From: an uncultured Chloroflexia bacterium
Lineage (GTDB): Bacteria; Chloroflexota; Anaerolineae; CG2-30-64-16
Length of the DNA: 64,000 nucleotides
Assembly (NCBI GenBank): GCA_963810095.1
Contig: CAWEMM010000009.1
Span: 32,001-96,000 of the forward strand
Direction: 5' to 3'
Position numbers and translations under genes: made by a program. Shown one piece after another: positions 1 through 64,000 of this stretch (position 1 is its first letter; each line of letters starts with the position of its first letter). The notes beneath the pieces are model-generated. The model saw nothing but the letters and a program-made list of their open reading frames with translations. It was not told the DNA's origin and ran no database searches.

Positions 1-456
1 GATCCAGACCAGCAGCACGATCACAGAACCCTGCGAGCTGAAGATGCTCACGTCCTGCGCCAGGCCATCGTACCAGATGTGGGTCTGTACGAAGTGCAGC
101 AGGATGAAGAAGGCGCTTGCAGCCAGCGCCCACAGGTTGACCTTGTGCAGCCCGGTCGTGTAGCGCAGATTGCTCCTCTGCGCATACCAAATCAGGCCCC
201 AGATCACGAGCTGGTGGGCCAGGTAGAAACCCCAGGCGGTCGCGCGCGTGAGCCACGTGGGCGCCGCCAGCTTCCAATAATACCAGGACGCGCCCTGGTC
301 GGGCAGCAGGGTGATGCTGTTCAGCCGCTCGCCGGCCAGCCAGATGATGGCAACAAAGACAAAACTGAAGGCCACGCCGGCCCAGAGGGCGATCAGGTCC
401 TTGCGAGGCGGTTTGGGCGGCTCGGCCGCGGCGATGGGTTGTGCGGAAGCTGTCAC
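1..456 (-). CDS. Conserved multi-pass membrane protein (5' part; runs off the window edge)
   Basis: Not in the ORF track. Manual translation from GTG at 456 gives MTASAQPIAAAEPPKPPRKDLIALWAGVAFSFVFVAIIWLAG...PDQGASWYYWKL...HFVQTHIWYDGLAQDVSIFSSQGSVIVLLVWI, open to position 1 with several hydrophobic segments. Confidence 0.75.
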   Translation of the reverse strand, partial: MTASAQPIAAAEPPKPPRKDLIALWAGVAFSFVFVAIIWLAGERLNSITLLPDQGASWYYWKLAAPTWLTRATAWGFYLAHQLVIWGLIWYAQRSNLRYTTGLHKVNLWALAASAFFILLHFVQTHIWYDGLAQDVSIFSSQGSVIVLLVWI

Positions 457-869
457 AGGCTTTTCTCTCAGGGTAAGGCGAGGAGGTGTCCGGTTGGACG
501 GTCGCTAAGTAAGTGTTCAGAAGTCCTTCGAACGAGTCACGGGCGTGTTACCCGTGGGCGGCTTGAGAGACTTGTGGCCACCTGCTTAGTTTAGCACACG
601 TTCCAGAACCTGCCTATCGGCACCTCCGATCGGGGCATTTCACCTGCTGCGGACCGCTGCTCCGGCTTCATGGGCGCCTAGCAGGCGCCCATCGGCTCTC
701 CATGCTGACACTCGGCCGTCAAGACCGCCACCGATCTTCACGGGCGGCAGGTTGCTGTCGCGGAGGATGGCGTCAAGATGGCGTCGAGCGGCTCAGTACC
801 CCAAGGACTAACTGCGGGCCGCTGTGGGTTGAGATTGGATGCACGGTAACATCAAACCCTAGACGCGCA

Positions 870-898
870 TGCATAATGAATGCATAATGTTTGTATAA
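870..898. promoter_or_regulatory. Three 11-bp-period direct repeats (TGCATAA/TGCATAA/TGTATAA), candidate CarH/LitR-type operator
   Basis: TGCATAA at 870 and 881 and TGTATAA at 892, in an AT-rich patch of the divergent intergenic region upstream of the fasciclin gene. Confidence 0.5.
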
Positions 899-967
899 GG
901 AATGGAGCGACAGGTGAGCAGTTGCCTGTGCAACATCCATACAGGCTATCAGAAGGAGATATACCAG

Positions 968-2383
968 ATGAAAGTGACCATTCTAGCAGCCCTACTGGCT
1001 GTGATGGTGATTGCGAGCGCCTGCGTCCCTATAGCACCGACGCAAAGCGCTCCTCCACCGCAGCCCACCGCTGTACCTGCTGAGCCCACCAAGGCTCCTG
1101 AGCCGATGGCCAAGGACATCGTGGATACCGCCGTCGCTAACGGCAGCTTCACGACGCTGGTTGCCGCCGTTCAGGCTGCCGGCCTGGTCGACACGCTCAA
1201 GGGCGCCGGTCCGTTCACCGTCTTCGCCCCCACCGACGAGGCCTTCAAAAAGCTGCCGGCCGGCACGGTCGAAAGCCTGCTGAAGGATCCCGCCAAGCTC
1301 AAGGACATCCTGCTCTACCACGTCGTCGCCGGCAAGGTCATGGCCGCCGACGCCGCCAAGTTGACCTCGGCCGACACCGTCCTGGGCAAACCGATCACCG
1401 TCAAGGTCGTGGATGGTAAAGTCATGATCAACGATGCCACCGTCGCCGCTGCGGACGTGGCTGCCAGCAATGGTGTCATCCACGTGATCGACACCGTCCT
1501 CCTGCCGCCGGCCGAGGAGGCCATGCCTGCCGAGCCGATGGCCAAGGACATCGTGGATACCGCCGTCGCTAACGGCAGCTTCACGACGCTGGTTGCCGCC
1601 GTTCAGGCTGCCGGCCTGGTCGACACGCTCAAGGGCGCCGGTCCGTTCACCGTCTTCGCCCCCACCGACGAGGCCTTCAAAAAGCTGCCGGCCGGCACGG
1701 TCGAAAGCCTGCTGAAGGATCCCGCCAAGCTCAAGGACATCCTGCTCTACCACGTCGTCGCCGGCAAGGTCATGGCCGCCGACGCCGCCAAGTTGACCTC
1801 GGCCGACACCGTCCTGGGCAAACCGATCACCATCAAGGTCGTGGATGGTAAAGTCATGATCAACGATGCCACCGTCGCCGCTGCGGACGTGGCTGCCAGC
1901 AATGGTGTCATCCACGTGATCGACACCGTCCTCCTGCCGCCGGCCGAGGAGGCCATGCCTGCCGAGCCGATGGCCAAGGACATCGTGGATACCGCCGTCG
2001 CTAACGGCAGCTTCACGACGCTGGTTGCCGCCGTTCAGGCTGCCGGCCTGGTCGACACGCTCAAGGGCGCCGGTCCGTTCACCGTCTTCGCCCCCACCGA
2101 CGAGGCCTTCAAAAAGCTGCCGGCCGGCACGGTCGAAGGCCTGCTGAAGGATCCCGCCAAGCTCAAGGACATCCTGCTCTACCACGTCGTCGCCGGCAAG
2201 GTCATGGCCGCCGACGCCGCCAAGTTGACCTCGGCCGACACCGTCCTGGGCAAACCGATCACCATCAAGGTCGTGGATGGTAAAGTCATGATCAACGATG
2301 CCACCGTCGCCGCTGCGGACGTGGCTGCCAGCAATGGTGTCATCCACGTGATCGACACCGTCCTCCTGCCGCCGGCCAAGTAG
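968..2383 (+). CDS. Fasciclin (FAS1) domain lipoprotein with three tandem FAS1 domains
   Basis: AAGGAG then ATG 968; signal peptide with lipobox-like ASAC; Pro-rich linker; three copies of DIVDTA...[11 protein letters not shown]...ILLYHVV...[13 protein letters not shown]. Confidence 0.95.
1100..2377 (+). repeat. Three near-identical 432-bp intragenic tandem repeats
   Basis: Units start at 1100, 1532 and 1964; I see only two differing sites (GTC/ATC, V/I; AGC/GGC, S/G). Confidence 0.95.
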
Positions 2384-2582
2384 AGCCGGACCGTCGAAGC
2401 CAGGCACGGCCATGGAAACGTGAGTCGTCCTTACACAAGCGGGCCGCCAACAACGGCCCGCGAGTTGTGCCTTTTGCACTCGGGTGCACAGAGATGTGCG
2501 CCTCATCGCCCGAGTTGCATTCCCGTTGCCCCGTACTATTATTCATCGTGTACGACATGATCGCAGGCGTCACATGGAGAAT

Positions 2583-3056
2583 ATGCTGAACACAGAGAAC
2601 AAGACCCCTCGGTCTGAACAGCCCAGTATGGGACAGAAGACCTCCCAGACGCTACAGACGGTCTTGCGCATCCTGTTAGGGCTCTTCCTGGTCTTTGCTG
2701 GAACCAGCCATCTCACGGTGGCGCGGGCCGAGTTCTTGGCGCAGGTGCCGGCCTGGCTGCCGGTGAATGGCGACCTGGTGGTCGTCCTGTCCGGGATCGC
2801 CGAGATTGCGCTTGGGCTCGCCCTGATTTTCCTGGTCAAGCAGCGTGTGCTGGCCGGCCTGGCCGCCGCGGCGTTCTTTGTGCTGATCTTTCCGGGCAAC
2901 ATCTCGCAGTACGTCAACCGGATTGACGGCTTCGGGCTGAACACGGATCAGGCACGCTTCGTTCGGCTGTTCTTCCAACCGGTACTGGTGATCTGGGCGC
3001 TGTGGGCCACCGGGGCCTGGCGGGCGTTGTTCACAAGAAATGCGGAGTCCTCATAG
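2583..3056 (+). CDS. DoxX/MauE-like membrane protein
   Basis: LRILLGLFLVFAGTSH...VPAWLP...LSGIAEIALG...IFPGNISQY...RLFFQPVLVIWALWATG; four hydrophobic helices; start uncertain (2574 or 2583). Confidence 0.8.
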   Translation: MLNTENKTPRSEQPSMGQKTSQTLQTVLRILLGLFLVFAGTSHLTVARAEFLAQVPAWLPVNGDLVVVLSGIAEIALGLALIFLVKQRVLAGLAAAAFFVLIFPGNISQYVNRIDGFGLNTDQARFVRLFFQPVLVIWALWATGAWRALFTRNAESS

Positions 3057-3089
3057 GACGCAAACCATCTTCAAAACAGGAGCATCAAC

Positions 3090-3586
3090 ATGCCACGTGT
3101 ATCCCTCAACCAATCCGCACCCGACTTCAGCCTGGCCGACTATCAGGGCAAGATCGTCGGTCTGGCCGACTTCCGTGGGGTGAAGAACGTCTTGCTCGTC
3201 TTCAACCGGACCTTTGCCTGACCGTTCTGCCCGCGCATATGGCGCAGTTGCGCCAAGATTACGCCCAGTTCGTCGCGCGTGACATCGAAGTGGTGGTGGT
3301 CGGGCCCGAGAACGCCCAGGCGTTCGCCGACTACTTTGCCAAGGAAGCGCTGCCGTTCGTCGGCCTGCCCGACCCGACGGCCAGCGTGCTGAAGCTCTAC
3401 GGGCAGGAGGTAAACCTGTTCAAGCTGGGGCGGATGCCCGCCCAGGTGCTGATCGACAAGGCCGGGGTGGCGCGCTACGTGCACTACGGACATGGCATGA
3501 GCGACATCCCCAAGAACGAGGAGTTGTTGGCCCTGGGTGATGAGATCAATGCCGCGTCTGATCCTGAACCAACACGGTCGCTCTGA
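3090..3586 (+). CDS. AhpC/TSA peroxiredoxin-like protein, probable selenoprotein (U-P-F-C), with a 1-base frameshift near 3231
   Basis: AGGAG then ATG 3090: MPRVSLNQSAPDFSLADYQGKIVGLADFRGVKNVLLVFNRTFA-TGA(3219)-PFC; continues in the shifted frame as AHMAQLRQDY...MPAQVLIDKAGVARYVHYG to the stop at 3586. Confidence 0.85.
3240..3255 (+). promoter_or_regulatory. Candidate bacterial SECIS hairpin
   Basis: TGGCGC-AGTT-GCGCCA perfect stem with a GU-containing loop, starting 18 nt after TGA 3219-3221. Confidence 0.6.
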
Positions 3587-3726
3587 TCTTGAAACGGGTG
3601 GAGGCGCAGGGGCTCATCACGAGGTCGGAGACCTGCAGAAATGGACGCACCCATTACCCCAATACGAAGATCATACGACTAGTTACGGATGGCAGTCGCG
3701 GGGTCGGATATCATAAACCGAGCAAT

Positions 3727-3936
3727 ACGAGGCGCCTGGCTCCAGCCAAGCTGCATGTCCGTTGGCGCCAAGGCCTGACGCCACAGGGGCCGATTTCTCC
3801 CCGGCGCTACACCTTGACGCACTCCGACGCCACGGGCGAACTGTTTCTGACGATCGGCGCCGATTATGATCGGAAACAGGTTGGCGGGCTATACACACGC
3901 TTGATGCGCGACGAGGTGCTGGCGGAATGGATGGCC
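3727..3936 (+). pseudogene. Staygreen (SGR, Mg-dechelatase-like) family protein, N-terminal half only
   Basis: RRLAPAKLHVRW...PRRYTLTHSDATGELFLTIG...YTRLMRDEVLAEW are SGR family motifs; ACG at the expected start position; similarity ends after LAEW. Confidence 0.8.
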
Positions 3937-3939
3937 GGT

Positions 3940-4295
3940 GCGACTACGCGGGGCGGCCCGTCCTCATCAATGCCGGGGCCACATGGTGCCCCCCGTGCAA
4001 GGCCGAGCTGCCCGACATCCAGCAGTTGTACCAACGGCACCAGGCACATGGATTTGTTGTGCTGGCAGTCAACGCGGGCGAAGACAGCGCGATCGTCAAG
4101 AACTTCGTCGGGCAGAACTTCTACACCGTCCCAGTGCTGCTTGACCCTCAGACTGCTCTGCTCGATGGCTTTGGCGTCCGCAGCTATCCCACGTCGATCG
4201 TCGTCGGCAGGGACGGCAAAGTGAAGCTGGTGCAGGTGGGCATGCTTACGCCCGACGCGATCAAGAGCGTCGTGGAGCCGATGATAAGCCAGTAA
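3940..4295 (+). pseudogene. TlpA/ResA-like thiol-disulfide oxidoreductase, 5'-truncated
   Basis: DYAGRPVLINAGATWCPPCKAELP...VLAVNAGE...VLLDP...YPTSIVVGRDG; the N-terminal anchor and APDF segment are missing. Confidence 0.75.
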
Positions 4296-4307
4296 GGGGC
4301 CCGACCC

Positions 4308-5204
4308 TCAGACGCTCTGCGTCTCGGTGAGTACATCGCGAAAAGCGCGCGCGGCCGGGCTGAGAGTACGACCGATAAGCCGCACCCGCGTAAAGGTGCG
4401 GCGCATATCGAGGCCTTTAACCGGCAGAATCACGAGTCTGCCGAGGCGGAGTTCATCGACGATCGTCGCGCGCGAGACGATCGCCAAACCCAGTCCGGCC
4501 GCAACTGTTTCCTTGATCGCCTCCGTGCTGCCCAGCTCCACCGTATGCTTCAACTGAATCCCTCTCTGGGCGAGCGCGGCTTCGCCGACTTCGCGCGTGC
4601 CTGAACCCACCTCGCGAATTAGAAACAGCTGGTCTTCCAGCATGCTGGCCGGCAACGGTTCTGCAGCCGCGGTGCGGACAAGGGGATGGCCTGGGGCTGC
4701 GATTAGGACCAACTCGTCAGGCCGCCACGCTTCACACTCGATGCGTTCGTCGGCGACCGGTCCCTCTACCAGCGCGACGTCCAACTGGTACTCGAGGAGC
4801 AGGCCCAGGATGGTCTGCGTGTTCTGGATCGTGAGGCGCAGGTCGATAGCCGGATGGCTGCCCAGAAAGGCCGCAATGACCGGCGGCAACAAGTAGGCCG
4901 CAATCGTCGTGCTCGATCCGACGCGGAGAGTGCCGCGGTGCAAGCCCCGCAGTGCCTGCAAATCCTCTTCGGCAGTCTGCTCGACAGATAGGATGGCCCG
5001 CCCCCGCTCAGCCAGCAGCGCGCCCGCCTCGGTAAGAGCCAGCTTGCCCGCGCCACGCTCGAACAACGGCACACCCAACTGGTTCTCGAGTTCCTTCACG
5101 GCCTTACTGACGGCGGGCTGGCTGATGTACAGAACCTCCGCAGCGCGCGAGAAGCTCATGTGCTGAGCGACGACGGTGAAGATCCGCAGCAGATGCAGTT
5201 TCAC
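4308..5204 (-). CDS. LysR-family transcriptional regulator (CysL-like)
   Basis: N-terminal HTH SFSRAAEVLYISQPAVSKAVKELE; substrate domain with REVGSGTRE and GSTEAIKETVAAGLG; divergent from the TauE gene. Confidence 0.93.
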   Translation of the reverse strand: MKLHLLRIFTVVAQHMSFSRAAEVLYISQPAVSKAVKELENQLGVPLFERGAGKLALTEAGALLAERGRAILSVEQTAEEDLQALRGLHRGTLRVGSSTTIAAYLLPPVIAAFLGSHPAIDLRLTIQNTQTILGLLLEYQLDVALVEGPVADERIECEAWRPDELVLIAAPGHPLVRTAAAEPLPASMLEDQLFLIREVGSGTREVGEAALAQRGIQLKHTVELGSTEAIKETVAAGLGLAIVSRATIVDELRLGRLVILPVKGLDMRRTFTRVRLIGRTLSPAARAFRDVLTETQSV

Positions 5205-5320
5205 GGTATAACCTCTTCTCATACCCTCATGAAAAAGATGTATTTGAATTATAGCCGCAATGGGAGTAAATTGTCACGAGCACTGCGAGTTGTTTGTAGC
5301 GAGTGAAGGAGTGAGTTGAC

Positions 5321-6151
5321 GTGCATCCGATACTGTTGTTTCTCGTATCGATTGCGGCAGGGTTCGTCGGGGCGATGAGCGGGATGGGCGGCGGCGTGGT
5401 CTTGGTGCCCGCGCTGACGCTTCTTGGAATAGATATCAAGCATGCCATTGCGATCAGCATCGTCTCGGTGATCGCGACCTCAAGCGGCTCAGCGGCGGCC
5501 TACGTGCGCGACCACATCACCAATCTCAAGGTCGGCATGTTCCTGGAGATGTTTACCATAGTGGGGGCGCTGGTCGGCGCGGCTATCACCGTGGCGATCA
5601 ACCCGAACCTGCTGTTCCTGGCCTTCGGCCTCGTCCTGCTTGCATCATGGACCGCGCTGTTCCTGCAACGCAACGTGGCGTGGACGCCCGTCGCTCACGT
5701 GGACGGCTTCTCGCGCTGGCTGGAGCTGAGCGGGTCCTATTACGACCAGGCCGCGGACGAGCAGATCACCTACCACGCCGGCCGGGCCTACTTCGGCGGC
5801 CCGTTGATGATGGGCGCGGGGCTCATCGCCGGACTGCTCGGCATCGGTGCAGGCGCGCTGAAGGTCTTGATCCACGACCTGGTGATGGGTCTGCCTCCGA
5901 AAGTCTCCACCACGACCAGCAACCTGATCATCGGCGTCACCGCCCTGGCCGGCACCAGCGTCTACCTGGCTGCGGGCATGATCGATCCGGGTCTTGCCGC
6001 GCCGATCATCCTGGGCATCGTCATCGGCGCATTTATCGGCACGCGGGTGCTGGTGCGGCTGCGCAATGAAGCGGTTCGCCGCTTCTTCCTGGTCGTGCTC
6101 TTCGTGCTCGGCGCGCAGATGCTGCTGCGTGGGCTGGGCGTGCGACTATGA
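5321..6151 (+). CDS. Sulfite exporter TauE/SafE family membrane protein
   Basis: GAMSGMGGGVVLVPAL; AISIVSVIATSSGSA; GLLGIGAGALKV; KVSTTTSN; multiple TM helices; GGAG before GTG. Confidence 0.92.
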   Translation: MHPILLFLVSIAAGFVGAMSGMGGGVVLVPALTLLGIDIKHAIAISIVSVIATSSGSAAAYVRDHITNLKVGMFLEMFTIVGALVGAAITVAINPNLLFLAFGLVLLASWTALFLQRNVAWTPVAHVDGFSRWLELSGSYYDQAADEQITYHAGRAYFGGPLMMGAGLIAGLLGIGAGALKVLIHDLVMGLPPKVSTTTSNLIIGVTALAGTSVYLAAGMIDPGLAAPIILGIVIGAFIGTRVLVRLRNEAVRRFFLVVLFVLGAQMLLRGLGVRL

Positions 6152-6672
6152 AGGAAGAACGAACCGCGCCGCGGTCGGTCGAGCAAGACGAGGTCCGAGG
6201 ATCGGAGTGGCGCCCGCGTAACGGCCACGAGACGATCGGGCACGATAACGGCCATACCCCGGCCGCATCGGAAAGCGGCTGGGAGCCGCGCGTCAAGGAC
6301 AAGGGCCGCGAGCAGCTCAACATGGATGTGCTCGTGGGCTACGTACTGGCGGGCGGCGTCATCACGCGATGGTTCTCATTGCCGTCGGGCCTTGTCTGGC
6401 ATTGGGCTACCACCGGCTCCCTGGGGTTGGAGTATAGGTTGGGCGGGATGAACTTCTTCCGGTTCGTCGTGTCTGACGTGGCGACCGTCATCCGCACGGG
6501 CTTCGGCCCACGCCGCATGATCAATCTTGGCATTGCCGTCCTGATGCTCACGCCCTTCATCCGGGTGGCATCGTCTATGGTCTACTTCGGCGTGATCGAG
6601 CACAACTGGAAGTACACGATCTTCACAGGCTTCGTACTCGCCGTTCTGACGTACAGCCTGTTCCTGAGGTAA
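6148..6672 (+). CDS. DUF1634-like membrane protein
   Basis: ATGA overlap with TauE; C-terminal INLGIAVLMLTPFIRV...YTIFTGFVLAVLTYSL typical of the TauE-associated DUF1634 family. Confidence 0.8.
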   Translation: MKEERTAPRSVEQDEVRGSEWRPRNGHETIGHDNGHTPAASESGWEPRVKDKGREQLNMDVLVGYVLAGGVITRWFSLPSGLVWHWATTGSLGLEYRLGGMNFFRFVVSDVATVIRTGFGPRRMINLGIAVLMLTPFIRVASSMVYFGVIEHNWKYTIFTGFVLAVLTYSLFLR

Positions 6673-6679
6673 TTGACGA

Positions 6680-7573
6680 ATGAATCCGGTCTTGCTGCAA
6701 CTCGGTCCCTTCCAGGTCCACTGGTACGGGATCCTTATCGTATTCGGCGCCGTCCTGGCCGCCTGGCTCGCCACGCACGAGGCGCGGCGCCGCGGGGAGA
6801 ACCCGGAGCACGTCTGGAACCTGCTCACCTGGGTGCTGATCCTGGGCATCATCGGCGCCCGGCTGTACCACGTCTTCTCCACCCCTACCGGTGACTTCGC
6901 CAACTGGGCGTACTACCGCCAGCATCCAATCGAAATCATCGCGTTCTGGAACGGCGGGTTCCGCGGGCTAGGGATCTACGGGGCGGTGATCGGTGGGCTC
7001 ATAGCGGTCGCCATTTATGCGCAGCGCCACCAGCTCAAGCTCTTGCGCTGGCTGGACATCCTGGCGCCGGGACTGATCCTCGCGCAGGCAGTCGGCCGGA
7101 TGGGCAACCGCATCAACCAGGAGTTGTACGGTCCGCCCACTACCTTGCCCTGGGCGTTCCATATCAACCCGACCTACCCCTGCCAGGAACCGGCCGGGTC
7201 ACCCCAAGCTTGCGGGACGCCCGCAGGCTTGACGGACACCGCCCGCCAGTGGTATGCGACGCACGGCTTCCATCCCACCTTCTTCTATGAGGCGGCCTGG
7301 AACGTCGTGGGTTTCGGGTTGCTACTGCTCGCCGCGCGCAAAGGGCCGCGTTGGCTGCGCGACGGCGACATCTTCTTCCTGTACCTGATCTGGTATCCGC
7401 TGGGCCGTTTCTGGGTGGAGATGTTCCGGCCCGACGCCTGGCGCATGGGTACTTTGGCCACCGCGCAGTGGTTTGCGCTGGCCGGCATGGCGCTCGGCGT
7501 GCTGGGGTTGGTCCTCAACCACCGGGGCAGTAGGACGCAGCTGGAAGCAGAAGCCACGAGTTCGGGAGGCTGA
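6680..7573 (+). CDS. lgt: Prolipoprotein diacylglyceryl transferase
   Basis: VHWYGIL, GARLYHV, GLGIYGAVIGG, AQAVGRMGNxxNQELYG, HPTFFYE and GRFWVEMFR motifs. Confidence 0.95.
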   Translation: MNPVLLQLGPFQVHWYGILIVFGAVLAAWLATHEARRRGENPEHVWNLLTWVLILGIIGARLYHVFSTPTGDFANWAYYRQHPIEIIAFWNGGFRGLGIYGAVIGGLIAVAIYAQRHQLKLLRWLDILAPGLILAQAVGRMGNRINQELYGPPTTLPWAFHINPTYPCQEPAGSPQACGTPAGLTDTARQWYATHGFHPTFFYEAAWNVVGFGLLLLAARKGPRWLRDGDIFFLYLIWYPLGRFWVEMFRPDAWRMGTLATAQWFALAGMALGVLGLVLNHRGSRTQLEAEATSSGG

Positions 7574-7714
7574 GACGAGAGAGCCCTCGCTTAGCGCTGG
7601 CAGGGTCTCGTTCAAGCTGACCGAAGACAGCGTCGCCGCTTCAGCACCTATCGCGTTGCTGAAGCGGCGATGTGATCGGCCGACGAGTCTCGCCTAAGCC
7701 CAATCGGCGCGCCC

Positions 7715-8200
7715 TCAGCCAGCCGCCAAGCGATAGAAATCCATCTGATCCAGTTCGATGTGTTCGACCTGAGAGAAGCCCGCCCGTGTCGCTAGGTCCA
7801 GTACCGTGGCTGGCGCGATGCGGTGCGCCAAGGGCGGCCCGTAGGGCTGCTCGCGGTACGGCCACTCGAGGATAGCCACCCGCTGCCGAGCCACCCGCCG
7901 GGCTTCCCGCAAGGCAGCCAGCGGATCGTCGGTCTCGTGCAGCACGTGGCCGAGAAACACCAGGTCGAATGCGCCGTCGTCAAAGGGAAGTTGCTCTGCA
8001 GGCGCTTCTTCGAACCGGGCGCCCGGGGCATATTCGCGGGCGTGAAGCAGCAGTTCCGCATTGGTATCGATACCGGTCACGACGAGCCCGTTGTTAGCGA
8101 ACGCCTCGGCGAAGATACCCGTGCCTGTCCCCACGTCCAATACGCTCTCCACAGCCAGGCCTTCCAGGCTGAGCGCCACCACTCGCGGCACCTCGAGCCC
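7715..8200 (-). pseudogene. Class I SAM-dependent methyltransferase, probably lacking its 5' end
   Basis: VLDVGTGTG motif I; AEQLPFDDGAFDLVF; HVLHETDD; no convincing start or RBS, and the upstream DNA encodes another gene fragment on the opposite strand. Confidence 0.7.
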
Positions 8201-8204
8201 GCGC

Positions 8205-8372
8205 GGCGACAACGGCGCGGGGCTGGGCGCCAGCCATCAGACCGGTTGGACGGGGACCATCGCCCGCCTGCCGGACTTGCGTGGCCGGGTCGAGCCGTCT
8301 GATGTGCTGCTTAGGCCGAAGGAACGCACGATCGAACGCCTCGTCCGCGAGCAGGTCGGCGGGAACGAATAG
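8205..8372 (+). pseudogene. C-terminal fragment of an MGH1-like/GH63-related glucosidase
   Basis: GDNGAGLGASHQTGWTGTIARL matches the conserved C-terminal (H)GDNGAGLGASHQTGWTG motif of this family; the rest of the gene is absent. Confidence 0.7.
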
Positions 8373-8464
8373 GCGACTACTATTTCGCGCACAGCCAGCG
8401 GCTGGCACAAGCCTGGATTCGCTCAGCAGTGAAGGCCCTACACCCTTATTACGTCCTTAAGGGC

Positions 8465-8494
8465 CTGACAAGCGGACAGCAAGAGTCGTATGAT
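8465..8494 (+). promoter_or_regulatory. Putative sigma70 promoter
   Basis: CTGACA (8465-8470), 18-nt spacer, TATGAT (8489-8494) upstream of the 8566 gene. Confidence 0.4.
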
Positions 8495-8565
8495 CAGGAT
8501 GCTGCGGCTGGCCACAGCCCGGTACACGGGTGAAGCCCGTTCGTACCTGCGAAAGGAGAGACCCA

Positions 8566-9000
8566 ATGTCTTTAGGACCCGTCGATTTCATCGCCCTCGA
8601 GTTCCCCGGCAATCGCTTCAAGGGCGAGATCGTGTCCGACCTGCTTGATCTCGTCGAACGTGAGGTAATCCGGATCTACGATCTGGTGATCGTCACCAAG
8701 CGCGTGGACGGCATGGTCGAGGTGCGCGAGCTGCAGGAGCTCGATCCTGCGGAACTGTCCATTGTCGATCCGTTCAAGGCCGAGGTCAGCCACATGATCA
8801 CGGAGCTGGACATCCAGGCGATCGCCGAGAAGCTCGACGACAACAGCACCGCCGCGCTCATGTTGATCGAAAACCTCTGGGCGAAGAAAACCAAGCAAGC
8901 AATGGAAGACGCTGATGGCAGGCTGATCCTGTTCGAGCGCATTCCGCACGACGTGGTCGAGGAAGCACTGGCGGAAATCACGGCGCTGTCCGCGGCCTGA
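8566..9000 (+). CDS. DUF6325/DUF1269-like protein
   Basis: AAGGAG RBS; MSLGPVDFIALEFPGNRFKGEI...IRIYDLVIV...AALMLIENLWA...ERIP. Confidence 0.85.
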   Translation: MSLGPVDFIALEFPGNRFKGEIVSDLLDLVEREVIRIYDLVIVTKRVDGMVEVRELQELDPAELSIVDPFKAEVSHMITELDIQAIAEKLDDNSTAALMLIENLWAKKTKQAMEDADGRLILFERIPHDVVEEALAEITALSAA

Positions 9001-9020
9001 ACAGACACGGGAGGTCTATT

Positions 9021-9407
9021 ATGATGAGAAGAGGACGAGGAGCGCCGCTGCTACGCAGGACGGTCGCCGTCGCAGCCACGACGGCAGTTGTTGCGGGGAC
9101 GGCGGGCGCGGTTCACCATCACCAGGATCAGAAGTACGCCCAGCAAAACGCGGCCGCCCAGCAGCAGTATGCGGAGCAAGACGCGGCCGCACAGCAGGAA
9201 ATGCAGGCGGCTCAGCAACAGGCCTACGAGCAGGGTTTGGCAGACGCCAAAGCTCAACAGCCCGCGCCCGTAGCGGCTGCGCCCGCACCGGCCGCTGCCG
9301 GGTCTGACCTGACCGCGCAGCTACAGCAACTGGCGCAGTTGCACGATGCCGGCGTGCTGGACGATGCGGAGTTCGCAGCGGCCAAGCAGAAGCTGCTGGC
9401 TGGCTGA
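9021..9407 (+). CDS. SHOCT domain-containing protein
   Basis: GGAGG RBS; TAVVAGTAGAV, Gln/Ala-rich linker, C-terminal LQQLAQLHDAGVLDDAEFAAAKQKLL. Confidence 0.88.
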   Translation: MMRRGRGAPLLRRTVAVAATTAVVAGTAGAVHHHQDQKYAQQNAAAQQQYAEQDAAAQQEMQAAQQQAYEQGLADAKAQQPAPVAAAPAPAAAGSDLTAQLQQLAQLHDAGVLDDAEFAAAKQKLLAG

Positions 9408-9671
9408 GGGCAGGGGAAGGCTTGAGGGTCGCCAGTTCGCTTCTCAGTTCGTTGGAATCCAACGGGCGTCCCTCGAGCCCTCCGGGAGTTAGCGCCGAAG
9501 TTCCACCAAGGCTTGCGACCCTTTGGAGAACGAAACCATGGGTGCTACTTTGAAGGTCCCCCGAGGCAGCCAATCGTGCCGCTCTTCAAGCCGCTTGAGC
9601 CGCGCGCCGATAGCATCACAACAGCCGGCGGCGCCGTAGGGGAGTGAACAGGCACGGTCGTGAGATCGTTT

Positions 9672-10502
9672 CTATGCACGTAGCCCGGCATCCTTCAGGA
9701 AGCTCAGAACCTCACGGTTGAACTCAGCCGGCTTTTCCATATTCGGCACGTGGGCGGCGCCGGCGATGATCACTTTCCTCGCCCCCTGGATGCCTTTTTC
9801 CATCATATCGGCTGCCCGCAGCAATTCCGGGTGGTCCAAAGCGCCGGTGACTATCAGCGTCGGGACACGGACCTGGTTCAGCCGAGTCGCCGCCGGTGGA
9901 TCGAGGGGGTCAACCGGCTGAGTATCAAGCATGAATGTTCCGTGTTCCACCGGGATCCGGTTCATTTCTGCAGCGCGTTGGCGCACCTGAGGATCGACTT
10001 GCTCCGGCTGACGAAAAGAACCGTCTACCCACAGGCGTAGCTGCAATTCAGAAACCTGCTCGAGATCGCCCGTCTGCATGGCAGCGAACATGGCGAGCAG
10101 ATCGGGCGGCGGAGCTCCCTGCATCTCAAAACCGCTGGGAACGGCTGAGACCAGAACCAGCCCGTCTACCCTCTCCGGATGCTCGAGAGCAAAATCGAGG
10201 ACGGTGGCGCCGCCCATTGAGCATCCCATCAGCACGGCGCGTTGGATCTCAAGCCCATCTAGCAGGCCCTCGAGATCCTTGCGGCGCGAGAGCGGCCCCT
10301 GCGCCCGGTCAGACTTGCCGTAATCACGCATATCGAATCGAACGACGCGAAAGAACTCGCTTAGTGCCTCCCACTGGCTGTCCCACATTCCACTGTCCAC
10401 AAAGCCGGCGTGGCACAAGACCAGGGGTTCGCCACTCCCGGTCACTTCATAGTAAAGTTTCCCATCCCCAACAGTGACTGTTCCTTGATTCGTGTTCTTC
10501 AT
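9672..10502 (-). CDS. Alpha/beta fold hydrolase
   Basis: LVLCHAG, FDMRDYGKS, GCSMGG nucleophile elbow, AAHVPNME catalytic His; GAGGAG RBS. Confidence 0.93.
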   Translation of the reverse strand: MKNTNQGTVTVGDGKLYYEVTGSGEPLVLCHAGFVDSGMWDSQWEALSEFFRVVRFDMRDYGKSDRAQGPLSRRKDLEGLLDGLEIQRAVLMGCSMGGATVLDFALEHPERVDGLVLVSAVPSGFEMQGAPPPDLLAMFAAMQTGDLEQVSELQLRLWVDGSFRQPEQVDPQVRQRAAEMNRIPVEHGTFMLDTQPVDPLDPPAATRLNQVRVPTLIVTGALDHPELLRAADMMEKGIQGARKVIIAGAAHVPNMEKPAEFNREVLSFLKDAGLRA

Positions 10503-10796
10503 CTGGTTTGTTCGGGCTCCTCATGTGTGGTTCCCTAAGGGCGGCCGGAAATCGAGAACTCTCGGCCGGGCCTCTTCGGCGCGATGACGAGGCGCCTTTT
10601 TTACATAGCGGACAAACGCTTCGTCGCCGGCTTCACGTATCTGTGCGGTGCGATGGCTTTGAAACTGATTGCGGTGCGGAAAGCACCTGTCGAAGTACTG
10701 CGCCTTGCTGATTTGAACGCAGCGCTTGCGCGCAGGGCTGCCAGACGCTTGAATGACGCTGCGGAAAGAGCGCCGGTGTTGCGCGGCGCATCCAAG

Positions 10797-11258
10797 TTAT
10801 TGGGTGACAATCCGAGCCTGCATGCGAGCGATAAACTCACGCCAAATCGGGTAGTCACTGCCTTTCCAGATGGCCACGCGGAACTCGCCGGCCTGCGATG
10901 CTGACCATCCGAGATGCTTCTCCGCGTACAGTGAGTAAAAGGCAGTCACCCGGAAGTTGGCGGCGCAATGTATCAGAGTTTTGCCCCCCGAAATCTGCAA
11001 CATGGTTTGCTCAAATGTCGAAAAATCCGTCTCTTTCGGGTTTTCCCAGTCCACCGGGATATGGTAGTACGCTAGACCCTGCGAGCGTACCAGCTCGGCT
11101 TCGTTCGCCGGCGAGCGAGCAGAGTCGCCAGTGGCAAGATTGATGACTGCCGAAAAGCCCTCCGCCGCCAACGTTTTGAGTTGCTCCGCGGTTGGTTGTC
11201 CGCCAGTAACGATCTCGTCACTGACCTTTATGTAGTTGTAGATATCTTCAGAGGCCAT
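10797..11258 (-). CDS. Protein-tyrosine-phosphatase-like (DUF442/Blh-type) protein
   Basis: TGGQPT, AVINLA, YYHIPV and the CX5R loop IHCAANFR. Confidence 0.85.
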   Translation of the reverse strand: MASEDIYNYIKVSDEIVTGGQPTAEQLKTLAAEGFSAVINLATGDSARSPANEAELVRSQGLAYYHIPVDWENPKETDFSTFEQTMLQISGGKTLIHCAANFRVTAFYSLYAEKHLGWSASQAGEFRVAIWKGSDYPIWREFIARMQARIVTQ

Positions 11259-11800
11259 ACGTCCTATCCTCATCGTCTCTCTCAGCACCTGAGAAGCAGC
11301 TGTGCTGCACGGCCCGCAGCCTGTTGGGCGTGTTCAATTGTACCATCGATGTGCAGGTAAGTTGTAGCCTTTGCTGCAGGCAACGTGCAGGCGCCGACCC
11401 TGCAGACCACCCAGGAAACAATACTTCGGCTGAGGGGAACTGGGCTACAAGCGCCCGTGGGTCTATGTGAAGCTCGGTACGCATCCGACCAGCCCGGACT
11501 GGGGATGGCTGACGCGTCAGGGCTGACGCAGTGGCAGGTATGCAGAGTGTTCGAGGAGCGCGGCACGACGCGCGCAAGGATCGAGGTCGCTCTGCTGCGC
11601 GATGCACAGCAGGCAACGATCCCTACATAGTAAGATTCAGGCTGAGTCAAGTCAGTTGCTTGAATCTTGGCCTAGGCCGGGTTATACTTCGGCTGGCTGA
11701 AAGGCGTTGCTACATCCTCCAACTGCTCACATTGTTCCCTTCGCATTCTAGTCAGCCGAGAGCTAGCACCCTGACTCCACATGAAAGGCTTGCAGGCGAA

Positions 11801-14800
11801 ATGGCGAGAGCAACGAGGCTGTCCACTATTGCTCTCCTCGAGACGTCGCTGGCGGAGGTCCGGCGATCGCCTATGTGGGGCGACATGTCGGACATCTGTC
11901 GCTTGCGCGGGATGAATCTACGGGTAATTATCGGCGGTGCGCTCGCGTCGCCGATCGGCTTCGAAGCTCAGAGCAACGTCCTCTATCGCCTGGTCAACCC
12001 CACCAACACGGATGGCCTGATCGTCACCGGGGGCCTGGGACACTACGCTGGCCCCGATGGAATGCAGCGCTTCTGCGAAGGCTTCCGCCCGCTGGCCCTG
12101 GTCAGCCTCGAGGTGCGCCTCGACCGCTTCCCTAGCGTCGTGCCCGACTTCTACGCGGGCATGGCCGCGCTCGTACGCCATCTGATTAGGGATCATGGGT
12201 ACCGCCGAATCGCATTCATCCGTGGCCCGGCAGACTCGAAAACCGGGGAGGACCGCTACCGGGCCTACCGGGATAGCCTGGCCGAATCAGGGTTAGCCTT
12301 TGACCCCAACCTGGTTGCACCTGGCACCTTCTTCTCTCCCTCAGGGGCAGATGCGGTCAGCCTGTTGCTGGACGAGCGAAAAGCGACCTTCGATGCCCTC
12401 GTCGCCGCAAACGACATGATGGCCGTCGACGCGCTGCAGGCGCTGACCGGGCGAGGGATCCGCGTTCCCGAGGACATAGCCCTTGCAGGCTTCGACAATC
12501 GAGAAATCGCCCACGCCGTCGAGCCCCCCCTCACGACGGTCGAATTGCCCACCGACAAGGAAGTGCGCCTCGCTGCGGACGTGATCGAGCGCCTGCTGCG
12601 GGGCGAGGATGTTCCGCTGCGCACGGACATTGAGACGGAGGTCGTCCTTCGCCAGTCGTGCGGTTGCACGTCGGTTGCCCTGCAGCAACTCTCGGCCCCG
12701 TATCCACGCCCGCGCGCAGAGGGTCCGCAGGCGCAGGTCCTCCCACCGGAGCACGGCAGCGATGCGGTGTTAGGATGGCCGTCCTCCCTCGCCGCACACC
12801 GGCCCGCCGTCCTGGAAGAGATGGCCAAGGTGTGTGGGCCCTCGCGCGGGGCTGGTCGGGCCCCCCTGGAGTCTATCTGGGACGCGTTCGCCGAGGACCT
12901 CTTCTCGGGCTGCAGCACGCACCTGATGGCGGCGCTCGAGGAACTCGCCCGCGACGAGCCCGGCCACGGGATGGACCCGTACGAGTGGCAGGGCGTTATC
13001 TCGTCGCACCGGCGCCACACGCAGCCGCTGCTGCTGGGCACCGGTTTCCTGCAGCAGGCCGAAACGCTGTGGCAGCGCGCACGCGTGTTTCTCGCCGAAC
13101 GTGCACTGATTCTTGAAGCACAGCGGCAGTATGCGGCGGACCAGTTGAACGGGACCTTGCTGTCGGTGGGCGAACGGCTGGTCACCGCATTCGACCTGAC
13201 CGCGCTCATGGACGCAGTGGCACGCGAGCTGCCGCGCCTCGGCATCCCGGCCTGCTATATTGCGTTATACCAGGCCGCTGACCCTTTGTCGGCCGACTCG
13301 AGACTGGTGCTGGCTTACGACGAGCACGGACGCCTGCCCCTTGGGCCAGACGGCCTCCTCTTCTCGACTGCCGCCATTCTCCCGGCCCAAGTTCTGCCCG
13401 GCGACCGCAGGTTCACGCACTTGCTGCTCTCGTTGCACTTTCACGAGCAGCAGTTGGGTTACGTCATCTTCGAGCCCGGCCCGCACAATCCCGTGATCTA
13501 CGAGACCCTGTCGCTCCAACTGAGCACGGCGCTCAAGGGTGCGCTGCTCGTCGAAGAGATGCAAAGAGCGCGCGAGACCGCGCTGCAGGCGAAGGCGATT
13601 GCCGAGAGAGCCGATCAGCTCAAGACGCGTCTATTGGCCAACGTAACGCACGAGCTGCGCACCCCCCTCAATGTCATCCTGGGCTACAGCCGGATGGCGC
13701 TCGTCGATCCGAACCCGCACGGCTACGACCTGCCTCCCGGCTTGCGCAACGATCTCGAGAACATCCGGGGTTCCGCCGAGCACCTGACGCGGCTGATCAG
13801 CGACCTGCTGGACCTATCACGGGCCGAGATCGGCGAGTTGGACCTGTTTCCCGAGCCGCGTCACGCCGCGCACATTTCTGCAGCTAGCGTTTTCGACGAT
13901 GGCCGACAGCGTGCGGCCGAATCCCGCAGTTGCCTGGCGCCTGGAGCTTCCCCCGCGGCTGCCCATCATCCTGGCCGACCCCACCCGATTGCGCCAGATC
14001 GTGCTCAACCTCCTGAGCAATGCGCACAAGTTCACCGAGTCAGGCGAAATCGTTCTGGGAGCGGAGGTAGCGCCGCCTCATCTGCACATCTGGGTGCGCG
14101 ATACGGGGCCTGGCATCCCGATCGACCGCCAGGAACGCGTCTTCGAGCCCTTCTTCACGGAAGGGTACGCGAGCCGCCGGCCCGAGGGGATCGGCCTGGG
14201 CCTGACGATCACTCGGCAACTGGTCGCGCTGCACGGCGGCTCGCTCTCGCTCGAGAGTCAGGCGGGGAAAGGCAGTGTCTTCCACCTCTACCTGCCCCTG
14301 CCCAGCTTGGGCGGACGCCGGATTATCCCCCCTGCGCAACGCTCGGACACCGCGAAGGCCGGTCTCCTGCTGGTTTCGAGTAAGGATGCCACGATTGCAG
14401 AATTGGCAGCGCTTGCAGGGCCAGCAGGCTGGCCGGTGTGGCGCATCCGTTCTCAGGCAGACCTGGGCGGGCTCCTCGACGCAGTCGCCCCCGTTGCGAT
14501 TGTCTGGGACCTGACGTACGCCCGGCCAGGAGACTGGCCGCTGATCCAGCACATCCGCAACCATCCGCACCTGTGCAACGTCCCGTTCATCCTGTATGAG
14601 AAGGAAACCGGCGAGGCGTCCCGTCTCACCAACATCCTGATTAAGCCTCTCAACTCGAACTTGTTGGCCGACTTGATCCAATCCCTGCAGCCGCCAACGG
14701 CCGGCGGCGCCATCCTTGTCGTCGACGACGACCCGCAGGCCCGCGATCTGTATTCGCGGCTGCTCTCCGAGCGGTTCCCGGGTTTCCCGATTGTCATGGC

Positions 14801-15443
14801 CGAAGATGGACAAGCGGCCCTGGATTGGCTGGAGGATGCAGCCCCTGCGTTGGTTATACTGGACCTGTCCATGCCACACGTGGACGGCTTTACCGTGCTG
14901 GAACGGCTGCGGGGCGATGCGCGCACTCGGACCGCGCCGGTATTCGTGCTAACGGGGCGATTGCTGAGCTACGAAGACATCAAGCGCCTCGATCATTCGC
15001 AGGTTGTCGTCCACTTCAAAGAGATCCTGAGCGAGGAAGAGACACTCGCGGGCATCGAACGGGTTTTCGCCGGCCTGCACGTCGTGCCCCAACCTACAAG
15101 CCGAGTGGTCAAGCAGGCGCTGAGTTACATGCAGCGCAACTACTCGCATACCCTGTCGCGCGTCGAGATCTCCGCAGCCGTTGGCGTTAGCGAGGACTAC
15201 CTGAGCCGCATTTTCAGCCGCGAGATGGGCCTGTCTCCGTGGGAGTACCTCAACCGCTACCGGGTTCTGCAGGCGAAGCGGCTGCTGGCAGACTCGAGGG
15301 AGAGCGTGACGTGGATTGCCAGCCAGGTGGGCTTTGACGATCCCGCGTACTTCAGCCGCGTTTTTCAGAAGGTCGAAGGCTGCTCGCCGCGCGAGTACCG
15401 GGCGGGGCAAGATCGCCCGCCCTCGGGTTCGCCCGCCCCCTGA
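11801..15443 (+). CDS. Hybrid regulator: LacI-type sugar-binding domain + histidine kinase + receiver(s) + AraC HTH (1-base frameshift near 13859)
   Basis: HGYRRIAFIRGP/ANDMMA/GFDN/PPLTTV (LacI-type); NVTHELRTPLN H-box; after the shift NLLSNAHKFT, DTGPGI, GIGLGL; ILVVDDD/LDLSMP receiver; VGFDDPAYFSRVF AraC. Confidence 0.9.
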
Positions 15444-15476
15444 CACTCGGCACCTCGCTCCCCAAAAGAGAACAGG

Positions 15477-15539
15477 ACGCATTTATCCAAGTAGCACAAC
15501 GCTTTTCTCCTGTCACCGCGCGATCCCTTGGCGTACACT
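15477..15539 (+). promoter_or_regulatory. Putative AraC-activated promoter of the glycan operon
   Basis: ACGCATTTATCCA (15477) and ACGCTTTTCTCCT (15499) form a 22-bp-period direct repeat next to the -35 position; TACACT at 15534-15539. Confidence 0.4.
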
Positions 15540-15589
15540 GCCTTTCAGAGTAGGGGCAAGGCATCACGAGCCTCCATCTGGCCCTTCCG

Positions 15590-16213
15590 ATGTCGTCGAT
15601 CAAAGGAAACACCGTGACAACCGTCCCGCTTACCGTTGCCCCGAGGGCACGGCCTGAAGTCGAACGCAGCATTGCTCGCTGGGCTGCCGGCCTCGTTAAA
15701 GACGGCGACACGATCGTGTTGGACGCCACCTCCGCCGTCCTGGCGATGGCACCGTTTCTGGCCTCGCGTCGCAACCTGGTCGTTGTGACGAACGGGATCG
15801 GAATCGGCCAGGCGCTGGCCTGGGTCCCGTCCAACAGAGTCCTGTTTATCGGCAACCTGCTCCGGGCGGACGGGTCCTCGGTCGTCGGGCCCATCTACGA
15901 GCCGGCTCTGCGCAGCCTGAAGTCCGCAACCGCCTTTGTCTCATGCGAGGGGTTTTCGCTGGCCGCCGGCCTGACGGATACGGCGGCGGACGAAGCCCTG
16001 GTGAAAAGCCAGATGGTCGGGCTGGCGCAGGCGACGGTGGCGCTCATCGAGTCGGCCACATTTGGTCGGGTGTGGCAGGCGCCTTTTGCACGGGCCGACC
16101 AATTGGCCCACATATTCAGCGACGAGGGCCTGGAGCCGCACTGGGTCGAGCAGGTTCAGGATGCCTCCATCGCGCTCACCCTTTGCCCCGTGGCGGGTAG
16201 GGCAGACGCATGA
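15590..16213 (+). CDS. DeoR/GlpR C-terminal sensor-domain protein lacking the HTH
   Basis: IARWAAGLVKDGDTIVLDATS, LVVVTNG, AFVSCEGFS..GLTD, EALVKSQMV; no N-terminal HTH in the ORF. Confidence 0.8.
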   Translation: MSSIKGNTVTTVPLTVAPRARPEVERSIARWAAGLVKDGDTIVLDATSAVLAMAPFLASRRNLVVVTNGIGIGQALAWVPSNRVLFIGNLLRADGSSVVGPIYEPALRSLKSATAFVSCEGFSLAAGLTDTAADEALVKSQMVGLAQATVALIESATFGRVWQAPFARADQLAHIFSDEGLEPHWVEQVQDASIALTLCPVAGRADA

Positions 16214-17142
16214 CCGGACCGGCGTACCAACGGGCGGACTTCGGCAAGCTGCGCGACACCAAATACGGTGTCGGCTTCCACTGGACGACCTGGACCGCGC
16301 CCAGGGCCGGCGACCCAAAGCCATTCGAGGACGCGGTCGAGACCTTCGACGTGGACGCGTTTGTGCGGCAAGCCGTCGAAGCGGGCGCGGGTCACGTCCT
16401 TTTCACCACGACGCACGCGATGCATTGGCTGCCCGGCCCAAACCCGGTCGTCGACGCGCTGCTCCCCGGCCGGACCTGCAGGCGCGACCTGATCATGGAG
16501 ATCGCGGACGGCCTGCTGGCGGAAGGCATCCTGCTGATCCTTTACTACAACTTCGGGGTTTATTCCGGGGACCAGGCCTGGAGCGAGGCAAGCGGGCTCC
16601 TGGCGGACGACAAGACCGCCTTCTTTGTCAATTGCCAGAACATCCTCAGGTGGATGGGTGAGCACTACGGCGAGAAGGTGGCCGCCTACTGGTTCGACGT
16701 GGGGCTCGAAGCGTTCTCCGAGACGCCATTTGCGGCGATCACGGCCGCGGCGAAAGCCGGCAATCCAGGCCGCCTCGTCTGTTACAACCCTGCAGTCGAG
16801 AAGACGGACCTGGTCACGCCCTACCAGGACTATTGGGCGGGGGAGATTTGCCGGCTCAACTACCTGCCACGCGGACCGCTCACGCCTGGAGGATTGCCCT
16901 GGTATTCGTTCACGTCTTGGCATCCCGATGGGCGCCACCCGGCCGCGGGCACATGGGGCATGGACCTCGAGACGCGCGAGCAGGAGTGGCCCGCCCCCTG
17001 CGCGTGCAGCGTCGCCGCCTATTTGCAGCGCTTTCTGGAGCACGGCGGCGCGGTCACGTTCAACCTGCTGTGCTACCAGGATGGAACCGCCTACGAACCC
17101 GATCTTGCGGTCATGCGCAAGATCAAGCGACTATTCCGGTGA
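16210..17142 (+). CDS. GH29 alpha-L-fucosidase-like glycoside hydrolase
   Basis: KYGVGFHW, FDVDAFVRQAVEAGAGHVLFTTTH, RDLIMEIADGL and YWFD nucleophile-like motif. Confidence 0.8.
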   Translation: MTGPAYQRADFGKLRDTKYGVGFHWTTWTAPRAGDPKPFEDAVETFDVDAFVRQAVEAGAGHVLFTTTHAMHWLPGPNPVVDALLPGRTCRRDLIMEIADGLLAEGILLILYYNFGVYSGDQAWSEASGLLADDKTAFFVNCQNILRWMGEHYGEKVAAYWFDVGLEAFSETPFAAITAAAKAGNPGRLVCYNPAVEKTDLVTPYQDYWAGEICRLNYLPRGPLTPGGLPWYSFTSWHPDGRHPAAGTWGMDLETREQEWPAPCACSVAAYLQRFLEHGGAVTFNLLCYQDGTAYEPDLAVMRKIKRLFR

Positions 17143-17242
17143 CCATCGCCTGACCGTAGGAGGCGCCTGAAATCCGACCAACCCGGCACCAGGTTTATTC
17201 CGAGCGCAATCTACCAACCTCAATCAGCACCAGGAGGATGAG

Positions 17243-19135
17243 ATGTCAAGGAAGCTCTTCGTCGTGATTGCCGTCGTGTCGATGCTGGCGATGCTCGCCG
17301 GCTGCGCCGCGCCGGCACCTGCCCCGGCGCCGCAAGTCGTCGAGAAGCCGGTCGTCCAGACCCAGATCGTCGAGAAGCAGGTCGTCCAGACCCAGGTCGT
17401 GACCGTCAAGGAGACCGTGGTCGCACAGCAGACCGTCGTCGTTGAAGCAACCCCCGCTCCTGTCGTGGAGGAAAAGTCGGACGTGCAGGAACTGCGCGTG
17501 ATCGAGATGGCGGACTGGAACAGCGCCTTCCGCATCAACCCGCTGCAGTTTGGCTCGGGCGGCGCGGCGGGCCTGATGTGGATGCGCATGGCCGGCATGA
17601 ACGACAAGTTCGAATCAGTGGACACGCCGATGGCCCTGGCCAAGTCGTGGGACTTCAATTCGGACCGGACTTCGATCACCATCAAGCTGAAGGAAGGCCT
17701 CAAGTTCTCGGACGGCTCGCCAATCACGGCCAAGGACGCCGCTTGGTCCCTGGGCTACCTGATCATGACCGGCCACCCGGACCTGAAGACAAAGTTCTCC
17801 GGCTCGCAGGCGACACGCTACTTCCCCGCCCTGAAAGGCGCCAAGGACGTGTTTGACGGGAAGGTCAAGGCCGACGAATTCGGTGCGGCGATGGTCGAGG
17901 GCATCAAGGTCGTCGACGACTCCACCATCCAACTCGACTTTACCCAGCCCGTGATGACGCTCACCGTCGAGCCGCTGCAGTTTTGGCCGATCTTGAAGCC
18001 GGAATCCGTTATGGCCGGCACAGGCAAGGAGTACGGCCCGGATGCGTACTGGACGACTGAGAAGGACGTCGTTAGCTCAGGCCCGTTCATGCTGGAGTCC
18101 TTCTCGTCGGGTAACGGCTTCACAATGGTCCCGAACCCCAACTGGGCCGGTAAGAAGGCCGAGTTGAGCAAAATCCTCGTCACGCTGATGTCGGACTACT
18201 CCACTGCGCTCTCGGCCTTCGAGAACAAGGAAGCCGACGCCGTCATGATGGCGTTGGGACCCGAAGACGCCAAGGCGGCTGAAAGCTCGGAGTTCCTTAA
18301 GGCCAGCATCAAGCCGGCGACGGGCTACGACCTGGAACACCTCCTGATCACTGCCTTCAAGCCCATGGAGGATCTTAACGTGCGCCGTGCGATCGCGATG
18401 GCGATCGACAAGCAGGCGCTGGTCGACGTGCTTGGCGGCGGCGAAGGCCAGACCGGCTATACCAAGCTCGACTACCATCACATCCCCTTCTCGGTCCCAA
18501 CCTGCAACGAGCAGTTCGCCAAAATCGTGCCGCTGAAGTACGATCCTGAGGCAGCCAAGGCGGAGCTTGCAAAGTCGCCTTACGCGGACCAGATCAAGGA
18601 TATGGAAATCAACACGACCCTCGGCATGTGGGGCGAGCCGGTTTCGATGAACCTCGTCGAGATGCAGGCCATCCAGAAGATGCTGAAGGACAACCTGGGC
18701 ATCAACCTGACCATCCACCAGGAGCCCATGGCCGACTACACCAAGCCCACCTACCCAACCCACATGTGGCCGAACTCGCAGGGTGAGCACACCATGGACG
18801 TGTACACATACATGAACAACTTGGTTCCGCTCTCCCAGCCGCTCCCGGCGGATGAGAAGCAGATGACCATGTTGAACCTGCCCTACGTGCCCGAGCTGGT
18901 CGCGAAGATGAAGGAAGCCGGCGAGCAGACTGACCCGACGAAAGTCTGCGAGAAGCTGGCCGAGGCGCAACAGCTGTGGGTCGATAACGTCTTCACCCTG
19001 GATCTCTTCGCCGGCACGACCTACCGCCTCGAGGCGCCGTGGGTGAAGAACCTGAACCTCTTCGGTCCGGCCCGCCCGTCCATCAGCCAGATGGAAGGGC
19101 AGGATATTGCGGAAACGTACATCGCCAAGCACTAG
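17243..19135 (+). CDS. ABC transporter substrate-binding lipoprotein, family 5 (Opp/Dpp)
   Basis: Lipobox LAGC; ALAKSWD, LKEGLKFSDGSPITAKD, SSGPFML, VRRAIAMAIDK, YDPEAAKAEL. Confidence 0.93.
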   Translation: MSRKLFVVIAVVSMLAMLAGCAAPAPAPAPQVVEKPVVQTQIVEKQVVQTQVVTVKETVVAQQTVVVEATPAPVVEEKSDVQELRVIEMADWNSAFRINPLQFGSGGAAGLMWMRMAGMNDKFESVDTPMALAKSWDFNSDRTSITIKLKEGLKFSDGSPITAKDAAWSLGYLIMTGHPDLKTKFSGSQATRYFPALKGAKDVFDGKVKADEFGAAMVEGIKVVDDSTIQLDFTQPVMTLTVEPLQFWPILKPESVMAGTGKEYGPDAYWTTEKDVVSSGPFMLESFSSGNGFTMVPNPNWAGKKAELSKILVTLMSDYSTALSAFENKEADAVMMALGPEDAKAAESSEFLKASIKPATGYDLEHLLITAFKPMEDLNVRRAIAMAIDKQALVDVLGGGEGQTGYTKLDYHHIPFSVPTCNEQFAKIVPLKYDPEAAKAELAKSPYADQIKDMEINTTLGMWGEPVSMNLVEMQAIQKMLKDNLGINLTIHQEPMADYTKPTYPTHMWPNSQGEHTMDVYTYMNNLVPLSQPLPADEKQMTMLNLPYVPELVAKMKEAGEQTDPTKVCEKLAEAQQLWVDNVFTLDLFAGTTYRLEAPWVKNLNLFGPARPSISQMEGQDIAETYIAKH

Positions 19136-19180
19136 GCTTGGCTTGGGCCGCCCGGCGGCTGATCCGAGGAAAAGCAACGC

Positions 19181-19206
19181 ACCAGGGGCACACACGTGCC
19201 CCTGGT
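19181..19206 (+). other. Intercistronic stem-loop after the binding-protein gene
   Basis: ACCAGGGGCAC-ACAC-GTGCCCCTGGT, 11-bp perfect stem with no U-tract. Confidence 0.6.
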
Positions 19207-19261
19207 CGGGGCTACGCTCGGCGCTTCGCGCCAGCGCCCCCGCTACCAGGAGAAGAGCGCG

Positions 19262-20221
19262 ATGCTCCGATATCTCGTCCGGCGAATCCTCAGCATGATC
19301 CCCCTGCTCATCGTCGTAACGGCCTTCACCTTTATCGTGGGCCAGTACGGCGCGGGCGATTTGGCCGCCTACCTAACAGGCACGCGAGGCGATCCGGCCA
19401 AGGGGTTCGACGTCGAGCTGTATCAGAAGTTCCGCCAGGAACTGGGGATGGATGACCCCATTTTTGTACGTTACGGCCGGTGGCTCTGGAATGCCCTGCA
19501 CGGAGACCTGGGGAAGTCCTACGTGATGATGGGTGACCCTTCCGTTGCCTACCTGATCAAGAACGCGATCCCGCAATCGCTTCAGTTATGCCTGGCCGCG
19601 CTCTTTCTTGTGACAATTATCGGGGTGCCATTAGGGATACTGAGTGCGGTGTTCAGCAACACCGTGCTCGACCGGGTATTTGTCAGCGGCTCATCGGTTC
19701 TGTCATCCATCCCGTCGTTTGTCCTCGCACCCGTTGCGATCATCATCGTGGTCGTCCGGCTGCACCTGCTGCCTTCAGTTGGGGTGGGCTGGCACGGCCT
19801 CTTCGCCAAAGAAACAATCTTGCCCGCGTTCTGCCTCGCGATGGTGGGTCTTCTCAACGTCGTCCGCACGACTCGCGTCTCGATCCTCGAGGTGCTCTCG
19901 CAGGAATATGTGCGGGCCGCTCGTGCCCGCGGCTTGTCCGAGCGCCTGGTCGTCGCAAGGCATGTCGTGCGCAACGCCGCGCTCCCCATTGTCACTGTGA
20001 TTGGCATGACAGGCGCAGGGCTGCTCGGCGCAACCGTGTTCATCGAGCAAATCTTCAACATCCAGGGATTCGGGATGATGGTGAGCAAGGGGCTGCAGCG
20101 CGGCGACGTGATGACCGTTACCGGCGCAGTGCTGGTCTCCACCGTCATCGTGATGCTCTTCAGCCTGCTGGTCGACCTGTTGTACGGCGTCATCGACCCG
20201 CGCGTCCGGGTGACGAGATAA
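19262..20221 (+). CDS. ABC transporter permease (OppB/DppB type)
   Basis: MLRYLVRRIL, GDLGKSY, EYVRAARARGL EAA loop, DLLYGVIDPRV. Confidence 0.95.
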   Translation: MLRYLVRRILSMIPLLIVVTAFTFIVGQYGAGDLAAYLTGTRGDPAKGFDVELYQKFRQELGMDDPIFVRYGRWLWNALHGDLGKSYVMMGDPSVAYLIKNAIPQSLQLCLAALFLVTIIGVPLGILSAVFSNTVLDRVFVSGSSVLSSIPSFVLAPVAIIIVVVRLHLLPSVGVGWHGLFAKETILPAFCLAMVGLLNVVRTTRVSILEVLSQEYVRAARARGLSERLVVARHVVRNAALPIVTVIGMTGAGLLGATVFIEQIFNIQGFGMMVSKGLQRGDVMTVTGAVLVSTVIVMLFSLLVDLLYGVIDPRVRVTR

Positions 20222-20236
20222 TGGCGAGGTGACGCG

Positions 20237-21235
20237 GTGGACAACGCAAGTTTAGCTCCCACAGAAATCACCCCGGGCGGGGCGCCTGCTGCGTCGGGTG
20301 TGCGCCGGGCTGCAAAGTCCCGCAGCTTCTGGGACGACGCCTGGTACAAGTTCCGCCATAGCTGGGCCGGCATGGCCGGGCTGATCGTGTTCATCCTGCT
20401 CTGCCTCGCCGCCGTTTTCGCCAAGCAGCTCGCACCGTATGACTACCTGGACCAGAACTGGAAGGCCATTCTGCAGCCTCCATCCCCCGCGCACCTCATG
20501 GGCACCGACGATCTTGGCCGCGACGTTTTCAGCCGGGTGCTGATGGGTGGCCGGACCGCCCTGATGGTCGCGATGTGCATTACCCTGACGGGCGCCATCG
20601 TCGGCCTCCTTGTGGGCGCGTTCAGCGCCTTTGCAGGCGGCAAGGTAGATGCGGTCGTCGTTTGGATCATCGACGGAGTGATGACCTTCCCGAGCATCTG
20701 GCTCGCCGCATTCGTGAGCGTTGCGACCGCGCCCACACTCAAGACCTTGGCCGCGTCGCTCTACAAGAGCACCGGCTGGGAGTTCCTGAAAAACGAAGTC
20801 ATGATCAGCTATGCCGTGGTCGTGTTTGCCATCGGCATGATCAACTGGACATGGCCAGCACGGCTCGTCCGTAGCCAGGTGCTCTCGTTGCGCGAGCGCG
20901 AATTCGTCGAGGCGACGCTGGCTCTCGGCGGCTCGCCAAAGTGGATTACGATGAAGCACCTCGTCCCAAACGTGCTCGGCTCGATGATCGTGCTGGTAAC
21001 GCTCAGTTTCGGCAACGCCATGCTCTTCGAGTCTTCGCTGAGCTATCTCGGCATCGGCATCCGGCCCCCCGGCGCAAGCTGGGGTGCGATGATCTTCCAG
21101 GGCATGTCCAAAGTGCGCACCCACCCGTACCTGGTTCTGGCGCCCGGCATCACCCTGGCGGTCGTCGTCCTCGCCTTGCAGTTCATGGGGGACGCGTTGA
21201 ACGATGCACTCAACCCCAAGAGCCGGAACAAGTAG
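20237..21235 (+). CDS. ABC transporter permease (OppC/DppC type)
   Basis: HLMGTDDLGRDVFSR, REFVEATLALGG, HLVPN, SLSYLGIG, GDALNDALNP. Confidence 0.95.
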   Translation: MDNASLAPTEITPGGAPAASGVRRAAKSRSFWDDAWYKFRHSWAGMAGLIVFILLCLAAVFAKQLAPYDYLDQNWKAILQPPSPAHLMGTDDLGRDVFSRVLMGGRTALMVAMCITLTGAIVGLLVGAFSAFAGGKVDAVVVWIIDGVMTFPSIWLAAFVSVATAPTLKTLAASLYKSTGWEFLKNEVMISYAVVVFAIGMINWTWPARLVRSQVLSLREREFVEATLALGGSPKWITMKHLVPNVLGSMIVLVTLSFGNAMLFESSLSYLGIGIRPPGASWGAMIFQGMSKVRTHPYLVLAPGITLAVVVLALQFMGDALNDALNPKSRNK

Positions 21236-21245
21236 GAGGCGTGTG

Positions 21246-22283
21246 ATGATCGATTCTCAGACGCGCCTCGGTTTGCCCGGCGAGCCTTCCGCTCCCCTAC
21301 CGCGTCCGGTCCTAAGCGTAAAGGAGCTGCAGGTACAGTTCCCGACGCGCGAGGGCGTGGTTACGGCGCTCGACGGGCTCTCGATGCAGGTGATGCCCGG
21401 TGAGATCGTCGGCCTTGTGGGAGAATCGGGGTGCGGCAAATCAACCGCAGCGTTGTCGTTCATGCGCTTGATCCCCAAGCCGGGACGGATCACCGGCGGT
21501 CAAATCCTGCTCGACAGCCACGACATCGTGACTCTCAGCGAGCCGGCCATGCGCAGGCTGCGGGGACCCAGTGTGGCAATGATCTTCCAGGACGCACTCA
21601 CCGCGCTCGATCCCACGATGCCGGTCGGCAAGCAGATCGCGGAGCCACTTCAGTTGCACAAGGGCCTCTCTGCAGGCGCGGCCCGCGCTCGTGCCATCGA
21701 GCTCTTCAGCCAGGTCGGGATTCCTGAGCCAGAGCGCAGGTTCGGCCAGTACTCCCACGAATTCTCCGGCGGCATGCGACAGCGAGCGATGATTGCGGTG
21801 GCCCTGTCGTGTGGCCCGCGACTCCTTCTCGCGGACGAGCCGACCACCGCACTGGATGTCACGGTGCAGCGGCAGATCTTGCGTCTGATACGCCAGCTGC
21901 GGGACACTCTCGGTGCAGCAGTGGTCTTCATTACGCACGATGTGGGCGTCGTCGCAGAGCTGTGCACGCGTGTCATCGTGATGTACGCGGGACGGGCAGT
22001 TGAGAGCGGCTCGACCCGAAGCGTCTTCACGACTCCCGCACACCCTTACACCGCAGGCCTGCTCGGCTCTACCCTCGAGCTGACCGGCGATCGTAGCTTG
22101 CCACTTAACGCCATCCCTGGGCTTCCGCCCGAGTTGATCAACCTGCCCGCCGGCTGCGCGTTTGCGCCACGGTGTCCCCGAGCCCTCCCTCGGTGCCAGG
22201 AAGAACGGCCAGCCCTCGGGGCGGCGGGCCCCCACGCGCAGGCTGCAGAACACCAGGTCGCGTGCTGGTTGAGGGAGGCTTGA
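21246..22283 (+). CDS. ABC transporter ATP-binding protein (OppD type)
   Basis: GESGCGKS Walker A, FSGGMRQR, ADEPTTALD, HPYT and C-terminal Cys motif. Confidence 0.95.
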   Translation: MIDSQTRLGLPGEPSAPLPRPVLSVKELQVQFPTREGVVTALDGLSMQVMPGEIVGLVGESGCGKSTAALSFMRLIPKPGRITGGQILLDSHDIVTLSEPAMRRLRGPSVAMIFQDALTALDPTMPVGKQIAEPLQLHKGLSAGAARARAIELFSQVGIPEPERRFGQYSHEFSGGMRQRAMIAVALSCGPRLLLADEPTTALDVTVQRQILRLIRQLRDTLGAAVVFITHDVGVVAELCTRVIVMYAGRAVESGSTRSVFTTPAHPYTAGLLGSTLELTGDRSLPLNAIPGLPPELINLPAGCAFAPRCPRALPRCQEERPALGAAGPHAQAAEHQVACWLREA

Positions 22284-23314
22284 TGATGGTCACATCAAAT
22301 GTCCGCGGGCCCTTGCCCGGCGACGATCTGATCGTCAGCGTGCGGGGCCTGAAGACCTATTATCCCGGCCCTCACAGGAACGGGTGGCCCTGGTCGGGAA
22401 GACTGCCGGTGAAAGCAGTCGACGACGTGAGCCTGGATATCCGCCGCGGCCGGACGCTCGGGCTCGTGGGCGAGTCGGGCTGCGGAAAAACGACGGTCGG
22501 ACGCTCGCTGCTCCAGCTGGTTCGGCCCACTGCAGGCGAGGTCTTCTTCGAGGGACAGGATCTGTGCAAGCTCAAGAACGAGGAGTTGCATCCCCTCCGC
22601 AAGCACATGCAGATTATCTTCCAGGACCCCTACGCGTCCCTCGACGCGCGCTGTACCATCGGCTTCACCATCAGCGAGGGGCTGCTGATCCATAAGTTGG
22701 TGACCCAAGCGGAGCTGCGGGACCGTGTGGCCGAGTTGATGGTGACAGTCGGGCTAAACCCTGCCTTCGAGAACCGCTACCCGCACGAGTTCAGCGGGGG
22801 CCAGCGCCAGAGGGTGGGGATTGCCCGGGCGCTTGCAACCGGCCCGACCTTCATCGTCGGCGATGAACCCATTTCCGCGCTCGACGTATCGATCCAGGCG
22901 CAGATCATTAACCTGCTGCGGACGCTGCGCGACCGGTTGAACCTGACCATGCTGTTCATCTCGCACGACCTGCGCGCGGTCCGCTACTTGAGCGACAACA
23001 TCGCGGTCATGTATCTGGGTAAGGTGGTTGAGCTGGCGGCCACCGATAGCCTGTTCGCGACCCCGCTCCATCCCTACACGCAGGCTCTACTGGGTTCCGT
23101 GCCGACGCCGAGTTGGAGCGGCTCTGAGGTTGAGGCCGTCTCGCTCTCGGGCGACGTGCCCAGCCCGATCAATCCGCCGCGCGGCTGCTATTTCTCGACG
23201 CGGTGCCCGCGCGTCATGCCCAAGTGCCGCGAAACCCAGCCGGCCCTGGTTGAGGCCCAGCCGGGCCACAAGGTTGCCTGCTTCCTCGTCAGCGACGCGG
23301 CGAGCCCGATATGA
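22283..23314 (+). CDS. ABC transporter ATP-binding protein (OppF type)
   Basis: [45 protein letters not shown]. Confidence 0.95.
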
Positions 23315-26148
23315 CAAGCGCCGGCGTGGGTAAGCCCAGCATTGTCGACCTGCGCTTCGAGCACCGGCGCGAGGCCCTCGGGATCGGCGTCGACCGTCCG
23401 CGGCTCTCTTGGGAGGTTGCGGACGCGGCTCAGGGTTGGCAGCAGGCTGCGTACGAGGTTCATGCGTGGGCTCTCGGCGGGGAGGTGTGCGGCGAGACAG
23501 GCCGGATCGAATCGGAGGATTCGGTGTTGGCGCCCTGGCCGTTCGCACCACTTCGCTCGCGCGAACGGCTTGAAGTGCGCGTGCGTGCCTGGGGCATGGA
23601 CGGCGAGCCCTCGGAGTGGAGCGAGCGCTATCCGGTCGAAGCCGGCCTGCTCGATGCGGGGGACTGGAGCGCCTCTTTTGTGACGCCGGGCTGGGATGAA
23701 GACACAAGCAACCCCCAGCCGGGCCCGTTGCTCCGCAAGGAGTTCCCGGTCGGGATGGGCGTGAAGCGGGCCCGGCTCTACGTCACCGCGCTGGGTGTTT
23801 TCGAGGCGCTGATCAACGGCGTGATAGTGGGCGATCACGTCATGGATCCGGGCTGGACCAGCTACCATCGCAGGCTCCGCTATCAAACCTTCGACGTGAC
23901 CGGGTTCCTGCATGAGGGCGTGAACGCAATCGGTGCGATGCTCGGCGACGGCTGGTATCGGGGGCGGTTGGGTTGGGATGGCGGCCGGCGCAACTGCTAC
24001 GGCGACCGCCTCGGGCTGCTCGCGCAACTGGAAATCACGTACTCGGACGGCGCGGTGCAGCGGGTGGTGACGGACGAGAGCTGGCGGTCCGCCGCGGGCC
24101 CCGTGGTCTGCAGCGACATCTACGACGGCGAGACGTACGACGCCCGCTGCGAGCGGCCCGGCTGGTGCAATGCGGGCCACGACGACGGCGAGTGGTCAAG
24201 CGTATCCTCCCTCGAACGGGACCTTCGCACGCTGGTCGCTCCCGTGGGACCGCCTGTGCGCGGCGTCGAGACGCTGTCTCCGGCGGCGATCACCACCTCC
24301 CCTTCCGGCAAGACCATCGTCGACTTCGGCCAGAACATTGTCGGCCGCGTCCGGCTCACCGTGTCGGGAGAGGCCGGGCAGACGGTTAGGATCCGCCATG
24401 CCGAAGTGCTCGAAGACGGCGAGTTGTGCACCAGGCCGCTGCGTACCGCCAAAGCCACCGACTGTTACATCTTGCGAGGCGGCGGGCAGGAAACCTGGAA
24501 CCCGCGCTTCACTTTCCACGGCTTCCGTTACGTCGAGGTCGAAGGATGGCCCGGTGTCCTGGCGGCTGTGGATATTTGCGCGGTCGTCTGCCACTCAGAC
24601 ATGGAGCGAACCGGCTGGTTCGAATGCTCAGAGCCTCTCTACAACCGCTTCTATGAGAACACGGTGTGGAGCATGCGCGGTAATTTCTTCGACGTGCCCA
24701 CCGACTGCCCTCAGCGCGACGAGAGGCTCGGCTGGACGGGCGACATCCAGCTTTTCTCGCCTGCCGCGTGCTTCCTCTACGACAGCGCCGGCTTCCTGGC
24801 TTCCTGGTTGGCCGACCTGGCGGCGGATCAGGGCGCGGACGGCGCGGTGCCGTTTGTCGTGCCGAATATCCTCATGGATCCGCCCGTTGGGGCCGCCGGC
24901 TGGGGCGACGCGGCCGTAGTTGTCCCCTGGACCCTGTACGAAAGGTTCGGCGACGCCAGGATTCTTGCGAGCCAGTACGATAGCATGGCTGCGTGGGTGG
25001 ACCACGTGGCGCGACTGAGCGGCGCGGCGCGGCTGTGGGACCGCAGCTTTCAGTTCGGCGACTGGCTCGACCCCGCCGCGCCACCGGACGACCCCGCCGC
25101 GGCGCGCACAGACCCGTGCCTCATCGCCACGGCCTACTTTGCCCGCTCTGCCGGGATCGTCGCGCGCGCCGCCGCCGCGCTCGGTCGGGACGCGGAAGCA
25201 GCGCGTTACCAAACCCTGGCCTCAGAGGTGCGGGAAGCCTTTGCACACCAGTTCGTCACCCCGGCAGGCCGGCTGCTCAGCGATACGCCCACCGCCTATG
25301 CACTCGCGATCCAGTTTGACCTGCTGCCCGGCGCTGAACAGCGCGCACAAGCCGGCGAGCGCCTGGCTGACTTGGTCCATGCGAGTGGCTACCGGATCAG
25401 CACCGGACTGCTAGGGACGCCGGCGATCTGCGACGCCCTCTGCGCGGCGGGGCAGCATGAGACCGCGCTCCACCTGTTCGATGCACGGAGATGCCCGTCC
25501 TGGCTCTATCCCGTCACCATGGGCGCGACCACGATCTGGGAACGCTGGGATAGCCTGCGTCCCGACGGCTCCGTTAATCCGGGGGCTATGACGTCGTTCA
25601 ACCACTACGCACTAGGCTCGGTCGCGGACTGGCTGTTTCGAACTGTGGGCGGCCTTGGACCGGCCGAGCCGGGGTACCATCGGCTGACCATCCAACCGAG
25701 GCCCCCCCGCAACCTCACTTATGCGGCCGTGCGGCACCGCACCCCTTACGGCATGGCCGGGTGCAAGTGGCGGATTGAGGGTGAGTGCATCGCCGTCGAC
25801 GTCCTCGTCCCGGCAAACACGACCGCCACAGTGAGTCTCCCAGGACGTGAGCTGAACACGATGGAGGTCGGTTCCGGCGTACATCACTGGCGTTACCCCT
25901 ATGTCAGGCCTGAGAGACGCCCCGCGCCCTTACTCGACAGCCCGCTCGACGACCTCTACGCCGACCCGCCGTCCTGGCACGCGGTGCTGGTGTGCTTGCT
26001 AACCTACGCGCCGGGGCTCATGGGACAGGTTGTCACGACCCAGCGTGCGAATGGCGGCATTTCTCTGCGGCAGATCTTGTCCTCGGCGCCCAACCGGACC
26101 GAAATCGGCGCGGCGCTTCTCCACCAACTCGAAGGCCTCGGGGAGTAG
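23311..26148 (+). CDS. Alpha-L-rhamnosidase (GH78)
   Basis: PRLSW, PGWTSY, DFGQN, FTFHGFRY, PTDCPQRDERLGWTGD, GATTIWERWD, SFNHYALG. Confidence 0.95.
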   Translation: MTSAGVGKPSIVDLRFEHRREALGIGVDRPRLSWEVADAAQGWQQAAYEVHAWALGGEVCGETGRIESEDSVLAPWPFAPLRSRERLEVRVRAWGMDGEPSEWSERYPVEAGLLDAGDWSASFVTPGWDEDTSNPQPGPLLRKEFPVGMGVKRARLYVTALGVFEALINGVIVGDHVMDPGWTSYHRRLRYQTFDVTGFLHEGVNAIGAMLGDGWYRGRLGWDGGRRNCYGDRLGLLAQLEITYSDGAVQRVVTDESWRSAAGPVVCSDIYDGETYDARCERPGWCNAGHDDGEWSSVSSLERDLRTLVAPVGPPVRGVETLSPAAITTSPSGKTIVDFGQNIVGRVRLTVSGEAGQTVRIRHAEVLEDGELCTRPLRTAKATDCYILRGGGQETWNPRFTFHGFRYVEVEGWPGVLAAVDICAVVCHSDMERTGWFECSEPLYNRFYENTVWSMRGNFFDVPTDCPQRDERLGWTGDIQLFSPAACFLYDSAGFLASWLADLAADQGADGAVPFVVPNILMDPPVGAAGWGDAAVVVPWTLYERFGDARILASQYDSMAAWVDHVARLSGAARLWDRSFQFGDWLDPAAPPDDPAAARTDPCLIATAYFARSAGIVARAAAALGRDAEAARYQTLASEVREAFAHQFVTPAGRLLSDTPTAYALAIQFDLLPGAEQRAQAGERLADLVHASGYRISTGLLGTPAICDALCAAGQHETALHLFDARRCPSWLYPVTMGATTIWERWDSLRPDGSVNPGAMTSFNHYALGSVADWLFRTVGGLGPAEPGYHRLTIQPRPPRNLTYAAVRHRTPYGMAGCKWRIEGECIAVDVLVPANTTATVSLPGRELNTMEVGSGVHHWRYPYVRPERRPAPLLDSPLDDLYADPPSWHAVLVCLLTYAPGLMGQVVTTQRANGGISLRQILSSAPNRTEIGAALLHQLEGLGE

Positions 26149-26149
26149 C

Positions 26150-29100
26150 ATGAACAGCGAGCAATTTCGTGACCCCGCGCAGGAGTACCGGGAGATTCCC
26201 TTCTGGTCGTGGAATGACCGGCTTGATGCGGGCGAGCTTCGCCGGCAGGTCAGGCTGATCAAGGAGGGCGGTTGGGGAGGCTTCTTCATGCATTCGCGTG
26301 CGGGCCTGCTCACGCCGTACATGGGCCCTGAATGGCTGGCCAGCGTTCGCATCGCCGTCGAAGAAGCCCGCTCGTGCGGGCTGCAGGCTTGGCTCTACGA
26401 CGAAGACAAGTGGCCCAGCGGCTATGCGGGCGGCGCGGGCATCGCCAGCAACCCCGAGCATCGCGCCAGGCAGCTGGTGTGCAAAGTCGACGCCCGTCCA
26501 AATCTGCTTGCCGAGCGTATCGCCACCTTTCGCGCCCGCGAAGTCGGCGGAATTCTGGTAGATATCTGCCCTGACCCTGCACCGCAGCTGACCCGGCCAG
26601 AGGACAGGCTCATCCAATTCTATCCCACTGCCATGGCGCTGGGGAACCAGATCTTCAATGACTATACCTACGTCGACCTGCTCAACGCCGGTGCGGTCGC
26701 TACTTTTCTCGATTCGACGCATGCGGTCTACGAAGCTGCAATAGGCGACGAGTTCGGGGGCGTGGTTCCGGGCGTCTTCACCGACGAGCCCTGCTTCCAG
26801 TTCCACCACTATACCTACGGTGAGTTCGGCTACCAGGCAGATGACCTGACCGTGCCCTGGACAGGCGACCTTCTCGAGTTCTTTTGTGCCGCAAACGGAT
26901 ACGACCTGCTGCCCCATTTGCCGTCGCTGTTCTTCGACACGGGTGACACCCACAAGGTCCGCTACGATTTCTACCGCACCGTCACCCGCATGTTCGTCGA
27001 GCGGTTCACCAAGCAGGTATACCGGTGGTGCGAGGCCCACGGCTTGCAATTCGCGGGCCATTTTATGGGCGAGGACACCCTGCTCTGGCAGATCCCGTGG
27101 GTCGGGGCTGTCATGCCCCACCTTGCCTCAATGCACATCCCCGGCGTCGACAAGCTCGGCCGCAGCGTCAACGACTTCGACGCCGGCATGGTGCTGACTG
27201 TCAAGCAGGTGGACAGCGTTGCGTGCCAGACGGGGAAACCGCGCACCCTCTGCGAAAATTACGGCTGTTCCGGCCAGGACTTCAGTCACGCCGGCCGCAA
27301 GTGGATCGGCGACTGGGCCTACGTCCTGGGCGCTAACCTGAACAACCCGCACATGGCCCTCTACAGCATGGCCGGCGAGCGTAAGCGGGATTGCCCGCCC
27401 AACCTCTTCTTTCAGCAACCCTGGTGGCCGGAAAACCGGTTGATTTCGGACTACTTCAGCCGGCTGAGCTACGCGCTCACTCAGGGCCAGCGCCAGGTCG
27501 ACATCCTGGTGATCCACCCCGTTGCAAGCGCGTGGGCCGTCTTCCGCCCCGGCGCTTCGGGCGAAGTGGTCCGGCTGGACCTCGGTCTGAACGACCTGCT
27601 GCTGTGCCTGATGCGATCCCAACGCGACTTCCACCTTGGAGACGAGATGCTGATGGAGCCCGGCGAGCCATGCGAAGCCCGAGTCCTGCTGGGCGCAGAG
27701 GGACCGCGACTTATGGTGGGCCAGGCTTCCTACCCGGTTGTGATCGTGCCTCCGGCGATCACCTTGTCCCGCAACACCGTGACATTGCTTCACGAGTTCG
27801 CGGCTGCCGGAGGCAGCGTGCTTGCCATCCAGCCCCTCCCGACTCGTATCGACGGCGAAGATTCCGGCCCGGTGCTGCCCGCCGGAACGCGCATCGTCTC
27901 CTGCGCGGCTGTGCCGGCTGCTCTGGACGATTGCCTCCCCTTCGACGTCAGAGTGGAGGGCCGTCCAACGATTTGGGCACATCACCGGAAATCAGGCAAA
28001 GCCGACGTCTATTTCCTCGCCAACATCGACCCCGACCAGGGGTGCGATGCGGCTGTCCAGGTGCGATCGAACGGCCGAGTGGAACGTTGGGATCCGACGA
28101 CCGGCGCCGTGACTGCGATGCTTGCGGATACGAAAGACGGGATCATGACGGTCGATCTCGCATTCCCGCCAGCGGGCTCGCACCTGATCGTCGTCCACCC
28201 CGGCGAACTTCCGCTAACCGACCGCATCCCACGACAACTGGAGGGCCATGCCATCGCGCTCGACGATGACTGGGTCATTTCGTCCTGCAGTCAGAACGCG
28301 CTTCTTCTTGACACGGCGAGCATCGAGATGGAGGGCATGACTCCGTCCGCACCGCTACCGGTGCTCGATGCGCACGGTGTGGCCTGCCGCGCGGGTCCGG
28401 GCGCCCATTTCCGCCTTCGGTTCCGGTTCAAAGTCGGCGAGCCGGTGCGAACGCCGCTTACGCTCGTCATGGAGCACCCCGAGCAATTCAGGACTTGGCT
28501 CAACGGGCGCGAAATCGAGTGGCCAACGGACGCATGCTGGTGGATCGACCCTGCGTTCCGGCAGACAGATATCACGGGGGCAGTGGTGACGGGCGCCAAC
28601 GAAGTCCTCGTCAGTGGCGTGATGACCCGTGCGACTGAGCTGGAGGCCATCTACATCACAGGGGCTTTCGGCGTCACGTCGCAGTGGATCTGCCGTGAAG
28701 ACGAGCTCGCGGGCCAGGCGTTCGACCGCTATGCCCCTGACTTCCGGCTTTGCACCTTACCGGCGACCGCCGGCCGCAGCGGGCCGTTCCACCCCCTGCG
28801 CTACGATCTGACGGCGGCCGGCTTTCCTTTCTTTGCCGGCCGTATCAAGCTGACGCGCCAGGTGGACCTTGCGATTGTTCCGCCTGGCCTGACCCTGGAG
28901 ATTCGTGGGCTACGGGCTGCGCTGGCAAACGTCAGCGTGAACGGCAAACTCGCCGGCACGTCGGCCTGGCCGCCGCATCGCGTCCCGATTGCGGCACTGG
29001 CACGGCCCGGGCGGAACGAGATCGAGCTCGAGCTCGTGGGGACGCTCCGGAACCTGCTCGGGCCGCACCATCTTGCCGGCGGGGATCCGAACCGGACGAA

Positions 29101-29188
29101 TCCCGAGCAGTTCCGGGACAAGACCCATTGGACGGCTGACTACCTGCTGACCCCCTTTGGGTTCGAGCAGGTCCGGCTGTGCTGGTAG
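26150..29188 (+). CDS. GH106-like glycoside hydrolase
   Basis: PFWSWN, GGFFMHSRAGL, AWLYDEDKWPSG, GVFTDEP, HIPGVD, GERKRDCPP. Confidence 0.85.
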   Translation: MNSEQFRDPAQEYREIPFWSWNDRLDAGELRRQVRLIKEGGWGGFFMHSRAGLLTPYMGPEWLASVRIAVEEARSCGLQAWLYDEDKWPSGYAGGAGIASNPEHRARQLVCKVDARPNLLAERIATFRAREVGGILVDICPDPAPQLTRPEDRLIQFYPTAMALGNQIFNDYTYVDLLNAGAVATFLDSTHAVYEAAIGDEFGGVVPGVFTDEPCFQFHHYTYGEFGYQADDLTVPWTGDLLEFFCAANGYDLLPHLPSLFFDTGDTHKVRYDFYRTVTRMFVERFTKQVYRWCEAHGLQFAGHFMGEDTLLWQIPWVGAVMPHLASMHIPGVDKLGRSVNDFDAGMVLTVKQVDSVACQTGKPRTLCENYGCSGQDFSHAGRKWIGDWAYVLGANLNNPHMALYSMAGERKRDCPPNLFFQQPWWPENRLISDYFSRLSYALTQGQRQVDILVIHPVASAWAVFRPGASGEVVRLDLGLNDLLLCLMRSQRDFHLGDEMLMEPGEPCEARVLLGAEGPRLMVGQASYPVVIVPPAITLSRNTVTLLHEFAAAGGSVLAIQPLPTRIDGEDSGPVLPAGTRIVSCAAVPAALDDCLPFDVRVEGRPTIWAHHRKSGKADVYFLANIDPDQGCDAAVQVRSNGRVERWDPTTGAVTAMLADTKDGIMTVDLAFPPAGSHLIVVHPGELPLTDRIPRQLEGHAIALDDDWVISSCSQNALLLDTASIEMEGMTPSAPLPVLDAHGVACRAGPGAHFRLRFRFKVGEPVRTPLTLVMEHPEQFRTWLNGREIEWPTDACWWIDPAFRQTDITGAVVTGANEVLVSGVMTRATELEAIYITGAFGVTSQWICREDELAGQAFDRYAPDFRLCTLPATAGRSGPFHPLRYDLTAAGFPFFAGRIKLTRQVDLAIVPPGLTLEIRGLRAALANVSVNGKLAGTSAWPPHRVPIAALARPGRNEIELELVGTLRNLLGPHHLAGGDPNRTNPEQFRDKTHWTADYLLTPFGFEQVRLCW

Positions 29189-29200
29189 CCGGAGGCGGCG

Positions 29201-31523
29201 ATGCGCTCACAGCTCGACAGCTACAACGTCACATGGGCGATCCCGGCGGAGACCGACCGTGGTTCGATGCCCCTCGGCAACGGCGAGGTCGGCATCAACC
29301 TGTGGGTGCTCGCTGGTGGAGCGATCGAATTCTACCTCGCGCGCACCGACGCACGAACCGAGCTAGACCGGAGCGTCAAGCTGGGCAAGGTACGCGTCAG
29401 CTTCGCCCCCGACGCCCGGCTCACTGGTTCCGCCTTTCGGCAGACCTTGATCCTGGCTGAAGGCTGCATTGAGATCCGGTATGGCGACGAGAGCGGAAGC
29501 ACAGGCGTCGTCCACGTCTTCGTGGATGCTGAACTCCCGACCGTCTACCTGGCCGGCCGCTTTACGCATCCGCTCACCGTGATGGCGGAGTACGAGAACT
29601 GGCGAACCGGGCCGCGGCTCCACCCGGCTTCTGGCGCCTGTGAGACTGCTGATACAGTAGAACGGCTGGAAGGAGCGATCCTTTTCTACCACCGCAACGG
29701 TCCCACCATCATCCCCTTTCTGACCAAGTTGGAAGCCGTGGAGTCCGTCGCGTCCGCTATTCCCGACTGCCTGTCGGACCGCGTCTTTGGCGGACTCGTG
29801 CAGCTGGAGGGCAGCAAGCTGAGCCCTGAGGGCGGGCTGGTCACGACGGCGCCCGTTCAAGCGTTCAACCTCCAGGTCACGACACATAGCGAACAGGTCC
29901 CCGAGCTTCAAGTTTGGAAAGCCCGCGTTTCAAAACTCGCGGCCGAGGCTGCACCGCCCCCTGAAGCAAAGGAACGTACCGCGCGCTGGTGGAACGCGTA
30001 CTGGGACCAAAGCTGGATTTTCGTCGAGGGCGACCGCCCTGCCCCGCCTGAGATTGAGGACGCCCTGTTTCAACTGCGCCTCGAACCAGAGGGCGAGCGG
30101 TACGCGCCGGCCCCACCCTCAGCCGTAACTCGCGCTTACGTCCTGACACGCTTCATGTTCGCCTGCATGAGCCGTGGCGCATTCCCTATCCTGTACAGCG
30201 GCGGGTTGTTCAACGCAATGCCCGGTGGCTCGGATCAGCTCGAAGTACTGACGTTCAGCCGGCCGTTCACCGCACAGCCAGATAGCCAGCCGAACCTGGT
30301 GTGCAATCCGGACGAGCGCGGGTGGGGTCACTTCTATCTCTGGCAGAACACCCGCTTGCCCTATCACTCAATGCTGGCGCGCGGAGAAGCGAGTTGGCTG
30401 CACCGGCTCTTCGCGTTCTATCGCCGCTTCTGGGACCTGGACCGCGGCCGGGCCGCGCTCTACTATGGGGCCGAGGGCCAGTACAATACGGAGATCGTGC
30501 ACTCGTTCGGGCTGCAGCCGGATTGGGTCTACGGCCTCGAGCGCCAGGGCAAACCGGACGGCTACTCGGAAAACCGGTGGGGTGGCGCAGTGGACATTTC
30601 ACCCGGCCTGGAACTGCTCCACCTGATGCTCGACTTCTATGATTACGAGCAGGATGACGGGTTCCTGTGCGACGAGTTGATCCCTTTTGCCCGAGACCTG
30701 TTGCATTTCATCGAGACCCGGTTCACCGAGCGTAAGGCTGGCAAGCTGATGCTTCACCCCATCCAGTCCGTGGAAACGTACTGGGACACGACCGACGCGC
30801 TTCCGGTACTGGCAGGCATGACGGCGGTCGTGCGCCGAATTCTCGCATTGGCAGGCGAAAAGCTGGTCGACCGCGAGTTCTACTGCCGGATAGCGGAGAT
30901 GATCCCGGACCTACCGGTTGGGGATGCGGGCGGCGTCGACGTCCTGGCGCCCGCTCATGTATACGATTCGCAGCGTAAGAACTGCGAGGCGCCCGAGTTC
31001 TACGCCATTTTCCCTTTCCGACTCTTCGGTCCGGGCATGACGCTCGCCATCGACACCTATCGCCACGCGGCCACGATCGCGGGTAGCTTCAGGCCCTTCA
31101 CCCTCGGCCGCAGCCCTGAATACCCTAGCTATTCCGGCTGGCAGCAGCACGGGATGGTAGCCGCGCTGCTTGGACTTACCGATGACGTGCGCATCATCCT
31201 GGAGAACAACTGCGCGCTCGAGGAACCCGGGCTACCGTTTCCCAGCCATGTGGGGCCCCATCTACGACGCCGTCCCCGACATCGACCACGGGGCAAACGT
31301 CCTGACAACCTTGCAGCTAATGGCCTTTCAGGTGAATGGGGACGAGATTCGCATGCTGCCCGCCTGGCCGAAGGACTGGGACGTCTCCTTTAAGCTGCAC
31401 GCGCCCCGCGACACGACGGTCGAGTGCGTGTACCGGCGTGGCAAGATTGAGAAGCTGGCGGTAACGCCGGCGAGCCGGCGAAGTGACGTGCGCTGCCCGG
31501 CCTGGTGCCAGGTGGCAGAATAG
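29201..31523 (+). CDS. DUF5703 / GH95-like glycoside hydrolase (1-base frameshift near 31220)
   Basis: SMPLGNGEVGINLW, WQNTRLPY, QSVETYW, NCEAPEFYAIFPF; continues in the shifted frame as RFPAMWGP...PDIDHG...LPAWPKDWDVSFKLHAP. Confidence 0.85.
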
Positions 31524-31535
31524 GCGAGCAGGACT

Positions 31536-32672
31536 ATGAGCAGCGAGAGTATGACGCCGAGAGAGCGCTGGCTGGCCGTGTTGGCGCGGCAGAAGCCCGA
31601 CCGCGTGCCGATGGACTACTGGGCGACGCCGGAATTCAGCGCGAAGTTGATCCGTCATCTTGGTTTCAGCCGGCGGGGAGAGCAGGCGTTGATCGGGATG
31701 CTGAGCCGCGGCGAACGGATGGCGGGCCGCCTGAACGAGGGCCGGCTCGCCCTTCGGCGGGCCCTGCAATGCCTGAAAGTGGACTTCGTCGTGCAAGCCG
31801 CGCCGCGCTACGTTGGCCCAAGGCTGCCCGCCGATACGGACGTCTTCGGGTGCACGTACCGTGAAGTCGAGTATGGCACGGGAACGTATTCTGAAGTAGT
31901 CGCGCATCCGCTTGCACCGTACGGCTCGGTGGAGCAGATTGCCGCGAACTACCGCTGGCCCTCGCCAGATTGGTATGACTACCGAGGAATTCGGAACCAG
32001 ATCGCGGGCTGGGAGGACTACCCGGTTCAGGGCGGCGGCTCGGAACCGTTCCTGATTTATAAGGACCTGCGTGGGCAGGAGCAAGCGATGATCGACCTGG
32101 TAGAACACCCCGAGATCGTCCATTACTGCCTGGACAAGCTGTTCGACCTGGCCTATGTGAACACCGAACGGATCCTGGAGACGATACCGGGTAAAGTAAC
32201 GTATTGCTACGTGGCAGAAGACATGGGCGGGCAAAGCAACTTGATGTTTTCAAAGAAGCACATCCGCACGTTCCTCCTCCCGCGCATGAAGCGCATGATC
32301 GACCTCGCACACGACGGCGGCGCTTACGTCTTCCACCACAACGACGGCAACTGCCGGGCGATCCTCCCCGATCTGGTCGATGCCGGGATAGACGTTCTGA
32401 ACCCGATACAATGGCGATGCCAGGGGATGGACCGCGCGACACTAAAGGCTGATTTCGGCTCCAAGCTCGTCTTTCACGGTGCAGTGGACAATCAGCAGAC
32501 CCTGCCGTTTGGCACAGCGGAACAGGTGCGCCAGGAAGTGGCGGACAATTTGCGGGTCCTGGGCAGTGGCGGCGGCTATATTCTCGCGCCGTGTCACAAC
32601 ATCCAGCCGGTGACCCCGCCCGAGAATGTTGTCGCGATGTACGAAGCGGGGTACGAGCTTGGCTGGATGTGA
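31536..32672 (+). CDS. Uroporphyrinogen decarboxylase-like (URO-D/CIMS, MtaA/CmuA-like) protein
   Basis: MTPRERWLA..PDRVP, EDMGGQ, HHNDG, LNPIQ, GAVDNQ, ILAPCHNIQ. Confidence 0.9.
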   Translation: MSSESMTPRERWLAVLARQKPDRVPMDYWATPEFSAKLIRHLGFSRRGEQALIGMLSRGERMAGRLNEGRLALRRALQCLKVDFVVQAAPRYVGPRLPADTDVFGCTYREVEYGTGTYSEVVAHPLAPYGSVEQIAANYRWPSPDWYDYRGIRNQIAGWEDYPVQGGGSEPFLIYKDLRGQEQAMIDLVEHPEIVHYCLDKLFDLAYVNTERILETIPGKVTYCYVAEDMGGQSNLMFSKKHIRTFLLPRMKRMIDLAHDGGAYVFHHNDGNCRAILPDLVDAGIDVLNPIQWRCQGMDRATLKADFGSKLVFHGAVDNQQTLPFGTAEQVRQEVADNLRVLGSGGGYILAPCHNIQPVTPPENVVAMYEAGYELGWM

Positions 32673-32683
32673 GAAGGATAGAG

Positions 32684-34921
32684 ATGCACGACTACAACCT
32701 GAGATGGCATGAGCAGAGCCGCCATTCCGGCGAGTCCATGCCGTTGGGCGGTCATAGCATCGGCTGTAACGTGTGGGCCGAGAACAGCGAGCTCTTGCTG
32801 TACTTCCAGCAATCCGGCTGCTTTGACGAGAACGGTTCCATGCTCAAGGGCGGCCGGCTCCGCATTGCGTTCGACTCCAACCCTTTTGCCGGCGGCTTCC
32901 TGCAGGAGCTCATTCTCCAGGACGGTCACATCCGCATCGAGGGTCGAAGCGACCGGGGAAACATTAGCATCGTACTCTGGGTTGACGTGCGGTTGCCCGT
33001 GGTCCATATCGACCTGTCTGCCGAGTACGCTCTATCCATGCGGGTGCAGTATGAGACTTGGCGTGACGAGGACCGGCGTGTCGACAATCACTCCTACGAG
33101 CTGTTCCAGTGCAAAGAGGTCTGGGGCGATCCGGACAAGCCGGTGATCTTCCACAGGGACCAGATCGAGGTGATCGGACCGGGCGAGCTCCTCTTTTATC
33201 ACCGGAACCTGGATGACGACCTGTCGTTCGACCGGGAGATGGACACCCAGGGTCTCGGAGAACATAAGGCAAGCCTGTACAATCCGCAACGGGGCTTGAC
33301 CACAGGTGGCTTGCTGAAGGCGCCCGAAATGTACTTCGCAGGCATGGTGCGGGGCACATCCGTCGATACGCGTTATCTTGCGTATGCCTTCGAATCGGTC
33401 TCGCCGTCAGCCGAGCAGAGCATCGCGATCTATCTGCTCGCCGAGCAGGCCAGCACGCTCGAGGAATGGCGTGAGCACCTGAACTCGATTGTGGCAAGCA
33501 GTGACGCGACGAGCCAGACGGCTTTCGAGGACTCGCGCGCCTGGTGGCGGGAGTATTGGGAGCGCAGCTTCATCCGCATCAGGCCTGACGAGGCGCAAGC
33601 AGACGACCGGCTCTGGCAAATTGGCCGAAACTACCAGCTGTTTCGCTACCTGATGGGCTGCAACGACGCTGCCATCTGGCCGACCAAGTTCAATGGCGGC
33701 TTGTTCACGTTTGATCCCATCCTCGCGGGTAAGAGCCCGTGGTCGGACATCGAGCTACACTACACCCCGGACTACCGCCTCTGGGGCGGTGGCTCACACA
33801 CGGCCCAGAACCAGCGTCTGCTCTACTGGCCGATGCTCAAGAGCGGGGATTTTGCCCCCATGCGCCAGCTTTTCGACTTCTACAATCGGACGCTCAAGAC
33901 TGCGCAAACGCGCGCCAGGGTATTCTTCGGGGTGGACGGCGCGATCTATCCCGAACAGATCGGCATCTACGGCCTATGTCCGACCTGCGACCACGGCTGG
34001 GGCAACGAAACCGGCCTGCCCGTCGCGCAGATCCGCTATCACTTCTCGACCGCGCTCGAAATCAGCCTGATGATCCTGGACTACGCCGACTACACGGGAG
34101 AGGACGTTGCGGAGTACGTGGAATTCATGGACAGCGTCGTGAAGTTCTACGATGGGTTCTACCCTCGTGACGACGATCGGGGCCAGATGGTGATCGAGCC
34201 GGGCAACGCACTCGAAACGTACCATCCCGTCCGGAATCCCGTCGACGCCGTGGCCGGCCTCGAGTGCGTACTGCGCCGCCTGCTCCTGCTGTCCTCAGAG
34301 GCTATCTCGCCAGAGCGGAGGCAGAACTGGCAGCGTATAATGCGACGCGTTCCGACCCTCTCGTTCCGTGAGAAAGACGGGCGCAAGATCATCGCGTATG
34401 CCGAAACCTCGTCACCGCTGCACAACTGCGAGGTCCCCGAGTTGTACACGGTCTTTCCATTCGGCCAGTTCGGGCTCGGGAAGCCTGACCTACAGGTAGC
34501 CAGGGACACAGCGCGCTTTGCACCGGAGACGGGCGAGCAGCTCACCCATATCAGTTGGCACCAGCAAGGCATCCAATACGCCCGCCTCGGGATGCTTCCC
34601 GAGGCCATGGAGTTCCTATTCCGCAAGCTCGGCGACGCCGAGCAGCGGACTCCCGCGTTCTGGGGGCCGGGCCATGACTGGACGCCGGATCACAACTGGG
34701 GCGGCTCGGGCATGATCCAGCTTCAGGACATGCTGCTGCAGGCCGAGGGGGACAAGATCTATTTGTTCCCATGTTGGGATAAGAGGATCGACGTGTGGTT
34801 CCGGCTCCGGGCCCCAGGGAATACCATCGTCGAGTGCCGGCTGAAGGGAGGCGCCGTCGCGCAGTTGACGGTGACGCCTCGGGAACGACTGTCGGATGTG
34901 GATATCCTGCCGGAGCAATAG
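32684..34921 (+). CDS. DUF5703 / GH95-like glycoside hydrolase
   Basis: SMPLGGHSIGCNVW, PTKFNGGLFT, PDYRLWGGG, QNQRLLYWP, FWGPGHDWTPDHNWGG. Confidence 0.88.
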   Translation: MHDYNLRWHEQSRHSGESMPLGGHSIGCNVWAENSELLLYFQQSGCFDENGSMLKGGRLRIAFDSNPFAGGFLQELILQDGHIRIEGRSDRGNISIVLWVDVRLPVVHIDLSAEYALSMRVQYETWRDEDRRVDNHSYELFQCKEVWGDPDKPVIFHRDQIEVIGPGELLFYHRNLDDDLSFDREMDTQGLGEHKASLYNPQRGLTTGGLLKAPEMYFAGMVRGTSVDTRYLAYAFESVSPSAEQSIAIYLLAEQASTLEEWREHLNSIVASSDATSQTAFEDSRAWWREYWERSFIRIRPDEAQADDRLWQIGRNYQLFRYLMGCNDAAIWPTKFNGGLFTFDPILAGKSPWSDIELHYTPDYRLWGGGSHTAQNQRLLYWPMLKSGDFAPMRQLFDFYNRTLKTAQTRARVFFGVDGAIYPEQIGIYGLCPTCDHGWGNETGLPVAQIRYHFSTALEISLMILDYADYTGEDVAEYVEFMDSVVKFYDGFYPRDDDRGQMVIEPGNALETYHPVRNPVDAVAGLECVLRRLLLLSSEAISPERRQNWQRIMRRVPTLSFREKDGRKIIAYAETSSPLHNCEVPELYTVFPFGQFGLGKPDLQVARDTARFAPETGEQLTHISWHQQGIQYARLGMLPEAMEFLFRKLGDAEQRTPAFWGPGHDWTPDHNWGGSGMIQLQDMLLQAEGDKIYLFPCWDKRIDVWFRLRAPGNTIVECRLKGGAVAQLTVTPRERLSDVDILPEQ

Positions 34922-35047
34922 TGATGCGTGCCCCTTATACTCTCACAGGCTTAGGAATCAGGGGATTGACAGCGGGGATACGCCGTGCAACTTGTTCAAC
35001 TTTGTTATACGGCGCGGCACCCATGCCAACTCTCGCGAGGCTCGACG

Positions 35048-35180
35048 GTGCACTACAAGGCGGATTGGCAGCAGACCAAAGAACGCTTGCTCGTTTTCGG
35101 AACCGCGACGCACTCGACCGCCGTGGTCGTCCACGCGCCGCGTAAGGCATCCAAGCTGCCGCCTTTCCCCCAGTTGCCGT
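35048..35180 (+). pseudogene. Degraded N-terminal remnant of a URO-D/corrinoid methyltransferase-like gene
   Basis: GTG-HYKADWQQTKERLL, then with frameshifts NRDALDR and VVVHAPRKASKLPPFP; resembles YKxDWxxxKERxxAFW starts of this family; no continuation. Confidence 0.45.
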
Positions 35181-35390
35181 CGATCTCCTCCACCTGCTCG
35201 CTCCGCTGTCCGTCCGTCGCAAGGTCAGTTAGTGCGGTGATTACGTGTCCGCTATAATAGCGGAACAATCCCCCTGGAAATCCGTCCGGGTCCCGCGCTT
35301 GTCCACGGGTGCATCCGCTGCAACGGCAACGATGGTGCGCGTATGGCGGCGTCTGGAAAAGGTTCGACCGCTGTGCAAGGAGGTGGGCGA

Positions 35391-36065
35391 ATGGAGCCAT
35401 TGAAACCAGCTTCCTGGGAAGAGTTTCTGCGCAAGACCACCGTCGTGATTGGGCGACTGGGCTTGGCTTTGCTTTTCCTCTCGTCGTTATCCTGGAAGAT
35501 GCCTCCGCGCTACGGCTGCGGGCCCGGCCCGGGGTTCGCGTTCACCACGGCTGCGGCGGATGGCACCCTGATCCGGACGAGTGGCTTGTGCGACTGGATC
35601 GGTATCGAATCTGTCTACGCACAGCGCCCCCGCAAGTTCACTGCATCCTCTGATCAAGGCGGCGACGGCCTCCTCGCTGCGCCGGTTGGCCTGCTCCTCA
35701 GGCTGAACGGGGCGTTCGTGGACGGCATCGTCAAGCCCAACTTCAGTTGGTTCGGCTCGGTGATCTTCCTGGCCGAAGCTTGGATCGCCCTGAGCCTGGG
35801 CTTGGGCTTGTTCACGCGGCTGGGCGCGTTGGTGGCGCTCGGCATGTCCGCCCAACTGGCCCTGGGGATCGGCGGCGTCTCAGATCCGGCCACTCAACTT
35901 CAAGAATGGGTTTGGAGTTATCTCCTGATGGCGCTGCTGGCGCTTGTGCTCCTGGGCGCAGCGCCGGGCCGCGCGCTGGGGGTCGATGCCTGGCTGCGCC
36001 CCAGGCTCGCGGCAGCCCAGGAACGCGGGAGCCGGTTGGCCAGGGTACTGCTGGCACTCACATGA
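35391..36065 (+). CDS. DoxD/TQO small subunit-like (DoxX superfamily) membrane protein
   Basis: AGGAGG RBS; TATAAT at 35253; RLGLALLF..WKMPP, AEAWIALSLGLGLFTRLGA, EWVWSY, GRALGVDAWL; two Cys in the extracytoplasmic loop. Confidence 0.8.
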   Translation: MEPLKPASWEEFLRKTTVVIGRLGLALLFLSSLSWKMPPRYGCGPGPGFAFTTAAADGTLIRTSGLCDWIGIESVYAQRPRKFTASSDQGGDGLLAAPVGLLLRLNGAFVDGIVKPNFSWFGSVIFLAEAWIALSLGLGLFTRLGALVALGMSAQLALGIGGVSDPATQLQEWVWSYLLMALLALVLLGAAPGRALGVDAWLRPRLAAAQERGSRLARVLLALT

Positions 36066-36150
36066 CGGACCCCCGGATGTGCTGGGTACTACTGGCGCTG
36101 CGTCTTGCGAAACTCAGTAGTCTTCACGGGTGACTGAACGGAGAGAATGC

Positions 36151-36986
36151 ATGGGGTTGCCAGATGTCGGAGGGGCGCCGAACGACCAGAGCAGCAGTGC
36201 CGCGGCCTTTCCCTGGAAGCTGTGGCTCTACACGAACTACGACTGTAACCTGAGCTGCAGCTATTGTCTCTCCGAGTCGAGCCCGCGTGCCGCTCGCCGC
36301 GGGCTGGATCTGGCGACGGTGCGGCAGGCCATGGACGAGGCCGTCGCGCTGGGGTTCGAACACGTCTTCCTGACGGGCGGCGAGCCGTTTCTTCTGGACG
36401 ACGTCTATGCGATGTTGGCCTATGCGTCGGCCCACTTGCCGACAACCGTCCTGACCAACGGCTGCTCTCTTGCGGGGCAGGCGGCTGGCGCGGCTCTGCG
36501 CGATTGCCAATCCCAACCTGACGATCCAGGTGAGCCTGGACGGCGCGCGACCCGAACACCACGACCCCTATGCGCGGGCCGGGAGCTTGGGCCGCAGCGG
36601 TTGAGGGCATCCAACTGCTTCGTGAGCACGGCTTTCACGTCCGCATCGGTACCACGGAGACGCCCGTCAACGCCGCGCACCTCGACGAGCTGGCAGCGTT
36701 CCTCTCCTCCCTCGGCATCGCCGAAGAAGATCATATCAGCCGGCCGGTGGCACGTCGCGGCTTCGCCGCGTCAGGGCTGGAAGTCGGCATCGATACCCTG
36801 ACACCCGAGCTAACCCTGACCGCGGTGGGGGTTTTCTGGCATCCCCTGGCTTCGCCCTCCAGTGCGGACATGCTGATCTGCCCGCAGATCTTTCCCCTCG
36901 CAAGGGCGGTCGCACGCGTCCGGCAGGAACTCCTGACACTGGCTCAAGCTGGCAAGGATCAGCTGAAGACCGTCACCTGAGGCTAA
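36151..36986 (+). CDS. Radical SAM protein (Rv1681/MoeX-like), probable penultimate selenocysteine; two 1-base frameshifts (~36465, ~36570)
   Basis: LWLYTNYDCNLSCSYC (CxxxCxxC), FLTGGEPFL, VLTNG; across the shifts IQVSLDG..PEHHD..RGPGAW, PELTLTAVGVFWHP; ends KTVT-TGA-GGC-TAA. Confidence 0.85.
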
Positions 36987-36991
36987 CGCAC

Positions 36992-37008
36992 GGCTTCCGG
37001 TGGAAGCC
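36992..37008 (+). promoter_or_regulatory. Candidate bacterial SECIS hairpin
   Basis: GGCTTCC-GGT-GGAAGCC perfect 7-bp stem beginning 11 nt after TGA 36978-36980; GU in the loop; no U-tract. Confidence 0.6.
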
Positions 37009-37103
37009 AGGGTGAGCAGCGGGAGCAACGGGCCGTGGGACGCACGATCCTGCTTGGGTTTCCGGTGGGCGTAGCGTCGTGTGGAAGCGGGTGCTGTGCA
37101 AAC

Positions 37104-37778
37104 ATGAGTGGCGCGCTCCTGGTGATGGCCAAGCGGCCGGCGGCCGGTACGACGAAGACGCGGCTGACCCCCGCGCTCTCGGCAGAACAGGCCGCGGCGC
37201 TTTACGAGTGCTTTCTGCGGGATGTTCTCGACATTGCACGTGCCGTACCCGCCGTGACGCGTACCATCGCCTATCCGCCTGCCGACGGGCAGCACTACTT
37301 CCGGCAACTGGCCGCTGATTTCGAGCTGGCGCCGCAGGTCGGCGCAACGTTAGGGCAGCGCCTGGCTCATGTCCTGGGCGAGAGCCTCGGCCGCGGCCGG
37401 ACGCCGGCCGTCGCGCTGAGCAGCGATAGCCCGACCCTGCCGGTCGAACACGTGCGACGGGCCTTCACCTGGCTGGCCGAGGGCGATGTAGACGTGGTGC
37501 TCGGCCCGTGCGCAGACGGTGGGTACTATCTGATTGGCGTGACCGTCCCCCGACCGCACCTGCTGCTCGCCGTGGAGATGTCAACCCCGCGAGTCCTGGC
37601 CGACACACTGGCCCTGGCTGCCGAGGGTGGGCTGAAAGTGGGGTTGTTGCCGGCCTGGTACGATGTGGATACGGTTGCAGACCTCGCATGCCTGCGAGCG
37701 GACCTGGCCGCGCTGCCCCCTGCCGTCGCCCGGCACACCCGCAGTCTGCTGGCAGCCGACCCGACGCTTCCCCGGTGA
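37104..37778 (+). CDS. TIGR04282/DUF2064-type transferase (rSAM/selenodomain-associated)
   Basis: LLVMAKRPAAGTTKTRL, QVGATLGQRL, SDSPTLP, VVLGPCADGGYYLIG, WYDVDTVADL. Confidence 0.9.
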   Translation: MSGALLVMAKRPAAGTTKTRLTPALSAEQAAALYECFLRDVLDIARAVPAVTRTIAYPPADGQHYFRQLAADFELAPQVGATLGQRLAHVLGESLGRGRTPAVALSSDSPTLPVEHVRRAFTWLAEGDVDVVLGPCADGGYYLIGVTVPRPHLLLAVEMSTPRVLADTLALAAEGGLKVGLLPAWYDVDTVADLACLRADLAALPPAVARHTRSLLAADPTLPR

Positions 37779-37782
37779 TGAG

Positions 37783-38466
37783 ATGCAAATTGCCGTGATT
37801 ATCCCCGCCCTGAACGAAGCCGGCAACATCGCTGACCTGGTGCGGGAGACTCTCGCTCAGGGGGTGGTTGACGTAATCGTCGCCGACAATGGTTCGACGG
37901 ATGGCACTGCCCCGGCCGCGCAGAAGGCGGGCGCGCGGGTGGTCACCGAGCCCCGTCGCGGCTACGGGTATGCCTGTGCCGCTGGAGCCGCCGCAACGAC
38001 TGCCGACGTGTTGGTCTTTCTCGACGGCGACTACAGCTCCCTGCCGGCTGAACTAGACCGGCTGTTAGCGCCCCTGCGCGACGGTGAGGCGGACCTGGTG
38101 TTGGGCTCCCGAACCTTGGGCCAAATCGCGCCTGGCGCCATGCCGTCGCACCAACGCTTCGGCAACTGGCTGATGGCGCGCGCCATGCGCTGGCTTTATG
38201 GCGTGCCCGTGACCGATCTGGGACCTTATCGGGCCATTACGTGGGCGCTGCTGACCGGATTGGACATGCGTGAAATGACTTTCGGTTGGCCGGTCGAGAT
38301 GATGGTCAAGGCGGCTCGCCACCATGCGCGGATCGTCGAGGTGCCGGTCAGCCACGCGCCGCGGCGTTCCGGCCGGTCCAAGGTCGGTGGCAGCGTGCGC
38401 GGCTCCGTTCTTGCCGCCTACTACATTGTGACAGTCATCCTGCGTTACGCGTTTACCCGCCCCTGA
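37783..38466 (+). CDS. Glycosyltransferase family 2 (DPM-synthase-like)
   Basis: VIIPALNE, DNGSTDGT, RGYGYAC, FLDGDYS, TDLGPYRAI, GWPVEM, SKVGGS. Confidence 0.92.
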   Translation: MQIAVIIPALNEAGNIADLVRETLAQGVVDVIVADNGSTDGTAPAAQKAGARVVTEPRRGYGYACAAGAAATTADVLVFLDGDYSSLPAELDRLLAPLRDGEADLVLGSRTLGQIAPGAMPSHQRFGNWLMARAMRWLYGVPVTDLGPYRAITWALLTGLDMREMTFGWPVEMMVKAARHHARIVEVPVSHAPRRSGRSKVGGSVRGSVLAAYYIVTVILRYAFTRP

Positions 38467-38683
38467 GCCGTCATCACCCCAGCAGGTCAAGCCGTTCCAG
38501 CCACGCCAGCGCATCGAGCAGTAACACCACCCAGAAGTAAGTATCTATCCGAGAATTAGCTGGGGCCGGTCTCTGACCGTGCCCCGTCTGGCAGGGCGAC
38601 GGCAGGGTCGCAATGATCAGGAAGCGCAATCGTCATTCCGGCATGTCGGCGGATATCGTCTTATCATGACCGTGTGAGGTGGT

Positions 38684-39784
38684 ATGGAAGCGATTGCAGT
38701 TGTGCCTGGTACGAAAGACGTGCGGCTGGTCGACCGCCCCGAGCCGTCTGTTCGGGCGGATGACGAAATCAAGGTGCAGATCTGCCGGGTGGGCATCTGC
38801 GGGACGGACCGGGAGGAGGCCGCCGGCGGTCGCTCCAAGGCGCCCCCCGGCCAGAAGGACCTGGTGATCGGGCACGAGAACTTCGGGCGGGTGGTGGAGA
38901 CCGGGAAGGCGGTCACACGCGTCAGGCCCGGCGACTATGCCGTGTTCACCGTCCGCCGCAGTTGCGGCAAGTGCCTGCCGTGTCGCATGGGTCGCTCGGA
39001 CATGTGCCTGACGGGCGACTATACGGAGCGCGGCATTTGGGGGGCGGACGGCTACCAGGCGCAGTTCGTGGTTGACAAAGAGGAGTACGTCGTCTGCGTC
39101 CCCGCAGAGCTGGAGCCGGTCGGCGTACTGACCGAGCCGCTCAGCATTGGCGAAAAGGCCATTCAGGAGGCGGTGCGGGTGCAGATGGCCCGCCGCCCCG
39201 ACTCGCTCGCCACGCCCGAATGGCTCTTCGGACGGCGTTGCCTGGTCGCGGGGCTCGGCCCCGTTGGCTTGCTTGCGGCGCTCGCGTTGCGCTTGCGGGG
39301 CGCCGAGGTTTGGGGGCTCGATATCGTGGACGAGAGTTCGGCGCGGCCCCAGTGGCTAAAGGCCATCGGCGGTCAGTACGTGGACGGTCGCCAGGTCAAG
39401 GCGGACCAGGTGGACGACAAGCTCGGCCCGATGGAGTTCATCTTCGAAGCAACCGGCATCGCCTCCCTGGAGTTCGACTTGCTCGATGCGCTCGGCGAGG
39501 GCGGCGCGTATGTCCTCACCGGTATCCCCGGCGGCGATCGCCCGTCGCAGGTTCAGGCGGCCAGCCTGATGCGGGAGTTCGTCCTGGCGAACAAGCTCAT
39601 GCTCGGCAGCGTGAATGCGGCGGCGGGTCACTTCCAGATGGCGGTGGACGACCTGGCGCAGGCCCGGCTCAAGTGGGGCGACCACGTCGCCACGCTGATT
39701 ACCGATCGTGTGCCGCACGCTAAGTTCCAGGAAGCGTTGGACAGGCACAATCAGGATGAGATCAAGGTGGTGGTGGAGTGGTGA
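38684..39784 (+). CDS. Zn-dependent glucose 1-dehydrogenase (MDR family)
   Basis: GICGTD, GHE, VRRSCGKCLPC..C, ERGI, LTEPLS, GLGPVG, GSVNA. Confidence 0.9.
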   Translation: MEAIAVVPGTKDVRLVDRPEPSVRADDEIKVQICRVGICGTDREEAAGGRSKAPPGQKDLVIGHENFGRVVETGKAVTRVRPGDYAVFTVRRSCGKCLPCRMGRSDMCLTGDYTERGIWGADGYQAQFVVDKEEYVVCVPAELEPVGVLTEPLSIGEKAIQEAVRVQMARRPDSLATPEWLFGRRCLVAGLGPVGLLAALALRLRGAEVWGLDIVDESSARPQWLKAIGGQYVDGRQVKADQVDDKLGPMEFIFEATGIASLEFDLLDALGEGGAYVLTGIPGGDRPSQVQAASLMREFVLANKLMLGSVNAAAGHFQMAVDDLAQARLKWGDHVATLITDRVPHAKFQEALDRHNQDEIKVVVEW

Positions 39785-39792
39785 GGTGATTC

Positions 39793-42283
39793 ATGTCTGA
39801 CAACCAGCCAACCCAGGCCCCCGGCCACCCCGGCATCGAGGCCCGCTGGACCTCCAGTGCCAAGACGGGCGTTGGCACCGCGCTGGGCAACGCATCTCGC
39901 ATCTGGTTCACGCTCGGCCACGGCATCATCGACGAGGTCTATTACAGCCGCATCGACTGGGCCTGCACGCGCGACATGGGGCTGCTCGTTTCGGACGGCC
40001 AAGGCTGGGTGTCCGAAGAGAAGCGGCACGCGAAGCACGAGGTCGCGTACCCCTACGCCGGCATCCCCTATTACCGGCTCACCAATACCGACCAGGGTGG
40101 CCGCTACCGGATCGAGAAGGAGATCCTGGCCGATCCGCAGCGCGACGTGATCCTGCAGCGCACGCGCTTCGTGCCGCTGCAGGGCAAGCTCGAGGACTAC
40201 CACCTGTACTTGATCCTTGCCCCGCACCTGGGCAACCAGGGCGCCGGCAACACGGCCTGGACTGGCGACACGAAGGGCGAGCAAATGCTGTTTGCAGAGC
40301 GTGACGGCACCTCGCTTGCGCTCGCCTCCTCCGCCCCCTGGCTGAGGCGCTCGGCCGGTTTCGTCGGCACGTCGGACGGATGGCAGGACATCACACAGCA
40401 CGGCGAGATGAAGTGGGAGTACGCCCGGGCCGACGACGGCAACGTTGCACTCACCGGCGAAATCGACCTCGGGGCCTGCGCCCTGGCCGGCAGCGGGGAG
40501 ACGGGTGGAGGGGTGGAGTTCACCCTTGCGCTCGGCCTGAGCCGCACCGCGCTTGAGGCCGGTCACCACGCGCGCACCGCGCTCTTCGACGGCTTTGACC
40601 GCGCTCGCGATGTCTATGTCGGGCAGTGGCAGCGCTGGCAGGACGGCCTGCTTGCGCTGGAGGACGAGGAAGTCAGAGACGCTACCTCGGGACACGCGCA
40701 GCCCGAGCTTCCTCCAATCGACGAGTTCCGCACCAGCGCGATGGTGCTGCGCGTGCACGAGGACAAGGTCTTTGCGGGCGGCATGATCGCCAGCCTTTCG
40801 ATCCCGTGGGGGTACGCGAAGGGCGACGACGACCTCGGCGGCTACCACCTGGTGTGGACGCGCGACCTGGTGGAGAGCGTCGGCGGGTTGATTGCCGCGG
40901 GCGCGCATGGCGATGCCGCACGTGTGCTGCGCTACCTGCAGGCCACGCAGGAGGCGGACGGCCACTGGCCGCAGAACATGTGGCTCGACGGCACACCCTA
41001 CTGGCATGGCATCCAGATGGACGAGACCGCGTTCCCCATCCTGCTGACGGAGACTGCCTACCGCCTGGGCGTGCTGGACGAGGCGCTGCTCGACAGCTTC
41101 TGGCCGATGGTGCACACGGCCGCGGCGTACGTCGCAGCGAACGGGCCGGTCAGCAAGGAGGACCGCTGGGAGGAGAACGCCGGCTACTCGCCCTTCACGC
41201 TGGCCGTCGAGATCGCGGGCCTGTTGGCTGCCGCCTCACTGGCCGAGACGACCGGTAAGTCGACCGCCGCGCAGTACCTGCGGGAGACGGCGGACAACTG
41301 GAATGCCAACATCGAGCGCTGGACCTACGTGACGGGGACCGCACTGGCGGAGAAGCACGGGGTGGAGGGATATTACGTCCGCATCGCGCCGCCGGATGTG
41401 GGCGAAGGGGCGTCGCTGAAGGACGGTTACGTGCCGATCAAGAACCGGCCGCCGGGGGAGAGCAAGGTGCGGGCCGTGCAGATCGTTAGCCCCGACGCGC
41501 TTGCACTCGTGCGCTTCGGCCTGCGCCGCGCCCGACGACCCGCGCATTCTGAACACGGTCAAGTTGATCGACGCGACGCTCAAGACCGACACGCCGTTCG
41601 GGCCGGTATGGCACCGGTACACAGGCGATGGCTACGGCGACCACGGGGACGGCGGGCCGTTCGACGGCACGGGTGTGGGCCGAGGCTGGCCGCTGCTGGT
41701 GGGCGAGCGCGCGCACTATGAGCTGGCAGCCGGGCGCTTCGACGAGGCGGAGCGGCTGATGCGCGTGATGGAAGCGCTGGCGAACGAGGGCGGCATGATC
41801 CCCGAGCAGACCTGGGACGCGGCCGACATCCCCGAGGAAGAGCTGTTCTTCGGCAAGCCGGCGGGAAGCGCTATGCCGCTCGTGTGGGCGCACGCCGAGT
41901 ACCTCAAGCTGCGGCGTTCGCTCCGCGAGCGTCGAGTCATCGACATGCCGCCCCAGCCCGCCAACCGCTACCTCACCGGCGACGACCGGCATACGGGCAC
42001 GCCCTTCACCCTCTGGCGCTTCAACCATCGCTCGCGCGTCCTTCAGCAGGGCAACCTCCTGCGGGTCGAGACACGGTCGCCCGCGCTGGTTCACTGGAGC
42101 GTGGATGGCTGGCAGAACGTGCAGGAGTGCGCGACGACGGACACGCAAGTGGGGATGCACGTGGCGGACCTGCCGACGCAGGAGCTTGAAGAGGGGGCGC
42201 AGGTGACTTTTACCTTCCGCTGGCCGGCCGAAGGCGACCGGTGGGAGGGGACGAACTATGAGGTGCGGGTCGTTAAGGCCTGA
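39793..42283 (+). CDS. Glucan 1,4-alpha-glucosidase/glucoamylase (GH15) (1-base frameshift near 41527)
   Basis: WTSSAKTGVG, GGYHLVWTRD, QMDETAFP, DRWEENAGYS; after the shift RYTGDGYG, GRGWPLLVGER, MIPEQ, SAMPLVWAHAEY. Confidence 0.92.
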
Positions 42284-42356
42284 GTGATTCTACAAAGCCT
42301 GGCAGGTCTTGGCCGTGTCGAGCGCCGGAGGGGCAGCCACCCCGTGCAGGTAATGA

Positions 42357-44025
42357 TCATGCACGCGTGCCGAACCGGGTCGAGCCGGTGCCGGCGCTCA
42401 ACTCCCCCGCCGGCGCCGCCCGCTTCAGCCAATCCGCCGTCCGGGCAGCGATGGCCGAGATCGTCAGCGCCGGGTTCGCCGACCCCTGCGTGGGCAGCAC
42501 GCTACCGTCGCATACCAGCAGGTTCGGCACGTCCCACGAGCGGCACCACTGGTCCACGACTGAGTCCTGCGGCGTGAAGCCCATGCGGGCGGTCCCCACC
42601 AGGTGCGCGTAGCGCCGCACGTAGTGCGTCTCGGTCGCGCCCGCAGCCCTCAGCACGTTTTCCGCCGTCTTGATCCCCGCCCTCATCATGCGCTTGTCGT
42701 TCTCGAATAGATTGAAGTGGACATAAGGTGCGGGTAGCCCGTACTGGTCCTTGGCCGTCGGGTGTAGGGACACGAAATTCCGCTCGTCCGGCAGGATCTC
42801 GCCCAGCACGCCGATCGCCGCATAGTGGTTGTACTGCTGCATCGCCCCGACCAGCTCCGCGCCGAACCTTCCCGTCCTCGTCGGCCAGGAGGTGCGCCAT
42901 CGCGATCGGCAGGGGCGCGACCGTCTGCAGCGCATACCCGCGCACGAAGTCGTTGTGAGGATCAGTCTCGTAGAAGGCCTCGCTGCACGCGCAGGCCGGC
43001 GGCGCCTTGTACTGGCGGATCATGCCGGGGAAGTTGCCCCACACCACCGGTCCGGCCTGCGACATCAGGTTCTTGCCCACCAGCCCGCTCGAGTTCGCAA
43101 GGCCATCGGGGAAGAGGCTCGACTTCGAGTTGAGCAGCAGCCGCGGGGTCTCGATCGCGTAGCCTGCAACGATGACGGCTTGTGCGCGCTGGAACTCTGG
43201 GACAGGCTTGCCGTGCTCGTCGTTGCGGAAGTAGTGCACGCCCGTCGCGCGGCCCTGCTCGTCCACCGCCACCTCGTACGCCATGCAGCCCGTCCGGATC
43301 TCCGCGCCCGCTTCGACTGCAAACGGGATGTGACTCACGAGGATGCTGCTCTTCGCGCCCACCTTGCACCCCAGGAGGCAGAAGCCCCGCATGATGCAGT
43401 GCGGCCGTTTCCCCTCGCGGCCCGCCGGGATGCCCACCGGCCCGCCCGCGACCACCGGGATGCCCAGCTTCGTGCACCCCTCGACCAGCATCAGCCCGGC
43501 GGTACCCGCCTGCAGCGGTGCGTAGGGGTAGCCGTGCGGCTTGCCCCAGGGGTAGTGCCTGGGTCCCGACACCGGGTACTCGCGCTCCATCCGCTCGTAG
43601 TACGGCTCCAGATCCTCGTAGGAGATCGGCCAGTCCACCGCAACGCCGTCGTTCGTCCGCACACGGAAGTCGGACGGGTGAAAGCGCGGGCAGAATGCGG
43701 CGTAGTGGACGGTGCTCCCGCCCACCCCCCGGCCCGAGTTGTTCGCGCCCAGCTCCAGCGGCTCGGTCCCGCCCGTGATCCGCAGGTCGTTCCAGTACAG
43801 CCGGGACGACCCCGCCTCGTCCGACACCATGTCCTTCTCCGAGTCGTGCCAGTCGCCCGCCTCCAGTGCGACCACGGTGAAGCCGTACTTCGCCAGCCGC
43901 TGGGCCAGCACCCCGCCGCCGGCGCCTGTCCCCACGATGCAAAAATCCACCGTCTCGGACGGCTCGAACTCCCGCATATCCGTGTCAAGGACCCAGTTGG
44001 ACGAAAGATGCACGTGTAGCTTCAT
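42357..44025 (-). CDS. GMC family oxidoreductase flavoprotein (1-base frameshift near 42870)
   Basis: IVGTGAGGG, GVGGSTVHY, DWPISYEDLEPYY, CxxxGxCxxGC, ETPRLLLNS; after the shift AHLVGTARMG, SANPALTI. Confidence 0.92.
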
Positions 44026-44631
44026 GGTTTTTCACCCACCTCGCGCGGCTCCCACGGCTCCGGCGCGCCGTCGCTGAGGGCGTAGTACCCGCGCGGGTAC
44101 GCCGGCCCGCCGAACCCGATCTCGTCCCAGGCATACGGGTGGGCGTAGTAGACGCCCGCAATCTGCCGGAGCGCCACATAGATCCACCAGCGTCGCGCGG
44201 GCATCTGCTGCCACACGTCGCCTGGTGGTTCCCCGCGGCGCACGGCCTGCAGCACCTCGTCCTGCTGCCGGTCGTCCAGGTCCGCGAATTGCTTGCCGAA
44301 AAGGAACAGCGCCGTCTCGTCCAGGCCCGCCAGTCCCAGGTCCCACGCCTCCTTGTTCGCCGGCATGTCGTCGAACTGGAACCCCTCGGGCGAGACCGTG
44401 CCGTAGCGTTGGTCGATCCAGGGCGCGATGGGGACGCGGCGGTCCGCCGGCTTGTCCGCCTGCGGGATCACGCGCTCGCACAGCGCCTCCAGCGTCCGGC
44501 GCGGCGTGCTTCGCAAAGTGCTTGAACTCCGGCACGTTGTGCACCCGGTCGAGCACGACCTCGCGCGTCGCATCGTCCCAGTGTCCGCGCTGGGCGAGGA
44601 TGTCTGCATCAGGGTAAAGGTCGCGTCTCAC
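44022..44631 (-). CDS. Gluconate 2-dehydrogenase subunit 3 family protein (frameshift near 44503)
   Basis: HWDDATREVV..R; TLEALCERVIPQ, FADLDDRQQDEVL, YYAHPYAWDEIGFGGPAYPRGY. Confidence 0.88.
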
Positions 44632-44643
44632 ACGTTCCTCCGC

Positions 44644-45615
44644 CTACCGTTTCCGCCGCCCCAGGAGCGACGCGATGATCCCCAGGAGGCCGGTGGCGCA
44701 GAAGAGCAGCGGCGCGAAAAGCGGTGGGCCGTAGGTCACGTTGAAAGAGACATTGTTCATGCTGCCCGGCATTCGGAACAGGCCGCGCAGGTGCAGGAAG
44801 AAGCCGAGCGCGCCGTCGGCGAACACCGCGAGCGACGCCCACGGCAGGACGCGCCGCGCGATCCGCTCGCTCGGCACCGACGCGATGGCCGCGGCTATCA
44901 TCGGCGGGGTCAGCAGCACCGGCGTCCACATGGCCGGCGAGTTGTAGCTGCCGCGCAAGTGCTCGAAATACGCTTCGCCCCCTGCCAGCGCCGCCAGCGT
45001 CGCCGTCGCCGCAGCCATGATCTTCTGGAATCGCCCGTGGCTCACCGCGAACTCGATCGTAGCCAGGGGGTCGGACGGTCGCAGGGCCGGCAGCAGCACC
45101 GAGCCGACCGCCTCCGCCTCCACCGCCGCCTTGTCCAGCGTCTCGCGGCGCAGCATGCTGGCGAGCAGCCCGAGCAGCCCTGTGATCCCCATGAGCAAGG
45201 GCGCGAACACGGGCGGCCCCATGACGATGTTGTATGGGGCAAGATTGCCCGCGCCCAGCTTGAACCCACCCGGCCGCCGCCCAATGCCCCGCAGGTGGAA
45301 AACAAAGCCGACGAGCCCGTCGAGCAGGGAGGCGATTGCGCTGACCGGAAGCAGCCGGTGCGCCGCGGTCTCGCTCAGCAGCGCGGCGGCGGCCGACACG
45401 ACAACCGGGGGCGTCAGCCATACGGGCGTCCACATCAGGGCTCCACCGAGCGGCCCCTGCCGGAATGCGCCGCGCCGGTGCTGAGTGTACGCTTCGAACC
45501 CGCTGACGATGGCCGCAAAGGTGGTGATAATCGCCATGCTTCGCTGGAAGCGGCCCTCGCGGATCTCGCTGCGCGCGAGGGCCAATTCGTCGGTGACGTG
45601 CTCAGGCCTGTTCAT
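44644..45615 (-). CDS. Internally duplicated membrane protein associated with the GMC operon
   Basis: Two homologous halves, each GRFQ...EAY.xH.RG...MWTPV.LTPP...GF..HLRG...GPP.FAPLL. Confidence 0.85.
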   Translation of the reverse strand: MNRPEHVTDELALARSEIREGRFQRSMAIITTFAAIVSGFEAYTQHRRGAFRQGPLGGALMWTPVWLTPPVVVSAAAALLSETAAHRLLPVSAIASLLDGLVGFVFHLRGIGRRPGGFKLGAGNLAPYNIVMGPPVFAPLLMGITGLLGLLASMLRRETLDKAAVEAEAVGSVLLPALRPSDPLATIEFAVSHGRFQKIMAAATATLAALAGGEAYFEHLRGSYNSPAMWTPVLLTPPMIAAAIASVPSERIARRVLPWASLAVFADGALGFFLHLRGLFRMPGSMNNVSFNVTYGPPLFAPLLFCATGLLGIIASLLGRRKR

Positions 45616-45721
45616 GCTCCGATGCCACCGCAAAGGTCACGCCAAGGGCATGAAGACATAATGTGCACCGTAAACCCCGTGCACGGGGCATCCGCCCGTT
45701 CTTTGTGCCTTTGTGTTGCCG

Positions 45722-45919
45722 TCATCGCGCTGCCACCGTCGAAATGTGCTGATGCCTCTCCGCCCCGATGGCCCCTCGGGCAGGGCTGTTCTTCCCTCCG
45801 CGCAACCTTCGTTGCGCCTCCGAGGCCGTGCGTCCACCCATCAGGATCACCATCCCGATGGCGATGACGATGCCCAGCAGCAACATCCCGGACTCCAACC
45901 AAGATTCCTGGCTCTTCAC
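45722..45919 (-). CDS. Small single-TM hypothetical protein
   Basis: GGAGG RBS; GTG overlapping the upstream stop (GTGA); hydrophobic GMLLLGIVIAIGMVILMGG. Confidence 0.45.
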   Translation of the reverse strand: MKSQESWLESGMLLLGIVIAIGMVILMGGRTASEAQRRLRGGKNSPARGAIGAERHQHISTVAAR

Positions 45920-47026
45920 AGGCCTACCCTCCACGCTTCCGCGTCCTGTCGCTTTATTTCGATGCCCAGCCCCGGGCGCGAACGGTCTGGGTGGAGGCTT
46001 CCCTCGATGGGCGTGAGAGCGCCGTCGAACAGCATCTGCTCGATGCGCGCATGGTCGTAGAAATACTCAACATGGCACGCGGGGTGCAGTGCGCAGCAGG
46101 GGTGCGCGTGCAGTGTCGGCGCGCGAGTGCGCCGAGAGCGGCAGCAGGTGAGCCTGGCACAGCGCGGCAACCTTGAGGAAGCCTGTGATCCCCGCGCAGC
46201 GCGTCGCGTCGGCTTGCAGCACGTCGACCGCCCCGGCATCGAGCATCTGTCGGAAGTAGGGCACGGTGTACCCGTACTCGCCGGCCGCGATGTCCATCCC
46301 CGCCGGCGCCCGGTCGCGCAGCAGACGCAGCCCGTCCAGATCATCTGACGGCACCGGCTCCTCGAACCACGTGACGCCAAGGCCGGCGAACTGCTCCGCG
46401 AACGCCAGCGCCTGCTTGCGCGTGTACGCACCGTTCGCATCCACGAACAGCTCGACGTGATTTTCCACCGCGCTCCTTGCCGCCCGCACGCGCTCCAGGT
46501 CTTGCTCGGGATGCGTGCCGATTTTCATCTTCATGCGGGTGATGCCCCGCGTGGCCCAGCCGCGGAACTGGTCCTGCAGACGCTGGTCGCTGTAGGTGGT
46601 GAAGCCGCCGCTGCCATACACCGGCACCGCGTCCCGCACCGCGCCGAGCAGATCGACGACCGCCACGCCGAGCAGCTTCCCCTTGAGGTCCCACAGCGCG
46701 TTGTCGACCGCCGAAATCGCCATGGCCGCGACTCCCGGCTGCCCCACGTTGCGCACCTTCCCCTGCATATCCCACCACATGCCTTCGATTGCGAGCGCGT
46801 CGCACCCCTCGATGGTGGGCGCAAGAAACTCGCGAATCAGGCGGCCGGTCGCCGGGTCCGCGTAGCTATAGCCAACCCCGGTCTCGCCGCCCGCGCGCAC
46901 CTCGACGACGACGATCGTCGTCTCATGCCACGCGTACGTGCCGTCCGCCTCCGGGCCATCCGTAGGGATGGTGTAAGCGGACACGTCGAGGCCTTCTACA
47001 TGCGCCTTGCTTCCTAATCGGTACAT
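45916..47026 (-). CDS. Mandelate racemase/muconate lactonizing enzyme (enolase superfamily) protein (frameshift near 46125)
   Basis: AISAVDNALWDLKGK, YGSGGFT, KMKIG, FVDANG, WFEEP, AGEYG; tail EYFYDHARIE..PDRSRPGLG. Confidence 0.9.
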
Positions 47027-47079
47027 CCTGGTTAACCCCGGACCTGGCAGGTGCTCAAAAACCTGTCAGGTCTCGCTCC

Positions 47080-48829
47080 CTAGATCAATTCCCGCACCTT
47101 GTCCGACAGCGCGGTCAGCGCGATCTTGCCTCGGTTCGGCTCACCCTTCATCAGTGACTCCGCGAAATGGAGCGCCTGCTCCCGCGTCACCTTGGGCGGC
47201 ATGGGCGGCTCGAACGGGTCTACCACGGCCTCGACCACGACTGGCCCGGGGGTGTTCAGGGACTCGGCCATCTGGTCGCCGCACTTCGCCGGATCCTCAA
47301 TGGTGAACCCGGTCCCGCCGCACGCCCGCGCAAACGCCGCAAAATCGATCGGTGTGAGCGAGACGCCGTACTCCGGGTTGCCCAGGAAGACCATCTGCTC
47401 CCACTTAATCTGTCCGAGTGTGTTGTTCTTGATGATTACGATCTTGACCGGCAGGTTGTACTTCACAGCGGTGGCGAAGTCGGCCATGAGCATCGAGAAG
47501 CCGCCGTCGCCTACCAGGGCAACCACCTGCCGGTTCGGGTAGGCGACCTGCGCGCCGATCGCGTAGGGCAGGCCGTTCGCCATCGTCGCCAGGTTGCCCG
47601 AGAGGGAGAACATCTGCCCGCGGCGCATGTCGATGTAGCGGGCGGCCCAGGTCGCAATGGTGCCGCTGTCCGCGAAGACAATCGCATCGTCGCGCAGCCG
47701 CACGCCCAATTCGTGCGCCACGACCTGCGGCTTCATCGGCATGTCCTGCCGCGTTGCGCTGCGCCATCATCGTCTGCCGCCAGTCCTGCATGCCGGCCTG
47801 CGCCTTTTCGAGGAACTTGCGCTCCTCGTGCCGGGTCAGCATGGGCAGCAGTGCGTCGAGCGTGCACGCCGTGTCGCCCACCAGCCCGACTTCGATGGGG
47901 TAGCGCAGGCCGATGCGCGCCGGGTCCACGTCGATCTGGACCGCCCGGGCCGCGCCGGGTTTCGGATAGAACTCGATGTAGGGGAAAGATGTGCCCGCGA
48001 TCAGGAGCGTGTCGCACCCTTCCAGCGCGTCCTGCGACGGCTCGGTGCCGAGCAGGCCAATCCCCCCGGTGGTGTATGGGCTGTCGTCGGGTACGCACGC
48101 CTTGCCCAGCAGCGGCTTGATGATCGGCGCGCCCAGCAGTTCCGCGGCCTTCTCAAGCTGGTCGCCGGCGCCCAGCGCGCCCCGCCCGGCCAGGATCGCG
48201 ACTTTCTTGCCCCCGTTCAGAATTTCTGCTGCCTTGCGCAAGTCGTCCTCGCGCGGCAGCGCGGCGCTCACCGCCCACACGTCAGACGCATGGCCCGGGA
48301 CGTTGCGCGGGGTGTGCTCGCCGATCTCTTCGTCCTGCGTGTCCGACGGGATCGTGATATGGCTCACCCCCCGGTGCTTCAACGCCAGGCGGATCGCCAG
48401 GTCGGTGCTCGGCTGCACGTGGCCCGGGCTCATGATGCGCTGGCTGTACACCGCCACGTCCATGAACACCTTGTCGAGCTCGACGTCTTGCTGCTGCCGC
48501 GTATTGATCAGGTCGTGGTACGCCAGCCCGGTGATGGCGAGCACGGGCTGCCCGTCCAGCTTCGCGTCGTACAGCCCGTTCAGCAAGTGGATGCCGCCCG
48601 GTCCGGAGGTGGCGAGGCACACGCCCAGCTTGCCGGTCACCTTGGCATAGGCACAGGCCATGAACGCGGCGGCTTCCTCGTGGCGGACGTGGACGAACCG
48701 CACGTCGTCCTGGCGCTTGCGCAAGGCCTCCATGATGCCGTTGATCCCGTCGCCCGGCAGCCCAAACACCACGTCCACGCCCCAGTCTTGTAGCGTGTCG
48801 ATCAAAGCATCTGCTGCAGTCTTTGTCAT
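47080..48829 (-). CDS. poxB: Pyruvate oxidase/dehydrogenase (ThDP-dependent) (1-base frameshift near 47758)
   Basis: VFGLPGDGING, VRHEEAAAFMA, TSGPGGIHLLNGLYDA; SGNLATMA, GDGGFSM...NN ThDP motif. Confidence 0.88.
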
Positions 48830-49278
48830 CGTCCGCTCCTTCAAGACACTTTGCGCATTTTCGAAGCGCGTTCTTGATCTTGTGTCGATCATAGTCCCGC
48901 GCGACGTCGATCTTCCGGAGCATGGCTTCCCAAGGCAGCCGGAGCTGCATTAATACTCGATTAGAAGTTGTGATAAGACAGCTTGCGTTGCGCGGACGTG
49001 GCCGGCCGGCAGCGTCGCCGGCGATAGGAGAGAGTGTGAAGCATGTGGACGATCACTCGCACACAGAGCCGCCGCGCTTCTAGCAATACCCGTACTGGTC
49101 TTTGACGCGAAGCACCAGGGGCGCGTGAGGCTGTAGTGGTACGGGTTCCTGTGTGCCGAGGCGCTTCTGGGCAGTTGCCGTGTTTGCATCGGCGCCCCTG
49201 GCTCAGCTTGTGACACGATCGGGGGACAATGCGTCTCTTCCGGGCTCCTGCTCCTTTGCCGGCAACGTCCGCACGCGC

Positions 49279-49312
49279 CGAGCGGGAGCCTCTCTAAAGG
49301 GGCTCCCGCTCG
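49279..49312 (-). terminator. GC-rich stem-loop downstream of the DUF5666 gene
   Basis: CGAGCGGGAGCC-N10-GGCTCCCGCTCG, 12-bp perfect stem; no clear U-tract. Confidence 0.45.
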
Positions 49313-49354
49313 CCTCCATGCTTCCCTCGGGCTTCGGTGCAGCGCCCTGTCAGG

Positions 49355-50368
49355 CTACCCGTTGCCGCGGCCGTTACCGTTGCCATTGCCGCGGCCGTTG
49401 CCGTTGCCGCGACCGTTCCCATTTCCGTTATCGTTACCGTTGCCGCGACCGTTCCCATTTCCGTTATCGTTACCGTTGCCGCGACCCTTGCCATTTCCGT
49501 TATTCTTGTCCTGGGCATTGCCGTTGCCCGCGCCGTCATTCTGCCCGATGCGCAGGCCGGGGAGGCAGCGATTGTTGCCCGCCGGCCTGACCCAGATCTG
49601 CTCGGCGTTCATGGAGCCGTCAGCCAGGAGGGCGCCGCGCACGAAGACGAACCGGCCGAGATCGAAGTTATTCTCCTCGGCCCGTACGAGCGTCCTGTCG
49701 CCCACGCGCACGATGCGATTGCTCACCCGCCAGTCACCAACGATGCCCTGCTGCGGCAGCTGGTCGAGCAGCCCGCAGTAGACGTACCGGCCGGGCGTCC
49801 CGCTGCCGGAGGCGGTGTTTGCGCCTGGCGCCTGCGCGGTCGCCGCGGTCGTGCTGGTTACGGCCGGGGTTCCGGCATCTGCTGCCACCGGCTGGTCGAC
49901 GAGGACCTGGCTCGCGCCTGAGCCGGCATCGTCCACCCGCACCCAGGCGGCGTCGATCCCACCGTCACTCCGCGCCGCTCCGCCGACCGTAACGTGCGTT
50001 CCCAGGGCAGGGCGGGCGACGGCATCATTGACGGTGGTAGCGGAAGTGACATGAACCGCTCGATCCCCCACTTGCCAGACGCTTTCGCCGCCGTTGGTGA
50101 CCATCTGCGTGATCTGCCCCCCGAACAATGGGGGCGCAGCAACGTCGCCGCCGGACGCGTTCCCGCTAGAGCCGCTTGCAAGGGCGAGCGGGGCCGCGGG
50201 CGTGATCTGCCCGGCGAGCACGAGACCTTGGGCATCTGTCACGCTGCCTGCCTGGCCGGTCCCGGCACAGGCCGCAAGCAGCAGCGCGGCGCCCAACGCG
50301 ACCAGCAACAAGAGTCTCGGGATAAGGCGCCGGCGTGCGGCGCCCGTAGTATCTGGATATCCTTGCAT
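49355..50368 (-). CDS. DUF5666-like lipoprotein with a Gly/Asn-rich tail
   Basis: LAAC lipobox; two W.V....V.V...T....G..V.V.G....DG...A..(V/I) modules; C-terminal GNGNGR repeats. Confidence 0.75.
   Translation of the reverse strand: MQGYPDTTGAARRRLIPRLLLLVALGAALLLAACAGTGQAGSVTDAQGLVLAGQITPAAPLALASGSSGNASGGDVAAPPLFGGQITQMVTNGGESVWQVGDRAVHVTSATTVNDAVARPALGTHVTVGGAARSDGGIDAAWVRVDDAGSGASQVLVDQPVAADAGTPAVTSTTAATAQAPGANTASGSGTPGRYVYCGLLDQLPQQGIVGDWRVSNRIVRVGDRTLVRAEENNFDLGRFVFVRGALLADGSMNAEQIWVRPAGNNRCLPGLRIGQNDGAGNGNAQDKNNGNGKGRGNGNDNGNGNGRGNGNDNGNGNGRGNGNGRGNGNGNGRGNG
49401..49503 (-). repeat. 36-bp tandem repeat (about 2.8 copies) encoding NDNGNGNGRGNG
   Basis: CCGTTGCCGCGACCGTTCCCATTTCCGTTATCGTTA at 49401 and 49437, degenerate copy at 49473. 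Confidence 0.9.
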
Positions 50369-50617
50369 CACAAGCCACCTCACAAACTGGTTTCTTTGAA
50401 TAACGTTGCGGCGGCACCTTTAGCTCCCGAGCTGCTCCGCGTCACGCATCGCGCCGGCTTGTGATCGCCCTGTGACCGAATCCGGCGAAGTCTTCGCCGC
50501 CGGGCCATGGAATCTTGCCATGGAGGCGGAGACGTAGCCTTGCACGGACTTGCCGGCGTAGAGTACGGTTGTACGGCCGGCTACTGGTATCCACGGCCCC
50601 GGGCAGGGTGCGGACGC

Positions 50618-50971
50618 CTACCCCATCTCGCCGCCGACACGGCCCGGACGCGTGCCCGCCACTCCGTGCATGAAGCCCACAAACACCAACTCCTGGTCCA
50701 GCGCGCGCACCGTGTGACACTCGCCCACGTCGAAGACCAGGAGTGCCCCCGGACCGACTTCCTTCTCGATGCCATCGGCGCCGGCGAACGCACCGCGTCC
50801 CTGGAGCACCACCGCATAGAACGGTGAATGCTCTGCCTCGTGTTCGCGGATCTGTTGCCCCGGCTTCAACGCGAAGCGCAAGACCCGCCCGTGCTCGTCC
50901 ACGAAGAGTGGCTGCGCATAGGCGCTGGCCTCGTGGAATTGAAGACCCTCCAGCAAGTTTGTCGTTCTCAT
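50618..50971 (-). CDS. Cupin domain protein
   Basis: GGAGG RBS; FALKPGQQIREH, VVLQGRG, GECHTVRAL. Confidence 0.85.
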   Translation of the reverse strand: MRTTNLLEGLQFHEASAYAQPLFVDEHGRVLRFALKPGQQIREHEAEHSPFYAVVLQGRGAFAGADGIEKEVGPGALLVFDVGECHTVRALDQELVFVGFMHGVAGTRPGRVGGEMG

Positions 50972-51173
50972 TGTTCCCTCCCAATGTCGGCTTTCCCGGA
51001 AAGGTCATCATACGTCTGCGCGCAGCCGTTGTCATCGTACAAATGCCGTCTCTTGTGCATAAAAAATAGCAGACACGCGAGTGGTATCCACTTCCATTGT
51101 CGTCGCCATGGAGTACTGGTAAGACAGAATGGAGATGGACCTATCGAGACATGAAGTGTGCCTTAAGTCGCCC

Positions 51174-51213
51174 ATAACGCTTGCCATAACGGTCGAATAA
51201 CGGCCGGTATGAT
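51174..51213 (+). promoter_or_regulatory. Three ATAACG direct repeats followed by a -10 box, candidate SARP-activated promoter
   Basis: ATAACG at 51174, 51186 and 51197 (12 and 11 bp apart); TATGAT at 51208-51213. Confidence 0.55.
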
Positions 51214-51264
51214 AGAGTCCGCTCCGAAAACATGTATCGAGCCAGCAGATCCAGGGAGGTTGAG

Positions 51265-52672
51265 ATGTCAGTCCAGGAACCTAGAGTGGCGCCTATCAGC
51301 GCCCAGTCCATCGAGGCGTTCCGAGCACAAATGCGCGGCGCCCTTATCCGGCCGGGCGACGCCGATTATGAACCAGCACGACGGGTTTACAACGGGATGA
51401 TCGACAAGCGCCCGGCCTTGATCGCCCGCTGCGCAGACGTCGCCGATGTCATCAGCGCCGTCAACTTCGGCCGCGACAATGGCCTCACGATCGCGATCCG
51501 CGGCGGCGGCCACAACGGCCCGGGTTTGGGCACCTGCGACGACGGCCTGGTTATCGACCTGTCGCGTATGCGGAGTGTTCACGTCGATCCCGGTACGAGC
51601 CGGGTGCAAGTGGAGGGCGGCGCCCTGTGGGGCGACGTGGACCATGCGACGCACCCGTTCGGTCTCGCGGTGCCGTCCGGGTTCCTCTCGACGACGGGCG
51701 TGGGGGGCCTGACGCTGGGCGGCGGGATCGGTTACCTGACGCGCAAGTACGGCCTGACCGTCGATAGCCTGCTGGGCGTGGAGATGGTGCTCGCCGACGG
51801 CAGCTTCGTTACGGCGAACGAGCGCGAGAATGCCGACCTCTTCTGGGCCGTGCGCGGGGGCGGCGGCAATTTCGGAGTGGTCACCTCGTTCGTGTTCCAG
51901 GGTCACCCCGTGCACACCGTCTACGGCGGCCCCATGATGTGGCCGATGGAAATGGCGGGCGACCTGCTGAAGTTCTGGCAGGATTTGATCCTGAACGCAC
52001 CCGACGACCTCAACGGCTGGTTCGGGTTCGTCACCGTGCCGCCCGCGCCGCCTTTCCCCGAAGCACACCACATGGAAAAGATGGCGGCGGTCGTCTGGTG
52101 CTATACCGGGCCGCACGACAAAGCCGAGGAGGTTTTCCGGCGGATCCGCCAGTTCGGACCGCCCGCCATCGACTTTGCCGGTCCCATCCCGTATCCTGCG
52201 CTGCAGAGCATGTTCGACGCGCTGTACCCGCCCGGCCTGCAGTGGTACTGGCGGGCCGACTTCTTCAATGCGGCTGGACGACCGGGCGGTCGACCTCGCG
52301 GTCAAGTATGGCTCGCAGCTCCCCACGATGCAGTCGACCATGCATCTTTACCCGATTAACGGCGCGGCGGGTCGCGTCGGCGCGGCGGACACGCCCTGGA
52401 GCTATCGCGATGCCAAGTTCTCCGCGGTCATGGCCGGCGTAGACGGGGATCCGAGCAACAACGAGCGCACCGGCGCGTGGGCCAAGGACTTCTGGCTGGC
52501 GCTCCACCCACATTCTGCCGGCGGCGCCTACCTCAACATGATCATGGATGAGGGGGAAGACCGGGTCAAGGCCGCCTACCGCGACAACTATGCCCGGTTG
52601 GCCCGCATCAAGGCGCGTTACGACCCGGCTAATCTCTTCCACGTCAATCAGAACATCAAGCCGGCCGCATAA
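51265..52672 (+). CDS. FAD-binding oxidoreductase, berberine-bridge-enzyme-like (1-base frameshift near 52270)
   Basis: RPALIARC, RGGGHN, GVGGLTLGGG, LFWAVRGGGGNFGVV; after the shift YLN and RLARIKARYDPANLFH. Confidence 0.93.
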
Positions 52673-52905
52673 CTCGCCCGCACCGCACAACAGGTTCGCT
52701 GCCCCGGAACGCAGGCCAGCCCCACGGGTTGGCCTGCGTTCCCATTTACGCCAACCGGGGTCGATCTCACACGGCGGCGCCGCTCATCAGGAGTATAATT
52801 CACGCTATTAACTTGATAAGATACTGGACAAGGCCTCTCCTGCCGGAGCAGATGGGCAGACGAGACCGTCTCTCTGTCTATCGGCGGCCGAGGAGGTGTT
52901 TCGGA

Positions 52906-55900
52906 ATGCCGGCAAGCTTCGAGGTTCAGCTCTTGGGGGGCCTGCGTCTCCTGTACTCAGGCAGTCCGATCACGGGGGTCAATACTCCGCGCCTGCAATC
53001 GTTGCTCGCCTTCCTCGTCCTGTCTGCCGGCGTCCCGCAATTGCGCCAGCACGTCGCCTTCAGCCTGTGGCCCGACACCACCGAGCCGAACGCCCGCAAC
53101 AGCCTACGTCAACTCCTGCACCAGCTTCGGCAAGCGCTGCCCGAAGCGGACCGTTTCCTGAAAGGCGACGGCAGCACCGTATACTGGGAGAGAGATGAGT
53201 CGCAATCGGTCGACGTGTGGCTCTTCGAGCGCAACCTGGCACTGGCAGACGAAGCCGAGCGACGTGGCGATGCCGCTGGCCTGCGGGACGCGCTGGAAAA
53301 GGCGGCCGGGCAATATCACGGCGACCTCCTGCCCGCCTGCTACGACGAGTGGATCGGGACGGCTCGGGATGACCTGCAGAATCGTTACCGGCGCGCGTGC
53401 GGCCGGCTGGTGCGTCTCCTGGAAGACGCGGGCGACTATCGGGCGGCAGTTGGCGTCGCGGAGAACATGCTGCGCTGCGATCCCCTCGAGGAGGAGGGCC
53501 ACGCGCTGTTGATGCGCCTGCACGCCCTCAACGGCGACATCGCCGGGATAACGGGAACTTACAGCGCCGCGATCGATACGTACCGGCGCGAACTGGGGAG
53601 CGAGCCCGACGCCTCGCTTCAGGCGTTGTACGAGCGGCTGCTAACCGCAACCACGCGGTCTTCCGGGGGAGAGGCATCGGGCAGCGCGCGAGCAGCGACC
53701 GCGGAAGCGCCGTCGCTTGCGTTGGTCGGCCGGCGAGCTGAGTGGCAGCGCCTGCTGGCGGCCTGGACCGCGGCCGCGGCCGGTGAAGCGCACCTCGTTC
53801 TGATCGGCGGAGAGGCGGGGATCGGTAAGTCGCGCCTGGCCGAGGAGCTCTTCACGTGGGTGAAGCGGCACGGGCTGGTGGCTGCGCATGCCCGCTCGTA
53901 CGGCGCCGAAGGCCGCCTGTCGCTCTCGCCGGTCAGCGAGTGGCTGCGCAACCCCGCGCTGCGGGCCTACTGGAGCGGGCTGGACCAGGTGTGGCTGACC
54001 GAAGTGGCCCGGCTGCTGCCCGAACTGCTGGAAGACGACAGGCGCGTGCCCCAGCCTCAACCGATTGCGGAAGCAGGCGGCCGGCAGCGTTTCTTCGAAG
54101 CGTTGGCCCGTGCCGTCCTCGCAGCGCCCCGGCCCCTCCTCCTGTCGATTGACGACCTGCACTGGTGCGATCTCGAAACCCTCGAATGGCTTCACTTTCT
54201 GCTGCGCTTTGCCCGTGAGGGCGGCCTTCTCGTCCTGGGCACGGCGCGGATCGAGGAATCCCCTGCCGACCACCCGCTGAGCGGACTTGCCCGGAAATTG
54301 TTGAGCGAAGGAAGGATCACGCGGATCGACCTGTCTCCGCTCGACGCAGCAGAAACGGCGAAGCTGGCCGCACAGGTGGTCGGCAGTGAGCTCGATGATA
54401 TTGGCGCGATGCGGCTGTACCATGAAACGGAAGGCAACCCGCTCTTCATCGTCGAGACCGCACGTTCCGGTGCGATCGGCGTCCAGCGTAAAGCAGGCCA
54501 TGCTGCGTTAGCGGCCGGCGACGGCCATACCCTCCCGCCCCGGGTGCACGCTGTCATTGCCGAGCGGCTGGCTCAGCTGTCACCCTTCGCGCGCAGCATT
54601 GCCGAAATCGGGTCAGCGGTGGGGCAGGCCTTCACCCTCAAACTGCTGCTGGCAGCGGCGATGAGCGACGAGGAAGCGGCCGTGAAAGCGCTGGACGAGC
54701 TCTGGCAGCGACGTGTCATCAGGGAGCTGAATCCGGGCGAGTTTGATTTCACGCATGACAAGCTGCGCGAGGTGGCGCTGTCCGAAATCAGCCCTCCGCA
54801 GCGCCGCTTGTATCACCGCAGGCTTGCGCACGCGTTGGAAGCGCTGAACGCGCAGGACCTTGACTCGGTCGCGGCGCAAATCGCGGCCCAGTATGAACAG
54901 GCCGGGATGATCGAGCAGGCCATCCCGTATTATCAGCGCGCGGCCTCGGTCGCGGCGAGGCTCTACGCCAACCATGATGCGATCGCCATCCTGACACACG
55001 CCTTGGCGCTGCTCGCACAGTTGCCGCCCGGCACGCGGCGCGATGCACAGGACCTGACGCTGCAACTGGCGCTGGCGCCGCCTTACCGCATCACAAAAGG
55101 CTGGACGTCGCGGGAAGTGGACGCCGCGCTGAACCGTGCTTTGCTCCTGAGCGATCGGGTCGGCGACATGGGGCAGCGCGCACAGACCTTGTATGGGCTG
55201 CAGTCGGTGCATGTCGTCGCCGGACGGCTGGAGAAGGTGGAACATACCTACGCCGAGATGTGCGAGTTGTTCGAGAGGGCGCAGGGTGCGCCGCCACCGC
55301 CCTTCGCCGATTCGATGTATATCGGCGCGCAGCTTCACATGGGCCGTGTGGCAGAAGCATCCGAAGGCTTCGAGCGCATCGTCGCCGTGCATGATCCCAA
55401 GCATATCAACGACTTGCAGGACTCGCAGGGCGTCAACTACCTGGTCCTCAGCCATGCCTGGAACGCGCACGCGTTGTGGTGTCTCGGTCAACCCGATCGG
55501 GCACTCGAAAGCGCACTGGCAGGAGTGTCCTTCGCGCACGAGTACGGGCAGCCTTTCAACGAGGCGCTTGCAGTAACCTACCTGGCCATGCTGCAGGAGA
55601 TGCGAGCCGGCACCGAGACCTTTCTCGCCCATGCTGAGGAGGCGCAGGTGCTGGCAGCGCGAGTACCAGGCGCCGTACTACCATACGTGGGCGAGTATCC
55701 TCGTCGATTTTGCCCGTGGCTGGCTGGACCCAGAGGCGGGCGCCGCGCAGCGCCTGGTCGATGCGATCGAGGCCTTCCGTGCGAGCGGCGCGCGGCTGCG
55801 CCTGCCCTACTACCTCTCGCTGCTGGCCCGCCTGTACGGCAGGATCAATGAGCCCGAGCAAGGCCTGGCCGTGATCGAGCAGGCGTCGACCGAATCGTTC

Positions 55901-56221
55901 GAAAACCACGAGCGTTGGTGGGATGCTGAGCTGCACCGCGTGCGCGGGGAGCTGATGCTCGCCCAAGGCGCGGATGCGGCCGACGTGGAGGCCGCCTTTC
56001 GACGGGCGATCGAGATTGCGCGGGGCCAGGGTGCCCGGTCGTTGGAACTGCGCGCGGCCATCAGCCTCGCGCGTCTGCGCAGGGAGGGTCCGGGGGAGGG
56101 AGCAGCCATGCGAACGCTTGCTTCGGTATACGGCTGGTTCACCGAGGGATTCGGGACGCCCGATCTGCAGGAGGCCGAGGGTCTTCTCAAAGGCCAGTCG
56201 GCCGGTCAGGCACGGACGTAG
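52906..56221 (+). CDS. SARP/BTAD-domain regulator with AAA ATPase and TPR region (1-base frameshift near 55657)
   Basis: AGGAGG RBS; VQLLGG, LLAFL, LWPD, DPLEE (BTAD); GEAGIGKS Walker A; IDDLHW; TEGNPLF; tail SLELRAAISL..FTEGFGTPDL. Confidence 0.9.
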
Positions 56222-56351
56222 CAAGGGCCCGCTGCGTGGCGAGATAACGGATGCCTTGGCTCGATTTGCAGCCCGGTTTAGTGCCAGCAAACCGCCCGGT
56301 TTGAACCCGGACGCTGTTTGAGTTTTGAGGGGCGTGCTTTATGATTGACCC

Positions 56352-59105
56352 ATGTCCCCGCCCATTCTGGCTACCAAGCTGTACGTTCCCCAGCCCCGCC
56401 CGGGCGCCGTCCCGCGCAATCGGTTGCTCGGATGGCTGAACGCGGGGCTGCGCCAAAACGGGGGATTTGCGCGCAAGCTGACCCTTATCTCCGCATCCGC
56501 CGGCTTCGGCAAAACCGCGCTCCTTGCCGAATGGGCCGCCGGTTTCCCCAGCTTCGACCCGAGGCTCCGCGTTGCGTGGCTGTCCCTTGACGAGCGGGAC
56601 GGCGACCCCGCGCAGTTCCTCGCCTACCTCGCTGCGGCCCTGCTGACGGTCGCCCCGGACCTTGATGTGGGGGGCCTCCCCTCGCTGCACACGCCTCAGC
56701 CGCCTCAGCTCGAGCCGATCCTGACCGCGCTGCTGAACGAGATCGCCGCGCTCCCGTCCCTCATCGTCCTGATCCTCGACGACTACCACTTGCTCGACTC
56801 GCAGCCGGTAGACGCGGCCCTCGCCTTCCTGGTCGAGCACCTCCCTCCCCAGCTGCACCTCGCCATCGCCACGCGCGAAGATCCCGCGTTGCCGTTGGCC
56901 CGCCTGCGCGGCCGGGGCCAGCTGGCCGAGCTGCGCGCGGCCGACCTCCGCTTCACCGCGGCCGAGGCAGCCGAGTTCCTCAATCGGGCGATGGGCCTGG
57001 ATCTTCCGGCCGAGGACGTCGCCGCACTGGAGGAGCGCACCGAAGGCTGGATCGCGGGCCTGCAACTGGCCGCGCTCGCCCTGCAAGGGACGCCGCCCCC
57101 ATCAACCGGCGCGACGTCGGTCGACAGGACCCGCTTTATCGCCTCGTTCACGGGCGGCCATCGCTTTGTGCTCGACTACCTGCTCCAGGAGGTGCTCGAA
57201 GGGCGGCCCGCGGACACACAGACCTTCTTGCTGCGGACCTCCATCCTCGACCGCATGTGCGGCCCCCTGTGTGATGCCGTTCTCGGTTCTCCTTCTGGGC
57301 GAGGCCAGGAAACCCTGGCCTATCTCGAACACGCCAACCTGTTCGTCGTCCCGCTGGATAACGAGCGCCGCTGGTATCGTTACCACCATCTCTTTGCCGA
57401 ATTGCTGCGGCAGCGGCTGGAGCAGAGCCTCGCGAGTGCGGGAGGAGATGAAGGGCCGACCGGAGCGGAACTGCACTGCCGTGCCAGCCAGTGGTACGAA
57501 GACCGCGGCTTGCAGGTCGAAGCCTTCCGCCACGCAGCAGCAGCCCATGACATCGAACGCGCCGAGCGACTGATTAAGGGAGGCGAGATACCCCTGCACT
57601 CACTCGCCGCGGTAGCCGCCATCATCAACTGGCTGGATTCGTTGGCGAAGACCGCGCTGGACGCGCGGCCCTGGTTGTGGGTCAGGTCTGCCACGTCGCT
57701 GCTGATGGCCGGACAGATAACTGGTGTCGAAGAGAAACTGCAGGCGGCTGAGGCTGCTCTAGCCGGCGCTCCGCAAAATGCCGGTGGAGAGGACGCGGCC
57801 CGCGACCTGGTGGGACAGATTGCCAGCGTCAGAGCCACGTTGGCGATCCTCCGGTACGAGGCGGACGCCGCGATCCTCCAATCGCGCCGCGCGCTCGAGT
57901 ACCTGCACCCCGATAACCTGCCATCGCGCGGTCGAGCGACCTGGACCCTGGGGTATGGTTACCAGCTCCAGGGGGACCGAGCCGCGGCCCGCCGGATTTA
58001 CGGCGAAGCCATGTCGATCCGGCAGGCGTCCGGGAATGTTTTCTTTACTATTTTGGCCACAACCAACTTGGCCCAAGTACAGGAATCTGACAACCAGCTC
58101 CATGAGGCGGCTGAAAGCTACCGGCGCTCGCTGCAACTGTTTGGCGATCGCGAACCTCCGAACGCCAGCGAAGAGTTTATCGGCCTGGCCCGGATCTACT
58201 ATGAGTGGAACGACGTGGAGGCCGCCGAGCAGTATGCGCGGCAGAGCGTGGAACTGGCACGGCAATACGATCCCGCCATTGACCGGGTCATCATCAGCCA
58301 GGTGTTCCTGGCCCGCGTGAGACTAACTCTGGGCGATGCGGCAGGTGCAGCGGCCCTGCTGGCAGCGGCGCAACAATCTGCGGCTCAGTCGAACTTCGCC
58401 GCGCGTCTGCCCGAAATTGCCGCGGCCCAGGTGCTTCTCCACCTTTCCCAGGGCCAGCTAGGGGCAGCCGCCCAACTGGCGCGGCAATACGATCTCCCGC
58501 TCAGCCGGGCACGCGTGCTCCTGGCGCAAGGGGACGCGTCCGCCGCCCTGGCAGTTCTGACCGCGTATCGGGAGCGGGTCGAAGCCAAGGCTTGGCCGGA
58601 TGAGAGGCTGAAGGCGATGGTGCTGCAGGTCCTCGCGCTGGAAGCGCTCACGCGCGGTGCCCACTGCGAGCAGGACGCGGCCCTGCAACTGCTCGGCGAC
58701 GCGCTCGCGCTGGCCGAGCCGGGCGGCTTCATCCGCCTCTTCGTGGATGAAGGCGAGCCCATGCGCCGGGCGCTCTGCGCTTATCAGCCTCGCGACGGCG
58801 AGAAGCCGTCACGCCCTTATCTCGAAAAACTCCTGGCCGCCTTCCCCCGACCCGACGCTGCCCCGCGATCGCAAACCCTCGCCGCCGGAGGCGGTGGGCA
58901 AGCTGAAGCCGTCGAGCCGCTTACCCAACGCGAGCTCGACATCCTGCGACTGATGGCCCAGGGACTCTCGAACCAGGAGATCGGCGCGCGGCTCTTCCTG
59001 GCCGTAAACACGATCAAAGGGCACAACCGGGTGCTCTTCGACAAGCTGCAGGTCGAGCGGCGAACCGAGGCCATCGCACGGGCGCGCGAACTTGGCGTGA
59101 TCTGA
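56352..59105 (+). CDS. MalT-like LuxR-family transcriptional regulator
   Basis: ILATKLYVP, SASAGFGKT, LILDDYH, TEGWIAGLQL, WYRYHHLF; C-terminal LTQRELDILRLMAQGLSNQEIG HTH. Confidence 0.93.
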   Translation: MSPPILATKLYVPQPRPGAVPRNRLLGWLNAGLRQNGGFARKLTLISASAGFGKTALLAEWAAGFPSFDPRLRVAWLSLDERDGDPAQFLAYLAAALLTVAPDLDVGGLPSLHTPQPPQLEPILTALLNEIAALPSLIVLILDDYHLLDSQPVDAALAFLVEHLPPQLHLAIATREDPALPLARLRGRGQLAELRAADLRFTAAEAAEFLNRAMGLDLPAEDVAALEERTEGWIAGLQLAALALQGTPPPSTGATSVDRTRFIASFTGGHRFVLDYLLQEVLEGRPADTQTFLLRTSILDRMCGPLCDAVLGSPSGRGQETLAYLEHANLFVVPLDNERRWYRYHHLFAELLRQRLEQSLASAGGDEGPTGAELHCRASQWYEDRGLQVEAFRHAAAAHDIERAERLIKGGEIPLHSLAAVAAIINWLDSLAKTALDARPWLWVRSATSLLMAGQITGVEEKLQAAEAALAGAPQNAGGEDAARDLVGQIASVRATLAILRYEADAAILQSRRALEYLHPDNLPSRGRATWTLGYGYQLQGDRAAARRIYGEAMSIRQASGNVFFTILATTNLAQVQESDNQLHEAAESYRRSLQLFGDREPPNASEEFIGLARIYYEWNDVEAAEQYARQSVELARQYDPAIDRVIISQVFLARVRLTLGDAAGAAALLAAAQQSAAQSNFAARLPEIAAAQVLLHLSQGQLGAAAQLARQYDLPLSRARVLLAQGDASAALAVLTAYRERVEAKAWPDERLKAMVLQVLALEALTRGAHCEQDAALQLLGDALALAEPGGFIRLFVDEGEPMRRALCAYQPRDGEKPSRPYLEKLLAAFPRPDAAPRSQTLAAGGGGQAEAVEPLTQRELDILRLMAQGLSNQEIGARLFLAVNTIKGHNRVLFDKLQVERRTEAIARARELGVI

Positions 59106-59192
59106 CACCAGCCCCCGAACCCTCCACAACAGTACCTCCATTAATACTTTGGTGTCTTCCCGCGCATACCTTTCCGGCGCTACCCTGAGGGC

Positions 59193-59256
59193 GTATTTCG
59201 CTGCAGTGGTATTTCATCGCAGTGAAAGATTGCCGCAGTGAATGATCACTGCCGTC
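59193..59256. repeat. Four degenerate 16-bp tandem repeats in the intergenic region
   Basis: GTATTTCGCTGCAGTG / GTATTTCATCGCAGTG / AAAGATTGCCGCAGTG / AATGATCACTGCCGTC. Confidence 0.55.
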
Positions 59257-59275
59257 GCCGGAAGGAGTCAACAAG

Positions 59276-59971
59276 GTGAACCTGAGAAAACTCGGTGGGC
59301 TTTCAGCCCTGGTCCTCGCCGCCGCGTACCTGCTGGGGATGGCGCTGAACTTCACGCTGCTGGACACCTCCAGCATCCTCGATCCCGTCGCGAAAGTGGC
59401 GTTCCTCGCGGGCAAGCAAACCCTTTTCCAAGCCTATATCTTCTTCATCTACGTCGTGTTCGGCGTCTGCCTCGTGTTCCTGGCCGAGGCGCTCCTCGAA
59501 CAGTTGAACCCCGGCGCGCCCGCGCTGGCGCGCACCGCCACCGCCTTCGCGCTGATCTGGGCCGGCCTCCTGATCGCAGCCGGGAATGTCTTCATTGCCG
59601 GCCTGCACACCGTCTCGGCCGCCTTCGCTCAGAACCCGGCGCAGGCGGCAACTGCCTGGCTCGCCATCGATTCGGTCCACCTCGGGCTCTCCGGCACGGC
59701 CGAGATACCGGGCGGCTTGTGGACCTTGCTCATCAGCCTGGCCATGCTGCAGGCCGCCAGGTTCCCCCGGCCACTGAGTTACCTGGGCATTGCGACCGGC
59801 GCCCTGGGCCTGGTCACGGTGATTCCCGCCGTGTTCATGCCGGCAGTCGCGGCGTATACGCTCGGTCACTGCGCCTGGTGGATCTGGCTCGGGGTGCTCT
59901 TGTTGCGCAGGGGTGCCTTGAGCGCGGTGCAAGCGCGGCAGGAGTTGACGCCGGGCCTCAGCCCGCAGTGA
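59276..59971 (+). CDS. DUF4386-like membrane protein
   Basis: AAGGAG RBS; LRKLGGLSAL, FALIWAGLLIAAG, EIPGGLW; about six TM helices. Confidence 0.75.
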   Translation: MNLRKLGGLSALVLAAAYLLGMALNFTLLDTSSILDPVAKVAFLAGKQTLFQAYIFFIYVVFGVCLVFLAEALLEQLNPGAPALARTATAFALIWAGLLIAAGNVFIAGLHTVSAAFAQNPAQAATAWLAIDSVHLGLSGTAEIPGGLWTLLISLAMLQAARFPRPLSYLGIATGALGLVTVIPAVFMPAVAAYTLGHCAWWIWLGVLLLRRGALSAVQARQELTPGLSPQ

Positions 59972-60057
59972 GTTCGCCCACCGAGGCGCGCCCAGCGAGG
60001 GCGCGCCCTCAGCTAGAACGCGCTCTCGCCGAGAGCGATCAGAAAAAGGAGTAGCAG

Positions 60058-60525
60058 ATGAAACTCAACAGTCCAACATCAGGCTTCGAGCGGCGGAGGG
60101 TCGTGCTCTCAACGCTCTGGATCTTCGCCGTCCTCAACTACATCTACGCCGACGTGTACACCTTGTTCTTCAACCCGGTGCTCAAGCCGGAGGCGTGGCA
60201 GAAATTCCTGGCGGGCGACGCCGGCGGCGTTCAAATCACCCCCGGCTTCGTGCTGGTGACGGCGATCCTCATGGAGACCGCCATCGCCATGGTCCTGCTG
60301 TCCCGGGTGTTGCCCTATCGTGCCAACCGGTGGGCGAACATCCTGTCGGGCGCGCTCCATACCCTCTTCGTCGGCTGGTCGCTGATCGGCGACGCGCCGA
60401 CCGGCTTCTACCTGATGTTCGCGGTGATCGAGGTCGTCACGACCCTGTTCATCGCCGGGTATGCCTGGAAGTGGCCCGGTCCTGACAAGCAGGAAGAGCG
60501 GTCGCCCGCCCTCGCCGTGGGGTGA
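60058..60525 (+). CDS. DUF6326-like membrane protein
   Basis: AAGGAG RBS; LSTLWIFAVLNYIYAD, LMETAIAMVLLSRVL, NRWANI, YAWKW. Confidence 0.8.
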   Translation: MKLNSPTSGFERRRVVLSTLWIFAVLNYIYADVYTLFFNPVLKPEAWQKFLAGDAGGVQITPGFVLVTAILMETAIAMVLLSRVLPYRANRWANILSGALHTLFVGWSLIGDAPTGFYLMFAVIEVVTTLFIAGYAWKWPGPDKQEERSPALAVG

Positions 60526-60529
60526 GACC

Positions 60530-60760
60530 GTGATCTATCAGATCCGGGTCCAGGGCCATCTGGGGCCCGAATGGACCGGCTGGTTCGAGGGCCTCGCCAT
60601 CACGCTGGTGGAGGACGGCGACACGCTGTTGACCGGCCCCGTCGTCGACCAGGCTGCGTTGCATGGCCTGCTGAAGAAAGTAAGGGATTTGGGCGTACCG
60701 CTGGTCTCGGTCAATCGGGTTCAAGCGGGACCGGCAGGTACATCAGGAGGCAAGGAGTGA
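60530..60760 (+). CDS. Small conserved hypothetical protein
   Basis: YQIRVQGHLGPEWTGWFEGL...TLLTGPVVDQAALHGLLKKVRDLGVPLVSV, a recognisable small family. Confidence 0.8.
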   Translation: MIYQIRVQGHLGPEWTGWFEGLAITLVEDGDTLLTGPVVDQAALHGLLKKVRDLGVPLVSVNRVQAGPAGTSGGKE

Positions 60761-61488
60761 ACAACTATCGAAGGAATGCCGTCGTTGCGGGCGTGCTCTA
60801 CATCGTCGGGACCGTTTCCGGCGTGCTGAGTTTCGTCTTCACCCCGCCGGTCCTTGGCGGCCCCGGCTACCTGGCCAGGGTTGCGGCCAATCCCGCGGCG
60901 CTTATCCTGGGGGCGTTTTGTGTGCTGGCCATGGGCCTGGCGCTCGCCATGGTTCCGGTGGTCCTGTACCCGGTCCTCAAGCGACATAACCTGCCCCTGG
61001 CCGTTGGCTACGTCGTGTTTAGAGGTGCGCTGGAGACAGTGACCTACCTTGGGGTCGTGGCGGCCTGGCTTTTGCTTGTCACGCTCGGGCAGGAATACGC
61101 AGCCGCCGGCGCCCTGGCGAGATCTGACTTTCAAGTCCTGGGCTCCCTGATCAGCAAGGCGGCCGAGATCAGCGCGAATCTCACCGCGGTCGTCTTTCCC
61201 ATCGGAGCCATGATGCTCTACGCGGTGCTGTACCAGGCGAAGCTGATCCCGCGCTGGCTGTCGGTCTGGGGGATGATCGCCGTCGGGCTGACACTGGTGT
61301 CGAGCGGCGTGCCCGGTCTAGCCAACCGGCCCGACGCCATGCCGGCCGTCCAAACGGCGGCCAACGCGTTGACCCTCGTGCAGGAGATGGTGATGGCGGT
61401 GTGGCTCATCGCCAAGGGGTTCAACCTGTCGGCCAGGGCTGCGCGGCCTGCCCGGACGGAAGCGAACGAGTTGCTGAGCGCAGTATAG
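60757..61488 (+). CDS. DUF4386 family membrane protein
   Basis: GTGA overlap; AVVAGVLYIVGT, LYPVLK, AVGYVVFR, KLIPRWLSVWG, QEMVMAVWLIAKGF. Confidence 0.85.
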   Translation: MNNYRRNAVVAGVLYIVGTVSGVLSFVFTPPVLGGPGYLARVAANPAALILGAFCVLAMGLALAMVPVVLYPVLKRHNLPLAVGYVVFRGALETVTYLGVVAAWLLLVTLGQEYAAAGALARSDFQVLGSLISKAAEISANLTAVVFPIGAMMLYAVLYQAKLIPRWLSVWGMIAVGLTLVSSGVPGLANRPDAMPAVQTAANALTLVQEMVMAVWLIAKGFNLSARAARPARTEANELLSAV

Positions 61489-61545
61489 AAGGGCAGGGTG
61501 GGGGATAGGGAGGGCCGGCCGCCCTCCCTAATCGGAGAGAGCGAA

Positions 61546-61695
61546 ATGGTCAGTCCAAGCAAGCGACGGACGTCGCACCCGTTCTACCTTAAGGCGTTCG
61601 TGCTGGCGATTGGGGGCGGCGTCGCCTTCTGGGTCACCACGGTCGCAACGTCCCTGCTACCCATCGCAGCGGACTACCGGGCCGCGCAGGACTGA
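61546..61695 (+). pseudogene. Probable truncated membrane protein gene
   Basis: GGAG RBS; LAIGGGVAFWVTTVATSLLPIAADYRAA followed by an early stop at a shift to AT-richer DNA. Confidence 0.35.
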
Positions 61696-61920
61696 TTTGC
61701 CCGCTGCAACTCTTCAAACCGTCCCATTCAATACGACTCCCTTACGTCGGCTGGCGGCGTCATGTTAATGTGTGTATCAGGTCCAACGACACAACACGTT
61801 CACATCTTGTGGCAAACTAATGTCGCATGGCTGATCCAAGCTACCCACAAGCAGCGTATCTTCAGTTCAGAAAGCCGGTTGCAGCAAAAGGCAAGCTCAC
61901 ACGAAAAGGAGTAGCGTAAC

Positions 61921-62421
61921 ATGAAGATCATCCGACTGACCTTGCTGGTGGGGGTTGTCGCCGCGGTATTGGCGCTCGGGTTTGGGTCCGGGTTCGCGCG
62001 CGAGCCAAAGATCCTGGAGTTTGACAGCATGGTGGGGGTGCCGTCCACGCTGACAGGGGCTCAGAATCCGATTCGCGGCATCAACGGCGGTGGGCTGGCC
62101 TGGACACTCACCTCGGCCACCGGCGAACTGAAGCAGTCCGGTAAGCTGGAGATGGACGTGACGGGCCTCGTTTTCGCAGCAGGCCCCAACGTCGGCAAGA
62201 ACACGGTGACCAGTTTCAGGGCCATCGTGAGCTGCCTGGACGGCAGCGGTAACCCTGTCAACCGCATGACGAACGCGTTCCCCGCGACAACCGGCGCGGC
62301 GTCTGACGGGGGCGGGAATGCCAAGATTGAGGCCACGCTCGACCTGCCCACGCCGTGCATTGCGCCCATCATCTTCGTCACGAGCCCCGGCGGCGCCTGG
62401 TTCGCCGTAACCGGCCGGTAA
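61921..62421 (+). CDS. Secreted hypothetical protein
   Basis: AAGGAG RBS; signal peptide; IRGINGGGLAW; two Cys (VSC, PC); ends WFAVTG. Confidence 0.8.
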   Translation: MKIIRLTLLVGVVAAVLALGFGSGFAREPKILEFDSMVGVPSTLTGAQNPIRGINGGGLAWTLTSATGELKQSGKLEMDVTGLVFAAGPNVGKNTVTSFRAIVSCLDGSGNPVNRMTNAFPATTGAASDGGGNAKIEATLDLPTPCIAPIIFVTSPGGAWFAVTGR

Positions 62422-62430
62422 ACACGCGAG

Positions 62431-62466
62431 GGAGCGGCGAGGGTCTCATCGACGCCTCGCCGCTCC
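62431..62466. terminator. Stem-loop between convergent genes
   Basis: GGAGCGGCGAGG-N12-CCTCGCCGCTCC followed by TTCT. Confidence 0.6.
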
Positions 62467-62495
62467 TTCTCATGGATCGACAGGCAAAGGACCGG

Positions 62496-63650
62496 CTAAT
62501 TGCCGTAGGCGCCAAATTCGCGCACGGCCTCCCACATTGCGACCAGGTTCTCAGCCGGGACGTTGCCCTGAATGTTGTGGACCGTGTTGAATACGAAGCC
62601 GCCACCCGGCTTGAAATCCTCCACCCGACGCTTCACCTCAACCCGGACTTCGTCGGGCGTGCCCGTGCCCAGCACGCGCTGCGTGTCGACGCCGCCGCCC
62701 CAGAATACGATGTCCTTGCCAAACTCGCGCTTCAACTCTGCCGAATCCATCCCTGCCGCGCTGACCTGGACGGGATTGATGATGTCCACGCCCACCTCGA
62801 TCAGGTCCGGGATCAATTGGCGGATCGCGCCGCAGGAATGCATGAACACCTTGGCGTTCGAGTGGCTATGGATGAAGTCGCAGAGTTGCTTATGGATCGG
62901 CTTCAGCAGGCGCCGGTAACTGCGCGGGGAGATGAGCAAGCCCTTTTGCCCCGCAATGTCGTCGGCAATCTGGGCCACGTCGATCACGTCGCCGACTTCG
63001 CCGAGCCCCTTCTCGAGATACTGTAACTGCATTTCCAGGACTCGATCCATCAGCTTGACGGCGAGCGGCGAGCTTGTACCCCAGTCGGCATAGGCGTCCT
63101 CGTACCCGCGCAGCCAGGTCAACAGCTCAAATACGCCTGCCGACATGTTGCCGAAGACGACCGCCCGCTGCTCCACGTCTCGGATGTGGAGCGCCAGGTC
63201 GCGCAGGCCGGCGAACCGTGACGGATCGAGCGGATCGGGCAGGGCGTAGCCGGCGAGCCGCTCCTCATCGATAGCCCCCTTGAGCGGGTGGTCGAACATG
63301 TCATAGTACCACCCACCGTCTTTTGGCGAGCGCCACCCGATGTTGAACTCGTCATAGAACGCGGTGTACTCGCCCAGGTCCCGCACCTCGATCTTGAACG
63401 CGGCCGACGACCGTGGCGAGATGTTCTTGACGTCGACGCCCAGGCAGTCCATGACGTCGTCTTCGACGAGCGCCAGTTGCTGGATCATGTCGATGATCTT
63501 CGGTTCACGGGCGGGGAGGCCCAGCGCAGCCCGCAAGTTAGCGTACGCCTTGTAGTGAATGCCGGTGACCACCGTCCCGCCCATGTCGAACGGCACCCGA
63601 TCCCCTTCCCGGTGATTGATTGCGGCCAGCACCCGCTCACGTGAATTCAT
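62496..63650 (-). CDS. Uroporphyrinogen decarboxylase-like (URO-D/CIMS, MtaA/CmuA-like) protein
   Basis: MNSRERVLAAINHREGDRVPFD, ADDIAGQ, MHSCG, INPVQ, WGGGVDTQ, HNIQ. Confidence 0.92.
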   Translation of the reverse strand: MNSRERVLAAINHREGDRVPFDMGGTVVTGIHYKAYANLRAALGLPAREPKIIDMIQQLALVEDDVMDCLGVDVKNISPRSSAAFKIEVRDLGEYTAFYDEFNIGWRSPKDGGWYYDMFDHPLKGAIDEERLAGYALPDPLDPSRFAGLRDLALHIRDVEQRAVVFGNMSAGVFELLTWLRGYEDAYADWGTSSPLAVKLMDRVLEMQLQYLEKGLGEVGDVIDVAQIADDIAGQKGLLISPRSYRRLLKPIHKQLCDFIHSHSNAKVFMHSCGAIRQLIPDLIEVGVDIINPVQVSAAGMDSAELKREFGKDIVFWGGGVDTQRVLGTGTPDEVRVEVKRRVEDFKPGGGFVFNTVHNIQGNVPAENLVAMWEAVREFGAYGN

Positions 63651-63670
63651 ATTCGCCTCGACTAGAAGGA

Positions 63671-63723
63671 ATCCCCTCATCACCCACCCTCGCACAGACG
63701 ACGGGGATGGGTGATGAGGGGAT
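63671..63723 (-). other. 16-bp perfect inverted repeat after the binding-protein gene
   Basis: ATCCCCTCATCACCCA (63671-63686) pairs with TGGGTGATGAGGGGAT (63708-63723). Confidence 0.7.
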
Positions 63724-63734
63724 GAAACCGAGCC

Positions 63735-64000
63735 TTACTTGTGGTAGAAGAACTTCGCGTTGTCCTTGTTGATCACGATCGTGCCCGTGTCAACGGACTC
63801 CGGCATCGACGTGAGGCCGGCAGCCTTGTTGTCGGCAACAACCGGCACAGGTGCATGGTTCAGGTAGTACATGAACTTCGTGCCGAGGTAGCTCATCAGC
63901 GCGGTCTTCTGCGCCACCGAGCCCTGGATCACGCCGTCCTCGATGAACTTCAGCGTGCCATCGTCGCGGTCCATCGAGATGATCTTCAGCTTGCCGACGA
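63735..64000 (-). CDS. Sugar ABC transporter substrate-binding protein, C-terminal part
   Basis: KLKIISMDRDDGTLKFIEDGVIQGSVAQ...VDTGTIVINKDN; frame open to the window end. Confidence 0.8.
   Translation of the reverse strand, partial: VGKLKIISMDRDDGTLKFIEDGVIQGSVAQKTALMSYLGTKFMYYLNHAPVPVVADNKAAGLTSMPESVDTGTIVINKDNAKFFYHK

Follow-up and report, generated by a model that had tools for sequence, protein, structure and literature searches.

The locus lies in a window of 64,000 nucleotides from an uncultured Chloroflexia bacterium (contig CAWEMM010000009.1 of assembly GCA_963810095.1) and comprises four genes encoding a DoxD/DoxX-like membrane protein, a radical SAM enzyme, a TIGR04282 transferase and a GT2 glycosyltransferase (Table 1). 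They are separated, in order, by gaps of 85, 117 and 4 nt, which confirms the co-oriented arrangement with short gaps described in an initial annotation of this DNA, and they form one operon for four proteins. The Shine-Dalgarno sequence AAGGAGGTG (35378-35386) stands 4 nt before the ATG of the DoxD-like gene; the radical SAM gene starts with an ATG behind GGAGAG, with an alternative GTG at 36130. A promoter and terminator scan gave no signal exceeding those of shuffled sequences, and neither Rfam (E up to 1) nor ARAGORN produced matches over 34800-39000.

Table 1. Features of the four-gene cassette, in coordinates of the window.
Feature	Position	Strand	Length	Remarks
DoxD/DoxX-like four-helix membrane protein	35391..36065	+	224 aa	Pfam DoxD match
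Rv1681-type radical SAM gene	36151..36986	+		Best family match NF049973; CNLSCSYC motif
UGA, very probably selenocysteine (Sec), penultimate residue	36978..36980	+		Aligned with invariant Cys column
SECIS-like hairpin GGCUUCC-GGU-GGAAGCC	36992..37008	+		3' untranslated stretch
TIGR04282/DUF2064 transferase (CofC/MobA-like fold class)	37104..37778	+	224 aa	
GT2, polyprenyl-phosphate-sugar synthase type	37783..38466	+	227 aa	Hydrophobic C-terminal stretch

The DoxD assignment of the membrane protein, also part of the initial annotation, is marginal, with 26.3 bits against Pfam DoxD PF04173 (cut-off 22.7) and 21.3 bits against NF041179 (TQO DoxD, cut-off 300). NF049986 did not match the DoxD-like proteins of the window, L028 or L104, and gave 80 bits with that of a Streptomyces locus (L102) belonging to the same DoxD-like BLAST cluster. 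Conserved features of the protein are R22, K36, E129, W213, W215, Y217 and GR..G.D. The next protein matches TIGR04282 over the whole profile (1-189 of 189) with 168.5 bits (cut-off 134), as well as Pfam DUF2064 (92.5 bits), and is encoded by a single copy in its genome. The GT2 matches Pfam Glycos_transf_2 (85.6 bits); its top NCBIfam match is AglJ with 140.7 bits, under the cut-off of 325, and it reaches 58.7 bits with TIGR04283 (cut-off 182), with a match limited to profile positions 1-95.

As assembled, the radical SAM gene runs in frame 1 to ~36462, in frame 2 to ~36571 and then in frame 0, with one surplus base at each break when compared with four intact homologues. The three resulting pieces match NF049973 collinearly at positions 69-154, 156-188 and 191-325 (113.7, 26.8 and 122.8 bits, respectively) and contain no stop or other damage. 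Short-read contigs from runs X1 and X2, with a depth of only 2-3 and one contig per site and run, have net one base fewer at 36462-36466 and at 36570 or 36572, the extra base being absent from the contigs of two runs at the second site and from that of one run at the first. Because these contigs lack the extra bases, we consider both frame breaks to be assembly errors; dropping the base at 36462-36466 restores the family motif TNGMLLRG, and the same kind of split occurs in other genes of the assembly, including selA and a GH15 gene that is repaired by run X3 at 41526. The two frameshifts of the assembled window could alternatively mark a true pseudogene in a decaying cassette, which is extremely improbable in view of the short-read contigs, the intact state of the three pieces and the similar breaks elsewhere in the assembly. 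Programmed +1 frameshifting at both breaks was also considered and rejected, as the two sites have no common motif and the short reads lack the bases. An internal Sec at the frame-2 TGA at 36603 was likewise discarded as an artefact of the frame error.

NF049973, the model of the Rv1681 family, whose name comes from a tuberculosis gene, is by far the best match of this enzyme. Its cut-off of 380 bits is not reached by the pieces in the window, and intact Chloroflexota relatives score 285-299 bits, compared with 533 and 483 bits for two actinobacterial proteins (L081 and L104) and 409 bits for an archaeal one (L096). By contrast, the enzyme of the window scores only 24.3 bits against the ArsS model TIGR04167 (cut-off 300), within the radical SAM core, 40.1 bits for its N-terminal piece against MoaA TIGR02666 (cut-off 284), and 25.8 bits for one piece against TrsS NF045646 (cut-off 490). 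Beyond the CxxxCxxC cluster motif, the single conserved Cys-type residue is the Sec or Cys of the tail. Judged by these profile scores, the protein is neither ArsS nor MoaA but a short enzyme related to the uncharacterised Rv1681 family. This agrees with the initial description of a different, shorter radical SAM type devoid of the ArsS-like Cys-rich tail. The enzyme type cannot be called unnamed, since the NCBIfam model NF049973 exists.

The families ranking next are the mycofactocin radical SAM MftC (97.3 bits), the heme b synthase AhbD (92.1 bits) and StsB (90.9 bits), and the nearest solved structures retrieved in a profile search are SkfB (78.6 bits) and BlsE (72.4 bits), both along the radical SAM core (positions 25-185); that search found no match for the C-terminal domain. 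These similarities would suit a trimmed relative of MftC, AhbD or sactisynthases engaged in cofactor or peptide maturation, with the TIGR04282 protein (40 bits against CofC) adding a nucleotide and an MftF-like GT2 (36.8 bits against MftF) adding sugars, comparable to F420 and mycofactocin. The same reading could accommodate the SPASM radical SAM that accompanies the cassette in several relatives and resembles metalloenzyme and tungsten-cofactor maturases (120.6 and 112.5 bits). Nevertheless, we regard it as unlikely: alignment A4 contains no SPASM or twitch cysteines in the radical SAM enzyme, no precursor-peptide gene is conspicuous among the conserved neighbour clusters, and the GT87-like membrane transferases found in 10 loci, together with the polyprenyl-phosphate type of the GT2, indicate a surface glycoconjugate.

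The radical SAM reading frame ends with ...KTVT-UGA(Sec)-GGC(Gly)-TAA. According to their tails, the 81 loci that we compared divide into 38 Sec-type, 41 Cys-type and two unclear ones, and the Cys-type homologues carry an invariant penultimate Cys that aligns with the UGA of the window. In alignment A4, this column holds Sec or Cys without exception (20 U and 13 C); it corresponds to position 325 of 326 in NF049973, the match to which extends that far and gains 2-5 bits when the UGA is read as Cys. In the 37 other Sec-type loci, UGA is followed by GGN in 34, where each of the four synonymous codons occurs, and by AGT in three; 30 of these loci have a second stop thereafter. On a tree of 78 sequences, the Sec/Cys state requires just two changes. 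Bacterial SECIS elements are stem-loops lying shortly 3' of the UGA, and their loop has a conserved G-U. The hairpin of the window, which begins 14 nt past the U of the UGA, is kept in all 38 aligned Sec-type sequences, where loops such as C-GUG-N and GUN are found and 88.1% of the cells pair, compared with 36-60% in slid controls. It also covaries, with 51 cells changed on both sides against a mean of 14.7 in shuffled alignments (0 of 500 shuffles equalled the observed value), and a simple scan recovered a 7-bp hairpin 10-18 nt after the U in 34 of the 37 loci; the Cys-type loci share no hairpin. The genome itself encodes the Sec machinery, namely selA (365 bits, frame-split), selB (302.5 bits), selD (378.3 bits) and one tRNA-SeC, and SelB exceeds its cut-off in five of five relatives carrying the Sec form. 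Altogether, this makes it very probable that the UGA is decoded as Sec with the help of the hairpin; the Sec, though not the hairpin, had been anticipated by the initial annotation.

We also weighed the reading of the UGA as a plain stop, with the hairpin serving as a terminator or stability element. UGA ends 34 of the 41 Cys forms too, most read-throughs gain one residue only, and the hairpin has no matching Rfam family. Even so, this reading is very improbable, as it would leave unexplained the Cys aligned with the UGA, the Gly maintained after it by synonymously varying codons before a second stop, and a hairpin that lacks a trailing T-run and is missing from the Cys forms. It would also have to account for the conserved residues preceding the UGA: the best 120 of 4127 database relatives all end at the same F-[TRK], the UGA site of the Sec-type loci. 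These 120 proteins probably lack their last one or two residues in the annotation, among them the sole invariant residue outside the FeS motif. A SECIS element wholly past the stop codon is unusual in bacteria, and our alignment supplies 38 examples for SECIS models. We did not find the radical SAM family in the consulted passages of the family table of a 2026 selenoproteome review or in the BSepDB text and one of its supplements, although Haft & Tolstoy 2025 (mSystems) may already describe it.

Co-occurrence of the four families in other genomes had been set beforehand as a test, and all four were found together within 6 kb in 18 of the 80 other loci. Apart from these complete sets, a member of the DoxD-like BLAST cluster lies beside the radical SAM gene in 60 of the 81 loci and the TIGR04282/GT2 cluster in 32, including 23 of the 38 Sec-type and eight of the 41 Cys-type ones. 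As TIGR04282 and GT2 are absent from 33 of the 41 Cys-type loci, they may represent a separate module, that is, an unrelated glycosylation pair standing next to a radical SAM and DoxX-like unit of the Rv1678-Rv1681 type; in L029, L040, L042 and L053 the pair is indeed on the opposite strand or 3-5 kb away. We think such a juxtaposition unlikely, though, because most Sec-type loci retain the pair and many of the others end at contig ends, because the complete sets span two phyla (14 Sec-type Chloroflexota, one Cys-type Dehalococcoidia and three Actinomycetota), and because the only TIGR04282 gene of the genome sits in the cassette. The initial label of a selenium-linked pathway applies to the enzyme, with its own Sec, and does not extend to the pathway, which has Cys at the same site in 41 of the 81 loci and therefore does not need selenium.

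Chloroflexota cassettes often gain genes for TusA (11 loci, 37.9 bits with Pfam), DsrE (12 loci, 57.7 bits), the SPASM radical SAM and the GT87-like transferase, and in seven loci the DoxD-like protein, TIGR04282, GT2, SPASM radical SAM and DsrE are all encoded beside the radical SAM gene. An acyl-CoA dehydrogenase resembling SfnB/DszC and a binding protein resembling PhnD also recur as neighbours. The small TusA protein aligns to NF049973 5-53; therefore, the actinobacterial proteins carry TusA as a fused N-terminal domain. This TusA-like domain (NF049973 1-68) is missing in the radical SAM enzyme of the window, the match of which begins at 69, and a separate TusA gene replaces it in 11 Chloroflexota loci. 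Within the genome of the window (88.5% complete), tblastn searches with TusA, DsrE, GT87, Rv1679 and Rv1680 queries detected no orthologue, and the best match of the SPASM radical SAM (34% identity, at C12) is a different enzyme. The gene of that enzyme has a TGA behind ...RCP, which resembles an ordinary stop. Regarding arsenic, the 40 commonest neighbour clusters include no arsenic gene, and there is no ArsS in the genome of the window (best score 29.8 bits). For the metalloid product among those initially envisaged, nothing points to arsenic. TusA, DsrE and the SfnB/DszC-like and PhnD-like neighbours point to sulfur, and the genomic context suggests a relay of sulfur, or perhaps of selenium, and not arsenic chemistry.

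The explanation that we favour, at a little less than even probability, combines the four-protein operon with a Sec or Cys tail acting in sulfur relay; the relay mechanism taken separately is more tentative still. The flexible tail would work as a swinging arm that accepts a chalcogen in activated form; this would most likely be persulfide sulfur, provided by TusA and DsrE in the relatives and by another donor in the genome of the window. Assuming sufficient reach, it would bring this sulfur to the catalytic site of the radical SAM enzyme, where a SAM-derived radical might form a carbon-sulfur bond; alternatively, the tail might donate a hydrogen atom. The molecule acted on or produced would be of a sugar or nucleotide type, activated by the TIGR04282 protein and handed by the GT2 to a membrane-located lipid carrier, and the DoxX-like protein could hold the radical SAM enzyme at the membrane or link it to quinone. 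Weighing against this sulfur relay are the negative tblastn results for TusA, DsrE and the matching SPASM radical SAM in the 88.5% complete genome of the window and the fact that a Sec tail would also fit hydrogen-atom donation or metal binding.

A related logic, closer to that proposed initially, is the one attributed to arsenosugar synthesis: the radical SAM enzyme would move the 5'-deoxyadenosyl group of SAM to As, Se or persulfide S held by the tail, and TIGR04282, GT2 and sometimes a phosphoesterase would make the glycoside. The parts fit, given that in NCBIfam both TIGR04282 and TIGR04283 are labelled transferases of the arsenosugar pathway, and ArsS is labelled a radical SAM (seleno)protein. 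In addition, a Metallophos_2 phosphoesterase is fused to the Rv1681-type radical SAM in P0126 and in five of the 81 loci, the adenosyl-transferring HpnH (51-65 bits) and ArsS (35-47 bits) figure among the weaker matches, and ArsS is described as breaking the adenosyl C-S bond through radical chemistry (10.1101/2024.02.01.577332). We nonetheless judge this route doubtful, and slightly less probable than cofactor maturation or two adjoining modules, since the ArsS model is outscored by peptide- and cofactor-type radical SAMs, the Cys-rich domain is replaced by one tail Cys or Sec, and the 40 commonest neighbour clusters hold no arsenic gene. Its variant restricted to chalcogens, in which a radical C-S or C-Se bond made with tail-held S or Se is followed by TIGR04282 and GT2 action, to yield a thio- or seleno-glycoside bound to a lipid and destined for the cell surface, appears comparably improbable; were it true, the actinobacterial Rv1678-Rv1681 genes would form part of a new radical sulfur-insertion route fed by a TusA-type carrier. 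The ArsS/TIGR04282/TIGR04283 cassette likewise unites a radical SAM selenoprotein with TIGR04282 and a second GT2, plus a phosphoesterase in some versions. Yet the radical SAM enzyme of the window is not an ArsS orthologue and its GT2 is not a TIGR04283 protein, and the compared loci have sulfur-relay proteins and the DoxX-like protein as neighbours instead of arsenic genes.

The Rv1678-Rv1681 set (NF049986, NF049984, NF049985 and NF049973) shares with our locus the radical SAM core and C-terminal domain, the invariant penultimate Cys or Sec and a nearby DoxX-like membrane protein. They differ in that Rv1681 has the fused TusA-like domain and Cys instead of Sec, and is accompanied by the Rv1679 dehydrogenase, whose next-best matches are 3-sulfinopropanoyl-CoA desulfinase, SfnB and DszC, and by the binding-protein-like Rv1680 in place of TIGR04282 and GT2. 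We found Rv1681 in the literature solely as a diagnostic antigen, and the cassette offers a first functional handle on this family, which is widespread in actinobacteria. The Sec/Cys pair, together with a TusA domain that is either split off or fused, suggests a tail active in redox or chalcogen chemistry that works with a sulfur carrier. Since TIGR04282 is partnered here by a non-ArsS radical SAM, the locus also bears on the real role of the 'arsenosugar' transferases.

Elements of the system have counterparts elsewhere. In Sulfolobales, the DoxDA thiosulfate:quinone oxidoreductase occurs with DsrE3A/TusA thiosulfate transfer, and DoxD-, DsrE- and TusA-type proteins also come together in Chloroflexota cassettes, although the DoxD-like protein of the window stays far below the NF041179 cut-off and the window lacks DsrE and TusA. 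Thioredoxin reductase ends in Gly-Cys-Sec-Gly and its SECIS must lie behind the coding region. Like our radical SAM enzyme, it has Sec as the last residue but one, before a Gly, on a C-terminal arm presumed to be flexible, whereas the radical SAM enzyme has no adjacent Cys for a selenenylsulfide, is not a flavoprotein and has a SECIS of the bacterial, SelB-read kind. TrsS (NF045646) and the CUAEP-tail enzyme (NF040546), listed in the table of the 2026 review and in Haft's preprint, are also radical SAM proteins with Sec near the C-terminus, but their motif is CU, while the protein of the window ends with one Sec, then Gly, then the stop.

The 35391-38466 interval is filled by four forward-strand genes (see table), which confirms the co-oriented set proposed in the initial annotation: a DoxD-like membrane protein, a radical SAM enzyme, a TIGR04282 transferase and a GT2 glycosyltransferase. 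To this we add that the radical SAM gene carries two frame breaks which are assembly errors. As assembled, this gene passes through three frames, the products of which match consecutive positions (69-154, 156-188 and 191-314) of the Rv1681 family profile NF049973. Set against four intact homologues from related genomes, each junction of the window gene shows a single surplus base, and there is also an in-frame 6-base insertion. We compared the region 35000-42500 with Logan contigs from four short-read runs of one study (X1 to X4), which may include the source sample and in which the correcting contigs have low depths. At the first junction, one X1 contig (depth 2) adds an A after 36462 and lacks 36465-36466, yielding TNGMLLRG, the family consensus; at the second, the frame is repaired both by one X1 contig, which lacks 36572 and reads DPYRG, and by one X2 contig, which lacks 36570 and reads DPLRG. 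Despite the low contig depth, we clearly prefer the interpretation that the gene is intact. Similar irregularities occur elsewhere. The GH15 glucoamylase/glucodextranase gene breaks into two frames near 41520 and, since an X3 contig lacking one base at 41526 repairs it, this split is another assembly indel. In the same genome, selA (G000:C2:182884-184214) is divided between two frame pieces that overlap (365 and 185.6 bits), probably through the same kind of error. Upstream of the DoxD-like start, one X4 contig lacks one base at each of 35341 and 35353, which leaves that gene, as called from the ATG at 35391, untouched.

Features of the cassette and its surroundings (window coordinates)
Feature	Coordinates	Strand	Characteristics
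Glycoside hydrolase run	23254-34921	+	GH78-type rhamnosidase, GH106-like protein, two DUF5703 proteins
Gene 1, DoxD-like	35391-36065	+	224 aa; four hydrophobic helices; Shine-Dalgarno AAGGAGGTG upstream of ATG
Gene 2, radical SAM	36151-36986	+	Between genes 1 and 3; CNLSCSYC motif
UGA of gene 2	36978-36980		
Hairpin downstream of UGA	36992-37008		
Gene 3, TIGR04282	37104-37778	+	168.5 bits (cut-off 134); also matches Pfam DUF2064
Gene 4, GT2	37783-38466	+	Top models: polyprenyl- or dolichyl-phosphate sugar transferases
Repeated element	38538-38592		~55 nt; internal GC-rich hairpin; shortly behind GT2 stop
GH15 gene	39793-42283		Two frames

The radical SAM enzyme is indeed distinct from ArsS, as initially annotated, and it is not MoaA either; both identities were rejected. 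Its best match is the Rv1681 family (NF049973), and it behaves like a member. Because its score stays under the curated cut-off and the N-terminal domain of that family is missing, we class it with a sister group that bears Sec and has its domains split. Gene 1 lies barely above the Pfam DoxD cut-off (26.3 versus 22.7 bits) and below that of the thiosulfate:quinone oxidoreductase DoxD model (21.3 versus 300). Gene 3 is the single TIGR04282 member in the genome, where no ArsS was found. Gene 4 scores best with AglJ (140.7 bits), DPhHxTase (63.5) and PpgS (51); its assignment to TIGR04283 was ruled out (58.7 versus a cut-off of 182).

Several lines of sequence evidence agree in reading the TGA of the radical SAM gene as selenocysteine. 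The corrected frame ends KTVT-TGA-GGC-TAA, and TGA-GG is common to all five aligned genes. When TGA is read as U (scored as C), the HMM match reaches position 325 of 326 in four of these five sequences, with a gain of 2-5 bits, the one from locus L022 showing no extension. The closest 120 of 4127 database relatives have an identical stop site (TFT in 88, TFR in 20, and eight others ending F-[TRK]). A scan with one genome per species retrieved 80 loci; together with the window, these 81 comprise 38 Sec-type and 41 Cys-type loci, with UGA or Cys, respectively, at the tail site, and two undecided ones, L085 (fused or shifted) and L095 (cut by a contig end). The Cys-type proteins end in F-x-C-A (37 loci) or Q-C-A-V (four). 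In 37 Sec-type loci the codon behind TGA is GGG (15), GGC (8), GGA (7), GGT (4) or AGT (3), followed directly by a stop in 30. The U/C column is invariant in a 33-sequence alignment, as are the three cluster cysteines. On a tree of 78 sequences, Sec forms are restricted to Chloroflexota and two changes suffice to explain the Sec/Cys state, five Dehalococcoidia-type Cys sequences forming a clade nested among the Sec forms.

The hairpin downstream of the UGA pairs in 88.1% of the cells of a 38-sequence alignment, against 36-60% in slid-register controls. All seven pairs have changes on both sides, amounting to 51 cells compared with a shuffled mean of 14.7, and none of 500 shuffles scored as high. 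Cys-type loci have no common hairpin: 19 of 43 lack any of at least 5 bp and the remainder have theirs at scattered offsets. The genome of the window encodes selA, selB, selD and tRNA-SeC, and SelB is above cut-off in all five relatives with the Sec form. The predicted Sec of the initial annotation is supported by a UGA aligned with an invariant Cys, a covarying hairpin and the presence of Sec machinery. The selD gene (G000:C6:1337268-1338194) has an in-frame TGA, so the selenophosphate synthetase of this genome is a selenoprotein as well. In another candidate of the same genome, a SPASM radical SAM gene with an in-frame TGA (L115, G000:C12:401000-404500, ORF from 1155), this TGA stands behind ...GIIRCP, is followed by a noise-like reading and is probably a plain stop.

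We did not find this Sec-tailed radical SAM family described within the texts searched. In the passages covered, the family table of a 2026 review (PMC13188914) names two radical SAM selenoproteins, TIGR04167 and TrsS, whereas 'NF049973' and 'Rv1681' are absent from it. A radical SAM with a CUAEP tail is mentioned in the portion of the Haft & Gwadz preprint covered; 'radical SAM' is absent from the main text of the deep-Sep paper and, together with 'NF049973', from the main text and one supplement of BSepDB. Judged by title and abstract opening, the papers retrieved for Rv1681 by full-text search all treat it as a tuberculosis biomarker or antigen; those retrieved for Rv1678/1679/1680/moeX/fadE16 are, from their abstracts, not functional studies. 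A search for DUF2064 gave no result.

The radical SAM is present at E ≤1e-40 in 6 of 40 related genomes. Within 6 kb of it, in a locus set where contig ends cut many loci, all four cassette families co-occur at 18 of the 80 other loci (14 Sec-type and four Cys-type). DoxD-like proteins were found at 60 of 81 loci (27 Sec-type, 32 Cys-type) and the TIGR04282/GT2 cluster at 32 of 81 (23 and 8). Other recurrent neighbours are a second, SPASM-type radical SAM with at least 35% identity to the query from locus L024 (21 loci: 20 Sec-type, one Cys-type), DsrE (12: 11 and one) and, at Sec-type loci only, a small TusA (11), a NUDIX hydrolase (11) and a GT87-like membrane glycosyltransferase (10). A common Chloroflexota order (L032, L036) is radical SAM, TusA, DsrE, DoxD-like, TIGR04282, GT2, SPASM radical SAM and GT87-like; in the window's genome, tblastn found neither TusA nor DsrE, nor a SPASM gene of the matching kind.

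Partners differ in actinobacterial Cys-type loci: an acyl-CoA dehydrogenase of the Rv1679 type is present at 23 of the 41 Cys-type loci, and a binding-protein-like gene of the Rv1680 type at 33. Both score above the cut-offs of their own NCBIfam models (622 and 495 bits, respectively). Next in rank come 3-sulfinopropanoyl-CoA desulfinase, SfnB and DszC for the dehydrogenase, and binding proteins of the sulfonate, phosphonate and selenate types for the other. The small TusA protein also matches NF049973 positions 5-53, and the alignment reveals a fused N-terminal TusA-like domain in actinobacterial radical SAM proteins. The Cys of this domain is kept (D-C-G-S-G) in the Streptomyces-type L100 and L103 and absent from most other actinobacterial proteins (L104 and L081 compared). 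In five Actinomycetospora-type loci (L076, L085, L087, L090 and L098) and protein P0126, a fused Metallophos_2 phosphoesterase domain takes the place of the TusA-like one; it precedes an Rv1681-type radical SAM ending ...QCAV or ...RCAI.

The established part of this system comprises its genes, the tail with Sec or Cys, the hairpin and those neighbours that recur. We infer that the tail is the working residue of the radical SAM, because it is the sole invariant Cys-type site beyond the cluster motif, lies at the chain end and is swapped for Sec. Our best guess is that it may serve as a persulfide-carrying arm, given a TusA domain that occurs split or fused, the presence of DsrE and the sulfur-type partners in actinobacteria, although a tail acting as hydrogen-atom donor, metal or metalloid ligand, or methyl carrier would fit as well. 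The initial annotation had proposed an undescribed, selenium-linked variant pathway for an adenosyl- or glycosyl-modified metalloid or thio metabolite, or a lipid-linked product, and this is supported in part. What stands is that the cassette is real and conserved, though uncharacterised, and that its radical SAM has a Sec tail; it is alike in parts to the ArsS/TIGR04282/TIGR04283/phosphoesterase set but differs by its non-orthologous radical SAM and sulfur-type neighbours, and the evidence points to a sulfur relay over an arsenic or selenium-dependent pathway. We propose the sulfur relay tentatively, as a possibility with less than even chances. The modified molecule would be a sugar or nucleotide derivative, finally lipid-linked at the membrane, as suggested by TIGR04282 (in the CofC/MobA fold class according to Pfam and NCBIfam matches), the polyprenyl-phosphate-type GT2 and the GT87-like transferase. 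The DoxX-like protein is also located at the membrane, where such a product would end up.

The cassette is flanked by glycoside hydrolase and sugar oxidoreductase genes. Three of these flank genes, used as queries, matched no locus except the window and therefore do not recur beside the radical SAM elsewhere. A URO-D-like gene sits among the upstream glycoside hydrolase genes. The element behind the GT2 gene had no Rfam or tRNA match; its 46 blastn-short matches in the genome occur in both orientations and are spread over eight contigs. Contigs from three of the short-read runs accumulate and break off at this element, which resembles a dispersed repeat of the REP/MITE-like kind.

Follow-up and report, generated by a model that had tools for sequence, protein, structure and literature searches.

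Does the reading frame of a radical SAM gene from a Chloroflexia bacterium end at its TGA, or does it continue through that codon for one selenocysteine (Sec) and one glycine before stopping at a TAA? The question is posed by the 3′ end of the frame, ACC GTC ACC TGA (36978–36980) GGC (36981–36983) TAA (36984–36986), in the 64,000-nucleotide stretch of DNA that we analyzed (the window). An initial annotation had read this end as Sec-Gly-stop and had pointed to a hairpin, 11 nt past the TGA, with seven perfect base pairs, a GGU loop, and no U-tract; both the frame end and the hairpin are in the window sequence as described. Our preferred answer, to which we assign a probability of roughly 85%, is that the gene encodes a radical SAM enzyme in which Sec replaces the penultimate Cys of its family and which belongs to a Chloroflexota group sister to Rv1681 (MoeX). 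The features are collected in Table 1.

Table 1. Features of the window that bear on the candidate Sec codon.
Feature	Position	Strand	Basis
Second candidate selenoprotein gene, AhpC/TSA-fold redox protein	3090..3586	+	TGA at 3219–3221 in T-F-A-U-P-F-C
DoxD-like membrane protein, upstream	35343..36065	+	Pfam DoxD, 26 bits
Radical SAM gene, predicted member of the short Chloroflexota group sister to the Rv1681 family	36151..36986	+	Putative reading K-T-V-T-Sec-Gly-stop; two net +1 frameshifts
First frame break, frame 1 to 2, net +1 nt against intact relatives	36460..36464	+	tblastn of L002 protein and P0203; translations
Second frame break, frame 2 to 3, net +1 nt	36564..36570	+	Falls between Tyr and Arg of conserved H-D-P-Y-R-G; tblastn of L002 and P0203
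TGA, candidate Sec codon	36978..36980	+	Aligned with the family's conserved penultimate Cys
GGC (Gly), then TAA as putative true stop	36981..36986	+	Window sequence; same layout in Sec-type loci
Candidate bacterial SECIS-type hairpin, 3′ UTR	36992..37008	+	7-bp stem, GGU loop; covariation in alignment A3; bSECIS consensus
DUF2064 protein, TIGR04282 family, downstream	37104..37778	+	TIGR04282, 168 bits (cutoff 134); Pfam DUF2064
Family-2 glycosyltransferase	37663..38466	+	Pfam Glycos_transf_2, 85 bits; true start probably near 37780

Results

Relatives carry either a penultimate Cys or a TGA

Taken by itself, the window does not distinguish the site from an ordinary gene end. TGA is the commonest stop there, ending 22 of 38 Pfam-supported open reading frames, so no global recoding of TGA is in force. 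The hairpin is also unremarkable alone (z = −0.74 for a 71-nt fold, a stability that 41 of 200 shuffled sequences reached), and Rfam returned no match at the gathering threshold in the whole window; at E values up to 10, a search of 36900–37110 gave just two matches, to a plant microRNA and a lncRNA, at chance level. With such a fold score and so common a stop codon, any significance of the site has to come from comparison with relatives. These same observations favor the simplest alternative, that translation ends at the TGA as at any stop, that everything past it is 3′ untranslated RNA in which the hairpin serves, for instance, to stabilize the mRNA or as a terminator without a U-tract, and that the protein falls two residues short of the family's usual end. 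Public annotation agrees with it: 4404 public clusters match the protein of a relative, L002, at E ≤ 1e-20 (Cys-type and possibly other radical SAM proteins included), and the best 120 of them all end at the UGA position, as judged from protein ends only.

We searched for loci with an 11-sequence alignment and fetched 79, none of them from the genome of the window itself, from the best 80 of 257 confirmed relatives, a choice that biases the sample to Chloroflexota and Actinomycetota. Seventy-eight were readable (L023 runs off its contig), and they fell into two types. Fifty-four, which we call Cys-type, carry a Cys near the end: 53 finish F-x-C-A/S-stop, the aligned position after the Cys being Ala or Ser, and one (L062) finishes FPCSWN. 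The statement in the initial annotation that homologues have a penultimate Cys therefore holds for 53 of 54 loci. The remaining 24, all from Chloroflexota, are without this Cys; they end with F, I or V, then T, Q, R or K, then TGA, and we call them Sec-type. What follows the TGA is Gly-stop in 21, Ala-stop in 2, and Gly-Lys-stop in 1, whereas read-through past the stops of Cys-type genes is random and long. The stop codon at the site is TGA in 24 of 24 Sec-type loci and in the window, never TAA or TAG, although the 53 Cys-type genes use a mixture (36 TGA, 14 TAG, 3 TAA); the arithmetical chance figure for 24 TGAs is 0.68^24, or ~1e-4. Free replacement of TGA by TAA or TAG in relatives, which had been suggested as a test, thus never occurs among the Cys-less loci.

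In the tree, a Chloroflexota clade holds 23 Sec rows with 2 Cys rows nested among them and the other clade holds 51 Cys rows, requiring at least two Sec/Cys changes. When the TGA of relatives is read as U, the match to the family profile NF049973 extends to position 325 of 326. For comparison, Haft and Gwadz (10.1101/2022.07.06.499078) require 10 candidates or more, with TGA occupying the site in 100% of them; here TGA stands in 24 of 24 loci and in the window. Conserved sequence beyond the UGA consists, across the same loci and the window, of one codon, mostly Gly, and then a stop. If the TGA were an ordinary stop, its presence in every Cys-less relative would be unexplained, as would the immediate Gly or Ala plus stop in 23 of 24 and the fact that loss of the Cys always coincides with a TGA at exactly that position.

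A conserved hairpin follows the TGA in Sec-type loci

In the window, nucleotides 36992–36998 pair perfectly with 37002–37008 (seven pairs) around a GGT loop at 36999–37001, and no T-run follows. The gap between TGA and hairpin is 11 nt (36981–36991), placing the loop 18 nt from the UGA. The minimal SECIS element of Escherichia coli fdhF has an 11-nt spacing. Because a single codon follows the UGA, a SECIS element at this site would lie wholly in the 3′ UTR.

An aligned hairpin stands beside the TGA in 24 of 24 Sec-type loci, with an invariant C-C-G apex. In an alignment of the window with these loci (A3), 89.9% of cells pair, compared to 40 to 62% with slid partners; five of the seven pairs show changes on both sides, the observed score was reached by 0 of 500 shuffles, and RNAalifold recovered the same helix. 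The hairpin first noticed in one sequence is accordingly kept, with compensatory changes, across the Sec-type relatives. PMC13188914 gives a consensus for bacterial SECIS (bSECIS) elements: a loop of 3 to 9 nt, a stem of 4 to 16 bp, a UGA-to-loop distance of 16 to 37 nt, a G in the first two loop positions, and a minimum free energy ≤ −7.5 kcal/mol. The window element (stem 7, loop GGU, spacing 18, −10.0 kcal/mol) lies within all four constraints. Loop size, G position, and spacing (16–21 nt) fit in 25 of 25 elements, counting the window and the 24 loci; with the minimal helix folded alone, 17 of 25 fit in every respect, and the other 8 fall short on stem length or on the −7.5 kcal/mol energy, for the uninterrupted core helix only. 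The window element thus resembles the fdhF SECIS and the bSECIS consensus in its constraints, yet it sits in the 3′ UTR, while the same source gives the coding region as the typical position.

We also asked how far the element separates the two types. A covariance model run over 896 kb gave 25 hits, which are its training elements and match by construction because they trained the model; the next best had E = 0.06, and no hit fell at any Cys-type gene end. A strict hairpin of at least 6 pairs was found in 17 of 24 Sec-type loci, every loop starting with G or CG, and in 9 of 52 Cys-type loci, two of which had a loop beginning with G. Mean downstream fold energy failed to discriminate (Sec-type −14.4 versus Cys-type −14.3 kcal/mol), and we therefore dropped energy alone as evidence. 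A hairpin with the C-C-G apex at 16–21 nt from the TGA, occurring in Sec-type loci only, is not accounted for by an ordinary stop, and a terminator is unlikely because the next gene lies on the same strand about 120 nt on. We regard termination at the TGA as very improbable. We conclude from this sequence comparison that the site is a Cys/Sec pair with a predicted bacterial SECIS element in the 3′ UTR, and that the frame of the window gene very probably ends in Sec-Gly, the UGA being decoded with the help of the 3′ hairpin.

A group of short Sec-type proteins is sister to the Rv1681 family

The N-terminal piece of the window gene matches Pfam Radical_SAM, and its CX3CX2C motif reads CNLSCSYC. 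For all three pieces into which the gene is broken, NF049973 is the best family (profile positions 70–154, 155–198, and 184–314 of 326; 113.4, 29.6, and 122.3 bits). Intact Sec-type proteins score 299.2, 303.3, and 305.8 bits, below the cutoff of 380, compared to 536.9 (L021) and 478.5 (L076) for Cys-type proteins. Sec-type matches begin at profile positions 70–72, the N-terminal region 1–69 being absent; in Cys-type proteins it shows a weak likeness to TusA, below threshold. The window gene and the Sec-type proteins do have the CX3CX2C motif and the family's C-terminal domain with its penultimate Cys or Sec, a domain that gave no PDB match by sequence. The Rv1681/MoeX-like identity proposed at the outset therefore stands as regards the best-matching family, but the scores remain under the curated cutoff. 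As judged from sequence, the Rv1681 (MoeX) radical SAM family has the shorter Sec-type proteins as its sister group.

We reject membership in three other radical SAM families, whose cutoffs lie far above the scores obtained. ArsS (TIGR04167) gave 24.5 bits with the N-terminal piece and 42 to 51 (at most 50.7) with intact relatives against a cutoff of 300, over the core only; the selenoprotein TrsS (NF045646) gave 26 bits against 490, again over the radical SAM core only; and MoaA, the GTP 3′,8-cyclase (TIGR02666), gave 40 to 68 bits against 284. A molybdopterin role gains no support from the name MoeX, with MoaA scores so far under cutoff; the predicted structure has a TM-score of 0.53 to 1tv7_A. 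A structural neighbor is the epimerase EpeE/YydG (8ai2_B), with a TM-score of 0.62 over the query and ~16–18% identity.

Gene neighborhoods partly unite the two types. We counted neighbors with small HMMs (tblastn with the window DUF2064 protein found none at E = 1e-8). A DoxD-like gene is the commonest neighbor of the radical SAM family (Sec-type, 16 of 24 loci; Cys-type, 45 of 54), and both types share DUF2064 (9 of 24; 17 of 54) and family-2 glycosyltransferase neighbors (7 of 24; 12 of 54). The rest of the Rv1681 operon separates them: genes for an Rv1680-like binding protein are found in 53 of 54 Cys-type loci but 0 of 24 Sec-type loci, those for an Rv1679-like dehydrogenase in 44 of 54 but 1 of 24, and the Rv1678 C-domain in 34 of 54 but 0 of 24. 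Of the Rv1678/Rv1679/Rv1680-type operon set, the window holds only the DoxD-like gene. The window DUF2064 gene probably starts at ATG 37104, although its frame is open from GTG 37035, and the glycosyltransferase scores 58 bits against TIGR04283 (cutoff 182). Our literature search found nothing that joins DUF2064 to radical SAM enzymes, or any two of Rv1680, Rv1679, and radical SAM. Several items in the Rv1681 literature concern tuberculosis biomarkers or diagnostics, and the titles and abstract openings of papers mentioning Rv1681 contain no enzymology.

The window copy is interrupted by two frame breaks

The window gene is spread over three frames: frame 1 from 36151 to 36462, frame 2 to ~36567, and frame 3 to 36980. 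Breaks suspected earlier at ~36465 and ~36570 are both real features of the sequence, as translations and tblastn with the L002 protein and P0203 demonstrate. The close relative P0203 is intact, with 94%, 100%, and 85% identity to the three window pieces, and we took the start and uninterrupted reading of the window gene from it.

Two uncompensated net +1 shifts, if real, would mean that the window copy is dead. The family would then be a genuine selenoprotein family in which the window copy is a pseudogene and the enzyme is no longer made, as the occurrence of both breaks inside 110 nt might suggest; the window's other candidate selenoprotein gene is frameshifted too, which fits loss of the Sec trait. 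Breaks are not, however, limited to Sec genes. We counted frameshifts via split Pfam domains, the GC3 frame plot being too noisy for counting, and found three other window genes divided between frames (a histidine kinase, HisKA|HATPase_c; a GH15 glycosidase; and a TPP enzyme). With the redox gene at 3090, at least four further genes in the window are broken, and it is for this reason that the shifts look like assembly or sequencing errors. Moreover, identity to P0203 past the breaks is still 85 to 100%, and TGA-GGC-TAA and the perfect hairpin are undamaged. We consider a pseudogene unlikely; the two +1 frameshifts are probably assembly errors rather than gene death.

Indirect signs of Sec decoding in the lineage

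A second UGA-plus-hairpin gene had been reported at 3219. It is present, with the TGA in frame with ATG 3090, and encodes a protein of the AhpC/TSA fold with a U-P-F-C motif. One base is missing right after the Cys codon, near 3230–3232, and a hairpin at 3240–3255 with an AGUU loop places 24 nt between UGA and loop. In 119 of the 120 closest public clusters the sequence upstream of the TGA is missing; the remaining one, a full-length protein, has W at the TGA position. At one Sec-type locus (L010), an HdrA2 gene (1133.5 bits, cutoff 1100) reads through an in-frame TGA just upstream of the radical SAM gene. We found no tRNA-Sec, selA, selB, or selD within the 64-kb window; ARAGORN detected no tRNA of any kind there, nor did it detect a tRNA-Sec at any of the 24 Sec-type loci. 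The second TGA gene and the HdrA2 gene nevertheless suggest, indirectly, that this organism decodes Sec.

These genes also bear on the possibility that the UGA is read through without Sec, by near-cognate Trp or Cys insertion or by stop reassignment, with the hairpin merely stimulating. Two public translations have W at an equivalent TGA (P0015, FRWG; P0294, TFTWPFC), and the inserted residue cannot be told from sequence alone. The W residues are most simply explained as gene calls under a TGA=Trp table, though, and genes in the window do use TGA to terminate. As is usual for Sec sites, the counterpart here is Cys; the hairpin agrees with a SelB-type consensus, and in-frame TGAs occur in known Sec families (HdrA2 and the AhpC/TSA-type UxxC proteins) of the same lineage. 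We give decoding as anything but Sec almost no weight.

Discussion

Insertion of Sec at the end of the radical SAM protein would proceed as follows. On arrival of the ribosome at the UGA at 36978–36980, the hairpin 11 nt downstream would offer its apical loop, with G in first place, to the Sec-specific elongation factor SelB and its Sec-tRNA(Sec) cargo. The chain would gain Sec, then one Gly, and termination would occur at the UAA. That SelB makes the recoding in this organism is what we would expect.

A likeness to mammalian thioredoxin reductase, whose C terminus is Gly-Cys-Sec-Gly, had been drawn; it holds for the penultimate Sec followed by Gly on a flexible tail, but not for the tail itself, which is x-T-U-G rather than G-C-U-G, and the two enzymes have nothing in common in fold or chemistry. 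In 24 of 24 loci U is preceded by T, Q, R, or K (T in the window), and with no Cys beside Sec a selenenylsulfide inside the tail is impossible; we therefore reject a redox pair of the thioredoxin reductase type. The bacterial SaoC, KCU-star, and UXX-star selenoprotein families share the layout: their Sec lies 0 to 3 residues from the stop, as in the Sec-type group, so that the SECIS falls past the coding region. In the SaoC example of 10.1101/2022.07.06.499078, the UGA is followed by a hairpin of seven perfect pairs around a GGU loop, as in the window. These are small, unrelated proteins outside the radical SAM superfamily, however, with CU or UXX motifs rather than x-T-U-G.

What might the Sec do? 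The penultimate Cys or Sec is the sole conserved Cys-type residue outside CX3CX2C, and in the predicted structure the tail has a pLDDT of ~67–69. We infer that Sec, carried by a flexible tail beyond the last helix, takes part in catalysis, most likely as a hydrogen-atom donor, a redox residue, or a soft substrate ligand at the radical SAM site. EpeE offers a partial parallel: its Cys, the site of the C223A mutant named in PDB titles, serves as hydrogen-atom donor. This Cys is not C-terminal, though, and EpeE has auxiliary-cluster Cys residues that are absent from the Sec-type family.

The other parallel is ArsS, which likewise belongs to the radical SAM enzymes, alternates between Cys and Sec near the C terminus, and is the named partner of the TIGR04282 family, a member of which lies directly downstream here. 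ArsS differs in having another C-terminal domain, of the DUF3641 type, and an internal rather than penultimate Sec. It is tabulated as a selenoprotein with the motif GxxU (PMC13188914). A doubtful reading goes further and sees here a counterpart of the ArsS arsenosugar pathway: a second system, independent of the first, in which a radical SAM enzyme with Sec works with a TIGR04282-type partner. At the radical SAM site, the Sec on its mobile tail would bind a soft substrate with an S, Se, or As center or reduce it, or else donate the final hydrogen atom. The DoxD-like membrane protein would connect this enzyme with the quinone pool, and processing of the adenosylated or glycosylated product would fall to the DUF2064 and family-2 glycosyltransferase enzymes. 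Were this so, the key catalytic residue of actinobacterial Rv1681 proteins would be their invariant penultimate Cys, and UGA-GGN-stop plus a 17-nt hairpin would be a natural minimal 3′-UTR SECIS cassette.

The initial annotation had predicted that such an extension would escape gene calling, and the deposited L002 protein (280 aa) indeed stops at the TGA. A 263-aa record from a cultured Sec-type host, an Oscillochloris isolate, finishes in MTFT, and among more distant public proteins there are ends in GIR, NIR, GYR, or GFV. The gap in annotation is systematic; two added residues leave no visible truncation. Haft and Gwadz state that C-terminal Sec is not predictable by PGAP (10.1101/2022.07.06.499078). 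The literature that we searched, the deep-Sep paper included, has no description of the family as a selenoprotein.

If the preferred reading of Sec in place of the penultimate Cys is correct, a radical SAM group common in Chloroflexota would join the list of bacterial selenoproteins and would supply a clear-cut natural example of a bacterial SECIS confined to the 3′ UTR. It would also mark the penultimate Cys/Sec as a functionally critical residue in an uncharacterized family that includes a conserved actinobacterial operon, and would give experimental work a well-defined mutant and a hypothesis to start from.

Gene ending and reading frame

The end of the radical SAM gene proved base-exact as the initial annotation had described it: the frame closes ACC-GTC-ACC-TGA-GGC-TAA, and a perfect 7-bp stem with loop GGT and no T-run stands 11 nt past the TGA. 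Taken alone, this ending and hairpin prove nothing, because TGA is the stop of 22 of the 38 Pfam-supported ORFs of the window, folding 36970-37040 gives z = -0.74, and Rfam gave no match.

The frame breaks that had been suspected are also present. Three-frame translation and tblastn with intact relatives spread the gene over three frames in the assembly (frame 1, 36151-36462; frame 2, to ~36567; frame 3, to the end), and tblastn assigns a net +1 base to each break. All three pieces hit a single NCBIfam model, NF049973 ("Rv1681 family radical SAM protein"; MoeX), at positions 70-154, 155-198, and 184-314 of 326, and the first carries the CNLSCSYC cluster motif and a Pfam Radical_SAM match. A close, intact public relative of 275 aa (P0203) aligns with these pieces at 94%, 100%, and 85% identity, and because it begins with the same residues it sets the start at ATG 36151. 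The breaks in this gene might mark the window copy as a pseudogene, but we consider this improbable, since breaks are found in non-Sec genes too: the 64 kb contains at least six (two in the radical SAM gene, one in a redox gene, and three in other genes), which points to assembly error. The assembly indel rate appears to be roughly one per 10 kb.

Coordinates of features in the window and in related GTDB loci (L-numbers)
Feature	Source	Coordinates	Strand	Remarks
Radical SAM gene	Window	36151-36986	+	TGA 36978-36980
Candidate bacterial SECIS (bSECIS) hairpin	Window	36992-37008	+	Stem 36992-36998/37002-37008
AhpC/TSA-fold redox gene	Window	3090-3586	+	In-frame TGA at 3219; motif T-F-A-U-P-F-C
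Hybrid histidine kinase, split	Window	HisKA 11531-14383; HATPase_c 13899-15443	+	Separate frames
GH15, glucoamylase-like, split	Window	39793-41721/41501-42283	+	Separate frames
TPP-dependent enzyme, split	Window	47083-47742/47408-48892	-	Separate frames
Sugar-utilisation block	Window	23311-34921	+	Alpha-L-rhamnosidase, GH106-like protein, two DUF5703 proteins, URO-D-like gene
HdrA2 gene	L010	2995-5445	+	In-frame TGA 3589-3591
YeeE/YedE-type sulfur transporter-TusA domain fusion	L002	7160-8377	+	Two genes past Sec-type radical SAM gene
TusA-resembling extension	L076	5377-5660
TusA-resembling extension	L021	5428-5680

Cys and TGA among relatives

A phmmer search with the C-terminal piece against 1.84 billion representatives returned 203 relatives at E ≤ 0.001. 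Simple patterns divided the tails of the best 150 into 44 with [F/Y/W]-x-Cys plus one or two further residues, 38 fitting the pattern of ending exactly one residue before that Cys (P0029 and P0111 are false matches by eye), 67 fragments or garbled tails, and one ending FRWG (P0015). In P0015, and in the motif TFTWPFC of P0294 (a relative of the window's redox gene), public translations have Trp exactly at the TGA site, presumably because the genes were called with TGA as Trp.

From GTDB species genomes we retrieved DNA of the 80 best among 257 confirmed relatives. The resulting 79 loci do not include the window's own genome (best match 63% identical, in a Caldilineaceae MAG). Each match was extended to its stop, and 78 were readable, with one running off its contig end. 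Of these, 54 have the Cys (hereafter Cys-type), with the tail F-x-C-A/S-stop in 53 and FPCSWN in one; their stops are TGA (36), TAG (14), and TAA (3), and the sequence past the stop is random. The remaining 24 (Sec-type) lack the Cys, and every one of them carries TGA in its place. Between this TGA and the next stop lie Gly in 21 loci, Ala in 2, and Gly-Lys in 1. Taxonomic labels, available for 23, all give Chloroflexota (Caldilineae, Anaerolineae, Ardenticatenia, Dehalococcoidia, and Tepidiformales), and the unlabelled L016 falls inside the same clade. The TGA/Cys pattern of these loci qualifies them as a new selenoprotein family under the criteria of Haft and Gwadz (10.1101/2022.07.06.499078). 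More distant relatives (P0049, P0080, P0089, P0091, P0095, P0124, P0132, P0138, and others) have tails ...NIR, ...SIR, ...GIR, ...NIQ, or ...GYR in the same alignment column and, judged by these protein tails, may represent further Sec-type clades.

With the TGA translated as U, intact Sec-type proteins reach 299-306 bits against NF049973 (cutoff 380), aligning from position 70 to 325 of 326, while Cys-type proteins score 478-537 bits. Because the former score below the cutoff and align only from position 70, they are a shorter sister group, outside NF049973 by its curated rule. A ~70-residue N-terminal extension resembling the sulfur carrier TusA was seen only in Cys-type proteins (L076 and L021 in the table, as well as P0014, P0022, and P0028); its TusA match is below the Pfam threshold (13.7-26.1 versus 28.6 bits).

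In a maximum-likelihood tree computed from 76 rows without their last residues (L023, L031, and L039 were left out because of absent parts or a broken frame), one clade holds Chloroflexota, with 23 Sec and two Cys rows, the latter (L026 and L041, both Dehalococcoidia) nested within it. The 51 rows of the other clade are all Cys and comprise Actinomycetota together with one acidobacterium and one Dormiibacterota. The tree requires a minimum of two Sec/Cys changes.

Conservation of the hairpin

We aligned the window and the 24 Sec-type loci from 6 nt upstream of the TGA to 44 nt downstream. Every row shows the hairpin in the same register, with standard pairing in 89.9% of cells versus 40-62% after shifting the partners by 1-3 columns. 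Both sides vary in five of seven pairs, none of 500 shuffles reached the covariation score, the C-C-G where the 5' arm passes into the loop never varies, and RNAalifold, unaided, returned the same helix. Checked against the four constraints of the bSECIS consensus in the relevant part of a 2026 review (PMC13188914), the window element passes all four (stem 7, loop GGU, UGA-to-loop 18 nt, -10.0 kcal/mol). All 25 elements pass on loop size, G position, and spacing (16-21 nt), and 17 are also within the energy limit when the uninterrupted core is folded alone. Sec-type and Cys-type loci are alike in mean fold energy. Strict hairpins (≥6 pairs) occur in 17/24 Sec-type loci, always with G or CG at the loop start, and in 9/52 Cys-type loci, only two of them G-first. 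Across 896 kb, a covariance model from the alignment found only its 25 training elements, which match by construction, and nothing at any Cys-type gene end.

Possible Sec decoding and gene neighbourhood

No tRNA or sel genes were found within the 64-kb window. Two indirect lines suggest Sec decoding in the lineage. In the window's redox gene, the first 47 residues (TGA as U) match AhpC/TSA profile positions 2-41 and the remainder 43-123, "SelL-related redox protein" is its top-scoring NCBIfam family, and one base is absent directly past the Cys codon of U-P-F-C. Among its 120 closest public clusters, 119 begin only past the TGA, and the single full-length protein shows W at that position. Its hairpin has loop AGUU, a UGA-to-loop distance of 24 nt, and z = -2.1. 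The second line is HdrA2 (1133.5 bits, cutoff 1100) in L010, an Anaerolineae MAG, which runs in one stretch through its TGA immediately upstream of a Sec-type radical SAM gene; L010 would thus carry two selenoprotein genes side by side.

The two types differ in their neighbours too, which small HMMs counted as follows in the 24 Sec-type and 54 Cys-type loci, respectively: DoxD-like, 16 and 45; DUF2064, 9 and 17; GT2, 7 and 12; Rv1679-like dehydrogenase, 1 and 44; Rv1680-like binding protein, 0 and 53. In the window, a DoxD-like gene lies upstream of the radical SAM gene, and the downstream side holds a protein of family TIGR04282 (168 bits against a cutoff of 134) as well as a GT2. Immediately 5' of the DoxD-like gene is the sugar-utilisation block, which shows no obvious connection with the radical SAM cluster. 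One Pseudarthrobacter chromosome carries two Cys-type loci (L021 and L022, at ~1.43 and ~3.66 Mb) with identical radical SAM proteins, and GT2 and DUF2064 lie downstream in L022 only.

Annotation and possible role of the tail

The closest 120 clusters are named only "radical SAM protein", "MoaA/NifB/PqqE/SkfB family radical SAM enzyme", or "sulfatase maturation enzyme AslB", and all 120 end before the TGA. The radical SAM selenoprotein entries in the matched passages of the 2026 review (PMC13188914) are TIGR04167 and NF045646 only, and "Rv1681" and "MoeX" are absent from it; the Haft preprint (10.1101/2022.07.06.499078), in its relevant passages, adds a CUAEP-tail family. Searches of literature other than Haft and Tolstoy 2025, Deng et al. 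2026, and the BSepDB family list found this family nowhere described as a selenoprotein. The case is not the first of its sort, because SaoC, in passages of the same preprint, has a C-terminal Sec and a SECIS past the stop and so provides a precedent.

We modeled the intact Sec-type protein of L002 with AlphaFold2 from a 52-sequence alignment (pLDDT 89.9, pTM 0.87). Residues 254-270 form the final helix, and the tail that follows has pLDDT ~67-69. The nearest solved folds (TM 0.53-0.62) are SuiB, SkfB, BlsE, anSME, DesII, EpeE, viperin, and MoaA, and PDB sequence matches cover the radical SAM core only. Because the tail Cys/Sec is the sole conserved Cys-type residue outside the cluster motif, it is unlikely to belong to an auxiliary-cluster ligand set. 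Our best inference from these sequences is a putative catalytic role, in which the tail Cys/Sec would act as a hydrogen-atom donor, a redox residue, or a soft ligand.
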